A stretch of DNA of 64,000 bases from Cetorhinus maximus. Lineage: Eukaryota. The position numbers and the translations under genes are program-made. The notes beneath the pieces were generated by a model, which ran no database searches, had not been told where the DNA came from, and saw only the letters and a program-made list of their open reading frames with translations. The stretch is from contig NC_135903.1 of NCBI RefSeq assembly GCF_964194155.1, positions 1,550,001 to 1,614,000 of the forward strand, written 5' to 3'. Shown here one piece after another: positions 1 through 64,000 of this stretch; position 1 is the stretch's first letter, and the number at the start of each line of letters is the position of its first letter.

Positions 1-540
1 GTGTGCGATGGAAACTGTCATTTACCAATTTAGAAAATTGTGACGTGGGGAGCTTTGCAACAACATTACTGGTAGGCCCTTCATTTTTATGAATTTAATA
101 TAATAGTGTAGAAAATTCAAACTTTGCTATATTTAATCTACAATATGTTGTCAATGTTGATGTTATGCATGAAGAGACCAGAGGGAAGATGAACTGTTTT
201 CATTTGTGTTGTTTTTTGTTACTGGAATGGAAGATGTGAAATGGTAAATTCAATGGCAGCTATCAAAATGGAAAAGGATATATACCTACAAAGAAATAAT
301 TTGCAGAGTTTTGGCGAAAGAGCAGGGGAGTTGGGAGTAATTGGATAGCACTTCCAAAGATCTGAGACAGGTGTGGTGGACCGAATGGCCTCATTTTGAG
401 CTGAGAGATTCTAAATTAATTGGTAACTTATTATTAATTTTCTATATTTTCAAGTGTCATGTCAAAACATATAACAAACAACAGATTGTAGTAATAGTGA
501 AGTACACAGCAGCTCTATTTGTAACTACTCCATTTTTAAA

Positions 541-1449
541 TGGTACAAAGATAGGTAGGACACTTACGTTGTCAAGATGACACAAGAAGGTGACAAAAGG
601 CTATAGATGAGTTAGGTGAGTGGGCAAAGATCTGGCAAATGGAGTACAATGTGGGAAAAGGTGAGGTTGTCCATTTTGGCAGAATGAATAAAAAAGAGGC
701 ATATTATCTAAATGGTGAGAGATTGCAGAGCTCTGAGATGCAGAGGGATCTGGGTGTCCTAGTGCATGAATCACAAAAGGCAGCTATGGAGGTGCAGCAA
801 GAAATTAGCAAAGCTAATACAATGTTGCGAGGGGAATTGTATACAAAAATAGGGAGGTTATGCTCCTGTTATACAGAATATTGTTGAGATCACATCTGAA
901 GTACTGTGTACACTATTGGTCTCCATGTTTAAGGAAAGATAGGCATGCATTTGAAGTGGTTCAGAGAAGGTTTACCAGATTTATACCTGGAATAGGCAGG
1001 TTTTCTTATGAGGACAGGCTAGGCTTGTACCTACTGGAGTTTCAAAGAGGAAGAGGCGACTTCATTGAAACATATAAGATCCTGAGAGGATTTGACAGGG
1101 TGGATGTGCAGAGAACGTTTCCTCTTGTGGGAGAATCTAGAACTAGGGGCCATTGTTTAAAAATAAGGGGGCGTCCATTTTAGGCAGAGGTGAGGAAATT
1201 CTTTATTCTCCCAGAGGATTGTGAGACTTTGGAATTCTCTTCTTCAAAAGATAGTTGAGGCAGACTCTTTGAGTATTTTTAAATCAGAGGTAGATAGATT
1301 CTTGATAATCAAGGGGTGAAAGGTTATCAGGGGTAGGCAGGAATGTGGAGTTGAGGTTACAATCAGATCAGCCATGATCTTATTGAATGGCGGAGCAGGC
1401 TCGAGGGGCCGAGTGGCCTACTCCTGCTCCTAATTCATATGTTCATATG
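541..1449 (+). mobile_element. CR1-type LINE, 5'-truncated 3' fragment (RT C-terminus and 3' UTR)
   Basis: Frameshifted ORF2 peptides MEYNVGKGEVVHFGR, QRDLGVLVHES, RSHLKYCVHYWSP, RGDFIETYKIL, SRTRGH; typical 3' UTR ending in a CATATGTT-type tail. Confidence 0.9.
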
Positions 1450-1775
1450 CAGATATATATTACCATTATCATAAGGGAAATAATGCTCCTCAATTAGACA
1501 CAATCAGAACTTCATTTGGCCTAAACTAAACTGATTTGAATTTCACTCCTTCGCACTCTGCTCAATATCACTTTAACAAGGTACAAATTACTGAAAACAG
1601 CAAAGCTAGAAAGCCAAAGACCGAGTCCTCATTCTCATAATATCTGTTCAAAGTTCATTCAGTTAAACGCATCTTATTCTCAGAATATCTCATGTGTTTA
1701 CACTTGCTCTGCCTTCTGTGAGGCTGTCAATCATTAACAATGCTCCTCCCATCTGTTCCCTCACTGGCTGAGTAC

Positions 1776-1943
1776 ATTCCAGAAGTCTCTGGAACGGCTC
1801 CAGTGGGTGTCACTGAGTCGAGTCATTCTTGTTTAAAGCAAGGCTGGGATGACATGTCATTTATTTGTAGCTCACGTGTCATAAACCCAGCAAAGTTGAG
1901 TTCATTCTGGAAATGTCTGGGTTTCTGGGAGTAGAATATATAA
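1776..1943 (+). promoter_or_regulatory. hsp30 copy 1 promoter: distal HSE, E-box, proximal HSE, TATA
   Basis: aTTCc-aGAAg-tCTCt-gGAAc at 1776-1795 (alternating nGAAn units); CACGTG at 1873; aTTCt-gGAAa at 1904-1913; TATATAA at 1937-1943, ~95 nt before the ATG. Confidence 0.85.
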
Positions 1944-2036
1944 GGCGTGTGTTCTGAGTGCTGCAGCAGATCAGAGACTGAAGACTGGGAGTTCACATCA
2001 GTCGGTTTGAGAGAAGTGAGAGAAGAGGCAGAGACA

Positions 2037-2696
2037 ATGCTGAGCTGTCGGGCTTTCCACCCTTCACGTCTGTGCCAGCAGCCTGTGTACACATTGTGGC
2101 CTGTTCCACACAGGGTCTGGGAGCCGCTTGAATGCAACACATGGAAACAGGTGGAAGAAGCGAGAAAGAGCATGAACTTCATGGAGCGAGTTCTAGAGGA
2201 GCTGGCAAAAGAATTTTGGGAGGAAAAACCAAGAAATCAGGACAAGAGACCTGATGATAATGAAGAAGGTAAAAGACAATCAGAGGACAAGGAGGGAAAT
2301 GGCTTTTCTCTGTCCCTGGATGTCCAGCGATTCTCCCCAGAAGAACTGAATGTGAAAGTACTTGGAAGAAAAGTGCTGGTGACAGGAAAACACGAGAAGA
2401 AAAGTGATGATGGCAGCGGCTCTTCCAGCTACAAATATGAAGAGTTGAGGAGAGAATTTCAGCTGCCAGAAGATGTCGATGCTGAAGCTCTTAACTGCTG
2501 TTTGTCACAGGACGGTCGGTTAAAGGTTCAAGCTCCACGCCTGGCACTGCCAGCTGTGAATGAACGAACCGTGCCCGTCAACATCACCTCGGATACAACA
2601 ACCAGTCCCCGGCTAAATCCTGGCCATGAGGCACCGAAACTGGAGAGTGGGAAGGATGCGAAGAAAAGTGAGGAGGAAGTAAAAATGGACAATTAA
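2037..2696 (+). CDS. hsp30: Small heat-shock protein Hsp30-type (alpha-crystallin domain), copy 1, 219 aa, intronless
   Basis: ACD motifs FSLSLDVQRFSPEELNVKV, REFQLPEDVD, LSQDGRLKVQAP and C-terminal VPVNI; start is the ATG of MLSCR at 2037 (the ORF-track GTG abuts the TATA box); AATAAA at ~2864. Confidence 0.92.
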   Translation: MLSCRAFHPSRLCQQPVYTLWPVPHRVWEPLECNTWKQVEEARKSMNFMERVLEELAKEFWEEKPRNQDKRPDDNEEGKRQSEDKEGNGFSLSLDVQRFSPEELNVKVLGRKVLVTGKHEKKSDDGSGSSSYKYEELRREFQLPEDVDAEALNCCLSQDGRLKVQAPRLALPAVNERTVPVNITSDTTTSPRLNPGHEAPKLESGKDAKKSEEEVKMDN

Positions 2697-3319
2697 AAGT
2701 CATTTACGTTAAATAAGATGTAAGGATTCTATATGTACAGAAATGAGTTTCTGAGACCATGAAATGAAGGCTTAATGCTGAAAATGAATTGTTAATGTGT
2801 AAGTCTGAACTGTGTTGTTATCAGAATTCATGTGGATTTTTTTATATATATGTATCTGGAAAAATAAATACTTTTGAAAATAATAGTGATGATTCAGCTT
2901 TTTTATTTCACAAAAAGAAACTAATACAACACAGCTGAAAAACTATACACTTAGTTCCTATATTCTTAGTGAAGAAAAACACATTTTAATTTGGACTCAC
3001 AAGAATCCCGGGAAAAAATTCTATTTATCAAGATCTGTGTACAACTGGTCTCAGTCCAGCAAACAATATATCAAATTATTGCACAGACCCAGTGCACCAA
3101 ATCTCTGTATTATCCTGCAGCCTGACAATGAGCAGCAACAACAGCTTATCTTCCAACACAGACACCAGACTGGACACCACTCAATTACTGATGGTGGAAT
3201 CCTCTTTCATTGGGGTTATCTATTCAATATGAATAACTGGGAGGAAAAGCAAAGTTAGTTGCATTGTAAGCAACTTTTATAAAGTTTCTGTGAAATAATA
3301 TTACTGATCCTGTACTATT

Positions 3320-3671
3320 GATCATAAGAACATCTGGAACAGGAGCATGCGTAGGCCATTCGGCCCCTCAAGCCTCCTTCACCATTCAATGCATCACAGT
3401 TTACCTAATTCTGGCCGTAATTCCACCTTCCTCTCCGCTCCCCATAACCCTTGACTCCATTGTCAATCCAAAATCCATCTAACAGCCTTGAATATACTCA
3501 AAGACCCAGCTCTCCTGCTCACTGTGGAAGAGAGTTCCAATCGCAAACCTCCCTCTGAGAGAAGAAATTTCTCTGCATCTCCATCTTAAGTGGCAGACCT
3601 CTTATTTTTAAAATGCCCCTAATTCTTGACTTCCCCATGAGGGGGAACATCCTCTCAGCATCTACCCTGTC
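3320..3671 (-). mobile_element. Old CR1 3'-end fragment in the repeated hsp30 spacer (homologous copies at ~24100-24460, ~27170-27560, ~30330-30715, ~34000-34390)
   Basis: Reverse-complement CR1 3' UTR (taggccattcggcccc..., gagaagaaatttctc...) at the same relative position downstream of several copies. Confidence 0.7.
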
Positions 3672-3677
3672 AATAAG

Positions 3678-5829
3678 CAAAGTGTCTTACACAGGCGGAT
3701 GTTTGAGGGCAAATCAACAACTGACATGTGGGGGGCTTTCAAACGTCAATTGATAAGAATTCAGGACCGGCATGTTCCTGCTAGGATGAAGGATGAGTAT
3801 GGAAAGTTTCAGGAACCTTGGATAACGAAGGATATTGTGAGATTAGTCAAAAAGAAAAGGGAAGCATTCGTAAGGGCTAGAAGGCTGGGAACAGAAGAAG
3901 CCCGTGGAGAATATAAAGAAAGTAGGAAGAAGCTTAAGCAAGGAGTCAGGAGGGCTAAAAGGGGTCATGAAAAGTCATTGGCAACCAGGATTAAGGAAAA
4001 TCCCAAGGCCTTTTATACACATGTAAAAAGCAAGAGGGTAGCCAGGGAAAGGGTAGGCCCACTCAGGGACAGAGGCGGGATTCTGTGTGTGGAGCCAGAA
4101 GAAATGGGAGAGATACTAAATGAGTACTTCTCATCAGTATTCACCAAAGAGAAGGACTTAGCGGTCGATTTGTCTAGGGTAGAGTGTGTAGATAGCCTGG
4201 ATCATGTTGAGATCAAAAAAGAGGTGTTAGGCGTCTTGAAGAACATTAAGGTGGATAAGTCCCCAGGGCCAGATGGGATCTACCCCAGAGTACTGAGGGA
4301 GGCAAGGGAGGAGATTGCTGGGGCCTTGACAGAAATCTTTGAATCCTCACTGGCTACAGGTGAGGTCCCAGAGGACTGGAGAATGGCCAATGTTGTTCCG
4401 TTGTTTAAGAAGGGTAGCAGGGATAATCCAGGAAATTACAGGCCGGTGAGCCTTACGTCAGTGGTAGGGAAATTATTGGAGAAGATTCTTTGTAACAGGA
4501 TTTACTACCACTTGGAAGCAAATGGGCGTATTAGTGAGAGGCAGCATGGTTTTGTGAAGGGGAGGTCATGTCTCACTAACTTGATCGAGTTTTTCGAGGA
4601 AGTGACAAAGATGATCGATGATGGAAGGGCAGTGGATGTTATCTACATAGATTTCAGTAAGGCCTTTGACAAGGTCCCTCATGGCAGACTGGTACAGAAG
4701 GTAAAGTCGCACGGGATCAGAGGTGAGCTGGCAAGATGGATACAGAATTAGCTTGGTCATAGAAGACAGAGGGTAGCAGTGGAAGGGTGCTTTTCTGAAT
4801 GGAGAGCTGTGACTAGTGGTGTTCCGCAGGGATCAGTGCTGGGACCTTTGCTGTTTGTAGTATGCATAAATGATTTGGAGGAAAATGTAACTGCGCTAAT
4901 TAGTAAGTTTGCAGATGACACTAAGGTTGGAGGAGTTGCAGATAGTGAAGAGGATTGTCAAATGATACAACGGGATATAGATCGGTTGGAGACTTGGGCG
5001 GAGAAATGGCAGATGGAGTTTAATCCGGACAAATGCGAGGTAATGCATTTTGGAAGGTCTAATACAGACAGGAATTATACAGTAAATGGCAGAACCCTTA
5101 AGTACATCGACGGGCAGAGGGATCTGGGTGTACAGGTCCACAGGTCACTGAAAGTGGCAACGCAGGTGGATAAGGTAGTCAAGAAGGCATATGGCATGCT
5201 TGCCTTCATTGGCAGGGGTATTGAGTATAAAAGCTAGGAAGTCATGCTGCAGTTGTATAGAACCTTGGTTAGGCCACACTTGGAATATTGCATGCAATTC
5301 TGGTCGCCACATTACCAGAAGGATATGGAGGCATTGGAGAGGGTGCAGAAGAGGTTTACCAGGATGCTTCCTGGTCTGGAGGTTATTTGCTATGAGGAGA
5401 GGTTGGAGAAACTCAGATTGTTCTCACTAGAGCGACGGAGATTGAGGGGCGACTTGATAGAAGTTTACAAAATTATGAGTGGCATGGAGAGAGTAGATAG
5501 TCAGAAGCTTTTTCCCAGGGTGGAAGAGTCAATTACTAGGGGACATAGATTTAAGGTGAGAGGAGAAAACTTTAGAGGAGATGTGCGGGGAAAGTTTTTT
5601 ACGCAGAGAGTAGTGAATGTCTGGCATTCGCTGCCAGAGGAGGTGGTGGAAGCAGGTACGATCGTGGTGTTTAAGAGGCAGTTTGACAAATACATGAATA
5701 GGATGGGAATAGAGGGATACGGACCCCGGAAATGCAAAATGTTTTAGTTTGACAGGCAATATGATCGGCGCAGGCTTGGAGGGCCGAAGGGCCTGTTCCT
5801 GTGCTGTACTTTTCTTTGTTCTTTGTTTT
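3678..5829 (+). mobile_element. Young 5'-truncated CR1 LINE (ORF2 RT domain), candidate TSD AATAAG
   Basis: ORFs 3699-4751, 4779-5237 and 5244-5747 share one frame broken by only two stops; KSPGPDGIYPRVL, NYRPVSLTS, DFSKAFDKV, GVPQGSVLGP, KFADD; (TTCTTTG)n tail; AATAAG at 3672-3677 and 5830-5835. Confidence 0.95.
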
Positions 5830-6900
5830 AATAAGGGATCTGTATCTTAATGGATCAGTGTGGTGTGTAATATTTCTTCCAGTGTCAGTCAGCAGTTACA
5901 TTCCTTCAGTAAATTTACTGGATGATACTGATGGACAAACAGCTCATGTGTTCAGGTTGATGCTGGACAGTGGGAAACATCAACAATCATATCACAGTTT
6001 GTGGAATACGTGAGTAACACCACAGCTTATTTTATTAGTTAAAATGCTAAATGGTGTACAAAAGTAAATTCAGGCTTTGAACTTATACTGAACCTGGAAT
6101 CTATTTGATCGTAATGTTGCCAAAACACACCTGAGAATAAAGATTTATGTTGCAGTTTATAGGAAACTCCTGTGTGTGATGGAAACTGTCATTTACCAAT
6201 TTAGGAAGTTATGATGTTGGGAACTTGAGCAGTTTTAATATGTGCTGTTTCTTGTTACTGGTCTGGAATATGTGAAAGGGTAGATTCCATGGCAACTTTC
6301 AATATGGAAAAGGATATATACCTGCAAAGAAATAATTTGCTGAGTTTAGGCGAAAGAGCAGGGGAGTTGGGAGTCATTGGATAGCACTTTCAAAGGGCTG
6401 ACACAGGTGTGGTGGACCGAATGGCCTCATTTTGAGCTGAGAGATTATAGATCTGTCGGTAATTTATTATTAATTTTCTTTATTTGCAAATCTCATATCA
6501 AAACACATAACGGGACAACAGGTTTTAGTAATTTAGAAGCACACATCCGATTTATTTGTAAGTATTCCATTTCTAAATCTATACTATCAACAGTATAAGG
6601 GAACTATGCCTCCCTCTGGGTTATAATCAGAACTTCACTTAATCTCATCCAAACTGATTTGAATTTCATTCCTTCTTATTCTGCTCAATATCACTTTAAC
6701 ATCTTAAAAATCATTCAAAAGAGAAAAACTAGAAAGCTGAAGACCAACTCCTCATCCTCTCATGATATTAGTTTCTATTTCATTAAGCTAAACTCATCTG
6801 GTTTTCCATAAATCTCGCTTTCCTGCACTTGCTATACCTGCTGCTAGGCTGTCACTCACTAACATTGTTCCTCCCATCTATTCCCTCACTGGCTGAGTAC

Positions 6901-7068
6901 ATTCCAGAAGTCTCTGGAACGGCTCCAGTGGGTGTCACTGAGTCGAGTCATTCTTGATTAAAGCAAGGCTGGGATGAGATGTCATTTATTTGCAGCTCAC
7001 GTGTCATAAACCCAGCAAAGTTGAGTTCATTCTGGAAGTGTCTGGGTTTCTGGGAGTAGAATATATAA
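6901..7068 (+). promoter_or_regulatory. hsp30 copy 2 promoter (HSEs and TATA)
   Basis: ATTCCAGAAGTCTCTGGAAC at 6901-6920; TATATAA at 7062-7068. Confidence 0.85.
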
Positions 7069-7161
7069 GGCGTGTGTTCTGAGTGCTGCAGCAGATCAGA
7101 GACTGAAGACTGGGAGTTCACATCAGTCGGTTTGAGAGAAGTGAGAGAAGAGGCAGAGACA

Positions 7162-7824
7162 ATGCTGAGCTGTCGGGCTTTCCACCCTTCACGTCTGTGC
7201 CAGCAGCCTGTGTACACATTGTGGCCTGTTCCACACAGGGTCTGGGAGCCGCTTGAATGCAACAGTTGGAAACAGGTGGAAGAAGCGAGAAAGAGCATGA
7301 ACTTCATGGAACGTGTTCTTGAGGAGCTGGCAAAAGAATTTTGGGAAGAAAAACCAAGAAATCAGGACAAGAGACCTGATGATAATGAAGAAGGTAAAAG
7401 ACAATCAGAGGACAAGGAGGGAGATGGCTTTTCCCTGTCCCTGGATGTCCAGCGATTCTCCCCAGAAGAACTGAATGTGAAAGTACTTGGAAGAAAAGTG
7501 CTGGTGACAGGAAAACATGAGAAGAAAAGTGATGTTGGCAGCCGCTATTCCAGCTACAAATATGAAGAGTTGAGGAGAGAATTTCAGCTGCCAGAAGATG
7601 TCGATGCTGAAGCTCTTAACTGCTGTTTGTCACAGGACGGTCGGTTAAAGGTTCAAGCCCCACGCCTGGCACTGCCAGCTGTGAATGAACGAACGGTGCC
7701 CGTCAACATCACCTCGGATACAACAACCAGTCCCCGGCTAAATCCTGGCCAAGAGGCACCGAAACTGGAGAGTGGAAAGGGTGAGGAGAAGACGAAAGAA
7801 GAGGAAGGGAAAACGAACAATTAA
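7162..7824 (+). CDS. hsp30: Hsp30-type sHSP copy 2, 220 aa
   Basis: Near-identical to copy 1; intact ACD; variants NSW, GDG, DVGSRYSS. Confidence 0.92.
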   Translation: MLSCRAFHPSRLCQQPVYTLWPVPHRVWEPLECNSWKQVEEARKSMNFMERVLEELAKEFWEEKPRNQDKRPDDNEEGKRQSEDKEGDGFSLSLDVQRFSPEELNVKVLGRKVLVTGKHEKKSDVGSRYSSYKYEELRREFQLPEDVDAEALNCCLSQDGRLKVQAPRLALPAVNERTVPVNITSDTTTSPRLNPGQEAPKLESGKGEEKTKEEEGKTNN

Positions 7825-9948
7825 AACATATTTGCAATGATCTTCTGTAAAATGTGAAAATTGTTATATGCAGAAATGAGATTCTGAGACCATGAAATGA
7901 AGGCATAACACTGAAAATTCATCTGTATAGTGTTGTTAACAGCATTCATGTGGATTATTTATATATGTGTTTTAAAGCAATAGATTTTGGAGCAATTTTA
8001 AAACAGTTTTAGAAAAGTAATGATGATGATTTCATTTATTAATTTCAAAAAACTAATATTATAAAAATCACAAACTGGACACATACTTCCCTTCACTTTC
8101 ACTAAATGCACTATTTTAATTTGGATAAACCTAAAACACAGAGAAAGAATTCTATATGTCAAGGTCTGCCTGCAGCTGAACTGAGTCCAGTAAAATAAAT
8201 GTAAAACTATTGCACAGATCTCTGTACAGCAATAGGCAAGGACATCGCTGTACCCAGAGCTATTCCTTGATTCCCTGCAGCCTCACAATGACTGGTAATA
8301 ACACCCTACCTTCCAACACAGACACCAGACTGGACGCCACTCATTTATTGGATGGTGGAAACCTCTTTCACTGGGGTTACTGGCAGGCAAAGCAAAGTTA
8401 CTTTAATCTTAAAACAATTTTTATGAAGTTTCAGTTAAATAACCTTACTAATCCTAAACTCTTGTAGTCTGTATCTTACAGTATCTGTATTATTTCTCAC
8501 AGTGTCAGCAGTTCTCATTTTTCAGTCAATTTACAGTATTACGGTGACTGACAAACAGCTCTGACAAAACATTCTTGACATCCTCACCAACCTGCCTGCT
8601 GCAGATGCATCTGTCCATGATAGGAAGTAGAGAGGGCTTTAAACTAAACAAGGTGGGGTGAGGGATCAAGCTTTGGGTAGAGGTAGCAATTCAAGGGGTA
8701 GATTCAAAGCAGGAGACCATAATAGCAATATGGGAAATGAGGGTCATAGAATAGCAGGAAGGGACAGAGAGATAAAACGTAAGAATACACCAAAAGTGAA
8801 GACTAGATGTTCCAAAGGTAACAAAAAGACAAGACTAAACGTTCTGTATCTGAATGCATGTAGCATTCATAACAAGGTAAATGAATTGATAGCGCACTTT
8901 GAAGTAAATAAATATTACAGAGTCATGGCTGCAGTATGACAAGGATTGGGTCCTTAATATTGAGGGGTATATGACATTCAAGAAGAATAGGAAACTAGGT
9001 AAAGGTGGAGGGGTAGCACTGTTAATCAAGGATGGCATTGGTGCAGTAATTAGAGATGACCTTGTTTCAGGAGATCAGGACGTAGAATCTATTTGGGTGG
9101 AGATGCAGAATAGGAGGGGGAAAAGAATCACTAGTGGGATTGGTCTACAGACCCACTAACAGTAACCACGCTGTAAGACGAAGTACACAAGAACAAATAT
9201 TGGGTGCATGTGATAAGGGGACAGTAATAATCATAGGTGATTTTAATCTACATTTAAAACTGGAAAAAGCAGATTGGCAGTAGTAGCCTGGATGAGGAGT
9301 TCAAGGAGCGCTTTCAAGATAGTTTCTTAGAGCAGCACGTTCTGGAACCAACCAGAGAGCAGGTTATATTAGACATGATATTGTGTAATGTGATAGGGTT
9401 AATTAATGACCGCAGAGTGAAGGCACCCTTAGGTAGCAGCGACCACAATATGATTGAATTTTACATCCAATTTGAAAGGGAGAAGAGTGGGTCTAAGACT
9501 AATATTTTAAACTTAAATGAGGGCAACTAAGTGGGCATGAAAGCTAAGCTAGCTGAAGTGAACTGGGATACCAGGCTAAGGGATAAAGCAGTAGAGAAGC
9601 AGTGGCAGACATTTATGGAGATATTTCAGAATACTCAGAATAAGTATGTTCCTATTCTCAAGAAAAATTCTAAGGAGAGAACCCACCATCCATGGTTAAC
9701 TAAAGAAGTTAAGGAAAGCATCAAACTTAGATTAAAAAATCATATAACCGTGCAAAGATGAGTGGCAGGTCAGACGATTGGTCTGAATATAACTAAAAGG
9801 TTAATCAGGAGAAAGAAATTAGAGTATGAGAGGAAGTTAGCTAGAAATGTAAAATTGGATAGCAAGAGTTTCTATAGGTATTTAAAAAGGAAAAGAGTAA
9901 GTAAATTGAGGTTTGGTCCTCTACAGAGTGATAATGTGGAGTTAATAA

Positions 9949-10857
9949 TGTTAGAATCATATCTCTCAAGACGGAAGTTTTTCTTTTATAAAATGGAAGG
10001 ATTTGGCATGATCTGGACATGAAGATATTAACCTGGGATTTTTGTTAGTACACCTTGGGACTGTATTCAAGCAGGCCTCTTCCAAGAAGTCACCTGACCT
10101 GTATGCTCCTTGAGAAGGAGTTGTTTGTTTGTGTTGAACTGCAAAGAACTTTAATTAATGAAAAGCTGGGAGACAAAAAGGTAATTACATGGCAGTGGTA
10201 AAAAATTTAAGTTGTAAACCTGTTTGTTTTGAAGGCTGTTTTGTTTGACAATAAGCTGAGGAAAGAAGGCTACCTTGACTGGCTCCCTCTCTCTCTCTAC
10301 CTTGCCTAAGATTGTGCGTGGCTATCAACCTGTAGCCAGAGAACCCTCATCTGAGTGTAACCAGCCTGCATTTGGACCTGCGAAGCTGACACCAGTGGTG
10401 AGAATGTCCAGGCATCCACTGGGACCAGTGCCCCATCTTCACACGAGATAACTCCAAGTCAACAGCGTCGAGAGCCTACGGACTTTATCCTTTATTTTAC
10501 AATGCCCATCCTCCAAAGTCCATCTCTGCAAAGAGACTCTATCTGTTTGTCCTTTGGTTGTGTGTGTGTGTGTGCTGGGGGAATTCTTTAGGAAGAGATA
10601 GGTAGTTAGACTTCCCGATTACAGTTGTGTGCTAACCGGTACTTGCAACTTGTTAAGAGAAGTTTTGTTTTATAATAAGTTAATCATTCTGAGTTTTTGA
10701 AAGAAGCCTGGTCAGAGTCTCTTTTCTTCCGGGTACTAGAGGTATAGGTACACAATTGGTCATTTTGGTGAGAAAATTAAACATTTAAATTAATGGAGCA
10801 GCTTGCAGAGTACTGGGGCTTAATAATTCATGCACTTTTCCCATCCTGGTTGTAACA
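9949..10857. mobile_element. Probable solo LTR (~909 bp) nested in the inner CR1
   Basis: TGTTA...TAACA inverted termini; flanks ATAA/ATAG (imperfect 4-bp TSD); CR1 coding sequence resumes on both sides. Confidence 0.7.
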
Positions 10858-11069
10858 ATAGTAGATGATAAGGAAATGGCGGATGAAATGAACAAATATT
10901 TTGCTTCTGTCTTCACTATAGAGGATACAAAAGGCATTCCAGTAATAGCTGTAAATCAAGTGGTGGAAAGGAGAGGGGAACTTGGTGAAATTACAATCAC
11001 TAGGGAAACTCTTTCGAGTTATCAACAGTCACAGATTGCAACTCTTTCGAGTACAATCACAGTTCTTGG

Positions 11070-11147
11070 TTTCCGGGAGTGGGACATGAACGCACAACCC
11101 TCTGATTCAAAGGCGAGGGTGCTATGAACTGAGCCACAGCTGACACC
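11070..11147 (-). mobile_element. tRNA-derived SINE head fragment
   Basis: Reverse complement GGTGTCAGCTGTGGCTCAGT...GTTCATGTCCCAC resembles pol III A/B boxes. Confidence 0.55.
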
Positions 11148-14100
11148 TCTAAGTGGTACTGAGCAAACTGATGGAGCTGCGGGCTGACAAGTCTCCGGGT
11201 CGTGATGGCGTTCATCCTAGGGTCTTAAAAGAGGTGGCTAATGAGGTAGTAGATGCATTAGTGTTAATATCATACGCGATAACTCCAAGTCAACAGCGTC
11301 GAGAGCCTACGGACTTTATCCTTTATTTTATAACGCCCATCCTCCAAAGTCCATCTCTGCAAAGAGACTCTATCTGCTAGATTCTGGAAAGGTTCCATCA
11401 GACTGGAAAGTAGCAAATGTAACCCCTCTGTTCAAGAAGGAGGGAGGCAGAAAACAGGAAATTATAGGCCAGTTAGCTTGATTTCTGTTGTAGGGAAGGT
11501 GTTAGAATCGATCATTAAGAAGGTTATAGCTGGGCACTTAGGGTAACTCGAGGAAATTGGGAAGAGTCAGCATGGTTTTGTGAAAGGGAAATCATGTTTA
11601 ACCAAATTATTGGAGTACTTTGAAGGTGTAACATGTACTCTGGATAAAGGGGAGCCTGTTGACGTGCTGCACTTGGATTTCCAGAAGGCATTTGGTAAGG
11701 TGCCACATCAAAGGTTATTGCGGAAAATAAAAGTTCCTGGTGTAGGGAGTAACATATTAGCATGGACAGAAGATTGGCTGGCTAACAGAAAATAGAGAGT
11801 ATGCATAAATGGGTCTTTATCTGATTGGCAGGATGTGACAAGTGGAGTCCCACAGGGGTCTGTGCTGGGGCCTCAACTTTTTATAATTTATATCAATGAC
11901 TTAGATGAGGGGAGTGAAGGCAAAATAGCTAAATTTTCAGGTGACACAAAGATAGGTAGGAAAATATGTTGTGAAGAGGAAAAAAGGAGGTTGCAGACGA
12001 ATATCGATAGGTTGAGTGAGTGGGCAAAAATCTGGCAGATTAAGTATAATGTGGGAAAATGTGAAGTTGTTCACTTTGGCAAGAGGAATAAAAAGCAGAG
12101 TATTACATAAATGGAGAACGGCTGCAGGATTCCGAGGTGCAGAGGGATCTAGGCGTCCTTGTGCATGAGCCACAAAAAGTTAGAGTGCAGGTACAGCAAG
12201 TAATTAAGAAGGCTAACGGAATGCTATCCTTTATTATGAGAGCAATTGAACATAAAACTAAGGATGTTATGCTTCAGTTACGGGGCATTGATAAGATCGC
12301 GTCTCGAATATTGTGTGCAGTTTTGGTCTCCTTATTTAAGGAAGGATGTAAATCGGTTATTGGTGGTAGGTTTACTAGATTGATAACTGAAATGAGCGGG
12401 TTGTCCAGGTAGACTGGGCTTGTTTCCACCGGAGATTAGAAGAGTGAGGGGTGACTTGATTGAAGTATATAAGATCCTGAACGGCCTTGACAAGGTGGAT
12501 GTGAAAAGGATGTTTCCTCTTGTGGATGAGTCCAGAACTAGGGGGCACTGTTTTAAAATTAGGGGTTGCCCTTTTAGGACAGAGATGAGGAGAATTTTTT
12601 TTCTCTCAGAGGGTTGTGCAACTTTGGAACTCTCTGCCTCAGAAGGTGGTGGAGGCGGGATCATTGAATATTTTTATATTTAATGGCGGTGGTAGATAGA
12701 TTTTTGGCAGGCAAGGGAATCAAAGATTATTGTGGGTAGATGGGAATGTGGAATTTGAAAGACAAACAGATCAGCCATAGTCTTATCAAATGGCGGAGCA
12801 GGCTCAAGGGGCCTACTTCTGCTCCTATTTCATATGTTCGTATTGGTAGGAGCAACTGTCACACAGCCCTTGTGGAAATGAAGTCCTGTCTTCACATTGA
12901 GCATAACTTCCATCGTGTTGTGTGGCAATACCGCTGTGCTAAATGGGATAGATTTCGAACAGATCTAGCATCTCAAGGCTGAGCAACCATGAGGTGCTGT
13001 GGGCCATCAGCAGCAGCAGAATTGTACTCAACCACAGTCTGTAACCTCATGGCCTGACAAATCCCTCACTCTACCATTACCATCAAGCCAGGGATCAACC
13101 CTGGAACAATGAAGGTGCAGGAGGGCATGCCAGGAGCAGCACCAGGCATACCTAAAAATGAGGTGTCAACCTGGTGAAACTATAACACAGGACTATTTGT
13201 GTGCCAAACAGCATAAGCAGCAAGCAATAGACAGAGCTAAGTGATTCCACAACCAACGGATCTAAGCTCTGCAGTCCTGCCACACCTAGGCATGAATGGT
13301 GGTGGACAATTAAATAACTCACTGGAGGAGGAGGCTCCACAAATATCCCCATCCTCAATGATTGGGGAGCCCAGCACATCAGTGCAAAAGACAAGGCTGA
13401 AGCATTTCCAACAATCTTCAGCCAGAAGTGCCACGTTGATGATCCATCTCGGCCTCCTCCAGAGGTCCCCAGCATCACAGATGCCAGTCTTCAGACAATT
13501 CAATTCACTACACGCGATATCAAAAAATGGCTGAAGGCACTGGATACTGCAAAGGCTATGGGCCCTGACAACCTAGCCAAGGTGAAACAGTACAGCTACA
13601 ACACTGGCATCTATCCAGCAATGTGGAAAATTGCCCAAGTATGTCCTGTACACAAAAAGCAGGCCAAATCCAACCTGGCCAATTACTGCCCCATCAGTCT
13701 ACTCTCAATCATCAGTAAAGTAGTGGAAGGGGTCATCAAAAGTGCTGTCAAGAGGCACTTGCTTAGCAATAACCTGCTCACTGACACTCAGTTTGGATTC
13801 TGCCAGGATCACTCAGCTCCTGACCTCACCTTGGTTCAAAGATGGATAAAAGAGCTGAACTCCAGTAGTGAGGTGAGAGTGACTGCTCTTGACATCAAAG
13901 CAGCATTTGACTGAGTGTGGCATCAAGGAGCCCTAGCAAAACTGGAGTCAATGGGAATCAAGGGGAAAACGCACCGCTGATTGGAGTCATATCTAACACA
14001 AAGGAAGATAGTTGTAATTGTTGAAGATCAATCATCTCAGTTCCAGGACATCACTGCAGGAGTTCCTCAGGGTAGTGTCCTCAGCCCAACCATCTTCAGC

Positions 14101-16120
14101 TGCTTCATCAATGACCTTTCTTCCATCATAAGGTCAGAAGTGGGGATGTTCGCTGATGATTGCACAATGTTCAGCACCATTTGCAACTCCTCAGATACTG
14201 AAGCAGTTCATGTCTAAATGCAGCAAGACCTAGACAATATCCAGGCTTGGGCTGACAAATGGTAATTTACATTCATGCCACACAAGTGCCAGGCAATGAC
14301 CATCTCCAACAAGAGAGAATCTAACCACTGGCATTACCGTGAATCCCCCGCTATCAACATCCTGGGGGTTACCATTGACCAGAAGCTGAACTGGACTAGA
14401 CTAGCCATATAAATACTGGGGTACAAAAGCAGGTCAGAGGCTAGGAATCCTGTGGCAAGTAACTAACCTCCTGACTCCCCACAAGGCACAAGTTAGGTGT
14501 GTGATGGAATTCTCTCCACTTGCCGGGATGAGTGCAGCTCCAACAACACTCAAGAAGCTTGATACCATCCAGGACAAAGCAGCCCATTTAATTCATACCC
14601 CATACACAAATATTTACTCCCTCCACCACTGACGCACAATGGTAGCAGTGTGTACCATTTACAAGATGCACTGCAGGGACTTACTAAGGCTCCTTAGACA
14701 GCACCCTCCAAATCTACAACTGCTACCTTCTAGAAGGGCAAGGGTAGCAAATGTATGGGAACACCACCACTTGCAAGTTCCCCTCCAAGCCACTCACCAT
14801 CCTGACATGGAAATATATGGCCGTTCCTTCACTGCTGCTGGGTCAAAATCCTGGAACTCCCTCCCTAACAGCATCGTGGGCGTGCCTATACCACATGGAC
14901 TGCAGCGGTTCAAGAAGACAGCTCACCACCACCTTCTCAAGGGCAATTAGGGATGGGCAATAAATGCTGGCCCAGCCAGCGACACCCACATCCCACAAAT
15001 GAATTTTTTAAATGCTCACATGTTTAAGTTGGTGCAGGACAGCAGGAAACATCAACAATCATATCACTGGCCCCATACAAAATGTGAGCAATGTGACAGG
15101 TGAGCTGCTAATAAAATAATAAATGTTGTAGAAAAGTAAACTCAGAATATGAATGTACACTAAAGTTTGAAAGTAGACACAGGGGAGAATAAAGATTCAT
15201 GTTGCAGTTGATAAGAGCTATTGTCTGTTATGGAAGCTGTCACTTAGCCATAAATAAAGTTATGATGTTGAGAATTTTACATCAACATCAAATGTATGCC
15301 CTTCGTTTTTAATAATTTAATGTAATACGATGGAAACTTACAAAGTTGCTACGTTCTATCAATAAACATGTCAAGGTCCATATTATGAGTCATTTTATCA
15401 GAGAGAAGACAAGCAGTTTTTTATTGTGAAGTGGAATGGGATGTCTGAAGGGTGGAAGAAGCAGATTCAACGCCGAATTTCCAAAGGGAATTGGTTACAT
15501 ACCCGAAAAGAAAGCATTTACAAAGCATACGGTTAGGGGATTGGAGCTGGGAATGATTGGACAGCTCTTTTAATGAGCTGTCACAGGCATGGTGGACTGA
15601 ATTGCTCCTTTTGTGTGGTGTGATTCGACATTTATTATTAATTGTCCATTTTGCAAATCTCATCAAAATTCTTAACTGGCAATTGGTTCTAATTGTTTTG
15701 AAGTGCACGGCAGGTTTATTTTTTAACTATTCTGTTTTTAAATATATTGTTACTGTTTAAAAATAAGCAAGAGTTTGGATTGATATAGTTCAGTAAAATG
15801 TTTTGATATTTTACATGCTTTAATTCAGTTTGAGGCAGATCTTTACATCTAGAATCTTTTTTCTGGCTTTTGAGTTAAACCAGATTAAAATGAGTGCCCT
15901 AACTGAGTGTGAAATGAGGTAAGTGCCTAGTTTTTTGCACTGTGCAATATTTTCTTTTTTATCATGTGAACAAGTTAAATCATAGATGTTACAATTTCAA
16001 CATGTTTATTCTTATAATGCATTTATATAAATAATCTACATGAACGCAAATGAAGACACTGTGAACAGTTCAATATGGATAAGAAGAAAACAAGAATGAG
16101 TTTTTAGCATATGACATCAT

Positions 16121-19108
16121 GGGCAGAATTTTCGCAGAATTGCACTAAGTGCGGTACTGGGCGGGTAAAATGGAGTCTTACCCGCCGACAAAAATGGCGG
16201 GTTTTCACACCATTTCTTCCCTAGCCCGCCTCATTATTTATGCATTCCCAGGAAACACGCCCTTCCATGGCGGGCAGGCTCTCATTTTCCCATTCGCTAT
16301 CACCCCGCTGTTGCATCACGCCGGCCGCCATCTTTAAAAGGCAGCCGCCAGCAAAGTGCTAATCGCCACCAGCTCATCACCATTGCCTGGGAGACATGGG
16401 CAGCAAAGGCAAAAAGACTCCAACCCCCCCCGCTTCACCAACAGGTCCCTCAAATGACTGCTGGATGCCATGGAGGCCCCCGGGATGTCTTCTACCCACG
16501 CTCTGGCCGTAGGATGGGTAGCAATGTCACTAACGCGGCTTGGGTGGCGGTGGCAACGATGGTCAGTGCGAATGTCCTGCACAGGAGGACAGCCACCCAG
16601 TGTCACAAAATGATGAATGATCTCCTCCATTCCGCCAGGGCAAGACACTCTTTTCATCACTCCCAACTCACGCACTCACAAACCCATCACACATCCATAG
16701 GGCCCTCACTCACTCACTGCCAGTGCAAAGGACATTAACATTCGCTCTTTCACATTGTCCTCATCCCGTCATTGTCCTCATCCCATCCATGGGACCACTC
16801 ACCAGCCACACAGGCCAGGCATACTTATCATCTGGCCCGGCAGGCATCCTGATACACTCTCCCCATCTCTATCCATGCAGGACAAACTGGTTCACAACAG
16901 GAGGGAAAGGTCACAGACAAGTGGAGGGATGCTGGGAATCAAAGTTCTGACAGAATTTGAAAATAGAACCAACCAGCTGGCCAGCGATGACTGGGACCTG
17001 TCCTGTGCTGACAGTGAGGTTGGAGCTGCTCTACCAAGTGAGGATCCAGCAGCGCAATATCCATCAGACAACCATGCCGTGAGTGATGTGTCCTCTTTCA
17101 CAGGCCACTGCCATGCACTAATTATCTCTCCTTGCTTTCGCAGGCACATCTGCTAAAGAGCTGACAGAGTCCATGACCCAGGGCCTCCAATCAAGCTCCA
17201 AAGAAAACTCTGAAGAGGAATCTGAAGACACCCTCCCTGAAGTCTTGTCACAACACTCACCCAGACCCTCCACCAGCGCAGAGACACACAGCTCGGTGGG
17301 ACCTAGCTTGAGAGTAGCCTCAGGATCACAATCTGGTGGGCACATCGCACTTTCTGATCCACAGCAGGCAGAGGCAGGGACTTCCCAGGTCCCCGGCATT
17401 CGGAGGAGCTGCTGGAGGCCAGAATGTTGTCGAGATCAAGTCAGGTGACGAGCCTCTGGACTCGGTTATGTCAGAGTTGCTGGAACTACAAAGGCAAGCT
17501 CGGGAACAACAGGGAGGGATGTCCGCTGCTCTCCTCAGAGTGTAAGGCACGATGGAGGAGTCCATCCATCTTCAGGCTGAGGTGATAGCGCCAGCACTGC
17601 CACGCACCAGGTCAACACTGGCTGGATGGTGGCTGCCATGGAGACCTTGGTCCAGGACGTCGCTCCTGCACTGCTGCACTAACTCCATCGCTGATGCCAT
17701 AATTGGCCTCCAACAGTGTGTACGCGAGAGGGGTGCTGGGCAGCTCGGTCTCACTCCAGCTACCCCTTCCGCTCACGGAGTCAGCTAGGGACCCTCGGGC
17801 ACCCATAGGGAGGAGGAACAGCAGGTGCACACTCTGGGGCCATCCACCCAGGTGACTCCGGGAATGACCGGCCCATCTGAATCCACTCTTCCTGTGACCT
17901 CCACAGATCCAGCTTCACAGGCCGAGGAGGGGCCACTGCCACACAGCAGGACCCCAAAAGCAGACCGGGGGCCCCCCAAGTCTCAGCCCTCCAGAGGATG
18001 CCCACCAAAGTCATCACAGACAGGGAGTCACAGTTAGCAGGCTGCCTCCACCTTTGCTGTGGATGTCCGGGGAGCACCAAGATGTAGTGGCAGGGTTAGG
18101 AAAGTTAGGTAAAGTAGTTGCACAGCCTGGCCACGGGTGTTGATCACTTGTACATACTGTTCACTATTGTCAATAAACTCCTATGAAGGTCGTCCAGCCT
18201 ATGGCTCCTTGTTCTGATGAGCAGTGTTCTTGACGCTCAGATGTGAAATCTTTCTGCACAAGATAAAAGGCAGGTGTCTCAGTCCAGGGCCTCTTCCCTG
18301 TGTCTGTGCAGCCTTTAGACCACAGTGATGGTCCAGCCTCTCACTCCCTGGAAACATTACTGATGCCTGCACCTCGGCGGTGCTGGTCATTGCTGCCAGA
18401 ACATAGTGGTCAGGCACCACAGAGTTCTCTCATTCTCTCTGTGTGCTCTCAGCACCTTTAAGGTGGGGCTGGCCCCCAACACACCAGCATCTGTGACCAG
18501 TGATGCTGTGCACCAGCTCCTGAAGGGCTGAGGTGCTGAAGGCGGACACAGCATCAGATGCATCTAAAGTTTCATGGCTGCATTTTTGAGATGGCCCTGA
18601 TCATGGAGCGTAAGTGAGCTGCCCTCGGCCAGACAGGAGTCAGACATTCTCAGAGGCCATGTGAAGATCTGTGGAGTGTCCTCATTGCATGTTGTCATCA
18701 TCCTCCTGCGATCGAGCGACTATTAGGGCCTCCACTGCATCTCCATGACAGGAGCATTCTCACAGTCAAACGTTCACAACTGCGAGGTGAGGATCTACAG
18801 GGATGCCTCACTGCAGGTCATCAACATCCTCCACAAATCTGGCAGCTATGAGGGCCTCCCGTCCTCGTCCGGCCAGTGTGAGAGCCTCATCCTTGCTGTC
18901 GTCACCACCGAGAACCCCCTCACCCTCATCTCCGTCGGCATTCTCCTCATCGGAGGAGACCTGCAGCTCCTCCTCAGCCAGCTCCTCTCCCCATTGCAGC
19001 ACCAGGTTGTAAAGGGCGCAGCAGACAATGACGATGTGTGACACCCTCTGCGGACTGTATTGCAGGGCTCCACCAGGCTGGTCCAGGCACCGGAACCACA
19101 TCTTCAGC
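16121..19108. mobile_element. Decayed, truncated PIF/Harbinger DNA transposon (Myb/SANT-like gene on +, transposase C-terminus on -)
   Basis: Terminus GGGCAGAATTTT at 16121; + strand AAWVAVATMVSA...RRTATQCHKMMNDL (Myb/SANT-like); - strand 18808-19110 MLKMWFRCLD..GGALQYSPQRVSHIVIVCCALYNL (HARBI1/DDE_Tnp_4 C-terminus); convergent two-gene layout. Confidence 0.85.
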
Positions 19109-19111
19109 ATC

Positions 19112-20400
19112 CAATTTCACAGTCAGAAAAAGAGTTCTCTATCAGTTTTGCAGCAGACCCAGTTGAAAGAGAAGATAAACATGGAGATGGTTAGGCTGAT
19201 TAACCAGTTGAATGGAAAAGAGGAGACATTGAAAGGAAAAGTTGTTCAGTTTGTCAAGCTGTGAGCAGATAATGAAGCCATAAGTAGCATGGCTACAGAA
19301 CTGAAACAGGTTAAGACTTCGCCGGAGACAGACCCGGCCAACAGTGAAAACAAAATGAAGGACAAGGACAAAGCTCCGCTGCTGATGGAGAAAGAAAAGA
19401 CAAAAATATGATTGAGAAATGTTAATCCAATGCTGAAGATTAAGAAACTAGAAAGAAAACCATTGGATGCCTCAAATTTACTGACAACCATTGAGTTGAT
19501 GAAAAATGAAATGTCTGAAATGAAAATTAAGAACCTAGAATGTCAAGAAAATGTTGAACAGTTCCAAGAGAAAGTACAAGTTCTCACAAAGGAGCTCAAA
19601 GAGTCTTAGAAACAACTAGCAGAAGCAAAATAAAAAAATGTGAGCTTGAAGGATAGCCCAGAGGAACTAGGCTCTGCTAAGGAGAAACTGTTCAGTGTAG
19701 ACAACCAACTTTCACGTATGGAAAATGAGCTTCCTAATGAAAAATTAGAACCTGATGAACTTCAAGGATCAGAAATCTCTATTAAGTATCAGGAAAAATG
19801 CCTGGAAAAGGAAAAGGAATTATTGATGAATCAGAACAGTTGGTTGAATGCAGAATTAACCACCAAAACTGATGAAAAGTTGGAATTTGATCATGAAAAG
19901 AGCAATGAAATTCTTGAAACAAAGGCAAAAAGTGCTGGAAAAACTCAGCAGGTCTGATAGCATCTGTGGAGATGCTGTTTTTGTTTCAGATTTCCAGCTT
20001 CCGCAGTATTTTGCCTTTATCTATAATGAAATTTTTGAATTTTGATCCAATCTGAGATGTGCAGTATAGAAGAGCAAATCCAGACTTTAAAAACAGAAGA
20101 ATAAAAATTTAAGAAACAGATTGAGGACATTACAAGTAGATTGAAAGAGTCTAAGGAGCAGTCAGTGACCATAGAAGAAAGACTCTGAAGGGACCTGAAT
20201 GCCCAGGTGAGGTTGTTGAGCCTGTATAAGGGTCTTGCAGAAAAGTCTGAGACAAAGACAACTGAACTCACCAGAGTAGTTGCTGAGCAAAATGAAAAGA
20301 TTAATCAGCTTGAAAACGAACTGGAAAATAAGACAGTAAACAAATATTTCACTAAAATTGTGAAACAAGTGAAAGTGTAGGTTCCATTTTTGAAATGTCA
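19112..20400 (+). pseudogene. Intronless, stop-interrupted coiled-coil frame with TPR (nuclear basket protein) N-terminal similarity
   Basis: DELQGSEISIKYQEKCLEKEKELLMNQNSWLNAELTTKTDEK..HEKSNEILE; QIEDITSRLKESKEQSVTIEE..DLNAQVRLLSLYKGLAEKSETKTTELTR; LENKTVNKYFTKIVKQVK*VPFLK all resemble recalled human TPR segments. Confidence 0.7.
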
Positions 20401-21014
20401 GCTTCCAGGAAGAACATGGCAGACCCTGTGGAGAAAGAAAGCCCGAGTCCACTCTGCGAGTGAGCAGAGCGAACATTCCCTCCGGAAGGAACGGGATAAG
20501 CCCATGGTATCCGATCAAAGAAGAAGGATTGACACAGAACAGCACAAGAGGCAAACCAGATGTTGAAACCCAAGTATTTGAAACACTGAATATTACAATT
20601 TCAATTCTTCACCAACAAAGTCAGCCCGAAGCAACTGAGACTCTACCACACCTCCGGATAGGAAGAGAATGAGATCTGAAAGAGTTGTAAAGCTTCCAGA
20701 CCACCTGAATTTGTAAAGTTAGAGACTTGGGGGAGAAGGGGTAGCATGGAAATATTACATTGTAAATATAGCGGGTAAGAACTTGAGGAGGTGTAGTATA
20801 AGGGTTAGTAAGGGTTAAGGTGGGACTAGAGAAACAGCACTGCCCACATTTTCATGTAGGAAGTCATATGATGATAGACTGTGTTTAGAGAGAGTTTGAG
20901 AGAAGGTGGCATGAAGGTAGGACCTAGACAGGGTTGTGTGTTAACAATAAACAGCTTATGTTCAACCATACAAGTCTCCAGACTCTTAGAGAGACAGCAA
21001 ACAACTCTACAACA
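20400..21014 (+). mobile_element. Gypsy-like LTR retrotransposon 3' end: pol tail, PPT and 3' LTR
   Basis: RSERVVKLPDHLNL* at ~20672-20716 (typical Gypsy integrase tail); purine tract GGGGGAGAAGGGG at 20729-20741; ~270-bp LTR with AATAAA at 20946 ending in ...CTACAACA; hsp30 spacer resumes at 21015. Confidence 0.65.
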
Positions 21015-21683
21015 CAAGGAATAGAAGTGCTGACTGACACTGTGAGAGATATTGCAGGGTACAGGGTCAGTAATATAATTTAACTGAAACTTTATAAAAG
21101 TTGCTAACAATGCAAGTAACTTTGCTTTTCCCCCCAGTTATTAATATCAAACAGGTAAACCCAATGAAACAGGTTCCACCATCCATTAAATGAGTGGTGT
21201 TCAGTCTGGTGTCTGTGTTGGAAGGCAATCTGTTGTTGCTGCTCATTGTGAGGCCGCAAGAAATATCTTTGGGAAATACAGAGATGCCCTCGTCTATTAG
21301 TGCACTGGGTCTGTATAATAGTTTTATATTTTTTATGGACTGACATCAGTTTGAGGCAGTTCTTGACATAGAGTATTATTTTCCTGGGTCCCATATTAAA
21401 ATAGCGCATTTAATGAGAGTGAAAGGAAGTAAAGCTTTAGTTTTTGATTACTTTAATATTAGTCTATTTTTATCAAGGTAATATGCAGAAACATGATCAC
21501 TACTTATCCAAAATCTTTATTTGTTTATAAATATTCCATATGAATACGGATAATAGCACAGTACAGACAAACAAGATGAAAACAATTCATTTTAAGCATT
21601 ATACTTTCATATCACGGTCTCAGAAACTTTTTTCTGCATATAATCCATTCTTTCTTCTCTAAAAAATTCAATGTAAGTGCATT

Positions 21684-21728
21684 TTAATTTTCCCTATAAA
21701 CTTCTTCCTCTTTCTTGTTCCCCTCATT
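21684..21728 (-). pseudogene. Stub of a deleted ninth hsp30 copy (last 14 codons and stop, followed by its 3' UTR and spacer down to ~21015)
   Basis: Minus strand reads NEGNKKEEEVYREN*, compared with copy 5 KNEGNQEEQEVKMDN*; a second 3'-UTR block (tctcagaaac) lies at ~21618 in addition to the copy 3 block at ~21937. Confidence 0.75.
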
Positions 21729-22001
21729 CAGGAACTAAATGTCTAGTTTTTCAGTTGTGTCATTTAAGTTTCTATTTACAAAGTAAAAGAGCTGAATCAT
21801 CACTATTATTTTCAAAAGTATTTATTTTTCCAAAAACATATATATCAAAAAATTCACACGAATGCTGATAACAACACAGTTCAGAAATACAAGGTCAAAA
21901 CAATTCATTTTCAGCATTATGCCTTCATTTCATAGTCTCAGAAACCTACTTCTGCATATAAACCATTCTTATTTCTAACAAAAGATGACGGTAAATGAGT
22001 T

Positions 22002-22661
22002 TTAATTGTCCATTTTCACTTCCTCCTCATTTTTCCTCTCAGCTTTTCCACTCTCCAGTTTCGGTGCCTCTTGGCCAGGATTTAGCTGGGGACTGGTTGT
22101 TGTATCCGAGGTGATGTTGACGGGCACGGTTCGTTCATTCACAGCTGGCAGTGCCAGGCGTGGGGCTTGAACCTTTAACCGACCGTCCTGTGACAAACAG
22201 CAGTTAAGAGCTTCAGCATCGACATCTTCTGGCAGCTGAAATTCTCTCCTCAACTCTTCATATTTGTAGCTGGAAGAGCCGCTGCCATCATCACTTTTCT
22301 TCTCGTGTTTTCCTGTCACCAGCACTTTTCTTCCAAGTACTTTCACATTCAGTTCTTCTGGGGAGAATCGCTGGACATCCAGGGACAGAGAAAAGCCATT
22401 TCCCTCCTTGTCCTCTGATTGTCTTTTACCTTCTTCATTATCATCAGGTTTGTTGTCCTGATTTCTTGGTTTTTCCTCCCAAAATTCTTTTGCCAGCTCC
22501 TCAAGAACTCGCTCCATGAAGTTCATGCTCTTTCTCACTTCTTCAACCTGTTTCCACGTGTTGCATCCAAGCGGCTCCCAGACCCTGTGTGGAACAGGCC
22601 ACAATGTGTACACAGGCTGCTGGCACCGACGTGAAGGGTGGAAAGCCCGACAGCTCAGCAT
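22002..22661 (-). CDS. hsp30: Hsp30-type sHSP copy 3, 219 aa
   Basis: Intact ACD ORF from MLSCR. Confidence 0.92.
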   Translation of the reverse strand: MLSCRAFHPSRRCQQPVYTLWPVPHRVWEPLGCNTWKQVEEVRKSMNFMERVLEELAKEFWEEKPRNQDNKPDDNEEGKRQSEDKEGNGFSLSLDVQRFSPEELNVKVLGRKVLVTGKHEKKSDDGSGSSSYKYEELRREFQLPEDVDAEALNCCLSQDGRLKVQAPRLALPAVNERTVPVNITSDTTTSPQLNPGQEAPKLESGKAERKNEEEVKMDN

Positions 22662-22754
22662 TGTCTCTGCCTCTTCTCTCACTTCTCTCAAACTGACTGA
22701 TGTGAACTCCCAGTCTTCAGTCTCTGATCTGCTGCAGCACTCAGAACACATGCC

Positions 22755-22922
22755 TTATATATTCTACTCCCAGAAACCCAGACATTTCCAGAATGAACTC
22801 AACTTTGCTGGACTCATGACACGTGAGCTGCAAATAAATGACATCTCATCCCAGCCTTGCTTTAAACAAGAATGACTCGACTCAGTGACACCCACTGGAG
22901 CCGTTCCAGAGACTTCTGGAAT
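22755..22922 (-). promoter_or_regulatory. hsp30 copy 3 promoter (TATA and HSEs)
   Basis: Same TATA/HSE module; distal HSE at 22903-22922. Confidence 0.85.
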
Positions 22923-25093
22923 GTACTCAGCCAGTGAGGGAATAGATGGGAGGAACAATGTTAGTGACTGACAGCCTAGCAGCAGGTATAGCAAGTGCAG
23001 GAAAGTGAGATTTTCAGAGAACCAGATGTGTTTAGCATAATGAAATAGAAACTAATATCATGAGAGAATGAGGAGACAGTCTTCAGCTTTCTAGTTTAAC
23101 TCTTTTCAATGATTTTTAAGATATTAAAGTGATATTGAGCAGAATGAGAAGGAATGAAATTCAAATCAGTTTGGATTAGGTGAAGTGAAGTTCTGATTCT
23201 ATCCCAGAGGGTGGCATAGTCCCTTATACTGTTGATAGTATATATTTAGAAATGAAATTGTTATAAATAAAGCTGCCGTGCACCTCAAAATAAAACTTGT
23301 TGTCCGTTGTGTGTTTTGATATATGATTTGCAAATATAGAAAATTAATAATAAATTACCAACAGATCTAGAATCTCTCAACTCAAAATGAGGCCATTCAG
23401 TCCACCACACCTGTGTCAGCCCTTTGAAAGTGCTATCCAATTAGGCTCTTTCACCTAAACTCAGCAAATTATTGCAGGTATATATCTTTTTCCATTTTGA
23501 AAGTTGCCATTGAATCTACCCTTTCACTTCTTCCATTCCAGTAACAAAAAACAACACAAATGAAAACTGCTCATCTTCCCTCTGGTCTCTTCACTGATAA
23601 CATCAACATTGACAACACATTATTGATAAAATGTAGCAATGTTTTAATTTTCTAATGTTTTATATTAAATTCATGAATATGAAGGCCCAGCCTATTAATG
23701 TGGTCGCCAAGTTCTCAACATCATAACTTCCTAAATTGGTAAATGACAGTTTCCATCACACACAGGAGTTTCCTATAAACTGCAACATAAATGTTTATTC
23801 TCAGGTGTGTTTTGGCAGCATTACGATCAAATAGATTCCAGGTTCAGTATAAGTTCATGGTCAGAATTTACATTTTTACACCATTTAACATTTTGACTAA
23901 TAAATAAACTGTGGCATTGCTCATGTATTCCACAAACTGTGATATGATTGTTGATGTTTCCCACTGCCAGCATCAACCTAAACACATGAGCTATTTCTCC
24001 ATCAGCATAATCCACTAAATTTGCTGAAGGAATATAACTGCTGACTGACACTGCAAGAAATATTACGCATCACACTGATCCAGTAAGATACAGATCCCTG
24101 TATTCTTTGGGGCTGGACAGGATAGAGGCTGAGGATCATACCCCTTGGTGGGAAATCAGGATCTTGGGAGCACTTTAAAAATAAGAGGTCTGGCATTTAA
24201 GGTGGAGATACAGAGAAATGTCTCAGAGGGACATTTGTGATTGGAACTCTCTTCCACAGTGAGCAGGAGAGCTGGGTCTTTGAGTATATTCAAGGCTGTT
24301 AGATGGATTTTGGATTGACAATGGAGTCAAGGGTTGTGGGGAGCAGAGAGGAAGGTGGAATTACGGCCAGAATTAGGTAAACCGTGATGTAATTGAATGG
24401 TGCAGGAGGCTCGGGGGGCTGAATGGCCTACGCATGCTCCCATTCTTCATGTTCTTATGTTCAGTAGTACAGGATCAGTAATATTATTTCACACAAACTT
24501 TATAAAAGTTGGTTACAATGCAAGTAACTTTGCTTTTACTCCCAATTATTTAAATTGAACAGGTAACCCCAATGAAAGAGGATTCCACCATCCAATAAAT
24601 GACTGGTGTCCAGTCTGGTGTCTGTGTTGGAAGATAAGCTGTTGTTGCTGCTCATTGTCAGGCTGCAGGGTAATACAGAGATTTGGTGCACTGGGTCCTG
24701 GCAATAGTTTGATATATTTTTTAATGAGCTGAGTTCAATTTCAGGCAGATCTTGACATAGGGAATTCTTCCTCTGGGTTTTAGGGGAATCCAAACTAAAA
24801 TGTGTTTTTCTTCACTGAGAATACAGGAACTAAGTGTCTAGTTTTTCAGTTATGTCGTATTAGTTTCTTTATACGAAGGAAAAAATCTGAATCATCACTA
24901 TTATATTCAAAAGTATTTATTTTTCCAAGTACATATCTATAAAAATAATCCACATGAATGCTGGTAATAGTGCAGTACAGAAACACAATTTAATAATTCA
25001 TTTTCAGATTTTGCCTTCATAACATTGTCTCAGAAATTCATTTCTGCACATAAAGAATTCTTAGATCTTACAGAAGATAGTAGTAAATGAGTT

Positions 25094-25753
25094 TTAATTG
25101 TCCATTTTTACTTCCTCCTCAATTTTCTTCGCATCCTTCCCACTCTCCAGTTTCGGTGCCTCTTGGCCAGGATTTAGCCGGGGACTGGTTGTTGTATCCG
25201 AGGTGATGTTGACGGGCACGGTTTGTTCATTCACAGCGGGCAGTGCCAGGCGTGGGGCTTGAACCTTTAACCGACTGTCCTGTGACAAACAGCAGTTAAG
25301 ATCTTCAGCATCGACATCTTCTGGCAGCTGAAATTCTCTCCTCAACTCTTCATATTTGTAGCTGGAAGAGCCGCTGCCATCATCACTTTTCTTCTCGTGC
25401 TTTCCTGTCACCAGCACTTTTCTTCCAAGTATTTTTACCTTCAGTTCTTCTGGAGAGAATCGCTGGACATCCAGGGACAGAGAAAAGCCATTTCCCTCCT
25501 TGTCCTCTGATTGTCTTTTACCTTCTTCATTATCATCAGGTCTCTTGTCCTGATTTCTTGGTTTTTCCTCCCAAAATTCTTTTGCCAGCTCCTCAAGAAC
25601 TCGCTCCATGAAGTTCATGCTCTTTCTCGCTTCTTCCACCTGTTTCCACGTGTTGCATCCAAGCGGCTCCCAGACCCTGTGTGGAACAGGCCACAATGTG
25701 TACACAGGCTGCTGGCACAGACGTGAAGGGTGGAAAGCCCGACAGCTCAGCAT
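25094..25753 (-). CDS. hsp30: Hsp30-type sHSP copy 4, 219 aa
   Basis: Intact ORF; private changes LKVKIL, AEDL, LSQDSRL, NEQT. Confidence 0.9.
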   Translation of the reverse strand: MLSCRAFHPSRLCQQPVYTLWPVPHRVWEPLGCNTWKQVEEARKSMNFMERVLEELAKEFWEEKPRNQDKRPDDNEEGKRQSEDKEGNGFSLSLDVQRFSPEELKVKILGRKVLVTGKHEKKSDDGSGSSSYKYEELRREFQLPEDVDAEDLNCCLSQDSRLKVQAPRLALPAVNEQTVPVNITSDTTTSPRLNPGQEAPKLESGKDAKKIEEEVKMDN

Positions 25754-25846
25754 TGTCTCTGCCTCTTCTCTCACTTCTCTCAAACCGACTGATGTGAACT
25801 CCCAGTCTTCAGTCTCTGATCTGCTGCAGCACTCGAACACACGCCT

Positions 25847-26013
25847 TATATATTCTACTCCCAGAAACCCAGACATTTCCAGAATGAACTAAAGTTTGCT
25901 GGGCTCATGACACGTGAGCTGCAAATAAATGACATCTCATCCCAGCCTTGCTTTAAACAAGAATGACTCGACTCAGTGACACCCACTGGAGCCGTTCCAG
26001 AGACTTCTGGAAT
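25847..26013 (-). promoter_or_regulatory. hsp30 copy 4 promoter
   Basis: TATA and HSEs; distal HSE at 25994-26013. Confidence 0.85.
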
Positions 26014-27902
26014 GTATTCAGCCAGTGAGGGAATAGATGGGAGGAGCAATGTTAGTGAGTGACAGCCTAGCAGTAGGTATAGCAAGTGCAAGAAAGTGAG
26101 TTTTATGAGGAGCCGGATCTGTTTGTCCTAATGAAATGTAAACTGATTTTGTGAGGGAATGATGAATCATTCTGGCTTTCTAGTATTGCTCTTTTCAATG
26201 GTTTTTGCGATACTAAAGTGATATTTAACGATGAAAAAGAGTGAAATTCAAATCAGGTTCGTTTAAGTGAAGTTCGGATCAAGGCTTTGGTTCCGTTCTA
26301 TTCGTAATGACATATGTTTAAAAATGGAATAGTTACAAATAAAGCTGCTGTGCATTTCAAAGTTACTAAAACCTGTTGTCTGTTGTGTTTTGACATGAGA
26401 TTTTCAAATATTAAAAATTAATATAAATTACCGATTGATCTAGAATCTCTCAGCTCAAAATGAGGCCATTCGGTCCACCATGTCTGTATCAGCGCTTTGG
26501 AAGTGCTATCCAATTACTCCTAACTTCCCTGCTCTTTCGCCAAAACTCTGCAAATTATTTCTTTGCAGGTATATATCCTTTTCCATTTTGGATGTTGCTA
26601 TTTAAGTTTTCACATCTTCCACTCCAGTACCAGAAAACCACACAAATCAAAACTGCTTGTCTACCCTCTGGTCTCTTCACGGATAAAATCAACATTGATA
26701 ACATATTATCAATGAAATATAGCAATGTGTTAACTTTCTACTGTATTATATTAAATTCTTAAAAATGAATGGTCTACCATTAATGTTGTTGCAAAGCTCC
26801 TAACTTCCTAAATTGTTAACTGACAGTTTCCATCATACACAAGAATGTCCTCCAATCTGCAAAATAAATCTTTATTCCCAAGGTATCTTGGCAGCATTAT
26901 GATGAAATGGATTCCAGATTCAATATAAGTTTATAGCCTGATTTTACATTTTTACACCATTTAACATTTTAACTAATAAATAAGCTGTGGCGTTGCCCAT
27001 GTATTCCACAACCTGTGATGCGACTGTTGATGTTTCCCACTGTCCAGCATCAACTAAACACACGAGCGGTTTGTCCGTCAGTATCATACAGTAAATTCAC
27101 TGAGGGAACATTACTGCTGAGAGACACTGCAAGAAATATTACACACCATACAGATCCAGTCAGATACAGATCTCTTCTTGAAATGTGTAAGATTTTGTGG
27201 GGCTGGACATGGTAGATGCTGAAAGGATGCTCCCCCTCATGGGGTCACCAGGAACTATGTGGAGGATTAAACATAGGAGCTGTGCAATTTAAGATGAAGA
27301 TGAAGCAAAATTTCTTCTCTCAGAGAGTCGTTAATGTTCGAAATTTTCTTCCCCAGAGACCAGTGGAGACTGGGTCATTGAATATATTCACAGCTGTTTG
27401 ACAGATGTTTGACAGACAATGGAGTCAAGTGTTATGGGGGGACAGACAGGAAAGTTTAGATAAGGCCCCAATCAGATCAGTCATGATCTAATTGAATGGT
27501 GAAGGAGGGGATCGTGGGGCAGAATGACCTACGCCTGTTCCTATTCTTTGTGTTCTTCTGTTCAGGGGGGCAGAATTAGTAATATTATTTCACTGAAACT
27601 TTATAAAAGTTGCTTACAATGCAACTAACTTTGCTTTTCCTCCCAGTTATTCATATTGAATAGATAACCCCAATGAAAGAGGATTCCACCATCCAGGAAT
27701 TGAGTGGTGTCCAGTCTGGTGTCTGTGTTGGAAGATAAGCTGTTGTTGCTGCTCATTGTCAGGCTGCAGGGTAATACAGAGATTTGGTGCACTGGGTCTG
27801 TGCAATAATTTGATATATGTTTTAACGAACTGAGTTCAATTTCAGACAGATCTTGACATAGAGAATTCTATCTCTGGGTTTTAAATTAATTCTAGTTAAA
27901 AT

Positions 27903-28476
27903 GCCCTGAATTTTTGGGATGACAGGGAAAGGCGCACTAGTTGCACGAAGATTCCTGGGACTAAGACCCTGGAAGTGCAGCAAGAGGTGTCAGGGGTCCG
28001 GGTGGAGCTGGTAGGGGAGGCTTGGAGAGTCACGATGGGGGGGATCGGGATCTCGGATGATAGGCCGGCAGGGGAGGGAGGTCCAGAGGTCACCAGGCCC
28101 ACAGGAGAGGGCACCTGCAGTCAGAAGAGGGCTTCTGATGTGAGTCACCCACCAGCCCCCTTCCCACCCGAGATCAAAATCTCTTCATTTACGAGTTTTC
28201 CCACCTGAGCTGTCATCAGCGCGCCAGCCTAAAGATTGAGGTTGGCAAGAAACAGCCCTGAACTGGCATTAAGGGCCTTAGCTGGGGTAAGGCCAGGCTT
28301 GCACTCTGAACCCATGCCCGACCCAGCATAAAATCAGTGAAAGGTCGGGGCAGGCAGGACCCGAAGGGAATCCGTCCATCCAATGACACGCTCGCCCCCC
28401 ACCCCCACACCCCCCCCACCCACCCCCCACACCGTCTCAGCTCCCGCTGGGCATGGAGGAGCGTAAAATTCTGGCC
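27903..28476. mobile_element. Non-autonomous Harbinger-like MITE in the spacer
   Basis: Termini GCCCTGAATTTT / AAAATTCTGGCC (imperfect TIR resembling the terminus at 16121), flanked by AAT. Confidence 0.65.
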
Positions 28477-28762
28477 AATGTGGTTTTTTTTTACTGAGTG
28501 TAAAGGAAGTAAGTGTCTAGTTTTTCAGTTTAATTTTTTATGAAGTGAAAAAGCGAAATCATCATTTTTTTCAAAAGTATTTAATGTTCCAAAATAAATA
28601 TATATAAAAATAATCCACACGAATGCGGCTAACAACACAGTTCAAACATACAAGATCAAAACAATTAATTTTCAACATTATGCCTTCAAATCATAGTCTC
28701 AGAAACTCATTTCTGCATATCACCCATTCTTACATCGTGCAAAAGATAAATGTAATTGAGGT

Positions 28763-29425
28763 TTAATTGTCCATTTTTACTTCCTGCTCTTCCTGGTTCC
28801 CCTCATTCTTTCCACTCTCCAGTTTCGGTGCCTCTTGGCCAGGATTTAGCCGGGGACTGGTTGTTGTATCCGAGGTGATGTTGACGGGCACGGTTCGTTC
28901 ATTCACAGCTGGCAGTGCCAGGCGTGGGGCTTGAACCTTTAACCGACCGTCCTGTGACAAACAGCAGTTAAGAGCTTCAGCATTGACATCTTCTGGCAGC
29001 TGAAATTCTCTCCTCAACTCTTCATATTTGTAGCTGGAATAGCGGCTGCCAACATCACTTTTCTTCTCATGTTTTCCTGTCACCAGCACTTTTCTTCCAA
29101 GTACTTTCACATTCAGTTCTTCTGGGGAGAATCGCTGGACATCCAGGGACAGGGAAAAGCCATCTCCCTCCTTGTCCTCTGATTGTCTTTTACCTTCTTC
29201 ATTATCATCAGGTCTCTTGTCCTGATTTCTTGGTTTTTCTTCCCAAAATTCTTTTGCCAGCTCCTCAAGAACACGTTCCATGAAGTTCATGCTCTTTCTC
29301 GCTTCTTCCACCTGTTTCCAACTGTTGCATTCAAGCGGCTCCCAGACCCTGTGTGGAACAGGCCACAATGTGTACACAGGCTGCTGGCACAGACGTGAAG
29401 GGTGGAAAGCCCGACAGCTCAGCAT
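28763..29425 (-). CDS. hsp30: Hsp30-type sHSP copy 5, 220 aa
   Basis: Intact ORF; shares NSW, GDG and DVGSRYSS with copy 2. Confidence 0.92.
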   Translation of the reverse strand: MLSCRAFHPSRLCQQPVYTLWPVPHRVWEPLECNSWKQVEEARKSMNFMERVLEELAKEFWEEKPRNQDKRPDDNEEGKRQSEDKEGDGFSLSLDVQRFSPEELNVKVLGRKVLVTGKHEKKSDVGSRYSSYKYEELRREFQLPEDVNAEALNCCLSQDGRLKVQAPRLALPAVNERTVPVNITSDTTTSPRLNPGQEAPKLESGKNEGNQEEQEVKMDN

Positions 29426-29518
29426 TGTCTCTGCCTCTTCTCTCACTTCTCTCAAACCGACTGATGTGAACTCCCAGTCTTCAGTCTCTGATCTGCTGCA
29501 GCACTCAGAACACACACC

Positions 29519-29686
29519 TTATATATTCTACTCCCAGAAACCCAGACATTTCCAGAATGAACTCAACTTTGCTGGGTTCATGACACGTGAGCTGCAAATA
29601 AATGACATCTCATTCCAGCCTCGCTTTAATCAAGAATGACTTGACTCAGTGACACCCACTGGAGCCGTTCCAGAGACTTCTGGAAT
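29519..29686 (-). promoter_or_regulatory. hsp30 copy 5 promoter (with a perfect AP-1 site)
   Basis: TATA and HSEs; TGACTCA at 29642-29648. Confidence 0.85.
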
Positions 29687-31064
29687 GTACTCAGCCAGTG
29701 AGGGAACAGATGGGAGGAACAATGTTAGTGAGTGACAGCCTAGCAGCAGGTATAGCAAGTGCAAGAAAGTGAGTTTCGTGAGGAGCCGATCTGTTTATGC
29801 GAATGAAATGTAAACTGATATTATGGGAGAAGGCTGAGTCCATCTTTAGCTTTCTATTTTTATTGATTTTGGCGATATTAAAGCGATTTTTAACTGTGTA
29901 ATAGAGTGAAATTCAAATCTGTTTGTTTTCAGTGAAGTTCGGATTGAGATGTTAGTTCTGTTCTATTCATAATAACATGTTTAAAAATGAATTATTTACA
30001 GATAAAGCTGCTGTGCACTTTAAAGTTACTAAAATCTGTTGTCTGTTATGTGTTTTGATATGAGATTTTCAAATATTAAAAATTAATATAAATTACCGAT
30101 TGATCTAGAACCATTTAACATTTTAACTAATAAATAAGCTGTGGCATTGCCCATGTATTCCACAACCTGTGATACGAATGTTGATGTTTCCCACTGTCCA
30201 GCATCAACCTGAACACACGAGCTGTTTGTCCGTCAGTATCATCCAGTAAATTTACTGAGGAAACATTACTGCTGCCTGTCTGCAAGAAATATTACACACC
30301 ATACTGATACAGGAAGATACAGATCCCTTATTGAAATGTGCAAGATTCTTTGGGGATTGACAGGGTAGCTGGTGAGAGGATGATCCCCCTCAGGGGGAAT
30401 CAGGAACTAGGTGGCAGTTTAAAAATAAGAGCTGTGCCATTCAAATGAAGATCAGGAGAAATTTCTTCTCTCAGAGGATCGCCAGTGTTCTCACTTTTCT
30501 TCCCCAGTGAGCAGTGTCAGGCTGGGTCATTGAATATATTCACAGCTGTTTGACAGATGTTTGACAGACAATGGAGTCAAGTGTTATGGGGGGACAGACA
30601 GGAAAATGGAGGTAAGGCCACAATCAGATCAGTCATGATCTAACTGAATGGTGAAGGAGGGGATCGTGGGGCAGAATGGCCTGCGCCTGTTCCTATTGCT
30701 AATGTTCTTATGTTCAGGGGGACAGGATCAGTAATATTATTTCACTGAAACTTTATACAAGTTGCTTACAATGCAACTAACTTTGCTTTTCCTCCCAGTT
30801 ATTCATATTGAATAGATAACCCCAATGAAAGAGGATTCCACCATCTAGTAATTGAGTGGTGTCCAGTCTGGTGTCTGTGTTGGAAGATAAGCTGTTGTTG
30901 CTGCTCATTGTCAGGCTGCAGGGTAATACAGAGATTTGGTGCACTGGGTCTGTGCAATCATTTGATAAATGTTTTAACGAACTGAGTTCAATTTCAGACA
31001 GATCTTGACATAGAGAATTCTTTCTCTGGGTTTTAAATTAATTCTAGTTAATTCTAGTTAAAAT

Positions 31065-31623
31065 GCCCTGAATTTTTGGGATGACAGGGAAATGCGCACT
31101 AGCTGCGCGAAACTTCCTGGGACTAAGACCCTGGAAGTGGAGCAAACGGTGTCAGGGGTCTGGGTGGGGAAGGTAGGGAAGGCCTGGGGAGTCGTGATGG
31201 GGGGGATCGGTCTCTCGGACGATAGGCCGGCAGGGGAGGGAGCACCAGAGATCACCAGGCACACAGGAGAGGGCACCTCCAGTCAGAAGGGGGCTTCTGA
31301 TGTGAGACACCCACCAGCCCCCTTCCCACCCGAGATCAAAATCTCTTCATTCATGGATTTTCCCACCTGAGCTGTCATCAGCGCGCCAGCCTAAAGATTG
31401 AGGTTGGCAAGAAACGGCCCTTAACTGGCATTACGTGGCTACTGAAGGACCTTAACTGGGGCAAGGTCAGGTTTCTCCTCTGAGCCCCTGTCCGCCCCAG
31501 AGTAAAATTGCTGCAAGGTCGGTCCTCTCAGGAACCCAGAGGGAATCCGTCCATCCAATTACACGTTTCACCCCACCCCTACCTCAGAAACCGCTGGGCG
31601 TGGGGGAGTGTAACATGTTCGCC
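31065..31623. mobile_element. Harbinger-like MITE, copy duplicated with the spacer
   Basis: Homologous to 27903-28476 at the same spacer position. Confidence 0.65.
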
Positions 31624-31915
31624 AATGTGTTTTTTTACAGAGCGTACAGGAAGTAAGTGTCTATTCTTTCAGTCGTTTAATATCGGTTTCTTTTTATGAA
31701 GTGAAAAAACAAAATCATCATTTTTTTCAAAAGCATTTATTGTTGAGAAAAAATATATAAAAATAATCCACATGAACGCGGCTAACAGCACAGTTCAAAC
31801 ATACAATATCAAAACAATTAATTTATACCATTATGCCTTCATAATATAGTCTCAGAAACTCATTTCTGCATATCACCCATTCTTACATCGTACAAAAGAT
31901 AAATGTAATTGAGGA

Positions 31916-32578
31916 TTAATTGTCCAAATTTACTTCCTGCTCTTCCTGGTTCCCCTCATCCTTCCCACTCTCCAGTTTGTGTGCCTCTTGGCCAGGATTT
32001 AGCTGGGGACTGGTTGTTGTATCCGAGGTGATGTTGACGGGCACGGTTCGTTCATTCACAGCTGGCAGTGCCAGGCGTGGGGCTTGAACCTTTAACCGAC
32101 CGTCCTGTGACAAACAGCAGTTAAGAGCTTCAGCATCGACATCTTCTGGCAGCTGAAATTCTCTTCTCAACTCTTCATATTTGTAGCTGGAAGAGCCGCT
32201 GCCATCATCAGTTTTCTTCTCATGTTTTCCTGTCACCAGCACTTTTCTTCCAAGTACTTTCACATTCAGTTCTTCTGGGGAGAATCGCTGGACATCCAGG
32301 GACAGAGAAAAGCCATTTCCCTCCTTGTCCTCTGATTGTCTTTTACCTTCTTCATTATCATCAGGTCTGTTGTCCTGATTTCTTGGTTTTTCCTCCCAAA
32401 ATTCTTTTGCCAGCTCCTCAAGAACTCGCTCCATGAAGTTCATGCTCTTTCTCGCTTCTTCCACCTGTTTCCACATGTTGCATTCAAGCGGCTCCCAGAC
32501 CCTGTGTGGAACAGGCCACAATGTGTACACAGGCTGCTGGCACAGACGTGAAGGGTGGAAAGCCCGACAGCTCAGCAT
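31916..32578 (-). CDS. hsp30: Hsp30-type sHSP copy 6, 220 aa
   Basis: Intact ACD ORF. Confidence 0.92.
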   Translation of the reverse strand: MLSCRAFHPSRLCQQPVYTLWPVPHRVWEPLECNMWKQVEEARKSMNFMERVLEELAKEFWEEKPRNQDNRPDDNEEGKRQSEDKEGNGFSLSLDVQRFSPEELNVKVLGRKVLVTGKHEKKTDDGSGSSSYKYEELRREFQLPEDVDAEALNCCLSQDGRLKVQAPRLALPAVNERTVPVNITSDTTTSPQLNPGQEAHKLESGKDEGNQEEQEVNLDN

Positions 32579-32671
32579 TCTCTCTGCCTCTTCTCTCACT
32601 TCTCTCAAACTGACTGATGTGAACTCCCAGTCTTCAGTCTTTGATCTGCTGCAGCACTCAGAACACACGCC

Positions 32672-32839
32672 TTATATATTCTACTCCCAGAAACCCAGAC
32701 ATTTCCAGAATGAACTCAACTTTGCTGGGTTTATGACACGTGAGCTGAAAATAAATGACATCTCATCCCAGCCTTGCTTTAAACAAGAATGACTCGACTC
32801 AGTGACACCCACTGGAGCCGTTCCAGAGACTTCTGGAAT
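32672..32839 (-). promoter_or_regulatory. hsp30 copy 6 promoter
   Basis: TATA and HSEs; distal HSE at 32820-32839. Confidence 0.85.
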
Positions 32840-34727
32840 GTACTCAGCCAGTGAGGGAATAGATGGGAGGAACAATGTTAGTGAGTGACAGCCTAGCAGC
32901 AGGTATAGCAAGTGCAGGAAAGTGAGTTTCGTGAGGAGCCGGATCTGTTTGTCCTAATGAAATGTAAACTGATTTTGTGAGGGAATGATGAATCATTCTG
33001 GCTTTCTAGTATTGCTCTTTTCAATGGTTTTTGCGATACTAAAGTGATATTTAACGATGTAAAAGAGTGAAATTCAAATCAGGTTCGTTTAAGTGAAGTT
33101 CGGATCAAGGCTTTGGTTCCGTTCTATTCGTAATGACATATGTTTAAAAATGGAATAGTTACAGATAAAGCTGCTGTGCACTTCAAAGTTACTAAAACCT
33201 GTTGTCTGTTGTGTTTTGACATGAGATTTTCAAATATTAAAAATTAATATAAATTACCGATTGATCTAGAATCTCAGCTCAAAATGAGGCCATTCGGTCC
33301 ACCATGTCTGTATCAGCGCTTTGGAAGTGCTATCCAATTACTCCCAACTCCCCTGCTCTTTCGCCAAAACTCTGCAAATTATTTCTTTGCCGGTATATAT
33401 CCTTTTCCATTTTGGATGTTGCTATTTAAGTTTTCACATCTTCCATTCCAGTACCAGAAAAGCACACAAATCAAAACTGCTTGTCTTCCCTCTGGTCTCT
33501 TCACGGATAAAATCAACATTGATAACATATTGTCGATGAAATATAGCAATGTGTTAACTTTCTACTGTATTATATTAAATTCCTAAAAATGAATGGTCTA
33601 TCATTAATGTTGTTGCAAAGCTCCTAACTTCCTAAATTGTTAACTGACAGTTTCCATCATACACAAGAATGTCCTCCAATCTGCAAAATAAATCTTTATT
33701 CCCAAGGTATCTTGGCAGCATTGTGATGAAATGGATTCCAGATTCAATATAAGTTTATAGCCTGATTTTACATTTTTACACCATTTAACATTTTAACTAA
33801 TAAATAAGCTGTGGCGTTGCCCATGTATTCCACAACCTGTGATACGATTGTTGATGTTTCCCACTGTCCAGCATCAACCTAAACACACGAGCTGTTTGTC
33901 TGTCAGTATCATACAGTAAATTCACTGAGGGAACATTACTGCTGAGAGACACTGCAAGAAATATTACACACCATACAGATCCAGTCAGATACAGATCTCT
34001 TCTTGAAATGTGTAAGATTTTGTGGGGCTGGACAGGGTAGATGCTGAAAGGATGCTCCCCCTCATGGGGTCACCAGGAACCATGTGGAGGATTAAAAATA
34101 GGAGCTGTGCAATTTAAGATGAAGATGAAGCAAAATTTCTTCTCTCAGAGAGTCGTTACTGTTCGAAATTTTCTTCCCCAGAGACCAGTGGAGACTGGGT
34201 CATTGAATATATTCAAAGCTGTTTGACAGATGTTTGATTGACAATGAATTCAAGTGTTATGGGGGGACAGACAGGAAAATGGAGGTAAGGCCACAATCAG
34301 ATCAGTCATGATCTAATTGAATGGTGAAGGAGGGGATCGTGGGGCAGAATGGCCTACGCCTGTTCCTATTCTTTATGTTCTTATGTTCAGGGGGACAGAA
34401 TCAGTAATATTATTTCACTGAAACTTTATACAAGTTGCTTACAATGCAACTAACTTTGCTTTTCCTCCCAGTTATTCATATTGAATAGATAACCCCAATG
34501 AAAGAGGATTCCACCATCCAGTAATTGAGTGGTGTCCAGTCTGGTGTCTGTGTTGGAAGATAAGCTGTTGTTGCTGCTCATTGTCAGGCTGCAGGGTAAT
34601 ACAGAGATTTGGTGCACTGGGTCTGTGCAATCATTTGATATATGTTTTAATGAACTGAGTTCAATTTCAGACAGATCTTGACATAGAGAATTCTTTCTCT
34701 GGGTTTTAAATTAATTCTAGTTAAAAT

Positions 34728-35287
34728 GCCCTGAATTTTTGGGATGACAGGGAAAGGCGCACTAGCTGCATGAAGATTCCTGGGACTAAGATCCTGCAAG
34801 TGAAGCAAATGGTGTCAGGGGTCCGGGTGGGGAAGGTAGGGAAGGCCTGGGGAGTCGCGATGGGGGTAATCGGGCTCTCAGACAATAGGCTGGCAGGGGA
34901 GGGAGGTCCAGAGGGCACCAGGCCCACAGGAGAGGGCACCTCCAGTCAGAAGGGGACTTCTGATGTGAGTCACCCACCAGCCCCCTTCCCACCCGAGATC
35001 AAAATCTCTTCATTCACGGGTTTTCCCACCTGAGCTGTCATCAGCGCGCCAGCCAAAAGATTGAGGTTGGCAAGAAACAGCCCTGAACTGGCATTAAGGG
35101 CCTTAGCTGGGGTGAGACCAGGCTTCCACTCTGAACCCATGCCCGACCCAGCATAAAATCAGTGAAAGGTCAGGGCAGGCAGGACCCGAAGGGAATCCGT
35201 CCATCCAATTACACGCTCCCCCCCCACCCCACCCCACACACACCGTCTCAGCTCCCGCTGGGCATGGAGGAGCTTAAAATTCTGGCC
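34728..35287. mobile_element. Harbinger-like MITE, copy duplicated with the spacer
   Basis: Homologous to 27903-28476. Confidence 0.65.
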
Positions 35288-35540
35288 AATGTGGTTTGTT
35301 TTTACTGAGTGTAAAGGAAGTAAGTGTCTAGTTTTTCAGTTTAATTTGTTATGAAGTGAAAAAGCGAAATCATCATTGTTTTCAAAAGTATTTATTGTTC
35401 CAATATAAATATATATAAAAATAATCCATATGAACGCTGCTAACAACACAGTTCAAACATACAATATCAAAACAATTAATTTTCAACATAATGCCTTCAT
35501 ATCATAGTCTCAGAAACTCATTTCTGCAAATAAACCATTC

Positions 35541-36236
35541 TTACATTGTACAAAAGTTAACTGTAAATGAGTTTTGATTGTCCATTTTTCCTTCCTCCTC
35601 TTCCTTGTTCCCCTCATCCTTCCCACTCTCCAGTTTCGGTGCCAATTGGCCAGGATTTAGCCGGGGACTGGTTGTTGTATCCGAGGTGATGTTGACGGGC
35701 ACGGTTCGTTCATTCACAGCTGGCAGTGCCAGGCGTGGGGCTTGAACCTTTAACCGACCGTCCTGTGACAAACAGCAGTTAAGAGCTTCAGCATCGACAT
35801 CTTCTGGCAGCTGAAATTCTCTCCTCAACTCTTCATATTTGTAGCTGGAAGAGCCGCTGCCATCATCACTTTTCTTCTCGTGTTTTCCTGTCACCAGCAC
35901 TTTTCTTCCAAGTACTTTCACATTCAGTTCTTCTGGAGAGAATCGCTGGACATCCAGGGACAGGGAAAAGCCATCTCCCTCCTTGTCCTCTGATTGTCTT
36001 TTACCTTCTTCATTATCATCAGGTCTCTTGTCCTGATTTCTTGGTTTTTCCTCCCAAAATTCTTTTGCCAGCTCCTCAAGAACTCGCTCCATGAAGTTCA
36101 TGCTCTTTCTCGCTTCTTCCACCTCTTTCCACGTGTTGCATTCAAGCGGCTCCCAGACCCTGTGTGGAACAGGCCACAATGTGTACACAGGCTGCTGGCA
36201 CCGACGTGAAGGGTGGAAAGCCCGACAGCTCAGCAT
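35541..36236 (-). CDS. hsp30: Hsp30-type sHSP copy 7, 231 aa (stop-loss extension)
   Basis: Intact ORF; TAA after MDN is CAA here, adding QNSFTVNFCTM. Confidence 0.9.
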   Translation of the reverse strand: MLSCRAFHPSRRCQQPVYTLWPVPHRVWEPLECNTWKEVEEARKSMNFMERVLEELAKEFWEEKPRNQDKRPDDNEEGKRQSEDKEGDGFSLSLDVQRFSPEELNVKVLGRKVLVTGKHEKKSDDGSGSSSYKYEELRREFQLPEDVDAEALNCCLSQDGRLKVQAPRLALPAVNERTVPVNITSDTTTSPRLNPGQLAPKLESGKDEGNKEEEEGKMDNQNSFTVNFCTM

Positions 36237-36329
36237 TGTCTCTGCCTCTTCTCTCACTTCTCTCAAACCGACTGATGTGAACTCCCAGTCTGCAGACTCT
36301 GATCTGCTGCAGCACTCAGAACACACACC

Positions 36330-36497
36330 TTATATATTCTACTCCCAGAAACCCAGACATTTCCAGAATGAACTCAACTTTGCTGGGTTTATGACACGTG
36401 AACTGAAAATAAATGACATCTCATTCCAGCCTCGCTTTAATCAAGAATGACTTGACTCAGTGACACCCACTGGAGCCGTTCCAGAGACTTCTGGAAT
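36330..36497 (-). promoter_or_regulatory. hsp30 copy 7 promoter (with a perfect AP-1 site)
   Basis: TATA and HSEs; TGACTCA at 36453-36459. Confidence 0.85.
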
Positions 36498-36954
36498 GTA
36501 CTCAGCCAGTGAGGGAACAGATGGGAGGAACAATGTTAGTGAGTGACAGCCTAGCAGCAGGTATAGCAAGTGCAAGAAAGTGAGTTTCGTGAGGAGCCGG
36601 ATCTGTTTATGCGAATGAAATATAAACTGATATTCTGGGAGAATGCTGAGCCCATCTTTGGCTTTCTAGTATTGCGACTTTTAGTGATTTTGGTGATATT
36701 AAAGTGATTTTTAACTGTGTAATAGAGTGAAATTCAAATCTGTTTGTTTTAAGTGAAGTTCGGATCGAGGTATTCGTTCTGTTCTATTCATAATAACATG
36801 TTGAAAAATGGATTATTTACAGATAAAGCTGCTGTGCACTTCTAAGTTACTAAAACCTGTTGTCTGTATTGTGTTTTGATATGAGATTTTCAAATATTAA
36901 AAATTAATATAAATTACCGGTTGATCTAGAGGAGTACATTTAATTGCAGTTGAA

Positions 36955-37426
36955 ACTGGGATTTTAGCCAGCCTCCAGTTTCCCAAAGGTGGCAGGGCCA
37001 GTTTAAGTGCCTGGAGGCAGGCACCCTTCAGCTAGGCCAGGGGGCCATCTCTCCAGGCAGGCCTAGAGGCCCTTTCTGCCTGTGTGGGTGCAGGAGCATC
37101 CACAGGCCACCCTGTAGCAGGCCCCCTATAGTGGAGGCCTGGTGGCTGAATCTATTTTTCAATTAAAGGTATAAAGAAGTTGGAAAACCTCCGTGTTGAA
37201 GCACCGACTCCCTTATGTACCTTCTAATGCAGCTGCTGTTTCTCTGATTGGCCCTCCAGCTTTGAGAGGCCCACCTGCCATCCTTAATTGGATGACGAAC
37301 CTGCCCTTTGGCCATCAATTGTCTGTGCTGGTGAAAATCAGAGGTCAATGACTGTTTCCCCTAGGCCCCCTGAGTTTGGACAGTCCCGGCCTCTGTTTCC
37401 TGCCTCCAGATGGAAAATCCAGACCA
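36955..37426. mobile_element. Harbinger-like MITE fragment
   Basis: GC-richer block bounded by CTGGGATTTT...AAAATCCAGACC. Confidence 0.45.
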
Positions 37427-39070
37427 CAGAATTATAGCACAGAGGAGGCCATTTGCCCCATCATGCCTGTGCCAGCTCTTTGAAAGAACTGTCCAATTTA
37501 GTCCCATGCCCCGGCTTTAATCCCATAATCCTGCAAATTAGTTCCCTTCAAATAAAGCGCAATTGGCTTTTGAAAGTTCCTATGGAATCTGATTCCACCA
37601 CCCTTTCAGGTAGTGCATTCCACATATAACAACTCTTGCGGAAAAGAAATTCTCCTCCGTTCACCTTGAGTTCTTTTGTTAATTATTTAAATCTGACAGC
37701 TATGTTACTGATCCACTTGCTTGCGGAACCAACTTCTCCTGACTTGCTTTCTCTAAAAGGCGTTCATAATTCTGAACACTATTAGGTCTTCACTTGATTT
37801 TCACTACCCTAATTGGACTCGAAATGTTAACTGTTTCTCTCTTCACAGATGCCGCCAGGCTTGTTGGGTTTGTCCAGCACTTTCTGTTTTTATTTCAGAT
37901 CATCAGCATCTGCAGTATTTTGCTTTTATAAGCATCCTCATCCTGGTAAATCTCTATATCCTCTCCCAAGGCCTTCACAGCTAAGGAGAACAATTCCAGC
38001 TTCTCCAATCTTTCCACATAACCAAATTTTCTCAGAAAGTGCTGGACAAACCCAGAAAGTCTGGCAGTACCTGTGGAGGGAGAAACAGTTAACATTTCGC
38101 GTCCAATTGGACTTGAAATGTTAACTCTGTTTCTCTCTTCACAGATGCTGCCAGGCTTGTTGGGTTTGTCCAACACTTTCTGTTTTCATTTAAGATCGTC
38201 AGCATCTGCAGTATTTTTCTTTTACAAGCATCCTCATCCTGGTAAATCTCTATATCCTCTCCCAAGGCCTTCACATCTTTCCTCTAGTTTGCTACCCAGA
38301 ATGGTACACAATATTCTAGCTGAGGCCTAACCAGTGAATTGTAAATGTTTAATATGACTTTGTATTCAGTGCCCCTATTTACAAAGTTAAGTATCCGATA
38401 TACTTTCTTAACTGCCTTATCAAAGTGCCCTGCCACTTTCAAGGATATGTGAAGACGCACCCGCAAGTTCCTCTGCTCCTGTATCCTCACAAATTGATGC
38501 CATTTAGATTATACTTTCTTTCTGTGTTGTTCCTCTCAAAGTTCATCGCTTCACACTTCACCATATTAAATTTCATTTGTCTATGTCCCCCGAAGATCTG
38601 ATACTACCCTGCTCACTATTTACTACATTGACAAGTTTTACATTACCTACAGACTTCAAAATTGTACTCCCTATACCCAGCTCCAGGTAGGTCATTTATA
38701 TATCACAAGAAATTAAGCAATGGACCTTCTTCTCTCCTGGGTCTTCAATGTATAGATCTCTCCAGCCAGAAAAATATCCATTTACTCCAATTCTCTGTTT
38801 CCTATTCCTTAGCTAATTACGCACCCAAGTTTCCACTGTCCTTTAATGCCATGTGCTTCTATTTTCCATATAAGTCTGTCATGTGGTATTTGATCAAATG
38901 TCTTTTAGAAGTCCATACATACAACATCTACTGCAACTTTCATCCACTTTTTCTTTTACTTCATTAAAGAGCGCAATTGGTTTAGTCACACAATTTGCCT
39001 TTGATAAACCTATGCTGGCTGTCCCTTATTAATTCATACTTCTCCAAGAGAGAATTAATTTTGTCCTTGA
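37427..39070 (-). mobile_element. Old CR1 fragment interrupted by duplicated Penelope-like pieces
   Basis: Minus-strand SLKVAGHFDKAVKK..LVRPQLEYCVPFW; ~170-bp direct repeat at ~37811 and ~38106. Confidence 0.7.
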
Positions 39071-41089
39071 CATTCACTGAACTTTCATTCAATTGTCACC
39101 AGGGCCACTTATTTCCAACTACAGACATCGCCTACGCCAGTCTTCCTGCTACTAAACCTCTCCTTTAATTTCTTGCTACCTTCTAGTCTTGATTTATCTA
39201 ATCTCTTGTTTGTGGCCTCGTAGCCCTTAAACTCCAAATCATCCAAAATTCAAACATGCATATTAGTTTACACACCACATGCCCATCACAAACATCCTTG
39301 CTGGCCTACACTAGCTGCCCATCCCACAACACATTGCCCTTAAGATCCTTAAATTTGTTTCTCAAATTCCTGAGTGTCCTTGCACCCCCTCCTCCATCCC
39401 CGCAATTACCTCTGGTCTTAGATCCCATGAATTTTTCATCATTTGGCCATTGTTTAGTGCATTGCTCTCCCTGCCACTGAAAGCAGAACCTACAGCTAAC
39501 TCTGTCGCTCCCTCAGCTGTACTGACTCCCCACTTCTCTTGCCTGCTATAAAAACCATGTCAAAATTTATCTTTCTTAAAAGCCTTTCAGACACTGCTAC
39601 TCATGTCTACCCGTTACTGACCGTTCCCTTTATCTTTATCTATTATTTTCTCCTGGCATGTGCCTAGGGATGTTTCTACAATAAAGCCACTCTCAAAATG
39701 CAAGTTATACATAAATATATACGTTTTGCCCCCTCCCCCTGCACCCCCACCTCCCCATCTCTATGAAGTAATAATTCAGCGTTAGCAGTACACCAAAGGA
39801 TTACACCAGGCTCATTCTACATCCATTAAGGTTGTATTGGGGCCTGGACTTAATATTCTGTGAAACAAACTATTGAAGAAGTAACTGACATCTCTCTCAC
39901 ATGGCTGTATCTTATCACTCTGTCCATCAATAAAATATTGTTACCGATTTTGTTAGCAAAATGTGTGTTAATTTGTGCCAGTGCTTTTAATATGTTAATC
40001 TTATAGGATCTATTACTCCGCCCCGCCCAATGTCATGCACATGAAGGAGTCACCGTACACTCCAAATGAGCAAGAAGTCACTTCCAGGATTCTGAGCTAA
40101 TTTCTTTCCAGTCATATGACCAGAACAGGAGTTGTGCAGTGAGTGTTTGGCTGCTTGTGGTGTCACTTTAGAGTCTGGAGTGTAAAGCAGCCATTCAGAA
40201 AATGAGCACATAGCAACTGCCCAATAATCTCTGCTTCAGTTAGTACCCAACTTTTCTGAAAACATTTCTGAAGATATGAGAATTCAACAAATCAGAGATG
40301 TATTATAAATGTTTGTACTTCTAGTCTTTCACTTTTGAGTGTTCTGTAAAATGAGATTAACCCACTGAAGCTCATCCCTTTAGTTCTCAAGTTCTTTCAT
40401 TACTGCATCCAACTAGATTTTAAGCATCTCTAATGTTGTTGTTTCTGTGTTTAATTAACTTTTGCTAATTTAATTTCATGACCCATTGGTCCTATTTTCC
40501 AGGTTTACCTTCAAATAATATTTTAGGTGTGCTATCAACATAATGTAATATTTTATGTACAATTGATTAAAGTTGGTAGCTATATTCTCCTTCTGAGAAT
40601 TTAATCTACTCATCTTGCACAGACTCCTGACCAGAAATCGGTATAACAGCAAACCTGTGTCTACTTTAGATTAAACAGATAAACCAAGTGAGAAAGATCA
40701 CATTCATTCACTACCAGGAAGGAATATTTTGGAAACAAGTTCCAGTTGCCAGTCGTTATGAAATGGTAGGTTTACCCAGGCAGCAAGTTGGGCAGAATTA
40801 TCTCCCTTTGAGTTGTAAAATTCAATGAAATACCTGTAGCCATAGACATGTACATCCAATAATTTCATTTTATTGAGTTGACAAATTGAATCATAGATCA
40901 TTTCTCAAAGGTTCAATGTTTTAACAAAAAGGGAAAAAATAGGTAGTTATCTACAGTAATGGGACATTGAATATCAGCTTTTCAACATTATGACACCCAT
41001 TTCACATGTGCTCACATCTGGCAATATTTTGTTGTTCTTTATAACTACAAAAATTCAGTGTAACTAAGTCTTAAGATGTCTATTTTGTT

Positions 41090-41737
41090 TCAGCCTTTCT
41101 TGTTCCCTTCAAGATTCCCGCTCTCCTGTTTCTGTGCCTCTTGTGCCTCTTGGCCAGGATTTAGCCGGGGACTGGTTGTTGTATCCGAGGTGATGTTGAT
41201 GGGCACAACTCGTTCATTCACAGCTGGCAGTGCCAAGCGTGGGCCTTGAACATTTAACCGACCGTCCTGTGACAAACAGCAGTTAAGAGCTTCAGCATCG
41301 ACATCTTCTGGCAGCTGAAATTCTCTCCTCAACTCTTCATATTTGTAGCTGTAAGAGCCACTGCCATCATTGCTCTTCTTCTCGTGTTTTCCTGTCACCA
41401 GCACTTTTCTTCCAAGTAATTTCACATTCAGTTCTTCTGGGGAGAATTGCTGGACATCCAGGGACAGAGAAAAGCCATCTCCATCCTTGTCTCCTGAGTG
41501 TTTTTTACCTTCTTTGTTATCAGGTTTGTTGTCCTGATTTCTTGGTTTTTCCTCCCAAAATTCTTTTGCCAGCTCCTCAAGAACTCGATCCATGAAGTTC
41601 ATGCTCTTTCTTGCTTCTTCCATAAGTTTCCACATGTTGCATTCAAGCGGCTCCCAGACCCTGTGTGGAACAGGCCACAATGTGTACACAGGCTGCTGGC
41701 ACCGACGTGAAGGGTGGAAAGCCCGACAGCTCAGCAT
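41090..41737 (-). CDS. hsp30: Hsp30-type sHSP copy 8, 215 aa, most divergent copy, with unique flanks
   Basis: Intact ACD ORF; more substitutions (DVQQF, LNVQGP, VVPINI) and a different C-terminus. Confidence 0.92.
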   Translation of the reverse strand: MLSCRAFHPSRRCQQPVYTLWPVPHRVWEPLECNMWKLMEEARKSMNFMDRVLEELAKEFWEEKPRNQDNKPDNKEGKKHSGDKDGDGFSLSLDVQQFSPEELNVKLLGRKVLVTGKHEKKSNDGSGSYSYKYEELRREFQLPEDVDAEALNCCLSQDGRLNVQGPRLALPAVNERVVPINITSDTTTSPRLNPGQEAQEAQKQESGNLEGNKKG

Positions 41738-41830
41738 TGTCTCTGCCTCTTCTCTCACTTCTCTCAAACCGACTGATGTGAACTCCCAGTCTTCAGTCTC
41801 TGATCTGCTGCAGCACTCAGAACACACGCC

Positions 41831-41995
41831 TTATATATTCTACTCCCAGAAACCCAGACATTTCCAGAATGAACTCAACTTTGCTGGGTTCATGACATGG
41901 GAGCTGAAAATAAATGACGTCTCATCTCATCCTTGATTTAAACAAGAATGATTCAGCTCAGTGACACCGTTGTGTATTTTAGAGACTTCTGGAAT
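41831..41995 (-). promoter_or_regulatory. hsp30 copy 8 promoter
   Basis: TATA and proximal HSE conserved; distal HSE partly degenerate; E-box lost. Confidence 0.75.
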
Positions 41996-44900
41996 TACCT
42001 TATCCAAGTGGCATTTGTTGGATGGGTGCCAGCAATCCTGTGCTAACATTGTATTACATGTTATGAAACAGTAATTAGTCCTAATTTTTGGTTATTTATT
42101 GGAGGGCAAATCATACAAATAAATACTGAAAAGTGCCTGGTGAAATTGAAATGTTTAACAGGCTGTGGGCAGGTAAGTGAAGTTCTTGACCATGGTACTG
42201 TGGCTGATAGGACCAACCCCTTATTTAGATACTTGGCAATTTTTGTAACTGCATAATCATGTGGTACATAGACACTTGTTGACCTAATCACTCAATAATA
42301 AATTCCAGCCATCTACAAATTTACCCTGATAGCATTTCGTTTCACTTAGTGCTTGACTATTAATTGCACTGTAGAGGAACAGCAGGTCAGAAATAGGCCA
42401 GCAAACGGCACATCAGAATAAATGTAGATCATGACACTCTATTTCACCTTGTCGAGGACAGTAAAACCAATACATGACCTGCGTTTGAAGGGGGTGGGAG
42501 TAGGGAATGGAAAATTATTGTGTGTAAGTATTTCAGTGAGCGAGTGGTCATTGATGGAATCGATACCCTAAGAAGATGGTGGAAGCAAAAGAAAGAATTG
42601 CATTTATATAGGACTTTTCACAAACACTGGAGCCATAAAAGAGCAGGCGGGCTTACTTAGCTGGAGAACTAGAGACATGATGTCTGCACTCCTGGCAAAG
42701 AGAAAGTTTTGTTTTTGGGAGTTAGACCTAAATTAGTTTAAAAGCATTCAACGAACCCTGTAAGACTACATTGTCATGGAGATGGGCGAAGCTTAAGGTT
42801 CTCTGGTTTCAATTTATCTATGATTCCTGGGAGAGGTAGTTGGTTGCAGTTTAAACCTCATGTGGTTTACAGCTAACAGAGAAGCCCTGGGAGCTGAGGT
42901 GACCGAAGGTTGCTGGTTTGGTGCTGGGGACAGTTAGGGCTCAGGAGAATCCAGAGGGCCATATAGCTTGGAACAGCCAGGAGACTATAGTTCAGAAAAT
43001 CCCAAAGGGCAATGCCAGCTTAGTGAAGCTAGCAGTCTGCAAGAGTTGGAATTGTGCCGTTAATTAGAGGCAGGAGTCCGGCTTTATGAATTCGATGGAA
43101 CGCAGTCTCAGGAGAAAAGATTGAACCATCGGGAGGCAGAGTTTTAACAAGATTTTGTTACTCGCAGTGGTCACTGAAGTCTGGGTGGATTGCTGAGAAA
43201 TCCGTGGGATCTGTCCATTCGCACCTGCTATTCAATGTTCAGTGTGGTGTGCTCGACCACAGTTTGCTTGTTAATTCATATTTAACTCATGCTAACTCTG
43301 AAGGTTAGAGTATACAATAGATATTGTAAATTGTTTTACAGATTTTGTATATTAAGTTTATTTTGTTTGATTAAAACTGTGAAATCTTGTGGCTTTATTC
43401 CCCTAGTGAGTAACTGGGATTTCAAAGTTAGAGCAAGATTAACATGGAGGTCCATAGTTGCCAATGGCCTCTGAAAAGAGGAGCTACCTCAGAAGACGCG
43501 CTGAAGGACCCCCCCAGATGTCTCCATGCAAGGGCTGCCTGGGATGTTCAAACTTCCGACGGCAATTATCCTGCAGTGAGAACCATCTGAGGCTCCGATT
43601 TAATTCGCAGTCTTTGGATGATTCCGACTGTCTTAGCAGGATAGTTACCCAGGGCAAGTTAGAAGAATTAAAACCATTTCTAACTCCTGGGTAACTATAG
43701 TACCAAGCCCCCACCCCCACTGGACCCACTGACTGACCCTCCCACCCCCGCGACTACACTCCCACGACCACCCCTGACCTACTGACTAGACTCCCGACCC
43801 ATCCTACCGCCCGACTGACCTTTGAACCCCACCAACCAATCCAACCCCCAACCGACCACTTGACCCTCCCAACCCATCCTACTCACCACCCCCATCCTAC
43901 CCACTTACCTTCACCCTGGCTTCTCAAAGTAGCTGGACCTTTTAACTTACCTGGTTTAAGGGGCATGGCTTCCTTTCCTTCAATTCTGTTGTCCTAGATT
44001 GAAGGCCTCGGGAACCCACTGCACTGCATTTTTCTGAGGAGGCCCGAGTCTGAAGGTCGGGCGCAAAATGTGCAGGAACATTCCAATGTAAATAGAAGTG
44101 GAGCAGAGTGGCAATCCAACCCTGATTGCCACTCCACGTAAGCTCTAGCCCTTTGTCTACTTCCAACAAAAAGTTACTGGGCCCTCACCAGATCGTAACA
44201 GACGAGAGTGACAACGAGCCACAGCTGACACCCAACATAGTGGTTAATATTGCTTCATTCAAATACAGAGGAGAATATAAAAAAATTGAGATACACTATG
44301 AGTAATCGGAGATATGACATGCAGTTAAGTAATATGCTTAGGATAATGGTGACTTTGGATATAAGATTCCCAATGCTCTCCACCACTAGGATTTTCCTTG
44401 TATCATATTGTAGACTAATCGATACTGATTTCTATCATTAGTCGACAACTGCTCCATTATCTTTGTATCCTGTGATTACCAGGATGATCAAAGGCAAACT
44501 AAATGGGCCTTCGTCTTTTTCCATCCAACAATTCCTGTTCTGACACGAGCCTTTGGGATGCTGCGCAGTTTAGAGGAGCTACATTAAATAATAAGACCTC
44601 AATAATAATAATCTTTGAATTATTGCCTGAGCTATTTGCAAATTGGTATACAGATCAGAATTAACATATGGCTAAAGGATTGATGTGGGAAAAGAGGGGT
44701 GGGTTCCTTTTAATGAGATGCTGGCAAGTATTGAACAGTCATATTTTCTTTCATTCAATACTGTCTGTAACTGGTAAGCACCTGTATAGATAGAGGTGTC
44801 AGTCCCATGAGTAAATAGAACAGAGTATGCTTAGGTCAGTAGAGGAAAGAGTTTTGCAAATCAGATGCTCTACAAATGATACTGCAATCACTGAAGATGT

Positions 44901-45937
44901 TTTAGTGCAAAATCCAACTGTTCTGAAAACATCCTCTTGCAAAGCTAATAGTAGCAATGTAAAGGCAACAAAAATGTATCATCACTGAACATGAAGCAAT
45001 GTCATGATACTGAAAGTAAGGAAGGAGGGAGATTAAAAAAAATAAAGATTTGGTGATAGGAATGCACAAAAAGAAATGTTCCACGGTTCAAGTCTTCAGC
45101 CTTTTTTGAATTGCCAGGTTGCTTGGACAGCCGATAGTTCCCCATTGCTTTCTCCATGGAAAAACCTCAGTCAATGGTGTCAACTTGCCAACCAATCAGC
45201 ACCCCTTTCTCCTGTATAAATTGTTGCTATAGTTTGAAATTTAGCACTCTTTGCATTTGGCCTAATGAGCGCAAAGCAAAAAGCTTTGGCAACATATCTC
45301 TTTTCAGCAATATTCAAAAAAGTATGTATGATAATGGTTTATAGCTACAAATATGAAAAGTAGGAATGAATCTGTCATAACAAGACTAATTAGTCAGAAC
45401 AAGTCTTTTATATGTGCAAGTAGTGTGCTGGTACTGATTGCAATGTAATTCAATCTCTATTTTGTTGCCATGCATTGTCATTTTAATACTTTCAAATCCC
45501 GACACCCATATTTAGATTGTATAATTGCCCAAGTAAACTTGTCACATTAATTACACCCTCCTGCCTCAGAGCTTCAGCAAGACAAGTTTACAGAGGCAGT
45601 ATCCATTATAAATATGGAAAAGGAATTTATAATGCAAATTAGCTCAAATTTTTCAGTTATAAATTATAGGACAGGAATGATTCAGGAAATTAGTAAACAC
45701 TGCAGCATGGAACCTCCCTCATCCATAATGACAAAATATTCAATAGGGAACTGAACATGTAAAAAAGAAAAAAATTGTAAGGCTTCAATGAAAAGAGAAA
45801 GAAGTAGACAGCTCTTTCAAAGAACCAGCAAAAAACACAATGGGCTGAATGGCCTCTTTGTGCTGTATCATTCTCACCCTTTTGGTGTATTATGCAAGTT
45901 TCCCATCTTTTAGCCTTGCACATAAGGTGTAACAATA

Positions 45938-46143
45938 ATACAAAAGCAAAATACTGCAGATGCTGGAAATCTGAAATAAAGAGAAAGTGCTGCAAATACT
46001 CAGCAGAACTGGCAGCGTCTATGAGTGTAACAGCATTGTTCCAGTTCTGATAAAAGGACCACAGACCTGAAATATTAACTGTGTTTCTCTCCACAGATGC
46101 TGCCTGACATGCTCAGTATTTCCATCATTTTCTGCTTTAATTT
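45938..46143. mobile_element. Palindromic Penelope-like short insertion, 12-bp TSD
   Basis: GGTGTAACAATA at 45926-45937 and 46144-46155; inverted arms (gctggaaat...ctcagca / tgctcag..tttccatc). Confidence 0.7.
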
Positions 46144-46515
46144 GGTGTAACAATACCCTTGGTAAAGGGCAAGAAACTATATAAATATATTGAATTTAAT
46201 TGTCCACAGCTGAGGGAGATTTATGCTCGATGGGCTGGAATCGATGGACTGTGCAATGTGGCATTGTGCTGTCACATGTAAGTTGTTGTCAATAATCAGG
46301 GTGTCAAATGATACAAGTTCAGCGAACATTCCATCTGGTTTAGAAACAATAACTTCACTATTTTGTTTAGAGACTAAAATGGTAACAGAAAGTTAAGTTT
46401 AGAATAACTAGAAATGGGGAAAATAAATTTGTCATATTAAAACACTCACTTTACTCTCGCTTGGCTTTCAAATGCACGACTAGATTTTAAAAAAAGTTTT
46501 CAAAACAATGTTAGT

Positions 46516-46521
46516 TTTATT
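46516..46521 (-). terminator. Candidate polyadenylation signal of RPL41
   Basis: AATAAA on the minus strand ~177 nt after the stop, followed by a U-rich tract. Confidence 0.55.
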
Positions 46522-46697
46522 TTATAACATCAAAAACCGCATAAAACACATTCCAAAACAAAGTTTCATAACTGATAAAACAAACAGGTATCCCCTGAAA
46601 CATGAAAGCTTGAAAATCATTCACTGACTACTGACAAAGCCAAAATTTCAACACAGCTGCCAGTCACCATGGTATTGCTGTTCTCCAATTGGGGGCT

Positions 46698-46740
46698 TCA
46701 CTTGGACCTTGCCCTCATCTTCCTCCGCTTGCGCTTCAAT
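46698..46740 (-). CDS. RPL41: Ribosomal protein eL41 coding exon 3: (R)[13 protein letters not shown]
   Basis: tttatttctattcctatatag|A TTG AAG CGC AAG CGG AGG AAG ATG AGG GCA AGG TCC AAG TGA. Confidence 0.93.
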
Positions 46741-47919
46741 CTATATAGGAATAGAAATAAATACGTTTGAAGTGAGCTATGGGCAGCATTTGCAAAATTA
46801 ATGCAGCTGGCATACAAATAGTAAAAATGGATAAACTCTTTTTATAATAATGCTGGGAACAGTGGAACAATTTTTCCTCGCACTTCTATATTCTAGTATT
46901 ACACTTTCCACACACTGTTTAAAATGTAAAATCATATGTTTTATGTCTAGAGGTTTGAGCTGATCTACTATGAAGTGCTGGTCTTTGTTTTCAAATCCCT
47001 TCATGACCTCATCCCTCCCTACCTCTCTAATCTCCTCCAATCCCACAACCTTCAGAGGTATTGGCACTCCTCGGATTCTCACCTCATGCACTCAAATATA
47101 GTTGGTCCACTATTGTGACGGCCGTACCTTCACGGGCCTAGACCCTAAGCTCTGGAATTCCCTCCTGCATCATTTCCCCTCTCAACCTCCCTTTCCTAAA
47201 CTTACCTCTTTGACCAAGCTTTTGGTCATCTGATCTTGTATTTCCTTAAGTGGCTCGGTGTCCTATTTGTTTCATAATGCTCATGGGAACTGCCCTGTCA
47301 CATTTCATTACTTTAAAGGCACTACATAAATATAAATTGTTGTTGATGAAAAGCCTACTCTAAAACACAAATTGCTTTGACTGATCAACGTTCCTTTTAA
47401 AAATTTTACCATTGTGTTTGCCACACCTATGGTGTCTGTAGGTGTAACTATAATATGGTTTGCCCTTGATTTTTAGTCCCGAGTCTGGATTTCTATGCAG
47501 CTTGGTTTAAGTCACAGTTCCATTCGGTCACTGGGCAGCAGAATGGAGCAGATATCAACCCCCTGAAAATGTGCAATTTTTCTCAATAACAATCTTCTCT
47601 ATCCAAAAGAAATAGATGTATATATCCTTTCAACCTGCAAGGATGAGATTCTGAAAAGCAAAGAATGAATTCTCAAAGATTTATCTTTCCATAAATTGTG
47701 CTTATATTCATTTGTGCTGTCCTGTGAACACCACAGAACACAGCGGCAGCACTTGGGAAAACAAAGTGCAACAAAATATTGAAAAGACCAAAGCCAGTGA
47801 GCCTATCCCTCTCCCTGGCAATTGTCCAAGGCCAAATTAGACTTTTTGCAAGCTTGGTGTCATATTTGATCCTAAGAGGAGCTTCCGACCAAATATCCAT
47901 GTCATCAATAACACCAAAA

Positions 47920-49606
47920 GACCATAAGACATAGCAGCAGAAATTAGGCCATTCAGCCCATCGAGTCTGCTCCGCCATTCAATCATGGCTGATAAGTTTC
48001 TCAACCCATTCTCCCGCCTTCTCCCCGTAACCTTTGATCCCCTTACCAATCAAGAACCTATCTATCTCGGTCTTAAATACACAATGACCTGGCCTCCACA
48101 GCCTTCCGTGGCAATGAATTCCATAGATTCACCACTCTCTGGCTAAAGAAGCTTCTCCTCATCTCAGTTCTAAAAGGTCTTCCCTTTACTCTTGAGGCTG
48201 TGCCCTCGGGTCCTAGTCTCTCCTACTAATGGAAACAGCTTCCCCACGTCCACTCTATCCAGGCCTTTCAGTATTCTGTAAGTTTCAATCAGATCCCCCC
48301 TTAACCCTTCTAAACTCCATCGAGTTTAGACCCAGAGTCCTCAAACGTTCCTCATATGTTAAGCCTTTCATTCCTGGGATCGTTCTCGTGAACCTCCTCT
48401 GGACCCTCTCCAGGGCCAGAACACCCTTCCTGAGATACGGGTCCCAAAATTGCTCACAATATTCTAAATGTGGTCTGACCAGAGCCTTATAAAGCCTCAG
48501 CAGCACATCCCTGCTTTTATATTCTAGTCCTCTCGAAATAAATGCCAACATTGCATTTGCCTTCCTAACTACCGACTCAACCTGCAAGTTAACCTTAAGA
48601 GAATCCTGGACTAGGACTCCCAAGTCCCTTTGCACTCCAGATTTCTGAATTCCCTCCCCATTTAGAAAATAGTCTATGCCTCTATTCTTCCTACCAAAGT
48701 GCATGACCTCACACTTCCCCACTTTGTATTCCATCTGCCACTTCTTTGCCCATTCTCCTAACCTGTTCAAATCCTTCTGCAGCCTCCCCGCCTCCTCAAT
48801 ACTACCTGTCCCTCCACCTATCTTTGTATCATCTGCAAACTTAGCCAGGATGCCCTCAGTTCCTTCATCTAGATCATTAATGTATAAAGTGAAAAGTTGT
48901 GGTCCCAACACTGACCCCTGCGGAACTCCACTAGTCATCGGCCACCATCCTGAGAAGGACCCCCTTATCCCTACTCTCTGCCTCCTGCCAGACAGCCAAT
49001 CTTCTATCCATGCTAGTACCTTGCCTCTAACACCACGGGCTCTTATCTTACTGAGCAGCCTCCTGTGCAGCACCTTGTCAAAGGCCTTCTGGAAGTCCAA
49101 GTAGATAACATCCATTGGCTCTTTGTCTAACCTACTCGTTACCTCCTCAAAGAATTCTAACAGGTTTGTCAGGCATGACCTCCCCTTGATGAAACCATGC
49201 TGACTTTGCCCTATTTTACCATGCACTTCCAAGTATTCTGAAATCTCATCCCTAATAATGGACTCTAAAATCTTACCAACGACCAAGGTCAGGCTAATCG
49301 GCCTGTAATTTCCCGTCTTTTGCCTCATTCTCTTCTTAAACAGGGGGGGGGGGTTACATTAGCGATTTTCCAGTCCTCTGGGACCCTCCCTGACTCCAGT
49401 GATTCCTGAAAGATCACCACTAACGCCTCCACTATCTCGTCAGTTATCTCCTTCAGAACTCTGGGGTGTAATCCATCTGATCCAGGCGATTTATCCACCT
49501 TCAGACCTTTCAGTTTTCCTAGCACTTTCACCTTGGTAATGGCCACCATATTCACCTCTGCCCCCCGACTCTCTTGAACTTTGGGGATGTTACTCGTGTC
49601 TTCCAC
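47920..49606 (-). mobile_element. Young 5'-truncated CR1 inserted in an older L2/SINE-tail element (~47790-50127, +), in RPL41 intron 2
   Basis: 347-aa RT ORF at 48285-49328 (LDFQKAFDKV, GVPQGSVLGP, KFADD); frameshift at the G-run ~49343; host element continues on both sides. Confidence 0.92.
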
Positions 49607-51627
49607 AAAACACTGCTTGTTTCCACCTCCTCATGCCTCAGCTTATGTGCTGCTGAAACATTCACCCAAGCCTTGGTTACCCCTAAACTTGATTATTCCA
49701 ATGCACTCCTGGCTGGTCTCCTACATTCTATCCTGCATAAGCTTGAGGTCATTCAAATCTCTGCTGCCTGTGGACTAACTCACACATGTTCTGTTCACCC
49801 ATCACCACTGTGCTTGGTGACCTGCATTAGAATCGAGGCATTGCTTAACTGAGAGCCAACGTTCTGCTCTTTTTTCAAATCCCTATCTCTGAAGGTTCTT
49901 GCCCACAGTTGCCAAGGGCCTAAGCTCTGGCATTCCCTCCTAAAACTTCTCTACCCCTCTCTTTCCTCCTTTATGGCGCTCCTTAAATCCTACCTCTTTG
50001 ACCAAGCCCTTGGTCATCTGTCCTAATATTTCCTGTGGTTCAGGGTCAAATCTTGATTCATAATGCTCCAGTGAAGCACCTTGAGACATTTTGTTATGTT
50101 AAAAGGTGCTACATAAATACAAGTTGTTTTCATTCCAAGTTTGTTTTATTCTGGGACAATGCTAGTAGACAGTTAATACTTTACTGTGGAAAGAATAATT
50201 AACCTGTTCAGTCTTAACTTTGTACTGGCTGTTCTACGTCACACTTCATAAGAGTTTTAAAAGCTGCAATTGTTTATGTTCCAAGTGTTAGTTAATGCAA
50301 ATGATGTAAAGTTTTGTCACTACTTCCAAAGTTGGAGGGAGGAAGCAACCAACATTCAAACATACGATGTAATTTGTTCAGCTGTGTATGGCAAGCAGTT
50401 ATTAAAAAAACAAAATTGGAAATTTAAGCATGTTAAACAGTTTGAACTGAAACTTAGAGAAACAGGTTAGGCAGTCATATATAAATGATGTTTTACAAAA
50501 TAGTTCCATTGCAGCAGTTACAATTTTCAAAAACTACTTGTTCATGGGATGTGGGTATCACTGGCTAGGTCAGCATTTATTGGCCATTCCTAATTGCCCT
50601 TGAGAGGCCCTTGGGCCACCTTCTTGAACTGCAGCAGGCCATGTGTTGTAGTAAAACCCACAGTGCTGTTAGAAAGGGAGTTCCAGGATTTTGACCCAGT
50701 GACAGTGAAGGGACAAATTTTCCCATCCATCTCTTCTTTGATAAATCTGCTTTTAAATCTAAAATAAAGTTTGAAGTTGTAACACTCTGCTGCTTTTGAC
50801 TCCTATGAAGGAATGAATTTCAGTAATTTATGCAGAAGTTTTGTTCATCCCAGGCTTGCAGTCAGAAACTTACCTACATATTGGGGCCAGACTGGGGGTG
50901 GTGCGCCAGTTAAATATGACAGGTGGCAAGCCCACCCCCTTCCCAACCCAGTCCCCATAAAATGGTAAGAGGAGGGGCCCCAAAATCAGCGGCCTGTCTG
51001 CAAATTTTAAAACAATAATTAACAGGCAATTGAGCCTGTTAACACGCCAATTGACCCAAATTACACTGTCCACACCATCAAACGGTTGGCATGGGAGGCT
51101 CCCCAATCCCTCCCTGTTCAATATCCCCGAACTACCTCTCTCTGGGATACACATGGTCTTCATTCCAGGGCCTGCCTGCAGTGTTTGAGACTGACATTAT
51201 TATGAGGGGGAAAGCAATACATGCTCTTTCACCCTCCCCCTCAAACCACCACCCCACTGTAAAATAAGCTCGAGAAGCCTGAAGTATCTAAAGGAGAGCA
51301 GAAAGGTCTCAAAACAAAAACCCACTCACCACTGCACGAACTTGATTCCCCCCCCCCCTGTCTGGAAGGTAAAGAAACTGAAGAGGCAACCATAAATTGT
51401 GCAGAAAGCAAGATGGGACAGGAGGCCAGGAGATAAAAAGTCAGAAAAAAGCCAACAGAGCAAGGCATCACTTTAAATTTGATTTCTCAAATTAGGACAA
51501 CAATAAATAGGCAGGAATATGATTGGGATTGAAGTACAAAAAATTGACACCATCCCTCAATTCACTAGTTGAAATGTAACGCATTCATTTTAATAATATG
51601 CTGGGAAAATTGAAGGTTTATACAGAC

Positions 51628-51650
51628 CTGCGCATCCGTTTCTTCCTCCA
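51628..51650 (-). CDS. RPL41: Ribosomal protein eL41 coding exon 2 (23 nt): WRKKRMR(R)
   Basis: ttttaatctgcag|TGG AGG AAG AAA CGG ATG CGC AG|gtctgt. Confidence 0.92.
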
Positions 51651-52748
51651 CTGCAGATTAAAAGAAAAATAGACTATTAGAATTTTGTTGTCTTTTTTCT
51701 GGAACATTGACAGATTTGCTCTTGCATGTTTTATTTCTATTTATCAGAAATTAAAGTGCACAATTTACTACAACTCAGTAATATACAGCAGCTCTAGATA
51801 AAAATTATGCTTTTAATAAAATCCAAGCCAATCTGGTTTTCAATCACTTCTTCCTTATATGAACAATCTACTTTGGCTATTCTGCAAACAACATGGGCCC
51901 TAAACCCATATACCTGTCCTGTTCCCGTCTTCCCCTTAACCATTCACCTAATCTCAAATATTAACGTGCTTTATGCTTCAATCACTAACTTCACTTCCAC
52001 CTCACAATATTGTGTAAAGCTTGGGCTCTTTTGTTTCCCCGTCTTCAATCTTTTGCATTTAAGCTCGTATCTATGGCCACTCAATCTTAACCCCCCCCCT
52101 CCCACCCCCAGATCATCAGAAAATGTTGCTTGCTTATCCAGTCACCCCACAATCCACAATCTCCTCCAATCTGACCAAAAATAGCTCTGATATTAAAAAA
52201 AAAGCCCATACCTGAAACACCATTCTCTGTACTGACCTTTCATCAGTTATACATTCTAATTCAGAGTTCTAATGACAGCAGTTTGTTTTTAGGCTCACAT
52301 CCAGTGTTTGGATGTTAACGAGGATGGTATCTAACCATTAAAAACCCCTACAAACAGCAGTTACCCCCACCAAACCCCAAACCAGTGAACAAGGGAAAAT
52401 ATCTAAAGGCCAACCACGTGTTGGGGAGACCCAGTCTGACTTATTCTTTTAGCTGAAGTTAGTTCTGTCGTAACTTGGAACCCGAGTTTGTGCCCTCTCC
52501 AAATGGAAGGGGCATTAATAATTTAAACCTCCTTCCCGCCTGATGATTTAATTATCCGCATCCACTGAATAAATATTGAAAGAGGCGCGAGGCACCAGCC
52601 CCCCACCCCCCAGCAATGGCAGGGACCTTCACCACAAACATGAGGGGAGGAATAAATACCTTCCACACAAAACAGTTACCATTTCTTTTCACAAATTATG
52701 ATATTGGGATTTATTTATTTATTCATTCGTTCTCCACACATCACTCAC

Positions 52749-52760
52749 CTTCGCCCTCAT
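52749..52760 (-). CDS. RPL41: Ribosomal protein eL41 coding exon 1: MRAK
   Basis: ggaccATG AGG GCG AAG|gtgagt, a perfect donor with A at -3; exons 12+23+43 = 78 nt = 25 aa plus stop. Confidence 0.92.
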
Positions 52761-53097
52761 GGTCCGAAAGCCAAGCTGCTCTCACTCAGTGTAAGGTTGC
52801 AGTGCGCATGCGCCACACCACTAATTTTCTTTTAAAAAACTACAATTCCCATGATGCCACACACCTAGATAAAAAATATTTTGAAGTGATTTTTCATCTA
52901 GCGCGGTTGTTTGTGTCTTAATTGATTATTTTAATCTTAAATAACCTGTTGATTTTCATTTTTGTTGCGAGCGCGTGTGAGGCGGTTGGACTACATTTTC
53001 CAGGGTGCTCCAGGCTGCGCGCCTGCGCACTGGCGGCCCTGGCTGGTTGCCATGGCAGCGGGTGGGGGGGTTGGAGGGGGTGGGATCCTCGCGGGTG
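52761..53097. promoter_or_regulatory. Bidirectional RPL41/KAT2A promoter at the edge of a CpG island
   Basis: NRF1-type TGCGCATGCGC at 52803-52813 and GCGCCTGCGCA at 53019-53029; ZNF143/THAP11-type ACTACAATTCCCATGATGC at 52839-52857 and ACTACATTTTCCAGGGTGC at 52990-53008; RFX X-box GTTGCCATGGCAGC at 53046-53059. Confidence 0.8.
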
Positions 53098-53331
53098 ATG
53101 GCGGAGGCACCGCAAGCCTCGCAGGCCCGGACTCAGCTGCCCTATCCGTCCCCATGCCAGGCCCAGACCGTGGCCTCGCCCTCTCCGGTCGCCGCCGCCC
53201 CGAGCCCGGCGGACCCGGCTCGCCCCGGCGCCAGCAGCAGCCAGCAGCGCTCGGTCCAGCGCAAGGCCCAGGTCCGCGCTTTCCCCCGGGCCAAGAAGCT
53301 GGAGAAACTCGGCGTCTTCTCAGCCTGCAAG
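53098..53331 (+). CDS. KAT2A: Histone acetyltransferase KAT2A/GCN5 coding exon 1
   Basis: MAEAPQ...DPARPG..QQRSVQRKAQVRAFPRAKKLEKLGVFSACK|gtaaga; DPARPG and GVFSACK favour KAT2A over KAT2B. Confidence 0.93.
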
Positions 53332-55929
53332 GTAAGAGCAGAGCCCCCGGGCCGAAGGGGCTGCAGAGCGGTCCAGAATCCCAGCCTGTCTCTCTTAGGC
53401 TGAGATTAAGTCGCTTTTTTCCCCAACATTATTCTCCTAAACTAAGCAACACAACATTTATTTTAGAATTAAATGTGGAGACTGAAAAGCACCTCATCTT
53501 TCCTCCATTACCCTCTGCATCTCCTCTAATAGCCTTGTACACATAGGACCATACATAAAGAATGATCACTTGGCTTCAGAAAGCTGAGGAGGTGTCATAT
53601 CTGTAGAACTGCATTCAGAAAATTGGCAGAAAGAAATTGTCTTCAAAATAGTGATATGTCCCAGACTCTTTCACTGACTTGAGCGTTCCTTGAGTAGGCA
53701 AAGCACCTGGGTAATAGCATGCATCTCAATTTGTAACCTTAACATTTAAATAACACACACTCTTTAATCTAGTAAAACGTACCAAGGTGCCACCTTCAGA
53801 GGAAAAGACCGAATCTGTACTGAGCAGAAGTTTGGGAGGTGACCAAAGCATTGGTCAGAGGTCGATTTTTTTTTAAAGAGAAGTCTATAGAAGTGGGGAT
53901 AGCAGTATGTCAGAAGGCTGATGTACCATGCCACGAAAGGAGCACAGATAGATGCGAGTGGATGCAGTGAAAGTCAGAAGAGCATCTACTGGCATATTGT
54001 TAGATAAAACTGAGGAGATAGGTGTTGTTGGTGATAATAGGATGTGACATTTGGAGCTGCTTTTGAGGGTCAAACAGATGACATTCAGCCTGAGTGAGTA
54101 GCCAGCGGAAATGATAAAACAGAAAATATTGTGAATACACCAGTTGAGGTGCATCTGTGGAGAGAAAAGCAGAATTAACCGTCCAGGCCTGTGGCCTTTT
54201 CTGCTGCTGTGGATCTGGAGTCAGAAGAAGCCTAGACTGGGTAAGGATGACAGATTTCCTCTCCTGAAGTTCATGAATGAACCAGAGGGTAGTTTCATGA
54301 CCATTATTAATGACACCAGCATTTTATTCCATATTTAAATGTCCCTAGCTGCTATGGTGGGATTTGAACTCGTCTCTCCAGACCATTAGTCTGGGCTTCT
54401 GGATTACAAGTCCAATAACATTACCAATACCCTACCATCCCCTTGAGTGACATGAGGACCACTGAAGACACAATAGGAGAGGATTGGAAATGGAAGAGAC
54501 TAACAGAATTCCATGGGAGCAGCAACAGAATCTCCTGAAAGTGAAGCAAAAGACAAGCAGCCACAGTTGCCTTGGAAAAGGAGAGCCAGCGGTTGAAGAG
54601 ATTCCTCAGGCACAGTGAGGTGTGGAGTGAGGCTAACCGGACGGATTCCCTGGGAGAGGAAAGAGCAGTATGTGAAATTGGCAGGATTTGGTGGAATGAC
54701 TTGATGTTATGCAGAGAGACCTGGAAGATCATTTTTTTTGAGGGGTAACCTGAAAGGGCAAAAAGCAGAAATTAAAAACAGAAACATCTCTATGCAGTTG
54801 TGTAAGACATGATCAAAACTGAGAGTTATTGACATTGCACAAAATAAATACACAGCAGTGAATTGCAAGATAAGTTATTGAATTTATAACTGCTGGAAAA
54901 ACCCTTTGTGGAAGTAACTATTGTACATTATAGTCCTGATATATTACACATTTGTTTCAACTAAACCTCCTGATGTGGAAAACATAAAAACTGTCTTTTT
55001 TTTCTTGCAGTTAAAAATAAAATACAACATGTTTTAGAATGGATGTGCCCTGATTAGCACTATGGTGTGATAAATATGTCCACTAGACTCTGAAGATAAT
55101 TCCTTGGTGTCGTTGTGAATTATTCAATCAGGATGCCTCTGAGAGAGATTTATCATGTTATATACAGTTGGTCGCAACACTTCTATTTAATGGTTACTGT
55201 TGGAATCTGTATGGAATAAACCTATACAAAAGTAGTGATTTTATATTGAATTATTACCTTAAGTTCCCTCCCCGACATTTATTGCGTGCAATATATATAG
55301 CTTGATTTGGCAGTTCCAAGAGTTACTGCAAGGTGATTTTCTACTCATCTGTGCTTGTAAATAATGAGCAGTGTGTTTTTATAACTTCAGTCATCAAATC
55401 TGGAATAAATAGGTACATGTTTAAGAAGGCTTGGAGAGATTCAAGTAACATTGGAAATTGCAAGAGTTTTACTCGGGTTTATCTTCAGTCTTGAGAAGTG
55501 TTGCATCTTTTTGAATTATCTTACTGGTTAATAATGTATAAAAGCATTAGCAGTCTATTACTAATATTTTCAGCTGTTGTTTAGCAGTTGGCTTTGAAAG
55601 AAATTTCCTCTAGTCTAATTGAATTACATGATTTGAACTGAAGTACTATTATACTCTTTGATCTACAGTGTTTTGTTTTGTCTGCTACTGAGAAACACAC
55701 AAAGGCCTTATTTATTTTTGTAACAATTGACATATCAGAGTCCCTGCTAGATTCAGCTGATCGCAGGTTTTATATAATTATAGTATTCATTCATGAATAG
55801 AAATGTTCAACACTATATGAGCAAACATGTACATGATCAGTTGGTTATTTCCATTCCTTGTTACAGTCACACAGTTACTAGGGACCAATGACAGATGGAA
55901 TGTTTTAGTCACATTTTTCCCCACAAACC

Positions 55930-56930
55930 TAGAATCATGGAATGGTTACAGCACAGAAAGAGGCCATTCAATCCATCCTGCCTGTGCCAGCTTTCTACAC
56001 CAGCATCTCAGCTAGGCCCTTTCCTCATAGCTCCATAATGTTTTTCTTTTCAGGTGCTCAACTCTCTTCTCAAGCCCCCGATTGAGCCTGTCCCCACCAC
56101 ACACTCAGGTACTGCATTCCAGGTCCTAACCATGCACTGTGAAAAAGTTTTACCTAGATGTTGCTGATGCTGCTTTTGACAGTCGCTTTAAATCGGTGTC
56201 CTCTGGTTCTTGACTCTTCCACCAATGGGAACAGATTTTCCTTATTGACTCTCTGCACCCCTTGATTTTCCTCTAAAACTCCTCTAAGAAAACAATCCCA
56301 GCTTCTCTAACCTACCGTCATAACTGAAGTCTCTCATCGCCGAAGCCATTCCTATAAGCCCTTTCAGTACCCTTTCTAAAGCCTTTCCATTTTTCCTAAA
56401 GCCCAGAATTGGACACACTGCTCCAGTTGAGGCTGAACCAGTGTTTTATACAAGTTTATCATAGCTCAAATAAAAGCAAAATATTGCGGATCCTGGAAAT
56501 CTGAAATAAAAACAGAAAATGCTGGAAAAACTCAGCAGGCCTGACACAATCTGTGGAGAGAGAAACAGAGTTAACCTTTCAAATCAGTATGATTCTTCAG
56601 AGCTCTGAAGACTTCTCCAGAGCTCTGAAGAAGAGTCATATGGACTGCAAACGTTGGCTCTGTTTCCCTCTTCACAGATGCTGTCCGGCCTGCTGAGTTT
56701 TTCCAGCATTTTCTGTTTTTATTTATCATAGCTTCCTTGCTTTTGCATTCCATGCCTCAAAAAGCCAAGGACCCCCTTTGCCTTTTTAGCTACTTTCTCA
56801 ACCTGCCCTGCCACTGTCAACAAATTGTGCACTTATCACCCCCCTCAACCGCACCCACTTTAGAATTGTACCCTTTAGGTTATATTGTCTCTCCTCATTC
56901 TTCCTACTAAAACGTATCACTCAGCACTTT
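55930..56930 (-). mobile_element. Old CR1 3' fragment in KAT2A intron 1
   Basis: Reverse-complement CR1 3' UTR (aggccattcaatccatc...) and MECKSKEAMI remnant. Confidence 0.7.
56467..56721. mobile_element. Palindromic Penelope-like insertion, 12-bp TSD
   Basis: TTTATCATAGCT at 56455-56466 and 56722-56733; long inverted arms. Confidence 0.75.
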
Positions 56931-57185
56931 ATTATTACATTATTCAAAAGCGGGGACAGTGTTTTCCCAAGGAATTAATGAGTATTGAATTAATAAATTG
57001 AATAAAACCGCTTACTCTCAGCACCCCTGTGCCACCCAGCCTCCTCCATGTCAAAATATACGGAAGGTTAAATAATATTAGCCTGCATTTATTTTCATGA
57101 AAACCCCTACTGAACAAGGTCTGCATGATTAGTGCAGCTATTGTGGCCATTATTTTAAGTATTAATTCATATAATTTCTCTCTAG

Positions 57186-57309
57186 GCTAATGATACCTGT
57201 AAATGCAATGGCTGGAAAAATCCAAATCCTCCTACAGCCCCAAGAATGGATATTCAGCAGCCAGCCGCCAGCCTAAGTGAGCCCTGTCGCAGTTGTGGAC
57301 ACACGTTGG
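57186..57309 (+). CDS. KAT2A: KAT2A coding exon 2 (PCAF_N domain)
   Basis: tctag|ANDTCKCNGWKNPNPPTAPRMDIQQPAASLSEPCRSCGHTL|gtaact. Confidence 0.95.
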
Positions 57310-58307
57310 GTAACTATTTTTGTGGAATGAGGTTTTACTGTGATGCATAAGACTTGTAACTGGGTGGTTCAGCAACTTGGCAAACGCCCCACTTATTTCT
57401 GGGACCAGGGTTTGAATCCAGTATGGTTTAATGGAAGGAAAGCCCTCTCTCTTTCAGATATAAGTGCAATGAGTTTTTATCAGTGTGGCAGGGTCCACAG
57501 TATATGACTCTTCAATATTCAGCACAATTAGCACACAGTCGTTATAATGGGGAGAGGGGAGTCATCTTTCAAGGCTGACTTTTGCTATGGAATGACGCCC
57601 ACGCAGTGATTTTCCCAATGCGGTAAGTTGCCCGCCTTGCTTATTTCATAAGAAAGGACATGCAAACTTAATGCTTGGGGCTTTCACACAGGGAGAGATT
57701 GGGAGCATTAGAAGATGTGATTGTCAGCTTACTATTGGTCATTTGTAGATTAGCATGGTGAAGGTTTTGAGTTGATCTGCCATGTTCAGTCAAATAAGAG
57801 ACGATTTTGAATGTAGTTGTACTGCACTCCGTGTAAGGAGTTGATGTAAAAAGGATCTTCACTTCATTTTAAATTTCTCACCCTTGTTTTCAAATCCTTC
57901 CATGGCCTTGGCCCTCCTATTTCTGTAACCTCCTCCAGTTCTACAATTCACTGCGATATCTGCGATTCTCTAATTCTGGTCTCATGCACGTCCCTGATTT
58001 TAACCCTTAATGCCTTGAGCCGCTGAGGACCTAAGCTCAGCAACTTCCTCCCTAAAACACTCGGCCTCTCGACCTTATTTTTCTCCTTTTAAGATGCTCC
58101 AAAGAACCTACCCACTGTGTGACACGGTGTTAAATTTTGTTTGATAACACTCACATGGACTTTTTTACTACATTAAAGATGCTATATAAATGCACACTTG
58201 CTGTATAAATAAGATCATGTTTCAAAATAACTTGAGTAAAGAACTAAATAAAAGACTTTTTTAGTTCTAATGTTCACTCTAATGTTTTTATTATGCTTGA
58301 CCGTTAG

Positions 58308-58453
58308 CGGACCATGTTTCTCACTTGGATAATGTTTCAGAAGATGAGATTAACAGGCTGCTTGGGATGGTGGTGGATGTGGAGAACCTATTCATGTCAG
58401 TTCACAAAGAGGAGGACACTGACACAAAACAAGTCTATTTCTATCTTTTCAAG
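58308..58453 (+). CDS. KAT2A: KAT2A coding exon 3
   Basis: ttag|(A)[48 protein letters not shown]|gtaagt; phases consistent with exon 2. Confidence 0.96.
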
Positions 58454-58889
58454 GTAAGTCTGTGGGAAAGGTACTCTGGCTGATCTAACCATCTAGAAAT
58501 TGGTGCAACAGTTTTGTATTTCCTATGTTAGTTGAAGAAAATATTTGCTAACCATCAGTTTAGTCTAAAACTTCCTTTCAACTGCAAATGCAAACTACAT
58601 GTATGAGGCATGTTGCAATGATGCATTGCAGAACTCATTTTGAATGTGAAAAACTCAATTAGTGAACTTGGGCATTGATAAATTGTGAGGTCTTATGAGT
58701 AAAATAAACCACGAATGTGCTAGTACAATACAATATATTATGGCATATCCTGTTATCACATGAAAAATATTTCTAGCTAGTTTTGAAACTTTGAAAATTG
58801 TGAAATATTACACATGCTATTGTTATTTGTAACTATTACAGTTGTAAGATTTCAGAAAAAAAGGAAAGGAAGAACCAGCTTTTCAGGAT

Positions 58890-59272
58890 GTCTGAAATTG
58901 CTTGAGTTGCTTTTTGAAGTGCAACCAATCTTATAATGTAGGGAGATAAGCGCAGCCAATTTGGACACAGCAAGGTCCCACAAACAGCAATAAGTAAGAT
59001 GTCAAGATCTGTGATGATGGCTAAGGAATAAATGGCGGCCAGGGCAAGAGGTGAACTGCCACATTGTTCTTTGAATAGTACCATGGGATTTTTTTAATGC
59101 ACATTTGAGAGGACAGAGGGGACCTTGATGTAATATCTTGATCGAAAGACGGTACCTCTGGCAATGCATCACTCCCTCAAATATCAGTCTAGATAATGTG
59201 TTCAAGCTTCGCATGTGAGGCTTGAAACGATAATCTTCAAACAATGATGAGAATTCTATTATTGAGCCACAA
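58890..59272 (-). mobile_element. tRNA-derived SINE (shark HE1/SacSINE-like)
   Basis: Minus-strand head tgtggctcaat...gtttcaagcc with a core typical of elasmobranch SINEs. Confidence 0.5.
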
Positions 59273-61215
59273 GAATAAAGTAATGGGATTAAACAGAATA
59301 ATTGAGAATGTTAAGTATGTGATAAATGTTGATGTGTTTGAGGTAATGGCAGATCTAGGGGTTAGTGGATAGCTTGTTAAAATGCTCCATTCAATATTCA
59401 CAGGTGGTCTCAAAAGCAAATACTGCACAGCTGGGGGTATGATATAACATGAAGGAGGTGATGTTGACTTATATCTGGACTTGGTGAGAGTATGTTCAGT
59501 TTATGGTGGAATTACAGGTAGGAGTTCAGAGGAGAGTTAGTGGCTCCTGGAGTTAGTGAGTGAGCCAAACTCCACTCTCTATAGAATAGGAGTGTTTGAT
59601 AGAGTTCACAGAATCACAGTGCAGAAGAGGCCCTTCGGCCCATCGAGTCTGCACTGACACGTGAGAAACACCTGACCTACCTACCTAATCCCATTTACCA
59701 GCACTTGGCCCATAGCCTTGAATGTTATGACATGTTATGACAAGTGCTCATCCAAGTACTTTTTAAAAGATGTGAGGCAACCCGCCTCCACCATCCCCCG
59801 AGGCAGTGCATTCCAGACTGTCATCACCCTCTGGGTAAAAAAGTTTTTCCTCACATCCCCCCTAAACCTCCTGTCCCTCACCTTGAACTTATGCCCCCTT
59901 GTGACTGACCCTTCAACTAAGGGAAACAGCTGCTCCTTATCCACCCTGTCCATGCCCCTCATAATCTTGTACACCTCGATCAGGTCACCCCTCAGTCTTC
60001 TCTGCTCCAACGAAAACAACCCAAGTTTATCCAACCTCTCTTCATAACTTAAATGTTTCATCCCAGGCAACATCGTGGTGTATCTCCTCTGCACCCCCTC
60101 CAGTGCAATCACATCCTTCTTATAATGTGGTGACCAGAACTGCACACAGTACTCCAGCTGTGGCCTCACCAAAGTTCTATACAACTCCAACATGACCTCC
60201 CTGCTTCTGTAATCTATGCCTTGATTGATAAAGGCAAGTGTCCCATATGCCTTTTTCACCACCCCACTAACATGCCCCTCTGCCTTCAGAGATATATGGA
60301 CACACACGCCAAGGTCCCTTTGTTGCTCAGAACTTCCTAGTGCCATGCCGTTCATTGAATACTTCCTTGTCAAATTACTCCTTCCAAAGTGTATCACCTC
60401 ACACTTTTCAGGTTACATTCCATCTGCCACTTATCTGCCCATTTGACCATCCCATCTATATCTTCCTGTAGCCCAAGACATTCAACCTCACTGTTAACCA
60501 CCCGGCCAATCTTTGTGTCATCCGCAAACTTACTAATGCTACCCCCCACTTAGTCATCTATGTCGTTTATATAAATGACAAATGATAGGGGACCCAGCAC
60601 AGATCCCTGTGGTACACCACTGGACACTGGCTTCCAGTCACTAAAGCATCCTTCTGTCATCACCCTCTTCCTCCTACAACTAAGCCAGTTTTGAGTCCAC
60701 CTTATCAAATTACCCTGTATCCCATGTGCATTTGCCTTCTTTATAAGTCTCCCATGTGGGACCTTGTCAAAGGCTTTGCTGAAATCCATATAAATTACAT
60801 CAGCTGCACTACCCTCATCTACACACCTGGTCACCTCCTCAAAAAATTCAATCAAATTTGTTAGGCATGACCTCCCTCTGAAAAAGCCATGCTGACTATC
60901 CCTGATCAAACCTTGCCTCTCCAAGTGGAGATAGATACTCTCCTTCAGAACTTTCTCCAATAGTTTCCCTACCACTGACGTGAGATTCACTGGCCTGTAG
61001 TTCCCTGGCTTATCTCTATAACCCTTCTTAAATAGCGGAACCACATTAGCTGTTCTCCAGTCCTCTGGCACCTCCCCTGTGGCCAGAGAGGAATTAAAAA
61101 TTTGGGTCAGAGCCCCTGCGATCTCCTCCCTTGCCTCCCTCAGCAGTCTGGGACACAAATCATCCGGACCTGGAGATTTGTCCACTTTTAAGCCTGGCAA
61201 CATCCCCAATACCCT

Positions 61216-61338
61216 AAACAAAAACAGAATTACCTGGAAAAACTCAGCAAGTCTGGCAGCATCGGCGGAGAAGAAATCAGTTAACGTTTCGAGCCTTCAT
61301 GGCCCTTCGGCAGAACTGCGTTTTAGCTTTTTGTTTTT
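61216..61338. mobile_element. Penelope-like short insertion, 14-bp TSD, carrying a hammerhead-like motif
   Basis: ATCCCCAATACCCT at 61202-61215 and 61339-61352. Confidence 0.75.
61278..61318 (-). ncRNA. Minimal type-I hammerhead ribozyme-like motif (variant core)
   Basis: CAGUU-CUGCCGA-A-GGGCC-AUGAA-GGCUC-GAAA-CGUU-AACUG: stems I and II pair, stem III is palindromic. Confidence 0.5.
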
Positions 61339-62692
61339 ATCCCCAATACCCTGTCGCTCCCTATATCAATTTGCTCAAGAACCTCACAGTCTCTCTCTCC
61401 GAGTTCGATACCTTCATCCTCATTCTCTTGGGTGAAGACGGACATGAAGTATTCATTCAACACTCTAGCAATGTCCTCTGGCTCCACCCATAGACTGCCC
61501 CCTTGGTCCCTTATGGGCCCTACTCTTTCCCTGGTTATCCTCTTCCCATTGATATACATAGAATATCTTGGGATTTTCCCTACTTTTACCAGCCTGAGCA
61601 TTCTCATATCCCCTCCTTGCTCTCCTAATTGCTTTCTTAAGCTCCACCCTGCACTGTCTGTACTCCACTAATGCCTCTGCTGATTTGCTTCCCTTGTACC
61701 TGCTAAAAGCCTCTCTTTTCCTTCCTATCGTATCCTGAATATCTCTGGTTATCCATGGTTCTCTGGGCTTGTTACTCCTTCTTATCACCCTAGAGGGAAC
61801 ATGTTGAGCCTGTACCCTCCCCATTTCCTTTTTGAACACCCTCCACTGCTCCTCTGTGGATTTCAAATTAAATTCAAATTCCACCATCAGCCATGGCAGG
61901 ATTCAAACCTGGGTCCCCAGAGCATTACCCTGGGTCTCTGGATTACTAACCCAGCGACAATACCACTACGCCATCACTTCCCCTCTTCAAGATTTTCCCA
62001 GGAATGGCAAGTTTAGATTAAAAATTTCTGTCAAGCACATGATTTGAGGACTGGGGATATAGATTAAAGTCATGGGTGCTAGAATAAATAATGGCACACA
62101 ATTTTCTTTGGAAAGAGTGGTAAATCCATTCTATAAATCTATCAGTCAAGGCGATGAAATATAATATCTGGTCATGTATTAAAAATATCTGGATGAATTC
62201 ATATTAGTATGTAGGATATAGAACTATTAATTCCAGAATCACAGAAAATACCCCAGCAGAAGATTTGGAAGGGTAGGCTAGAGGAATCAATGATCAGTTC
62301 AAAACATTAATCAGTACAAACAGAAAATATTGGAAATACTCAGCAGGTCAGGCAGCATCTGTGGAGTTAACGTTTCAGGTTGATGACCTTTCCTCAGTTA
62401 GTGTTTGGTTTTTATAAATTGCTGCACTTTGAGAAATGTAAAATTTGTATGTTGACTTTTAGAGATCAAGTGGAACAAACTTGTAAGCAATGTGCGTATA
62501 ACATTAAAGCTGGATTAAGTGAAGAGCAAAAACATTTTTATAAAGTTGTGCAGTGTTTACCAAACAGCAAACCAAACCAAATATTCCAATGCAATGTACA
62601 ATAGGAAGCTGCAGGTACTTAAATTGCATGCCATTTGCACTTTTTTCACACAATGTTGAGGCAAGTTGCTGATTTTATTTCCTCCTTGTTAG

Positions 62693-62782
62693 CTTTTACG
62701 GAAATGTATCTTGCAAATGGCACGTCCTGTGGTGGAAGGAAAGTTGGGAAGCCCTCCATTTGAAAAACCAAGCATTGAGCAG
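62693..62782 (+). CDS. KAT2A: KAT2A coding exon 4 (gene continues beyond the window)
   Basis: ttag|LLRKCILQMARPVVEGKLGSPPFEKPSIEQ|gtgagg. Confidence 0.95.
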
Positions 62783-64000
62783 GTGAGGTTTAATGACTGG
62801 AAGTTTGAGTGTGATTGTAGTTTTGACTGGATTATGAGTGTTGGAGGAGAATATTCCACAAAATCTAAATTTTACAAGATTAAATTTTGTAAGCCTAGTG
62901 GGAGTGAAAATAGTCTTTTTTATCAAAAATAGAAACACAATAAATACTTGTGGCTAAAATGTAAAACTTTGACTGTGCCATAGTAAGAATCTAAAAGTAG
63001 GCAGTTATAAATATTGTAGACTAAAATAATGTCACTGAGCAGAAAGACACAGCCATTCACCTTAGTCTTCTGTATTGATATATTCTTTAGGTGGGGGTAA
63101 AGCATTGCTAAGTTTTATTGCTTTGTTTCATAACTATATGTATTGATGTGCTTATCTTTCAAATAAGCCAACATAGTGTATTTTGTAGAAATTGCTCATT
63201 GGTTTACGGAAGGATTTCTTAAATGTTTTCACCTTTTGAAGTTGAAACGAATGGTGAGCATAGATGTTTCCTAAACAGCACTGGACCCCTAGATGGGAGA
63301 TCTCAACCTGAACCTCATTCTGACATGTCATTAACACTTGGACACCCTCACTCCAACGATAAATTTGTCCCGCTTGGCATTTTTTTCCCAAAATTGAGAA
63401 ACACGGTGACAGCCTAAAGCCTATTCTATGGGACACCGTCAGGCATGAAAGAATTAAAGAGAAACAGAGGTAAATCAAACAGTAATGTGTTATGACTCAG
63501 CAGTTGGTAGAGGGAAACTTTAGACAACTGTCATAACCTATACTTTTAAGTGGTATGTTTGAGATGCAGCTCTAAATTCAGGAATCAGACTACCAGTTCT
63601 CGAGAGGTTTTTATATCAAACTACATGAGACATTTATTAACTTACACAAGTTAAATATATACACATGGCTACAAATTACTACTATCATAACTTTTAACAA
63701 GTTCCCAAACTAATCTCCACTAAGGCAACAGCAACCCATAGACTTTAAGCAGACACCAGGCAAAGCATTTTTACTTTACAAATTCAAAATGAGGTTCCTT
63801 TGACTTTGGTTTCTTTGCAGACACAGTGATAGGCTTACAGGCTTTGATCTTACATTGCTTCTGCCCTGCACACACAAAACTACTATCGGTTATACTCAGC
63901 ACATCTTATTGAATGTAAATTCTCATTGTATCACCAGCCCCTTTGAACTCCACCTCTTCTAACAATAAAACCCCTTTCATAGTACCAATTTTATTAGTAA

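What the first reader, a model, noticed from the sequence alone, without database searches (positions are those of the whole stretch)
19112..21014. LTR retroelement remnant apparently carrying a captured TPR nucleoporin coiled-coil
Seen: one decayed frame (the ORFs at 19028, 19412 and 19640 are co-frame) continues past a small palindromic insertion (19921-20016). It gives three peptide blocks resembling the TPR N-terminal coiled coil, joined without introns and with an internal deletion. It runs straight into a Gypsy-type pol tail (RSERVVKLPDHLNL*), a PPT and an LTR. Divergence from recalled TPR looks far higher than expected for a recent retrocopy of such a conserved gene. Known: TPR forms the nuclear-pore basket that retroelement RNAs and integration complexes traverse. 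Inference: an LTR family that transduced a host nucleoporin fragment and evolved it as cargo.
Basis: partly seen in the sequence, partly recalled or inferred. Interest (0 to 1): 0.7.

Follow-up and report, generated by a model that had tools for sequence, protein, structure and literature searches.

The report
Shark retrotransposons carrying host coiled-coil mosaics
This is a dead, half-deleted copy of a repeated shark LTR retrotransposon whose single reading frame is stitched from pieces of three host coiled-coil genes (UACA, ninein and the nuclear-pore protein TPR), likely captured by template switching and likely kept as an open frame rather than for a TPR-specific job.

Summary
Window 19661-20402 is spliced TPR mRNA (five exon junctions kept, three in-frame deletions), but 19105-19666 comes from two other host genes, UACA and ninein. 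The locus is the decayed 3' half of a dispersed non-autonomous LTR family in a shark genome (paired LTRs, 5-bp target duplications, tRNA-Leu primer site, no RT found). At least 149 non-host TPR-domain loci exist (150 of 150 scored, 1687 candidates), on three different gag backbones. Shared deletion breakpoints point to one TPR capture later swapped between element families. Across copies, one frame of about 850 codons (family A) and one of about 925 (family B) stayed free of shared stops and frameshifts (0-2 stops against 9 expected; 0 frameshifts against 9). Amino acids drifted near-neutrally (stratified omega 0.72, not significant). Family A lacks TPR's Nup153-binding residues, and cargo-free relatives are also abundant. 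So capture and amplification are shown, and selection for an open frame is likely. A nuclear-pore function is not supported. The kind is known (LTR-mediated retroposition, maize Bs1); the scale, the backbone swapping and the coiled-coil-only cargo are new.

The parts
19105..19306 (+). UACA coiled-coil fragment (end of the captured UACA piece, about aa 1137-1209); the rest of the element upstream is missing in this copy
   Evidence: tblastn E 2.5e-14 to P0004; 85% nt to host exon G000:C27:11440482-11443208
19307..19433 (+). in-frame linker of about 35 codons of unassigned origin, plus the diverged start of the ninein piece
   Evidence: shared by family copies; ninein match starts earlier in other copies
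19434..19666 (+). ninein coiled-coil fragment (about aa 1190-1266 of P0155)
   Evidence: profile hit E 9.5e-34, 12 of 12 hits ninein; 80% nt to host exon G000:C19:43869056-43870765
19661..19918 (+). TPR mRNA, host CDS nt 292-382 joined to 493-666 (117-nt in-frame deletion)
   Evidence: PF25481 E 5.4e-16; 80-84% nt to the host exons
19919..20039 (.). private insertion of a very abundant short palindromic repeat, with a 15-bp target duplication (19904-19918 / 20025-20039)
   Evidence: absent from the other copies; target duplication; very high depth
20040..20402 (+). TPR mRNA, host CDS nt about 667-931, 1009-1068 and 1244-1325 (96- and 186-nt in-frame deletions); ends near aa 442
   Evidence: 77-82% nt; junction microhomology with the element backbone at 20398-20402
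20398..20716 (+). backbone 3' tail, inherited from cargo-free gag-protease relatives; ends in an integrase-tail-like motif; cargo frame stops at 20636
   Evidence: 70-80% nt to L226, L229, L230, L236; E 1e-22; terminal motif to family D tail E 3e-4; stops
20785..20791 (+). polypurine tract next to the LTR (a second purine run lies at about 20729-20742)
   Evidence: sequence
20792..21014 (+). 3' LTR, TG...CA, 223 bp
   Evidence: matches both ends of full-length copies

Best explanation
The window holds the decayed 3' half of a dispersed shark LTR element whose one long frame joins a gag-like start to fragments of host UACA, ninein and spliced TPR, likely captured by template switching in particles made by an unidentified helper element, and likely retained because the element needed an open frame rather than TPR's nuclear-pore function. 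Shown: cargo identity, intron loss, LTR anatomy, amplification, the same TPR piece on three gag backbones, and the absence of shared stops and frameshifts. Inferred steps: (1) A cargo-free, RT-less gag-protease element co-packaged host mRNA, and reverse transcriptase switched templates at short homologies. (2) A-rich, heptad-periodic coiled-coil mRNA offers in-frame switch points 53-81% of the time instead of 33%, so it is the cargo that most often passes an open-frame filter. (3) One TPR capture was trimmed and recombined into other element families. (4) Translation to near the 3' LTR was needed for RNA stability or packaging, or a generic helical rod on Gag was tolerated, so stops were purged while residues drifted. 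(5) All families examined are long dead, and copies decay neutrally.
For: Cargo. LTR anatomy: LTR pairs in 13 of 30 family A loci; 5 exact 5-bp target duplications read by eye; primer site TGGTGGCAG matching tRNA-Leu. Junction microhomologies. Single capture: A and C share the 96- and 186-nt deletions, B and C share the 201-nt deletion; D/E/F are basal, A has support 100, B+C support 95. Open frame: family A has 1 majority-stop column (TGA 15, CGA 6, CAA 4, a CpG site) in about 850 codons against about 70 in each other frame, 31 copies. Family B has none in about 925 codons, 21 copies. Stops 0-2 against 9.1 expected, p<=0.006; fixed frameshifts 0 against 8.7 expected, p 2e-4. Weak residue constraint: stratified omega 0.72, transitions p 0.09, transversions p 0.76; private variants omega about 1.0. 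In-frame bias of microhomologies. Cargo-free relatives: 20 of 20 protease-sampled loci lack the three cargoes and pol.
Against: Unstratified between-family omega is 0.28-0.54. Fixed transversions are more conservative than private ones (BLOSUM 0.43 against -0.19, p 0.001), and changes to proline are rarer (2 of 148 against 70 of 1626, p 0.08), though host-lineage changes are mixed into that count. Some protein-level selection is therefore possible. The neutral yardstick is genomic decay, not RT error. TPR's persistence on three backbones is unexplained by an open-frame rule alone. Why the frame had to be open was not tested, the helper element was not found, and whether cargo-free relatives keep their frame open was not tested.
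Confidence: 0.6

Rival explanations
1. The Gag-coiled-coil fusion was a selected accessory protein: the TPR N-terminal rod (alone or with UACA and ninein) oligomerised or positioned Gag, or paired with host TPR and loosened nuclear retention of unspliced element RNA.
For: The same TPR core sits in frame after gag or protease on three backbones. It overlaps the N-terminal part used in oncogenic TPR fusions, and TPR restrains export of unspliced retroviral RNA (PMC3258255). Mildly conservative substitutions. 13 of 20 gag-sampled loci carry TPR.
Against: Stratified omega 0.72, not significant. Different families delete different parts. Heptad-phase keeping in 7 of 8 deletions is matched by the microhomology null. 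Nup153-binding residues L458 and M489 lie beyond the family A, B and D pieces. Family G carries ninein without TPR.
Confidence: 0.2
2. Pure hitch-hiking: captures and deletions were in frame by microhomology bias, and a few lucky master elements amplified with no selection on the frame at all.
For: The in-frame null is 0.53-0.81, so 8 of 8 in-frame deletions has p 0.02-0.15 only. Cargo-free relatives are abundant. Residue drift is near neutral.
Against: It does not explain 0-2 stops against 9.1 expected and 0 frameshifts against 8.7 expected after more than 100 lineage substitutions, replicated in two families.
Confidence: 0.12
3. Camouflage at RNA level: host-like sense sequence of needed genes shielded the element from small-RNA silencing.
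For: Proposed for plant elements that capture essential genes (review PMC13317346, passages). The cargo is in sense orientation and comes from scaffold genes.
Against: It predicts conservation of nucleotide identity to the host, yet synonymous divergence from host is 0.39-0.58, and it does not need an open frame.
Confidence: 0.06
4. A LINE-made TPR processed pseudogene that landed in an LTR remnant by chance.
For: Intron loss alone fits.
Against: At least 149 dispersed loci, identical internal junctions across copies, cargo replacing backbone sequence at a microhomology, target duplications outside the LTRs.
Confidence: 0.01

Closest known systems
LTR-mediated retroposition in metazoans (Tan et al. 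2016, PMC5131818; passages seen)
   Same: Partial mRNAs replace internal element ORF, microhomology at switch points, several parental genes in one locus, and further copying as a non-autonomous element.
   Different: Those cases are young or low-copy retrocopies. Here there are at least 149 TPR loci on three backbones, old (LTR-pair mismatch medians 0.12-0.18), with the frame kept open over lineage evolution.
Maize Bs1 (as described in PMC5131818 passages and PMC13317346 section 5)
   Same: An LTR element with a hybrid ORF built from fragments of three host genes.
   Different: Bs1 has 1-5 copies and enzyme or transporter fragments. This is a vertebrate, high-copy case with only coiled-coil scaffolds, and the cargo moved between element families.
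Non-autonomous Ty3/Gypsy elements; Mag-like (families A, D, G) and Gmr1/SCAN-like (B, C) labels are recalled
   Same: TG...CA LTRs, tRNA primer site, PPT, 5-bp target duplication, gag with CCHC and protease motif, integrase-like tail.
   Different: No RT to place them in a clade. Pol is replaced by host coiled coils fused in frame.
Oncogenic TPR fusions (TPR-MET, -RAF, -TRK; PMC3258255 passages)
   Same: An N-terminal TPR coiled-coil piece fused in frame to a foreign protein; B and D end near aa 233-238.
   Different: Here TPR lies C-terminal to gag, is internally deleted, and no oligomerising function was tested.

Membership tests
LTR retrotransposon (non-autonomous) | paired LTRs with TG...CA ends | tested here: met
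   13 of 30 family A loci with LTR pairs; termini; only the 3' LTR in the window
LTR retrotransposon (non-autonomous) | primer-binding site and polypurine tract | tested here: met
   TGGTGGCAG-like run after the 5' LTR in the 14 copies the motif scan returned; complementary to tRNA-Leu ends; PPT
LTR retrotransposon (non-autonomous) | target-site duplication outside the LTRs | tested here: met
   5 exact and at least 3 one-mismatch 5-bp duplications read by eye; a stricter script caught only 4 copies, 1 exact
Ty3/Gypsy | RT phylogeny and PR-RT-RH-IN order | tested here: inconclusive
   no RT in any element examined; the protease motif precedes and the integrase-like tail ends the internal region in family D
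Ty3/Gypsy | gag capsid / CCHC | tested here: inconclusive
   Family B: SCAN E 1.1e-8 over cut-off, CCHC E 0.0014 below it. Family A: only a gag-like N-terminus; Atlas lead 0.87, E 2.4e-7 to family D gag, no Pfam hit
LTR-mediated retrocopy (template switch) | intron-less host mRNA replacing internal element sequence | tested here: met
   5 TPR exon junctions kept; backbone resumes at 20398; the UACA and ninein pieces lie within single exons, so splicing cannot be seen for them
LTR-mediated retrocopy (template switch) | microhomology at switch points | tested here: met
   ninein/TPR and TPR/backbone junctions; exact 8-13 nt at 5 of 8 deletion junctions, 2-4 nt at the other 3; no simulation of chance was run for the two fusion junctions
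Functional TPR-like nuclear-basket protein | Nup153-binding region (L458, M489) | tested here: not met
   A ends near aa 442, B and D near 233-238, C near 462; residues from PMC3258255; human-to-shark numbering offset inferred
Functional TPR-like nuclear-basket protein | strong purifying selection on residues | tested here: inconclusive
   omega 0.28-0.54 unstratified, 0.72 stratified and not significant
LINE-mediated processed pseudogene | single insertion with poly(A) and its own target duplication | tested here: not met
   no poly(A) at the TPR 3' junction; shared junctions across dispersed copies

The most novel reading that the evidence does not exclude
Shark Gypsy-type parasites evolved a Gag-fused accessory rod from host scaffold proteins. 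One captured TPR coiled coil proved useful enough to be passed between three unrelated gag backbones and extended with ninein and UACA, acting as an oligomeriser or as a decoy of the nuclear-basket checkpoint on unspliced RNA.
Probability: 0.2. Interest if true: 0.85.

Novelty: new variant of a known kind. Interest (0 to 1): 0.62.

Why it matters
Gene capture by LTR elements is known mostly from young or low-copy cases. Here captured host exons became a standing part of several high-copy vertebrate element families and moved between them. The many dead copies give a built-in neutral control, so the question of whether captured cargo is selected, and for what, can be tested by counting. The answer so far is 'for an open frame, weakly for residues'. 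It also offers a mechanistic reason why coiled-coil mRNAs are easy cargo. For annotation, shark genomes may hold hundreds to over a thousand false TPR, UACA and ninein paralogue hits.

Tried and rejected
PRC1/MAP65 as the source of the family B tail: Atlas lead 0.91 with low recognition, no support against the two host loci or the PDB; source unknown. Fold of the family A gag-like N-terminus: pLDDT 58, best Z 5.1, uninformative. In-frame deletions and heptad phase as proof of selection: largely matched by the microhomology null. Comparison of two family A subfamilies: too few differences for power. Dating by TPR residues against whale shark and birds: too few sites. Helper element: no pol in 20 gag-sampled or 20 protease-sampled loci. 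Protein representatives: none of the best 150 carries TPR, UACA or ninein. Expression: no RNA holder listed. Orthology of this insertion in organism B: not established, no contig spans a flank. PDB search with the window TPR piece: nothing. Earlier findings of this scan: none.

Full report
Setting. The window lies at G000:C26:1550001-1614000 in a 3.99-Gb genome. Its TPR gene is 94% identical to whale-shark TPR over 501 aa, so the host is a shark. The finding sits between a Harbinger-type remnant (left end 16121, no right end found; DDE hit below cut-off) and a tandem cluster of HSP20-family genes.

Is the TPR match real? Yes. 19634-19918 hits PF25481 at E 5.4e-16, above the cut-off. A protein search returned 3 hits among 127 candidates, all TPR. 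Whale-shark TPR aa 93-356 aligns at E 2.6e-48. The host gene, with introns, is on C18, and eight exon matches line up in order with the window element. At nucleotide level the window carries host CDS nt 292-382, 493-931, 1009-1068 and about 1244-1325 at 77-84%, keeping five exon-exon junctions. It is therefore mRNA-derived.

Not only TPR. The upstream coiled coil of a fuller copy hit one protein among 499 candidates, a UACA-like protein (E 6.7e-37). The next segment, searched as an alignment of 8 natural pieces, gave 12 hits, all with ninein names or ninein domains (best E 9.5e-34). Both host exons were found in G000 and match the window at 19105-19306 (85%) and 19434-19666 (80%). About 35 codons between them remain unassigned. 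The ninein/TPR and TPR/backbone junctions show short shared sequence.

The element. A DNA search scored 40 of 5542 candidates; the best paralogue is 86% identical. Full copies (family A, 30 loci plus the window) are about 4 kb: LTR, primer site, gag-like N-terminus, UACA, ninein, TPR, tail, PPT, LTR. LTR pairs were found in 13 of 30. Exact 5-bp target duplications were read by eye in L115, L143, L157, L158 and L159; a stricter script caught only 4 copies, 1 exact. The primer site matches tRNA-Leu ends. The gag label for family A rests on an Atlas lead (0.87) and E 2.4e-7 to family D gag; Pfam and folding gave nothing. The tail and LTR are shared at 70-80% with cargo-free gag-protease elements: 20 of 20 loci sampled by protease lacked the three cargoes and pol. 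Family A therefore likely derives from an already RT-less parent. The window copy lacks its 5' half, has 15 stops in 512 codons, and carries a private 121-nt insertion with a 15-bp target duplication.

A wider radiation. PF25481 gave 1687 candidates; 150 of 150 scored passed the cut-off, one being the host exon. Some are near-identical duplicates, and candidates are not copy numbers. Of 60 loci taken from the top of that list, 9 were family A, 30 B, 11 C, 5 D and 5 unassigned. B and C have a SCAN/CCHC gag and protease-like region fused to TPR, with 1.0-1.3 kb LTRs; one natural 669-codon stretch holds SCAN, CCHC and the TPR domain together. D has a different gag and protease fused to TPR, then an integrase-like tail. 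A and C share the 96- and 186-nt deletions, and B and C share a 201-nt one. A tree of 79 copies plus host (rows under 80% covered and one duplicate left out) puts D/E/F near the host, A at support 100 and B+C at 95. One capture followed by recombination between backbones is the simplest reading. The root is the host alone and the segment is 282 nt, so this is inference. Sampling without TPR bias, by the family A gag, 18 of 20 loci carried some cargo: UACA 16, TPR 13, ninein 8. Three further loci carry a different ninein piece without TPR.

Age. Median LTR-pair mismatch is 0.16 (A, 13 of 30), 0.12 (B, 19 of 35), 0.18 (C, 5 of 11) and 0.14 (D, 3 of 5). Terminal branches are 0.08-0.11. The ninein piece is closer to sharks (0.65-0.76) than to rays (0.53-0.60), so capture likely followed that split. 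A second species has contigs at least 88% alike over the cargo and LTR bins; whether this very insertion is shared was not established.

Was the cargo selected? For an open frame, likely yes. In 31 family A copies, one frame from the gag-like ATG through all three cargoes (about 850 codons) has one column where most copies carry a stop, a decayed CpG (TGA 15, CGA 6, CAA 4), against about 70 in each other frame. In 21 of 35 family B loci with enough coverage there is none in about 925 codons. With private variants as the neutral yardstick, 9.1 fixed stops were expected and 0-2 seen, and 8.7 frameshifting deletions were expected and none was fixed. For residues the signal is weak. Private variants give omega about 1.0 and between-family values are 0.28-0.54, but with transitions and transversions separated the ratio is 0.72 (p 0.09 and 0.76), and UACA transversions look neutral (29:3 against 457:51). 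Against my reading, fixed transversions are more conservative (p 0.001) and proline changes rarer (p 0.08), with host changes mixed in. All 8 shared deletions are in frame and 7 of 8 keep heptad phase, but microhomologies in these mRNAs are in frame 53-81% of the time and in phase 54-83%. That is weak evidence of selection. It does suggest why coiled-coil mRNAs are easy cargo.

Nuclear-pore idea. TPR restrains export of unspliced retroviral RNA and needs L458 and M489 for Nup153 binding (PMC3258255, passages). Family A ends near aa 442, B and D near 233-238, and C near 462, so none holds the whole site. A decoy or oligomeriser role remains open but has no direct support.

What is known. Template-switch capture by LTR elements, including multi-gene chimeras and further copying, is described (PMC5131818, passages). 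Maize Bs1 fuses three host fragments at 1-5 copies (same paper; PMC13317346 passages and section 5). Eight searches of the open-access library (listings only for the other papers) showed no report of TPR, UACA or ninein capture by shark elements. Subscription journals, Repbase and Dfam were not searched, and no supplements were read. The clade names Mag and Gmr1 are recalled.

Verdict. Capture, mosaic structure and amplification are shown. Selection for an open frame is likely. A TPR-specific function is possible but unsupported. New variant of a known kind; interest 0.62.

Noticed in passing
window 22002-41968 (minus strand), 1633-2707 and 6600-7865 (plus strand): Tandem cluster of HSP20-family (HSP30-like, name recalled) genes: six copies about 3.1-5.5 kb apart plus two inverted copies, 88-98% alike.
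   Followed up: no
window 16121-19110: Harbinger-type remnant with a left end but no right end; one deletion likely removed its right part and the LTR element's 5' half.
   Followed up: partly
L215-L217 (C23:5732638; C3:177759823; C3:176987310): Related elements carrying a different ninein piece (aa 1048-1162) without TPR; L215 shows gag and protease, L216 the same kind of tail; likely a separate ninein capture.
   Followed up: partly
L037:7829-8464; L106 about 5587-5940: Family B and C tails after TPR (about 200-300 codons, in frame in B) have no identified source and may be further captured genes.
   Followed up: partly
L222-L241: Large group of about 3.3-kb cargo-free, RT-less gag-protease LTR elements (4320 candidates) sharing LTR and tail with family A.
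   Followed up: partly
window 20729-20791: Two purine runs before the LTR; the first resembles the family D PPT and LTR start, suggesting an old LTR replacement.
   Followed up: no
G000:C24:952713, 3491975, 6344414, 13467281; C1433, C215, C1272: Family B TPR hits with identical or near-identical scores (L043 and L108 are 99% alike), likely segmental duplication rather than recent transposition.
   Followed up: partly
window 11796-14950: Decayed LINE-type reverse-transcriptase fragments upstream of the finding (family recalled).
   Followed up: no

Follow-up and report, generated by a model that had tools for sequence, protein, structure and literature searches.

Does the minus strand between an hsp30-type small heat-shock array and KAT2A in the shark Cetorhinus maximus carry a working gene for the ribosomal protein eL41 (RPL41), and if so, how did it come to lie there? 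The window analysed is a stretch of 64,000 nucleotides. A sequence-only reading had proposed, at 46698..52760, three minus-strand exons of 12, 23 and 43 nt with GT-AG introns of 1098 and 4887 nt and a downstream AATAAA. All of these elements are borne out by the sequence, and the locus is confirmed as a real, spliced eL41/RPL41 gene with two introns, made up as follows.

52749..52805, minus strand: rpl41 exon 1, from the sequence and the 5' ends of six retrocopies, which converge here
51651..52748, minus strand: rpl41 intron 1, 1098 nt, GT..AG, phase 0; joint 51650/52749 in X1 and X4 contigs
51628..51650, minus strand: rpl41 exon 2, 23 nt, from pattern search and contig joints
46741..51627, minus strand: rpl41 intron 2, 4887 nt, GT..AG, phase 2; joint 46740/51628 in X1 and X4 contigs
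46698..46740, minus strand: coding part of rpl41 exon 3, 43 nt including TGA
46490..46697, minus strand: rpl41 3'UTR, with AATAAA at 46516-46521 and the 3' ends of retrocopies

Exon 1 contributes 12 coding nucleotides (52749-52760, MRAK) in the start context GGACC-ATG-A and a 5'UTR of roughly 45 nt. Judged from the ends of retrocopies, transcription starts at about 52800-52810, and we infer cleavage at about 46490-46510. Both introns have pyrimidine-rich acceptors, and intron 2 contains LINE-like and other repeats. Once spliced (12 + 23 + 43 nt), the exons encode the 25-residue eL41 peptide as claimed, which matches Pfam PF05162 (E 6.7e-12; 45.6 bits, cut-off 22.3) and is identical to the ribosome-bound eL41 chain 4v6w_Cn of the PDB, presumably from a fly ribosome; the human-type chain differs by one residue. 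The exon set is not due to chance: the exon-2 and exon-3 patterns have no match in 150 resampled windows, the exon-1 pattern has 0.027 per window, and reversed-pattern controls across the 4-Gb genome gave no match.

Retrocopies and contig joints demonstrate that the gene is transcribed and spliced. Ten dispersed copies match its 3'UTR, and seven of the nine inspected carry the joined coding sequence and are intronless retrocopies. Both exon joints (52749/51650 and 51628/46740) are present at the exact boundaries in contigs from X1 and X4, runs from two related organisms and two studies, among four runs guessed to be RNA; the short side of each joint measures only 23-25 letters, below the 31-letter bar, and the retrocopies also exist as DNA. 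Neither joint was seen in runs X13 and X9. In a comparison with four old retrocopies, changes affect 21 of 231 UTR sites but 0-1 of about 57 replacement sites (p 0.008-0.044), which indicates that the protein is under purifying selection. One replacement change, in codon 9, is common to three of these four copies, and our reading of it is CpG decay. A processed pseudogene is ruled out by the two introns together with this selection.

The position between the hsp30 array and KAT2A, also given by the sequence-only reading, agrees with the HSP20-family ORFs on one side and KAT2A exon 1 on the other, where the two genes stand head-to-head.

52804..53097, unstranded: bidirectional promoter probably common to rpl41 and KAT2A, from two motif pairs and CpG o/e
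53098..53331, plus strand: KAT2A coding exon 1 (PDB 7by1 KAT2A, E 2.8e-8; the comparison covers KAT2A and not KAT2B, KAT2A being the sole protein with this domain in the PDB)
1944..41830, unstranded: hsp30-type small heat-shock array downstream of rpl41 (context), from ORFs and Pfam

About 290 nt lie between the start of rpl41 and the KAT2A ATG, with motif pairs in a symmetric arrangement. Two GCGCANGCGC-type sites, at 52804 and 53019, are the sole two matches of an NRF1-like pattern in the 64-kb window, and ACTACA-TCC(C)-type sites occur at 52839 and, imperfectly, at 52990; we take the first type to be NRF1-like and the second ZNF143-like. CpG o/e is 0.50-0.61 in the two 1-kb bins here, and the interval is probably a bidirectional promoter common to both genes. 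The array comprises eight ORFs in the window and 21 including the left flank, with HSP20 membership confirmed by Pfam in all three tested. A RAB5 gene, for which A, B and C are not distinguishable, lies about 110 kb from rpl41; a RAB5 DNA pattern had no match because an intron falls inside the patterned stretch.

The gene had been suspected to be a second RPL41 paralogue. It is a separate paralogue, but pattern searches of the genome revealed three intron-bearing loci rather than two. The exon-2 pattern with both splice sites has three matches genome-wide, and still three at one mismatch, while 3 of the 19 matches of the exon-3 pattern are preceded by an intron and 16 are intronless. A looser exon-3 pattern yielded 23 matches, the four new ones being one chance match, two listed C11 retrocopies and a candidate on C22. 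The window locus, ending in ARSK, is on C26, a HOXB-type chromosome that also carries KAT2A, RAB5, a Hox9 gene and an ERBB-family exon (scoring slightly better to EGFR than to ERBB2). The second locus, ending in QRSR, lies about 40 kb from PIKFYVE on C11, a HOXD-type chromosome with ERBB4, Hox9 and Hox11; none of 77 hand-picked ORFs provided a second near neighbour with a credible Pfam match. The third, ending in QRSQ, is on C1680, 14 kb from exon 1 of SMARCC2. Intron positions are common to all three, pointing to duplication at the DNA level, with C1680 judged on its two exon-2 boundaries alone.

C1680 appears to fit a gap at 14.70 Mb in C40, a 12q13-like chromosome and probably the X: the remaining SMARCC2 exons are on C40, and a 16-mer comparison of the right end of C1680 with the repeat immediately after the gap gives 56% shared. 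Since genome searches found no HoxC gene, the identity of C40 comes from SMARCC2, from an ESYT gene at a distance of 11.7 Mb and from exons that we take to be SPRYD3-like, which gave no Pfam match; some of the A/B/C/D paralogon labels used here are presumptive. A 12q13-type copy, which the sequence-only reading had advised seeking near erbb3, pa2g4 and esyt1, lies beside SMARCC2, but PA2G4 and ERBB3 were looked for in this genome and neither was located. The C1680 copy has intact splice sites, an open frame and mostly silent differences. Its exon 1 is absent from C1680 and from C40 14.35-14.75 Mb, and the 37 genome-wide matches of the exon-1 pattern include none on C40, the eight loci inspected being repeats or chance; the copy may therefore be a recent relic. 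Its exon 2-3 joint is absent among the joints listed (best 15 of 603), and its 3'UTR bin is without cover in four of four runs, which were swamped by repeats and are not evidence of silence. As for a fourth copy in a HOXA-type block, a fuzzy peptide search of the 100-kb upstream stretches of the KAT2B exons (C3) and of SMARCC1 (C4) found none, and neither did the genome-wide exon-2 pattern at one mismatch or the looser exon-3 pattern; a more diverged copy could escape these searches.

The three copies differ in retrocopy number, a measure of past germ-line expression only: at least 39 derive from the C11 gene, 10 from the window gene and 0 from C1680. The SMARCC2-linked copy, probably the orthologue of human RPL41, apparently saw the least germ-line use on these counts, so that the shark's main germ-line copy is a different gene from the one that probably corresponds to human RPL41. 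The C11 gene begins with a pyrimidine run and carries an intron in its 5'UTR; both are missing at the window gene, where the retrocopy 5' ends fall in mixed sequence and no TOP start is found.

Taken together, we consider it quite probable that the window gene, a spliced and transcribed eL41 gene, is one of three copies (HOXB-, HOXD- and HOXC-type) stemming from the two vertebrate genome duplications, among which expression has been divided. The copies would have been kept by splitting expression, not by altered protein function. The C11 gene would be the main growth-regulated source of eL41; the window gene, driven without a TOP-like leader from a promoter probably shared with KAT2A, is predicted to be a secondary source less coupled to growth signals; and the SMARCC2-linked copy, probably X-linked, has left no retrocopies. 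Since the window protein is identical to a solved ribosome-bound chain, it would fill the normal eB14 bridge site.

Comparison of C-termini supports ARSK, with Ala22, as the ancestral eL41 ending, retained in the window gene: the yeast-type chain 3j6x_81 ends in VRARSK and Ciona eL41 in ARSK, which, with the identity to 4v6w_Cn, agrees with the earlier view of this ending as the yeast/invertebrate form. Every copy having its own C-terminus, the ohnologues might have been kept for differing protein function, the ARSK, QRSR and QRSQ ends tuning the subunit bridge and creating tissue-distinct ribosome types. This is unlikely. Ala22 is indeed retained in all seven coding retrocopies of the window gene, and eL41 constrains subunit rotation and translation accuracy (PMC13485352); however, just one or two tail residues differ, Ala22 and Gln22 each occur in single-copy species, eL41 is non-essential in yeast and mouse, and for Rps27/Rps27l the title of a paper names expression partitioning as what led to retention (PMC10313321).

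An origin of all three copies in the vertebrate genome duplications, as suspected for the window gene by the sequence-only reading, appears most likely from their positions on separate chromosomes of one paralogon with paralogous flanks. The human 12q13.2 order is RAB5B..ERBB3-PA2G4-RPL41-ZC3H10-ESYT1-MYL6B-MYL6-SMARCC2 (PMC6262175, table), so that with the RAB5 gene near the window locus, RAB5 accompanies rpl41 in two blocks. Over the 22 codons of exons 2-3, any two loci differ silently in 7-9 codons and by replacement in 1-2, and alignments of the 3'UTRs are no better than those of shuffled sequence. The protein (75 nt, 25 residues, here from one genome) is too short for dating the duplication by gene tree, and the nucleotide distances (12, 13 and 15 of 66) do not unite the C and D copies. 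Derived Gln22, one character only, is common to the C- and D-block copies, in line with the Hox and ErbB trees that join C and D (PMC2622764); in Simakov 2020 the Hox chromosomes could not be paired.

Slightly less probable still than a difference in protein function is a later origin of the extra copies in the cartilaginous-fish lineage, by DNA-level transposition or small segmental duplication, with coincidental placement on HOX chromosomes. A gene of 3-7 kb is small enough to be moved in one piece, the genes around the C40 copy do not follow the human order, and a tblastn survey lists a single rpl41 copy in tetrapods and gar (PMC7072992). Loss of the window paralogue in mammals, as suggested earlier, likewise depends on this survey; exons of 4, 8 and 14 codons could, we infer, escape its method. 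Two randomly moved copies would, however, reach two different sister HOX chromosomes with a chance of only about 1% (a rough, post hoc estimate), and the RAB5 linkage in two blocks, the unalignable UTRs and the highly diverged silent sites also speak against recent movement; moreover, a reversion would be needed, as Ala22 is ancestral here and Gln22 is found in human and the two other copies. Retention of the window ohnologue by redundancy and a KAT2A promoter tie, with no consequential regulatory difference and a decaying C40 copy, is very improbable: it accords with the short symmetric interval and with the lack of retrocopies and of an assembled exon 1 for the C40 copy, but promoter sharing would not maintain purifying selection on the protein, and the sites, frame and silent differences of the C40 copy argue against decay.

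Beyond the division of expression, a wider scenario can be put forward only tentatively: jawed vertebrates may have begun with three or four rpl41 ohnologues, the main gene depending on lineage. Mammals would use the HOXC-block copy; in the shark that block would have become the X, its copy near-silent in the germ line, and two autosomal copies would have taken over, one of them TOP-regulated and the other, on the KAT2A promoter, TOP-free. On this view the genes called "RPL41" in shark and human would be hidden paralogues, shark ribosomes would have three different central-bridge peptides, and further unannotated micro-exon copies might exist in gar, coelacanth, frogs or birds. It also raises the possibility that, owing to a sex chromosome, the supply of a dosage-sensitive protein passed to paralogues on autosomes. 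Hardly any duplicates of ribosomal-protein genes persisted after the vertebrate genome doublings, and the known survivors do not include RPL41; our literature search found no paper reporting three rpl41 loci in a shark. Three copies of a 25-residue, non-essential ribosome part offer a compact test of dosage, expression division or specialised ribosomes; an RPL41-knockout cell line already exists in which the three peptides can be exchanged for one another. The locus is also a warning that micro-exon genes may go unnoticed or be mislabelled in tblastn surveys and orthology calls.

Among known systems, the window product resembles eL41/RPL41 (eS32, PF05162) as a 25-residue basic, Arg/Lys-rich peptide, and differs from human-type RPL41 in having Ala22 instead of Gln22 and in its linkage to KAT2A and RAB5 instead of PA2G4. 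Its genomic setting recalls the ohnologues RPS27/RPS27L, RPL22/RPL22L1, RPL3/RPL3L and RPL7/RPL7L1, which share separate chromosomes, common intron positions, paralogous flanks and mostly silent divergence (PMC10313321, PMC7072992). RPL41 is absent from the published list of such genes; shark rpl41 has three copies, not two, and in contrast to those pairs the probable orthologue of human RPL41 is a different member from the most retro-copied one (C11). Teleost rpl41a/rpl41b (3R, PMC7072992) are likewise intron-bearing duplicates from a genome doubling, but their proteins are identical and the doubling behind them is that of teleosts, whereas the shark copies have different residues at positions 22 and 25 and are located in HOX paralogons; the tilapia genes have four exons, as does C11, in contrast to the three of the window gene, which is without a 5'UTR intron. 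Finally, dozens of processed RPL41 pseudogenes and retrogenes occur in this genome, some of them derived from the window locus, which is their intron-bearing parent.

Re-examination of the sequence recovered every structural element described in the sequence-only reading: three minus-strand exons (52749-52760, 51628-51650 and 46698-46740), two GT-AG introns, the translated peptide, its start context and the AATAAA. The exon-2 and exon-3 patterns did not occur in any of 150 resampled windows, and the same patterns reversed, as controls, had no occurrence across the 4-Gb genome. The peptide was accepted by Pfam PF05162 in a profile search, is identical to PDB chain 4v6w_Cn, which we take to be a fly ribosome chain, and differs from the human-type PDB chain solely at residue 22. 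The rpl41 gene of the window is real.

Searching the shark genome (G000) with the exon-2 pattern and both splice sites revealed three matches, and still three when one mismatch was allowed. Exon 3 matched at 19 places: three of these follow an intron, a single one is a retrocopy derived from the window gene, and the other 15 are retrocopies derived from the gene on chromosome C11. In the C11 gene the start is pyrimidine-rich, an intron interrupts the 5'UTR, and the coding introns measure 686 and 1853 nt. Its peptide ends in QRSR, and it lies ~40 kb from PIKFYVE exons on a chromosome that also carries ERBB4, Hox9 and Hox11. The third gene, whose peptide ends in QRSQ, is on the unplaced contig C1680; exon 1 of SMARCC2 follows 14 kb downstream of it, and the remaining SMARCC2 exons are on chromosome C40. 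Of the 16-mers at the right end of C1680, 56% recur, in matching orientation, in the repeat that immediately follows the C40 gap at 14.70 Mb, and the contig appears to belong in this gap (G000:C40:14701612-14701811). Exon 1 of the C1680 copy was not found in the assembly searched; the left end of the contig is taken up by 37 kb of simple repeat. Satellite arrays crowd the region and also lie within intron 1 of both rpl41 and SMARCC2.

C40 measures 19.4 Mb and also contains an ESYT gene. Human RPL41, at 12q13.2, is described as a neighbour of SMARCC2 and ESYT1 (PMC6262175), and the shark X as a ~17 Mb chromosome with homology to a segment of human chromosome 12 (PMC10620051). From the SMARCC2/ESYT linkage, the 12q13.2 order and the X homology, we infer that human RPL41 has its orthologue in the C1680 copy, which is probably X-linked. 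Exons at loci L142, L153 and L156 (G000:C40:14.40-14.54 Mb), without a Pfam match, are presumably SPRYD3 (human 12q13). Another exon on this 12q13-like chromosome (L075:2680-3105, ~14.553 Mb, minus strand) appears to resemble a calcitonin-receptor-like gene, possibly another ohnologue absent from humans.

The window gene lies on C26, a chromosome with a Hox9 gene and an ERBB-family exon, on which Hox11 had no match. The labels HOXA (C3), HOXD (C11) and HOXB (C26) rest on neighbour genes and on characteristic Hox9 N-termini. No HoxC gene turned up in G000 when it was searched for Hox9 and Hox11, and the HOXA-type block yielded no rpl41 copy. On the opposite strand, KAT2A begins at 53098, ~290 nt from the rpl41 start, and the gap between them holds two motifs that we take to be NRF1-like and two presumably ZNF143-like; the NRF1-like pattern has no match elsewhere in the window. 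Downstream of rpl41 lies an array of hsp30-type ORFs, followed by a RAB5 gene ~110 kb from rpl41:

G000:C26:1504000-1592000 (window 1944-41830 and left flank L122-L126), strands in order one minus (short), 14 plus and six minus: hsp30-type tandem array of 21 ORFs, many spaced regularly at ~3.7 kb, between RAB5 and rpl41.

The array occupies the place of the single mammalian HSPB9, and the shark locus follows the human order RAB5C-HSPB9-KAT2A, rpl41 being the addition. The stretch separating the two hsp30 blocks of opposite orientation contains broken ORFs (19142-20608) that we take to resemble the nucleoporin TPR; they are possibly a processed pseudogene. Transposon-like fragments occur at 16169-19116 (presumably a Harbinger-type DNA transposon) and, inside rpl41 intron 2, at 48285-49630 (presumably a CR1-type LINE).

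A genome search with the 3'UTR of the window gene found 10 dispersed copies of 77-98% identity. Seven of the nine inspected have the exons joined without introns, and the other two are 5'-truncated UTR pieces. Since retrocopies require spliced mRNA in the germ line, the window gene is expressed, and the range of identities implies a long history of retrocopying. Six retrocopies keep the leader, with 5' ends at ~52800-52810, indicating a 5'UTR of ~45 nt without an intron or a pyrimidine-tract start. The exact joints 52749/51650 and 51628/46740 were present in contigs from two of four public runs, which come from two studies and from organisms A and B and whose RNA origin is a guess only, retrocopies also existing as DNA; on its shorter side each joint has 23-25 letters, below the 31-letter bar because exon 2 has 23 nt. 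One contig of run X4 extends at least 200 nt beyond the poly(A) signal (window 46300-46500), suggesting that organism B has a form with a longer 3'UTR. In a selection test against four old retrocopies of the seven coding ones, which may not be independent, differences common to at least three fell at 21/231 UTR sites versus 0-1/~57 replacement sites (p 0.008, one-sided; counting a codon-9 change that is probably CpG decay raises it to 0.044), some UTR changes being possible CpG decay as well. Several young rpl41 retrocopies keep the 25-aa frame intact: L004 (G000:C1:130.71 Mb), L008, L009, L010, L011 and L013. Of these, L004 retains the full leader of the window gene and matches its coding sequence exactly. 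It is possible that some are retrogenes that are expressed, and the mapping of reads would be confounded by them.

The three intron-bearing copies are strongly diverged at silent sites. Over the 22 codons of exons 2-3, any two copies show 7-9 silent and 1-2 replacement differences; alignments of the 3'UTRs score no higher than those of shuffled sequences, and the few intron matches fall in repeat-looking stretches (LINE-like in intron 2 of the window gene). Random movement would bring two copies to two different sister HOX chromosomes with a chance of ~1%, calculated post hoc. Ala22 is ancestral, being present in Ciona eL41 (supplement of PMC7072992) and in the yeast-type PDB chain. Gln22 is common to the C-block copy (C1680), the D-block copy (C11) and human, which fits, as a single character, the (C,D) grouping given for Hox and ErbB trees (PMC2622764); nucleotide distances among the copies show no C-D grouping, and the authors of PMC7269912 were unable to pair these Hox chromosomes. 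A 2R origin of the three copies is highly likely; they are probably ohnologues among which the main copy has probably switched. The single extra ohnologue proposed from sequence holds as a real gene and probable ohnologue, within a larger set of three loci.

From its identity to the known eL41 chain, the window-gene peptide should fit into the rRNA socket of the eB14 bridge, at which eL41 is described as limiting subunit motion and supporting accuracy (PMC13485352). Retrocopies number at least 39 for the C11 gene (of 81 candidates, 40 were scored, including the parent), 10 for the window gene and none for C1680, counts that rank past germ-line output only. Given these counts and the differing leaders, the simplest model would be a division of expression, with the C11 gene as the main TOP-type source, the window gene as a second source, TOP-free and driven from the KAT2A promoter, and the probably X-linked C1680 copy as minor in the germ line. 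Conceivably, the three peptides also differ in function.

The eL41 family and 2R ribosomal-protein ohnologues as a kind are already known. RPL41 duplicates are described as teleost-specific, and the gene as single in tetrapods and gar, in a tblastn survey of 13 chordates, none a cartilaginous fish (PMC7072992). Full-text searches, in a collection with few subscription journals, found no paper describing rpl41 paralogues in sharks or from 2R. The rpl41 trio is a new case of known biology, shown in one genome, and its proposed division of expression would parallel that described for Rps27/Rps27l (PMC10313321).
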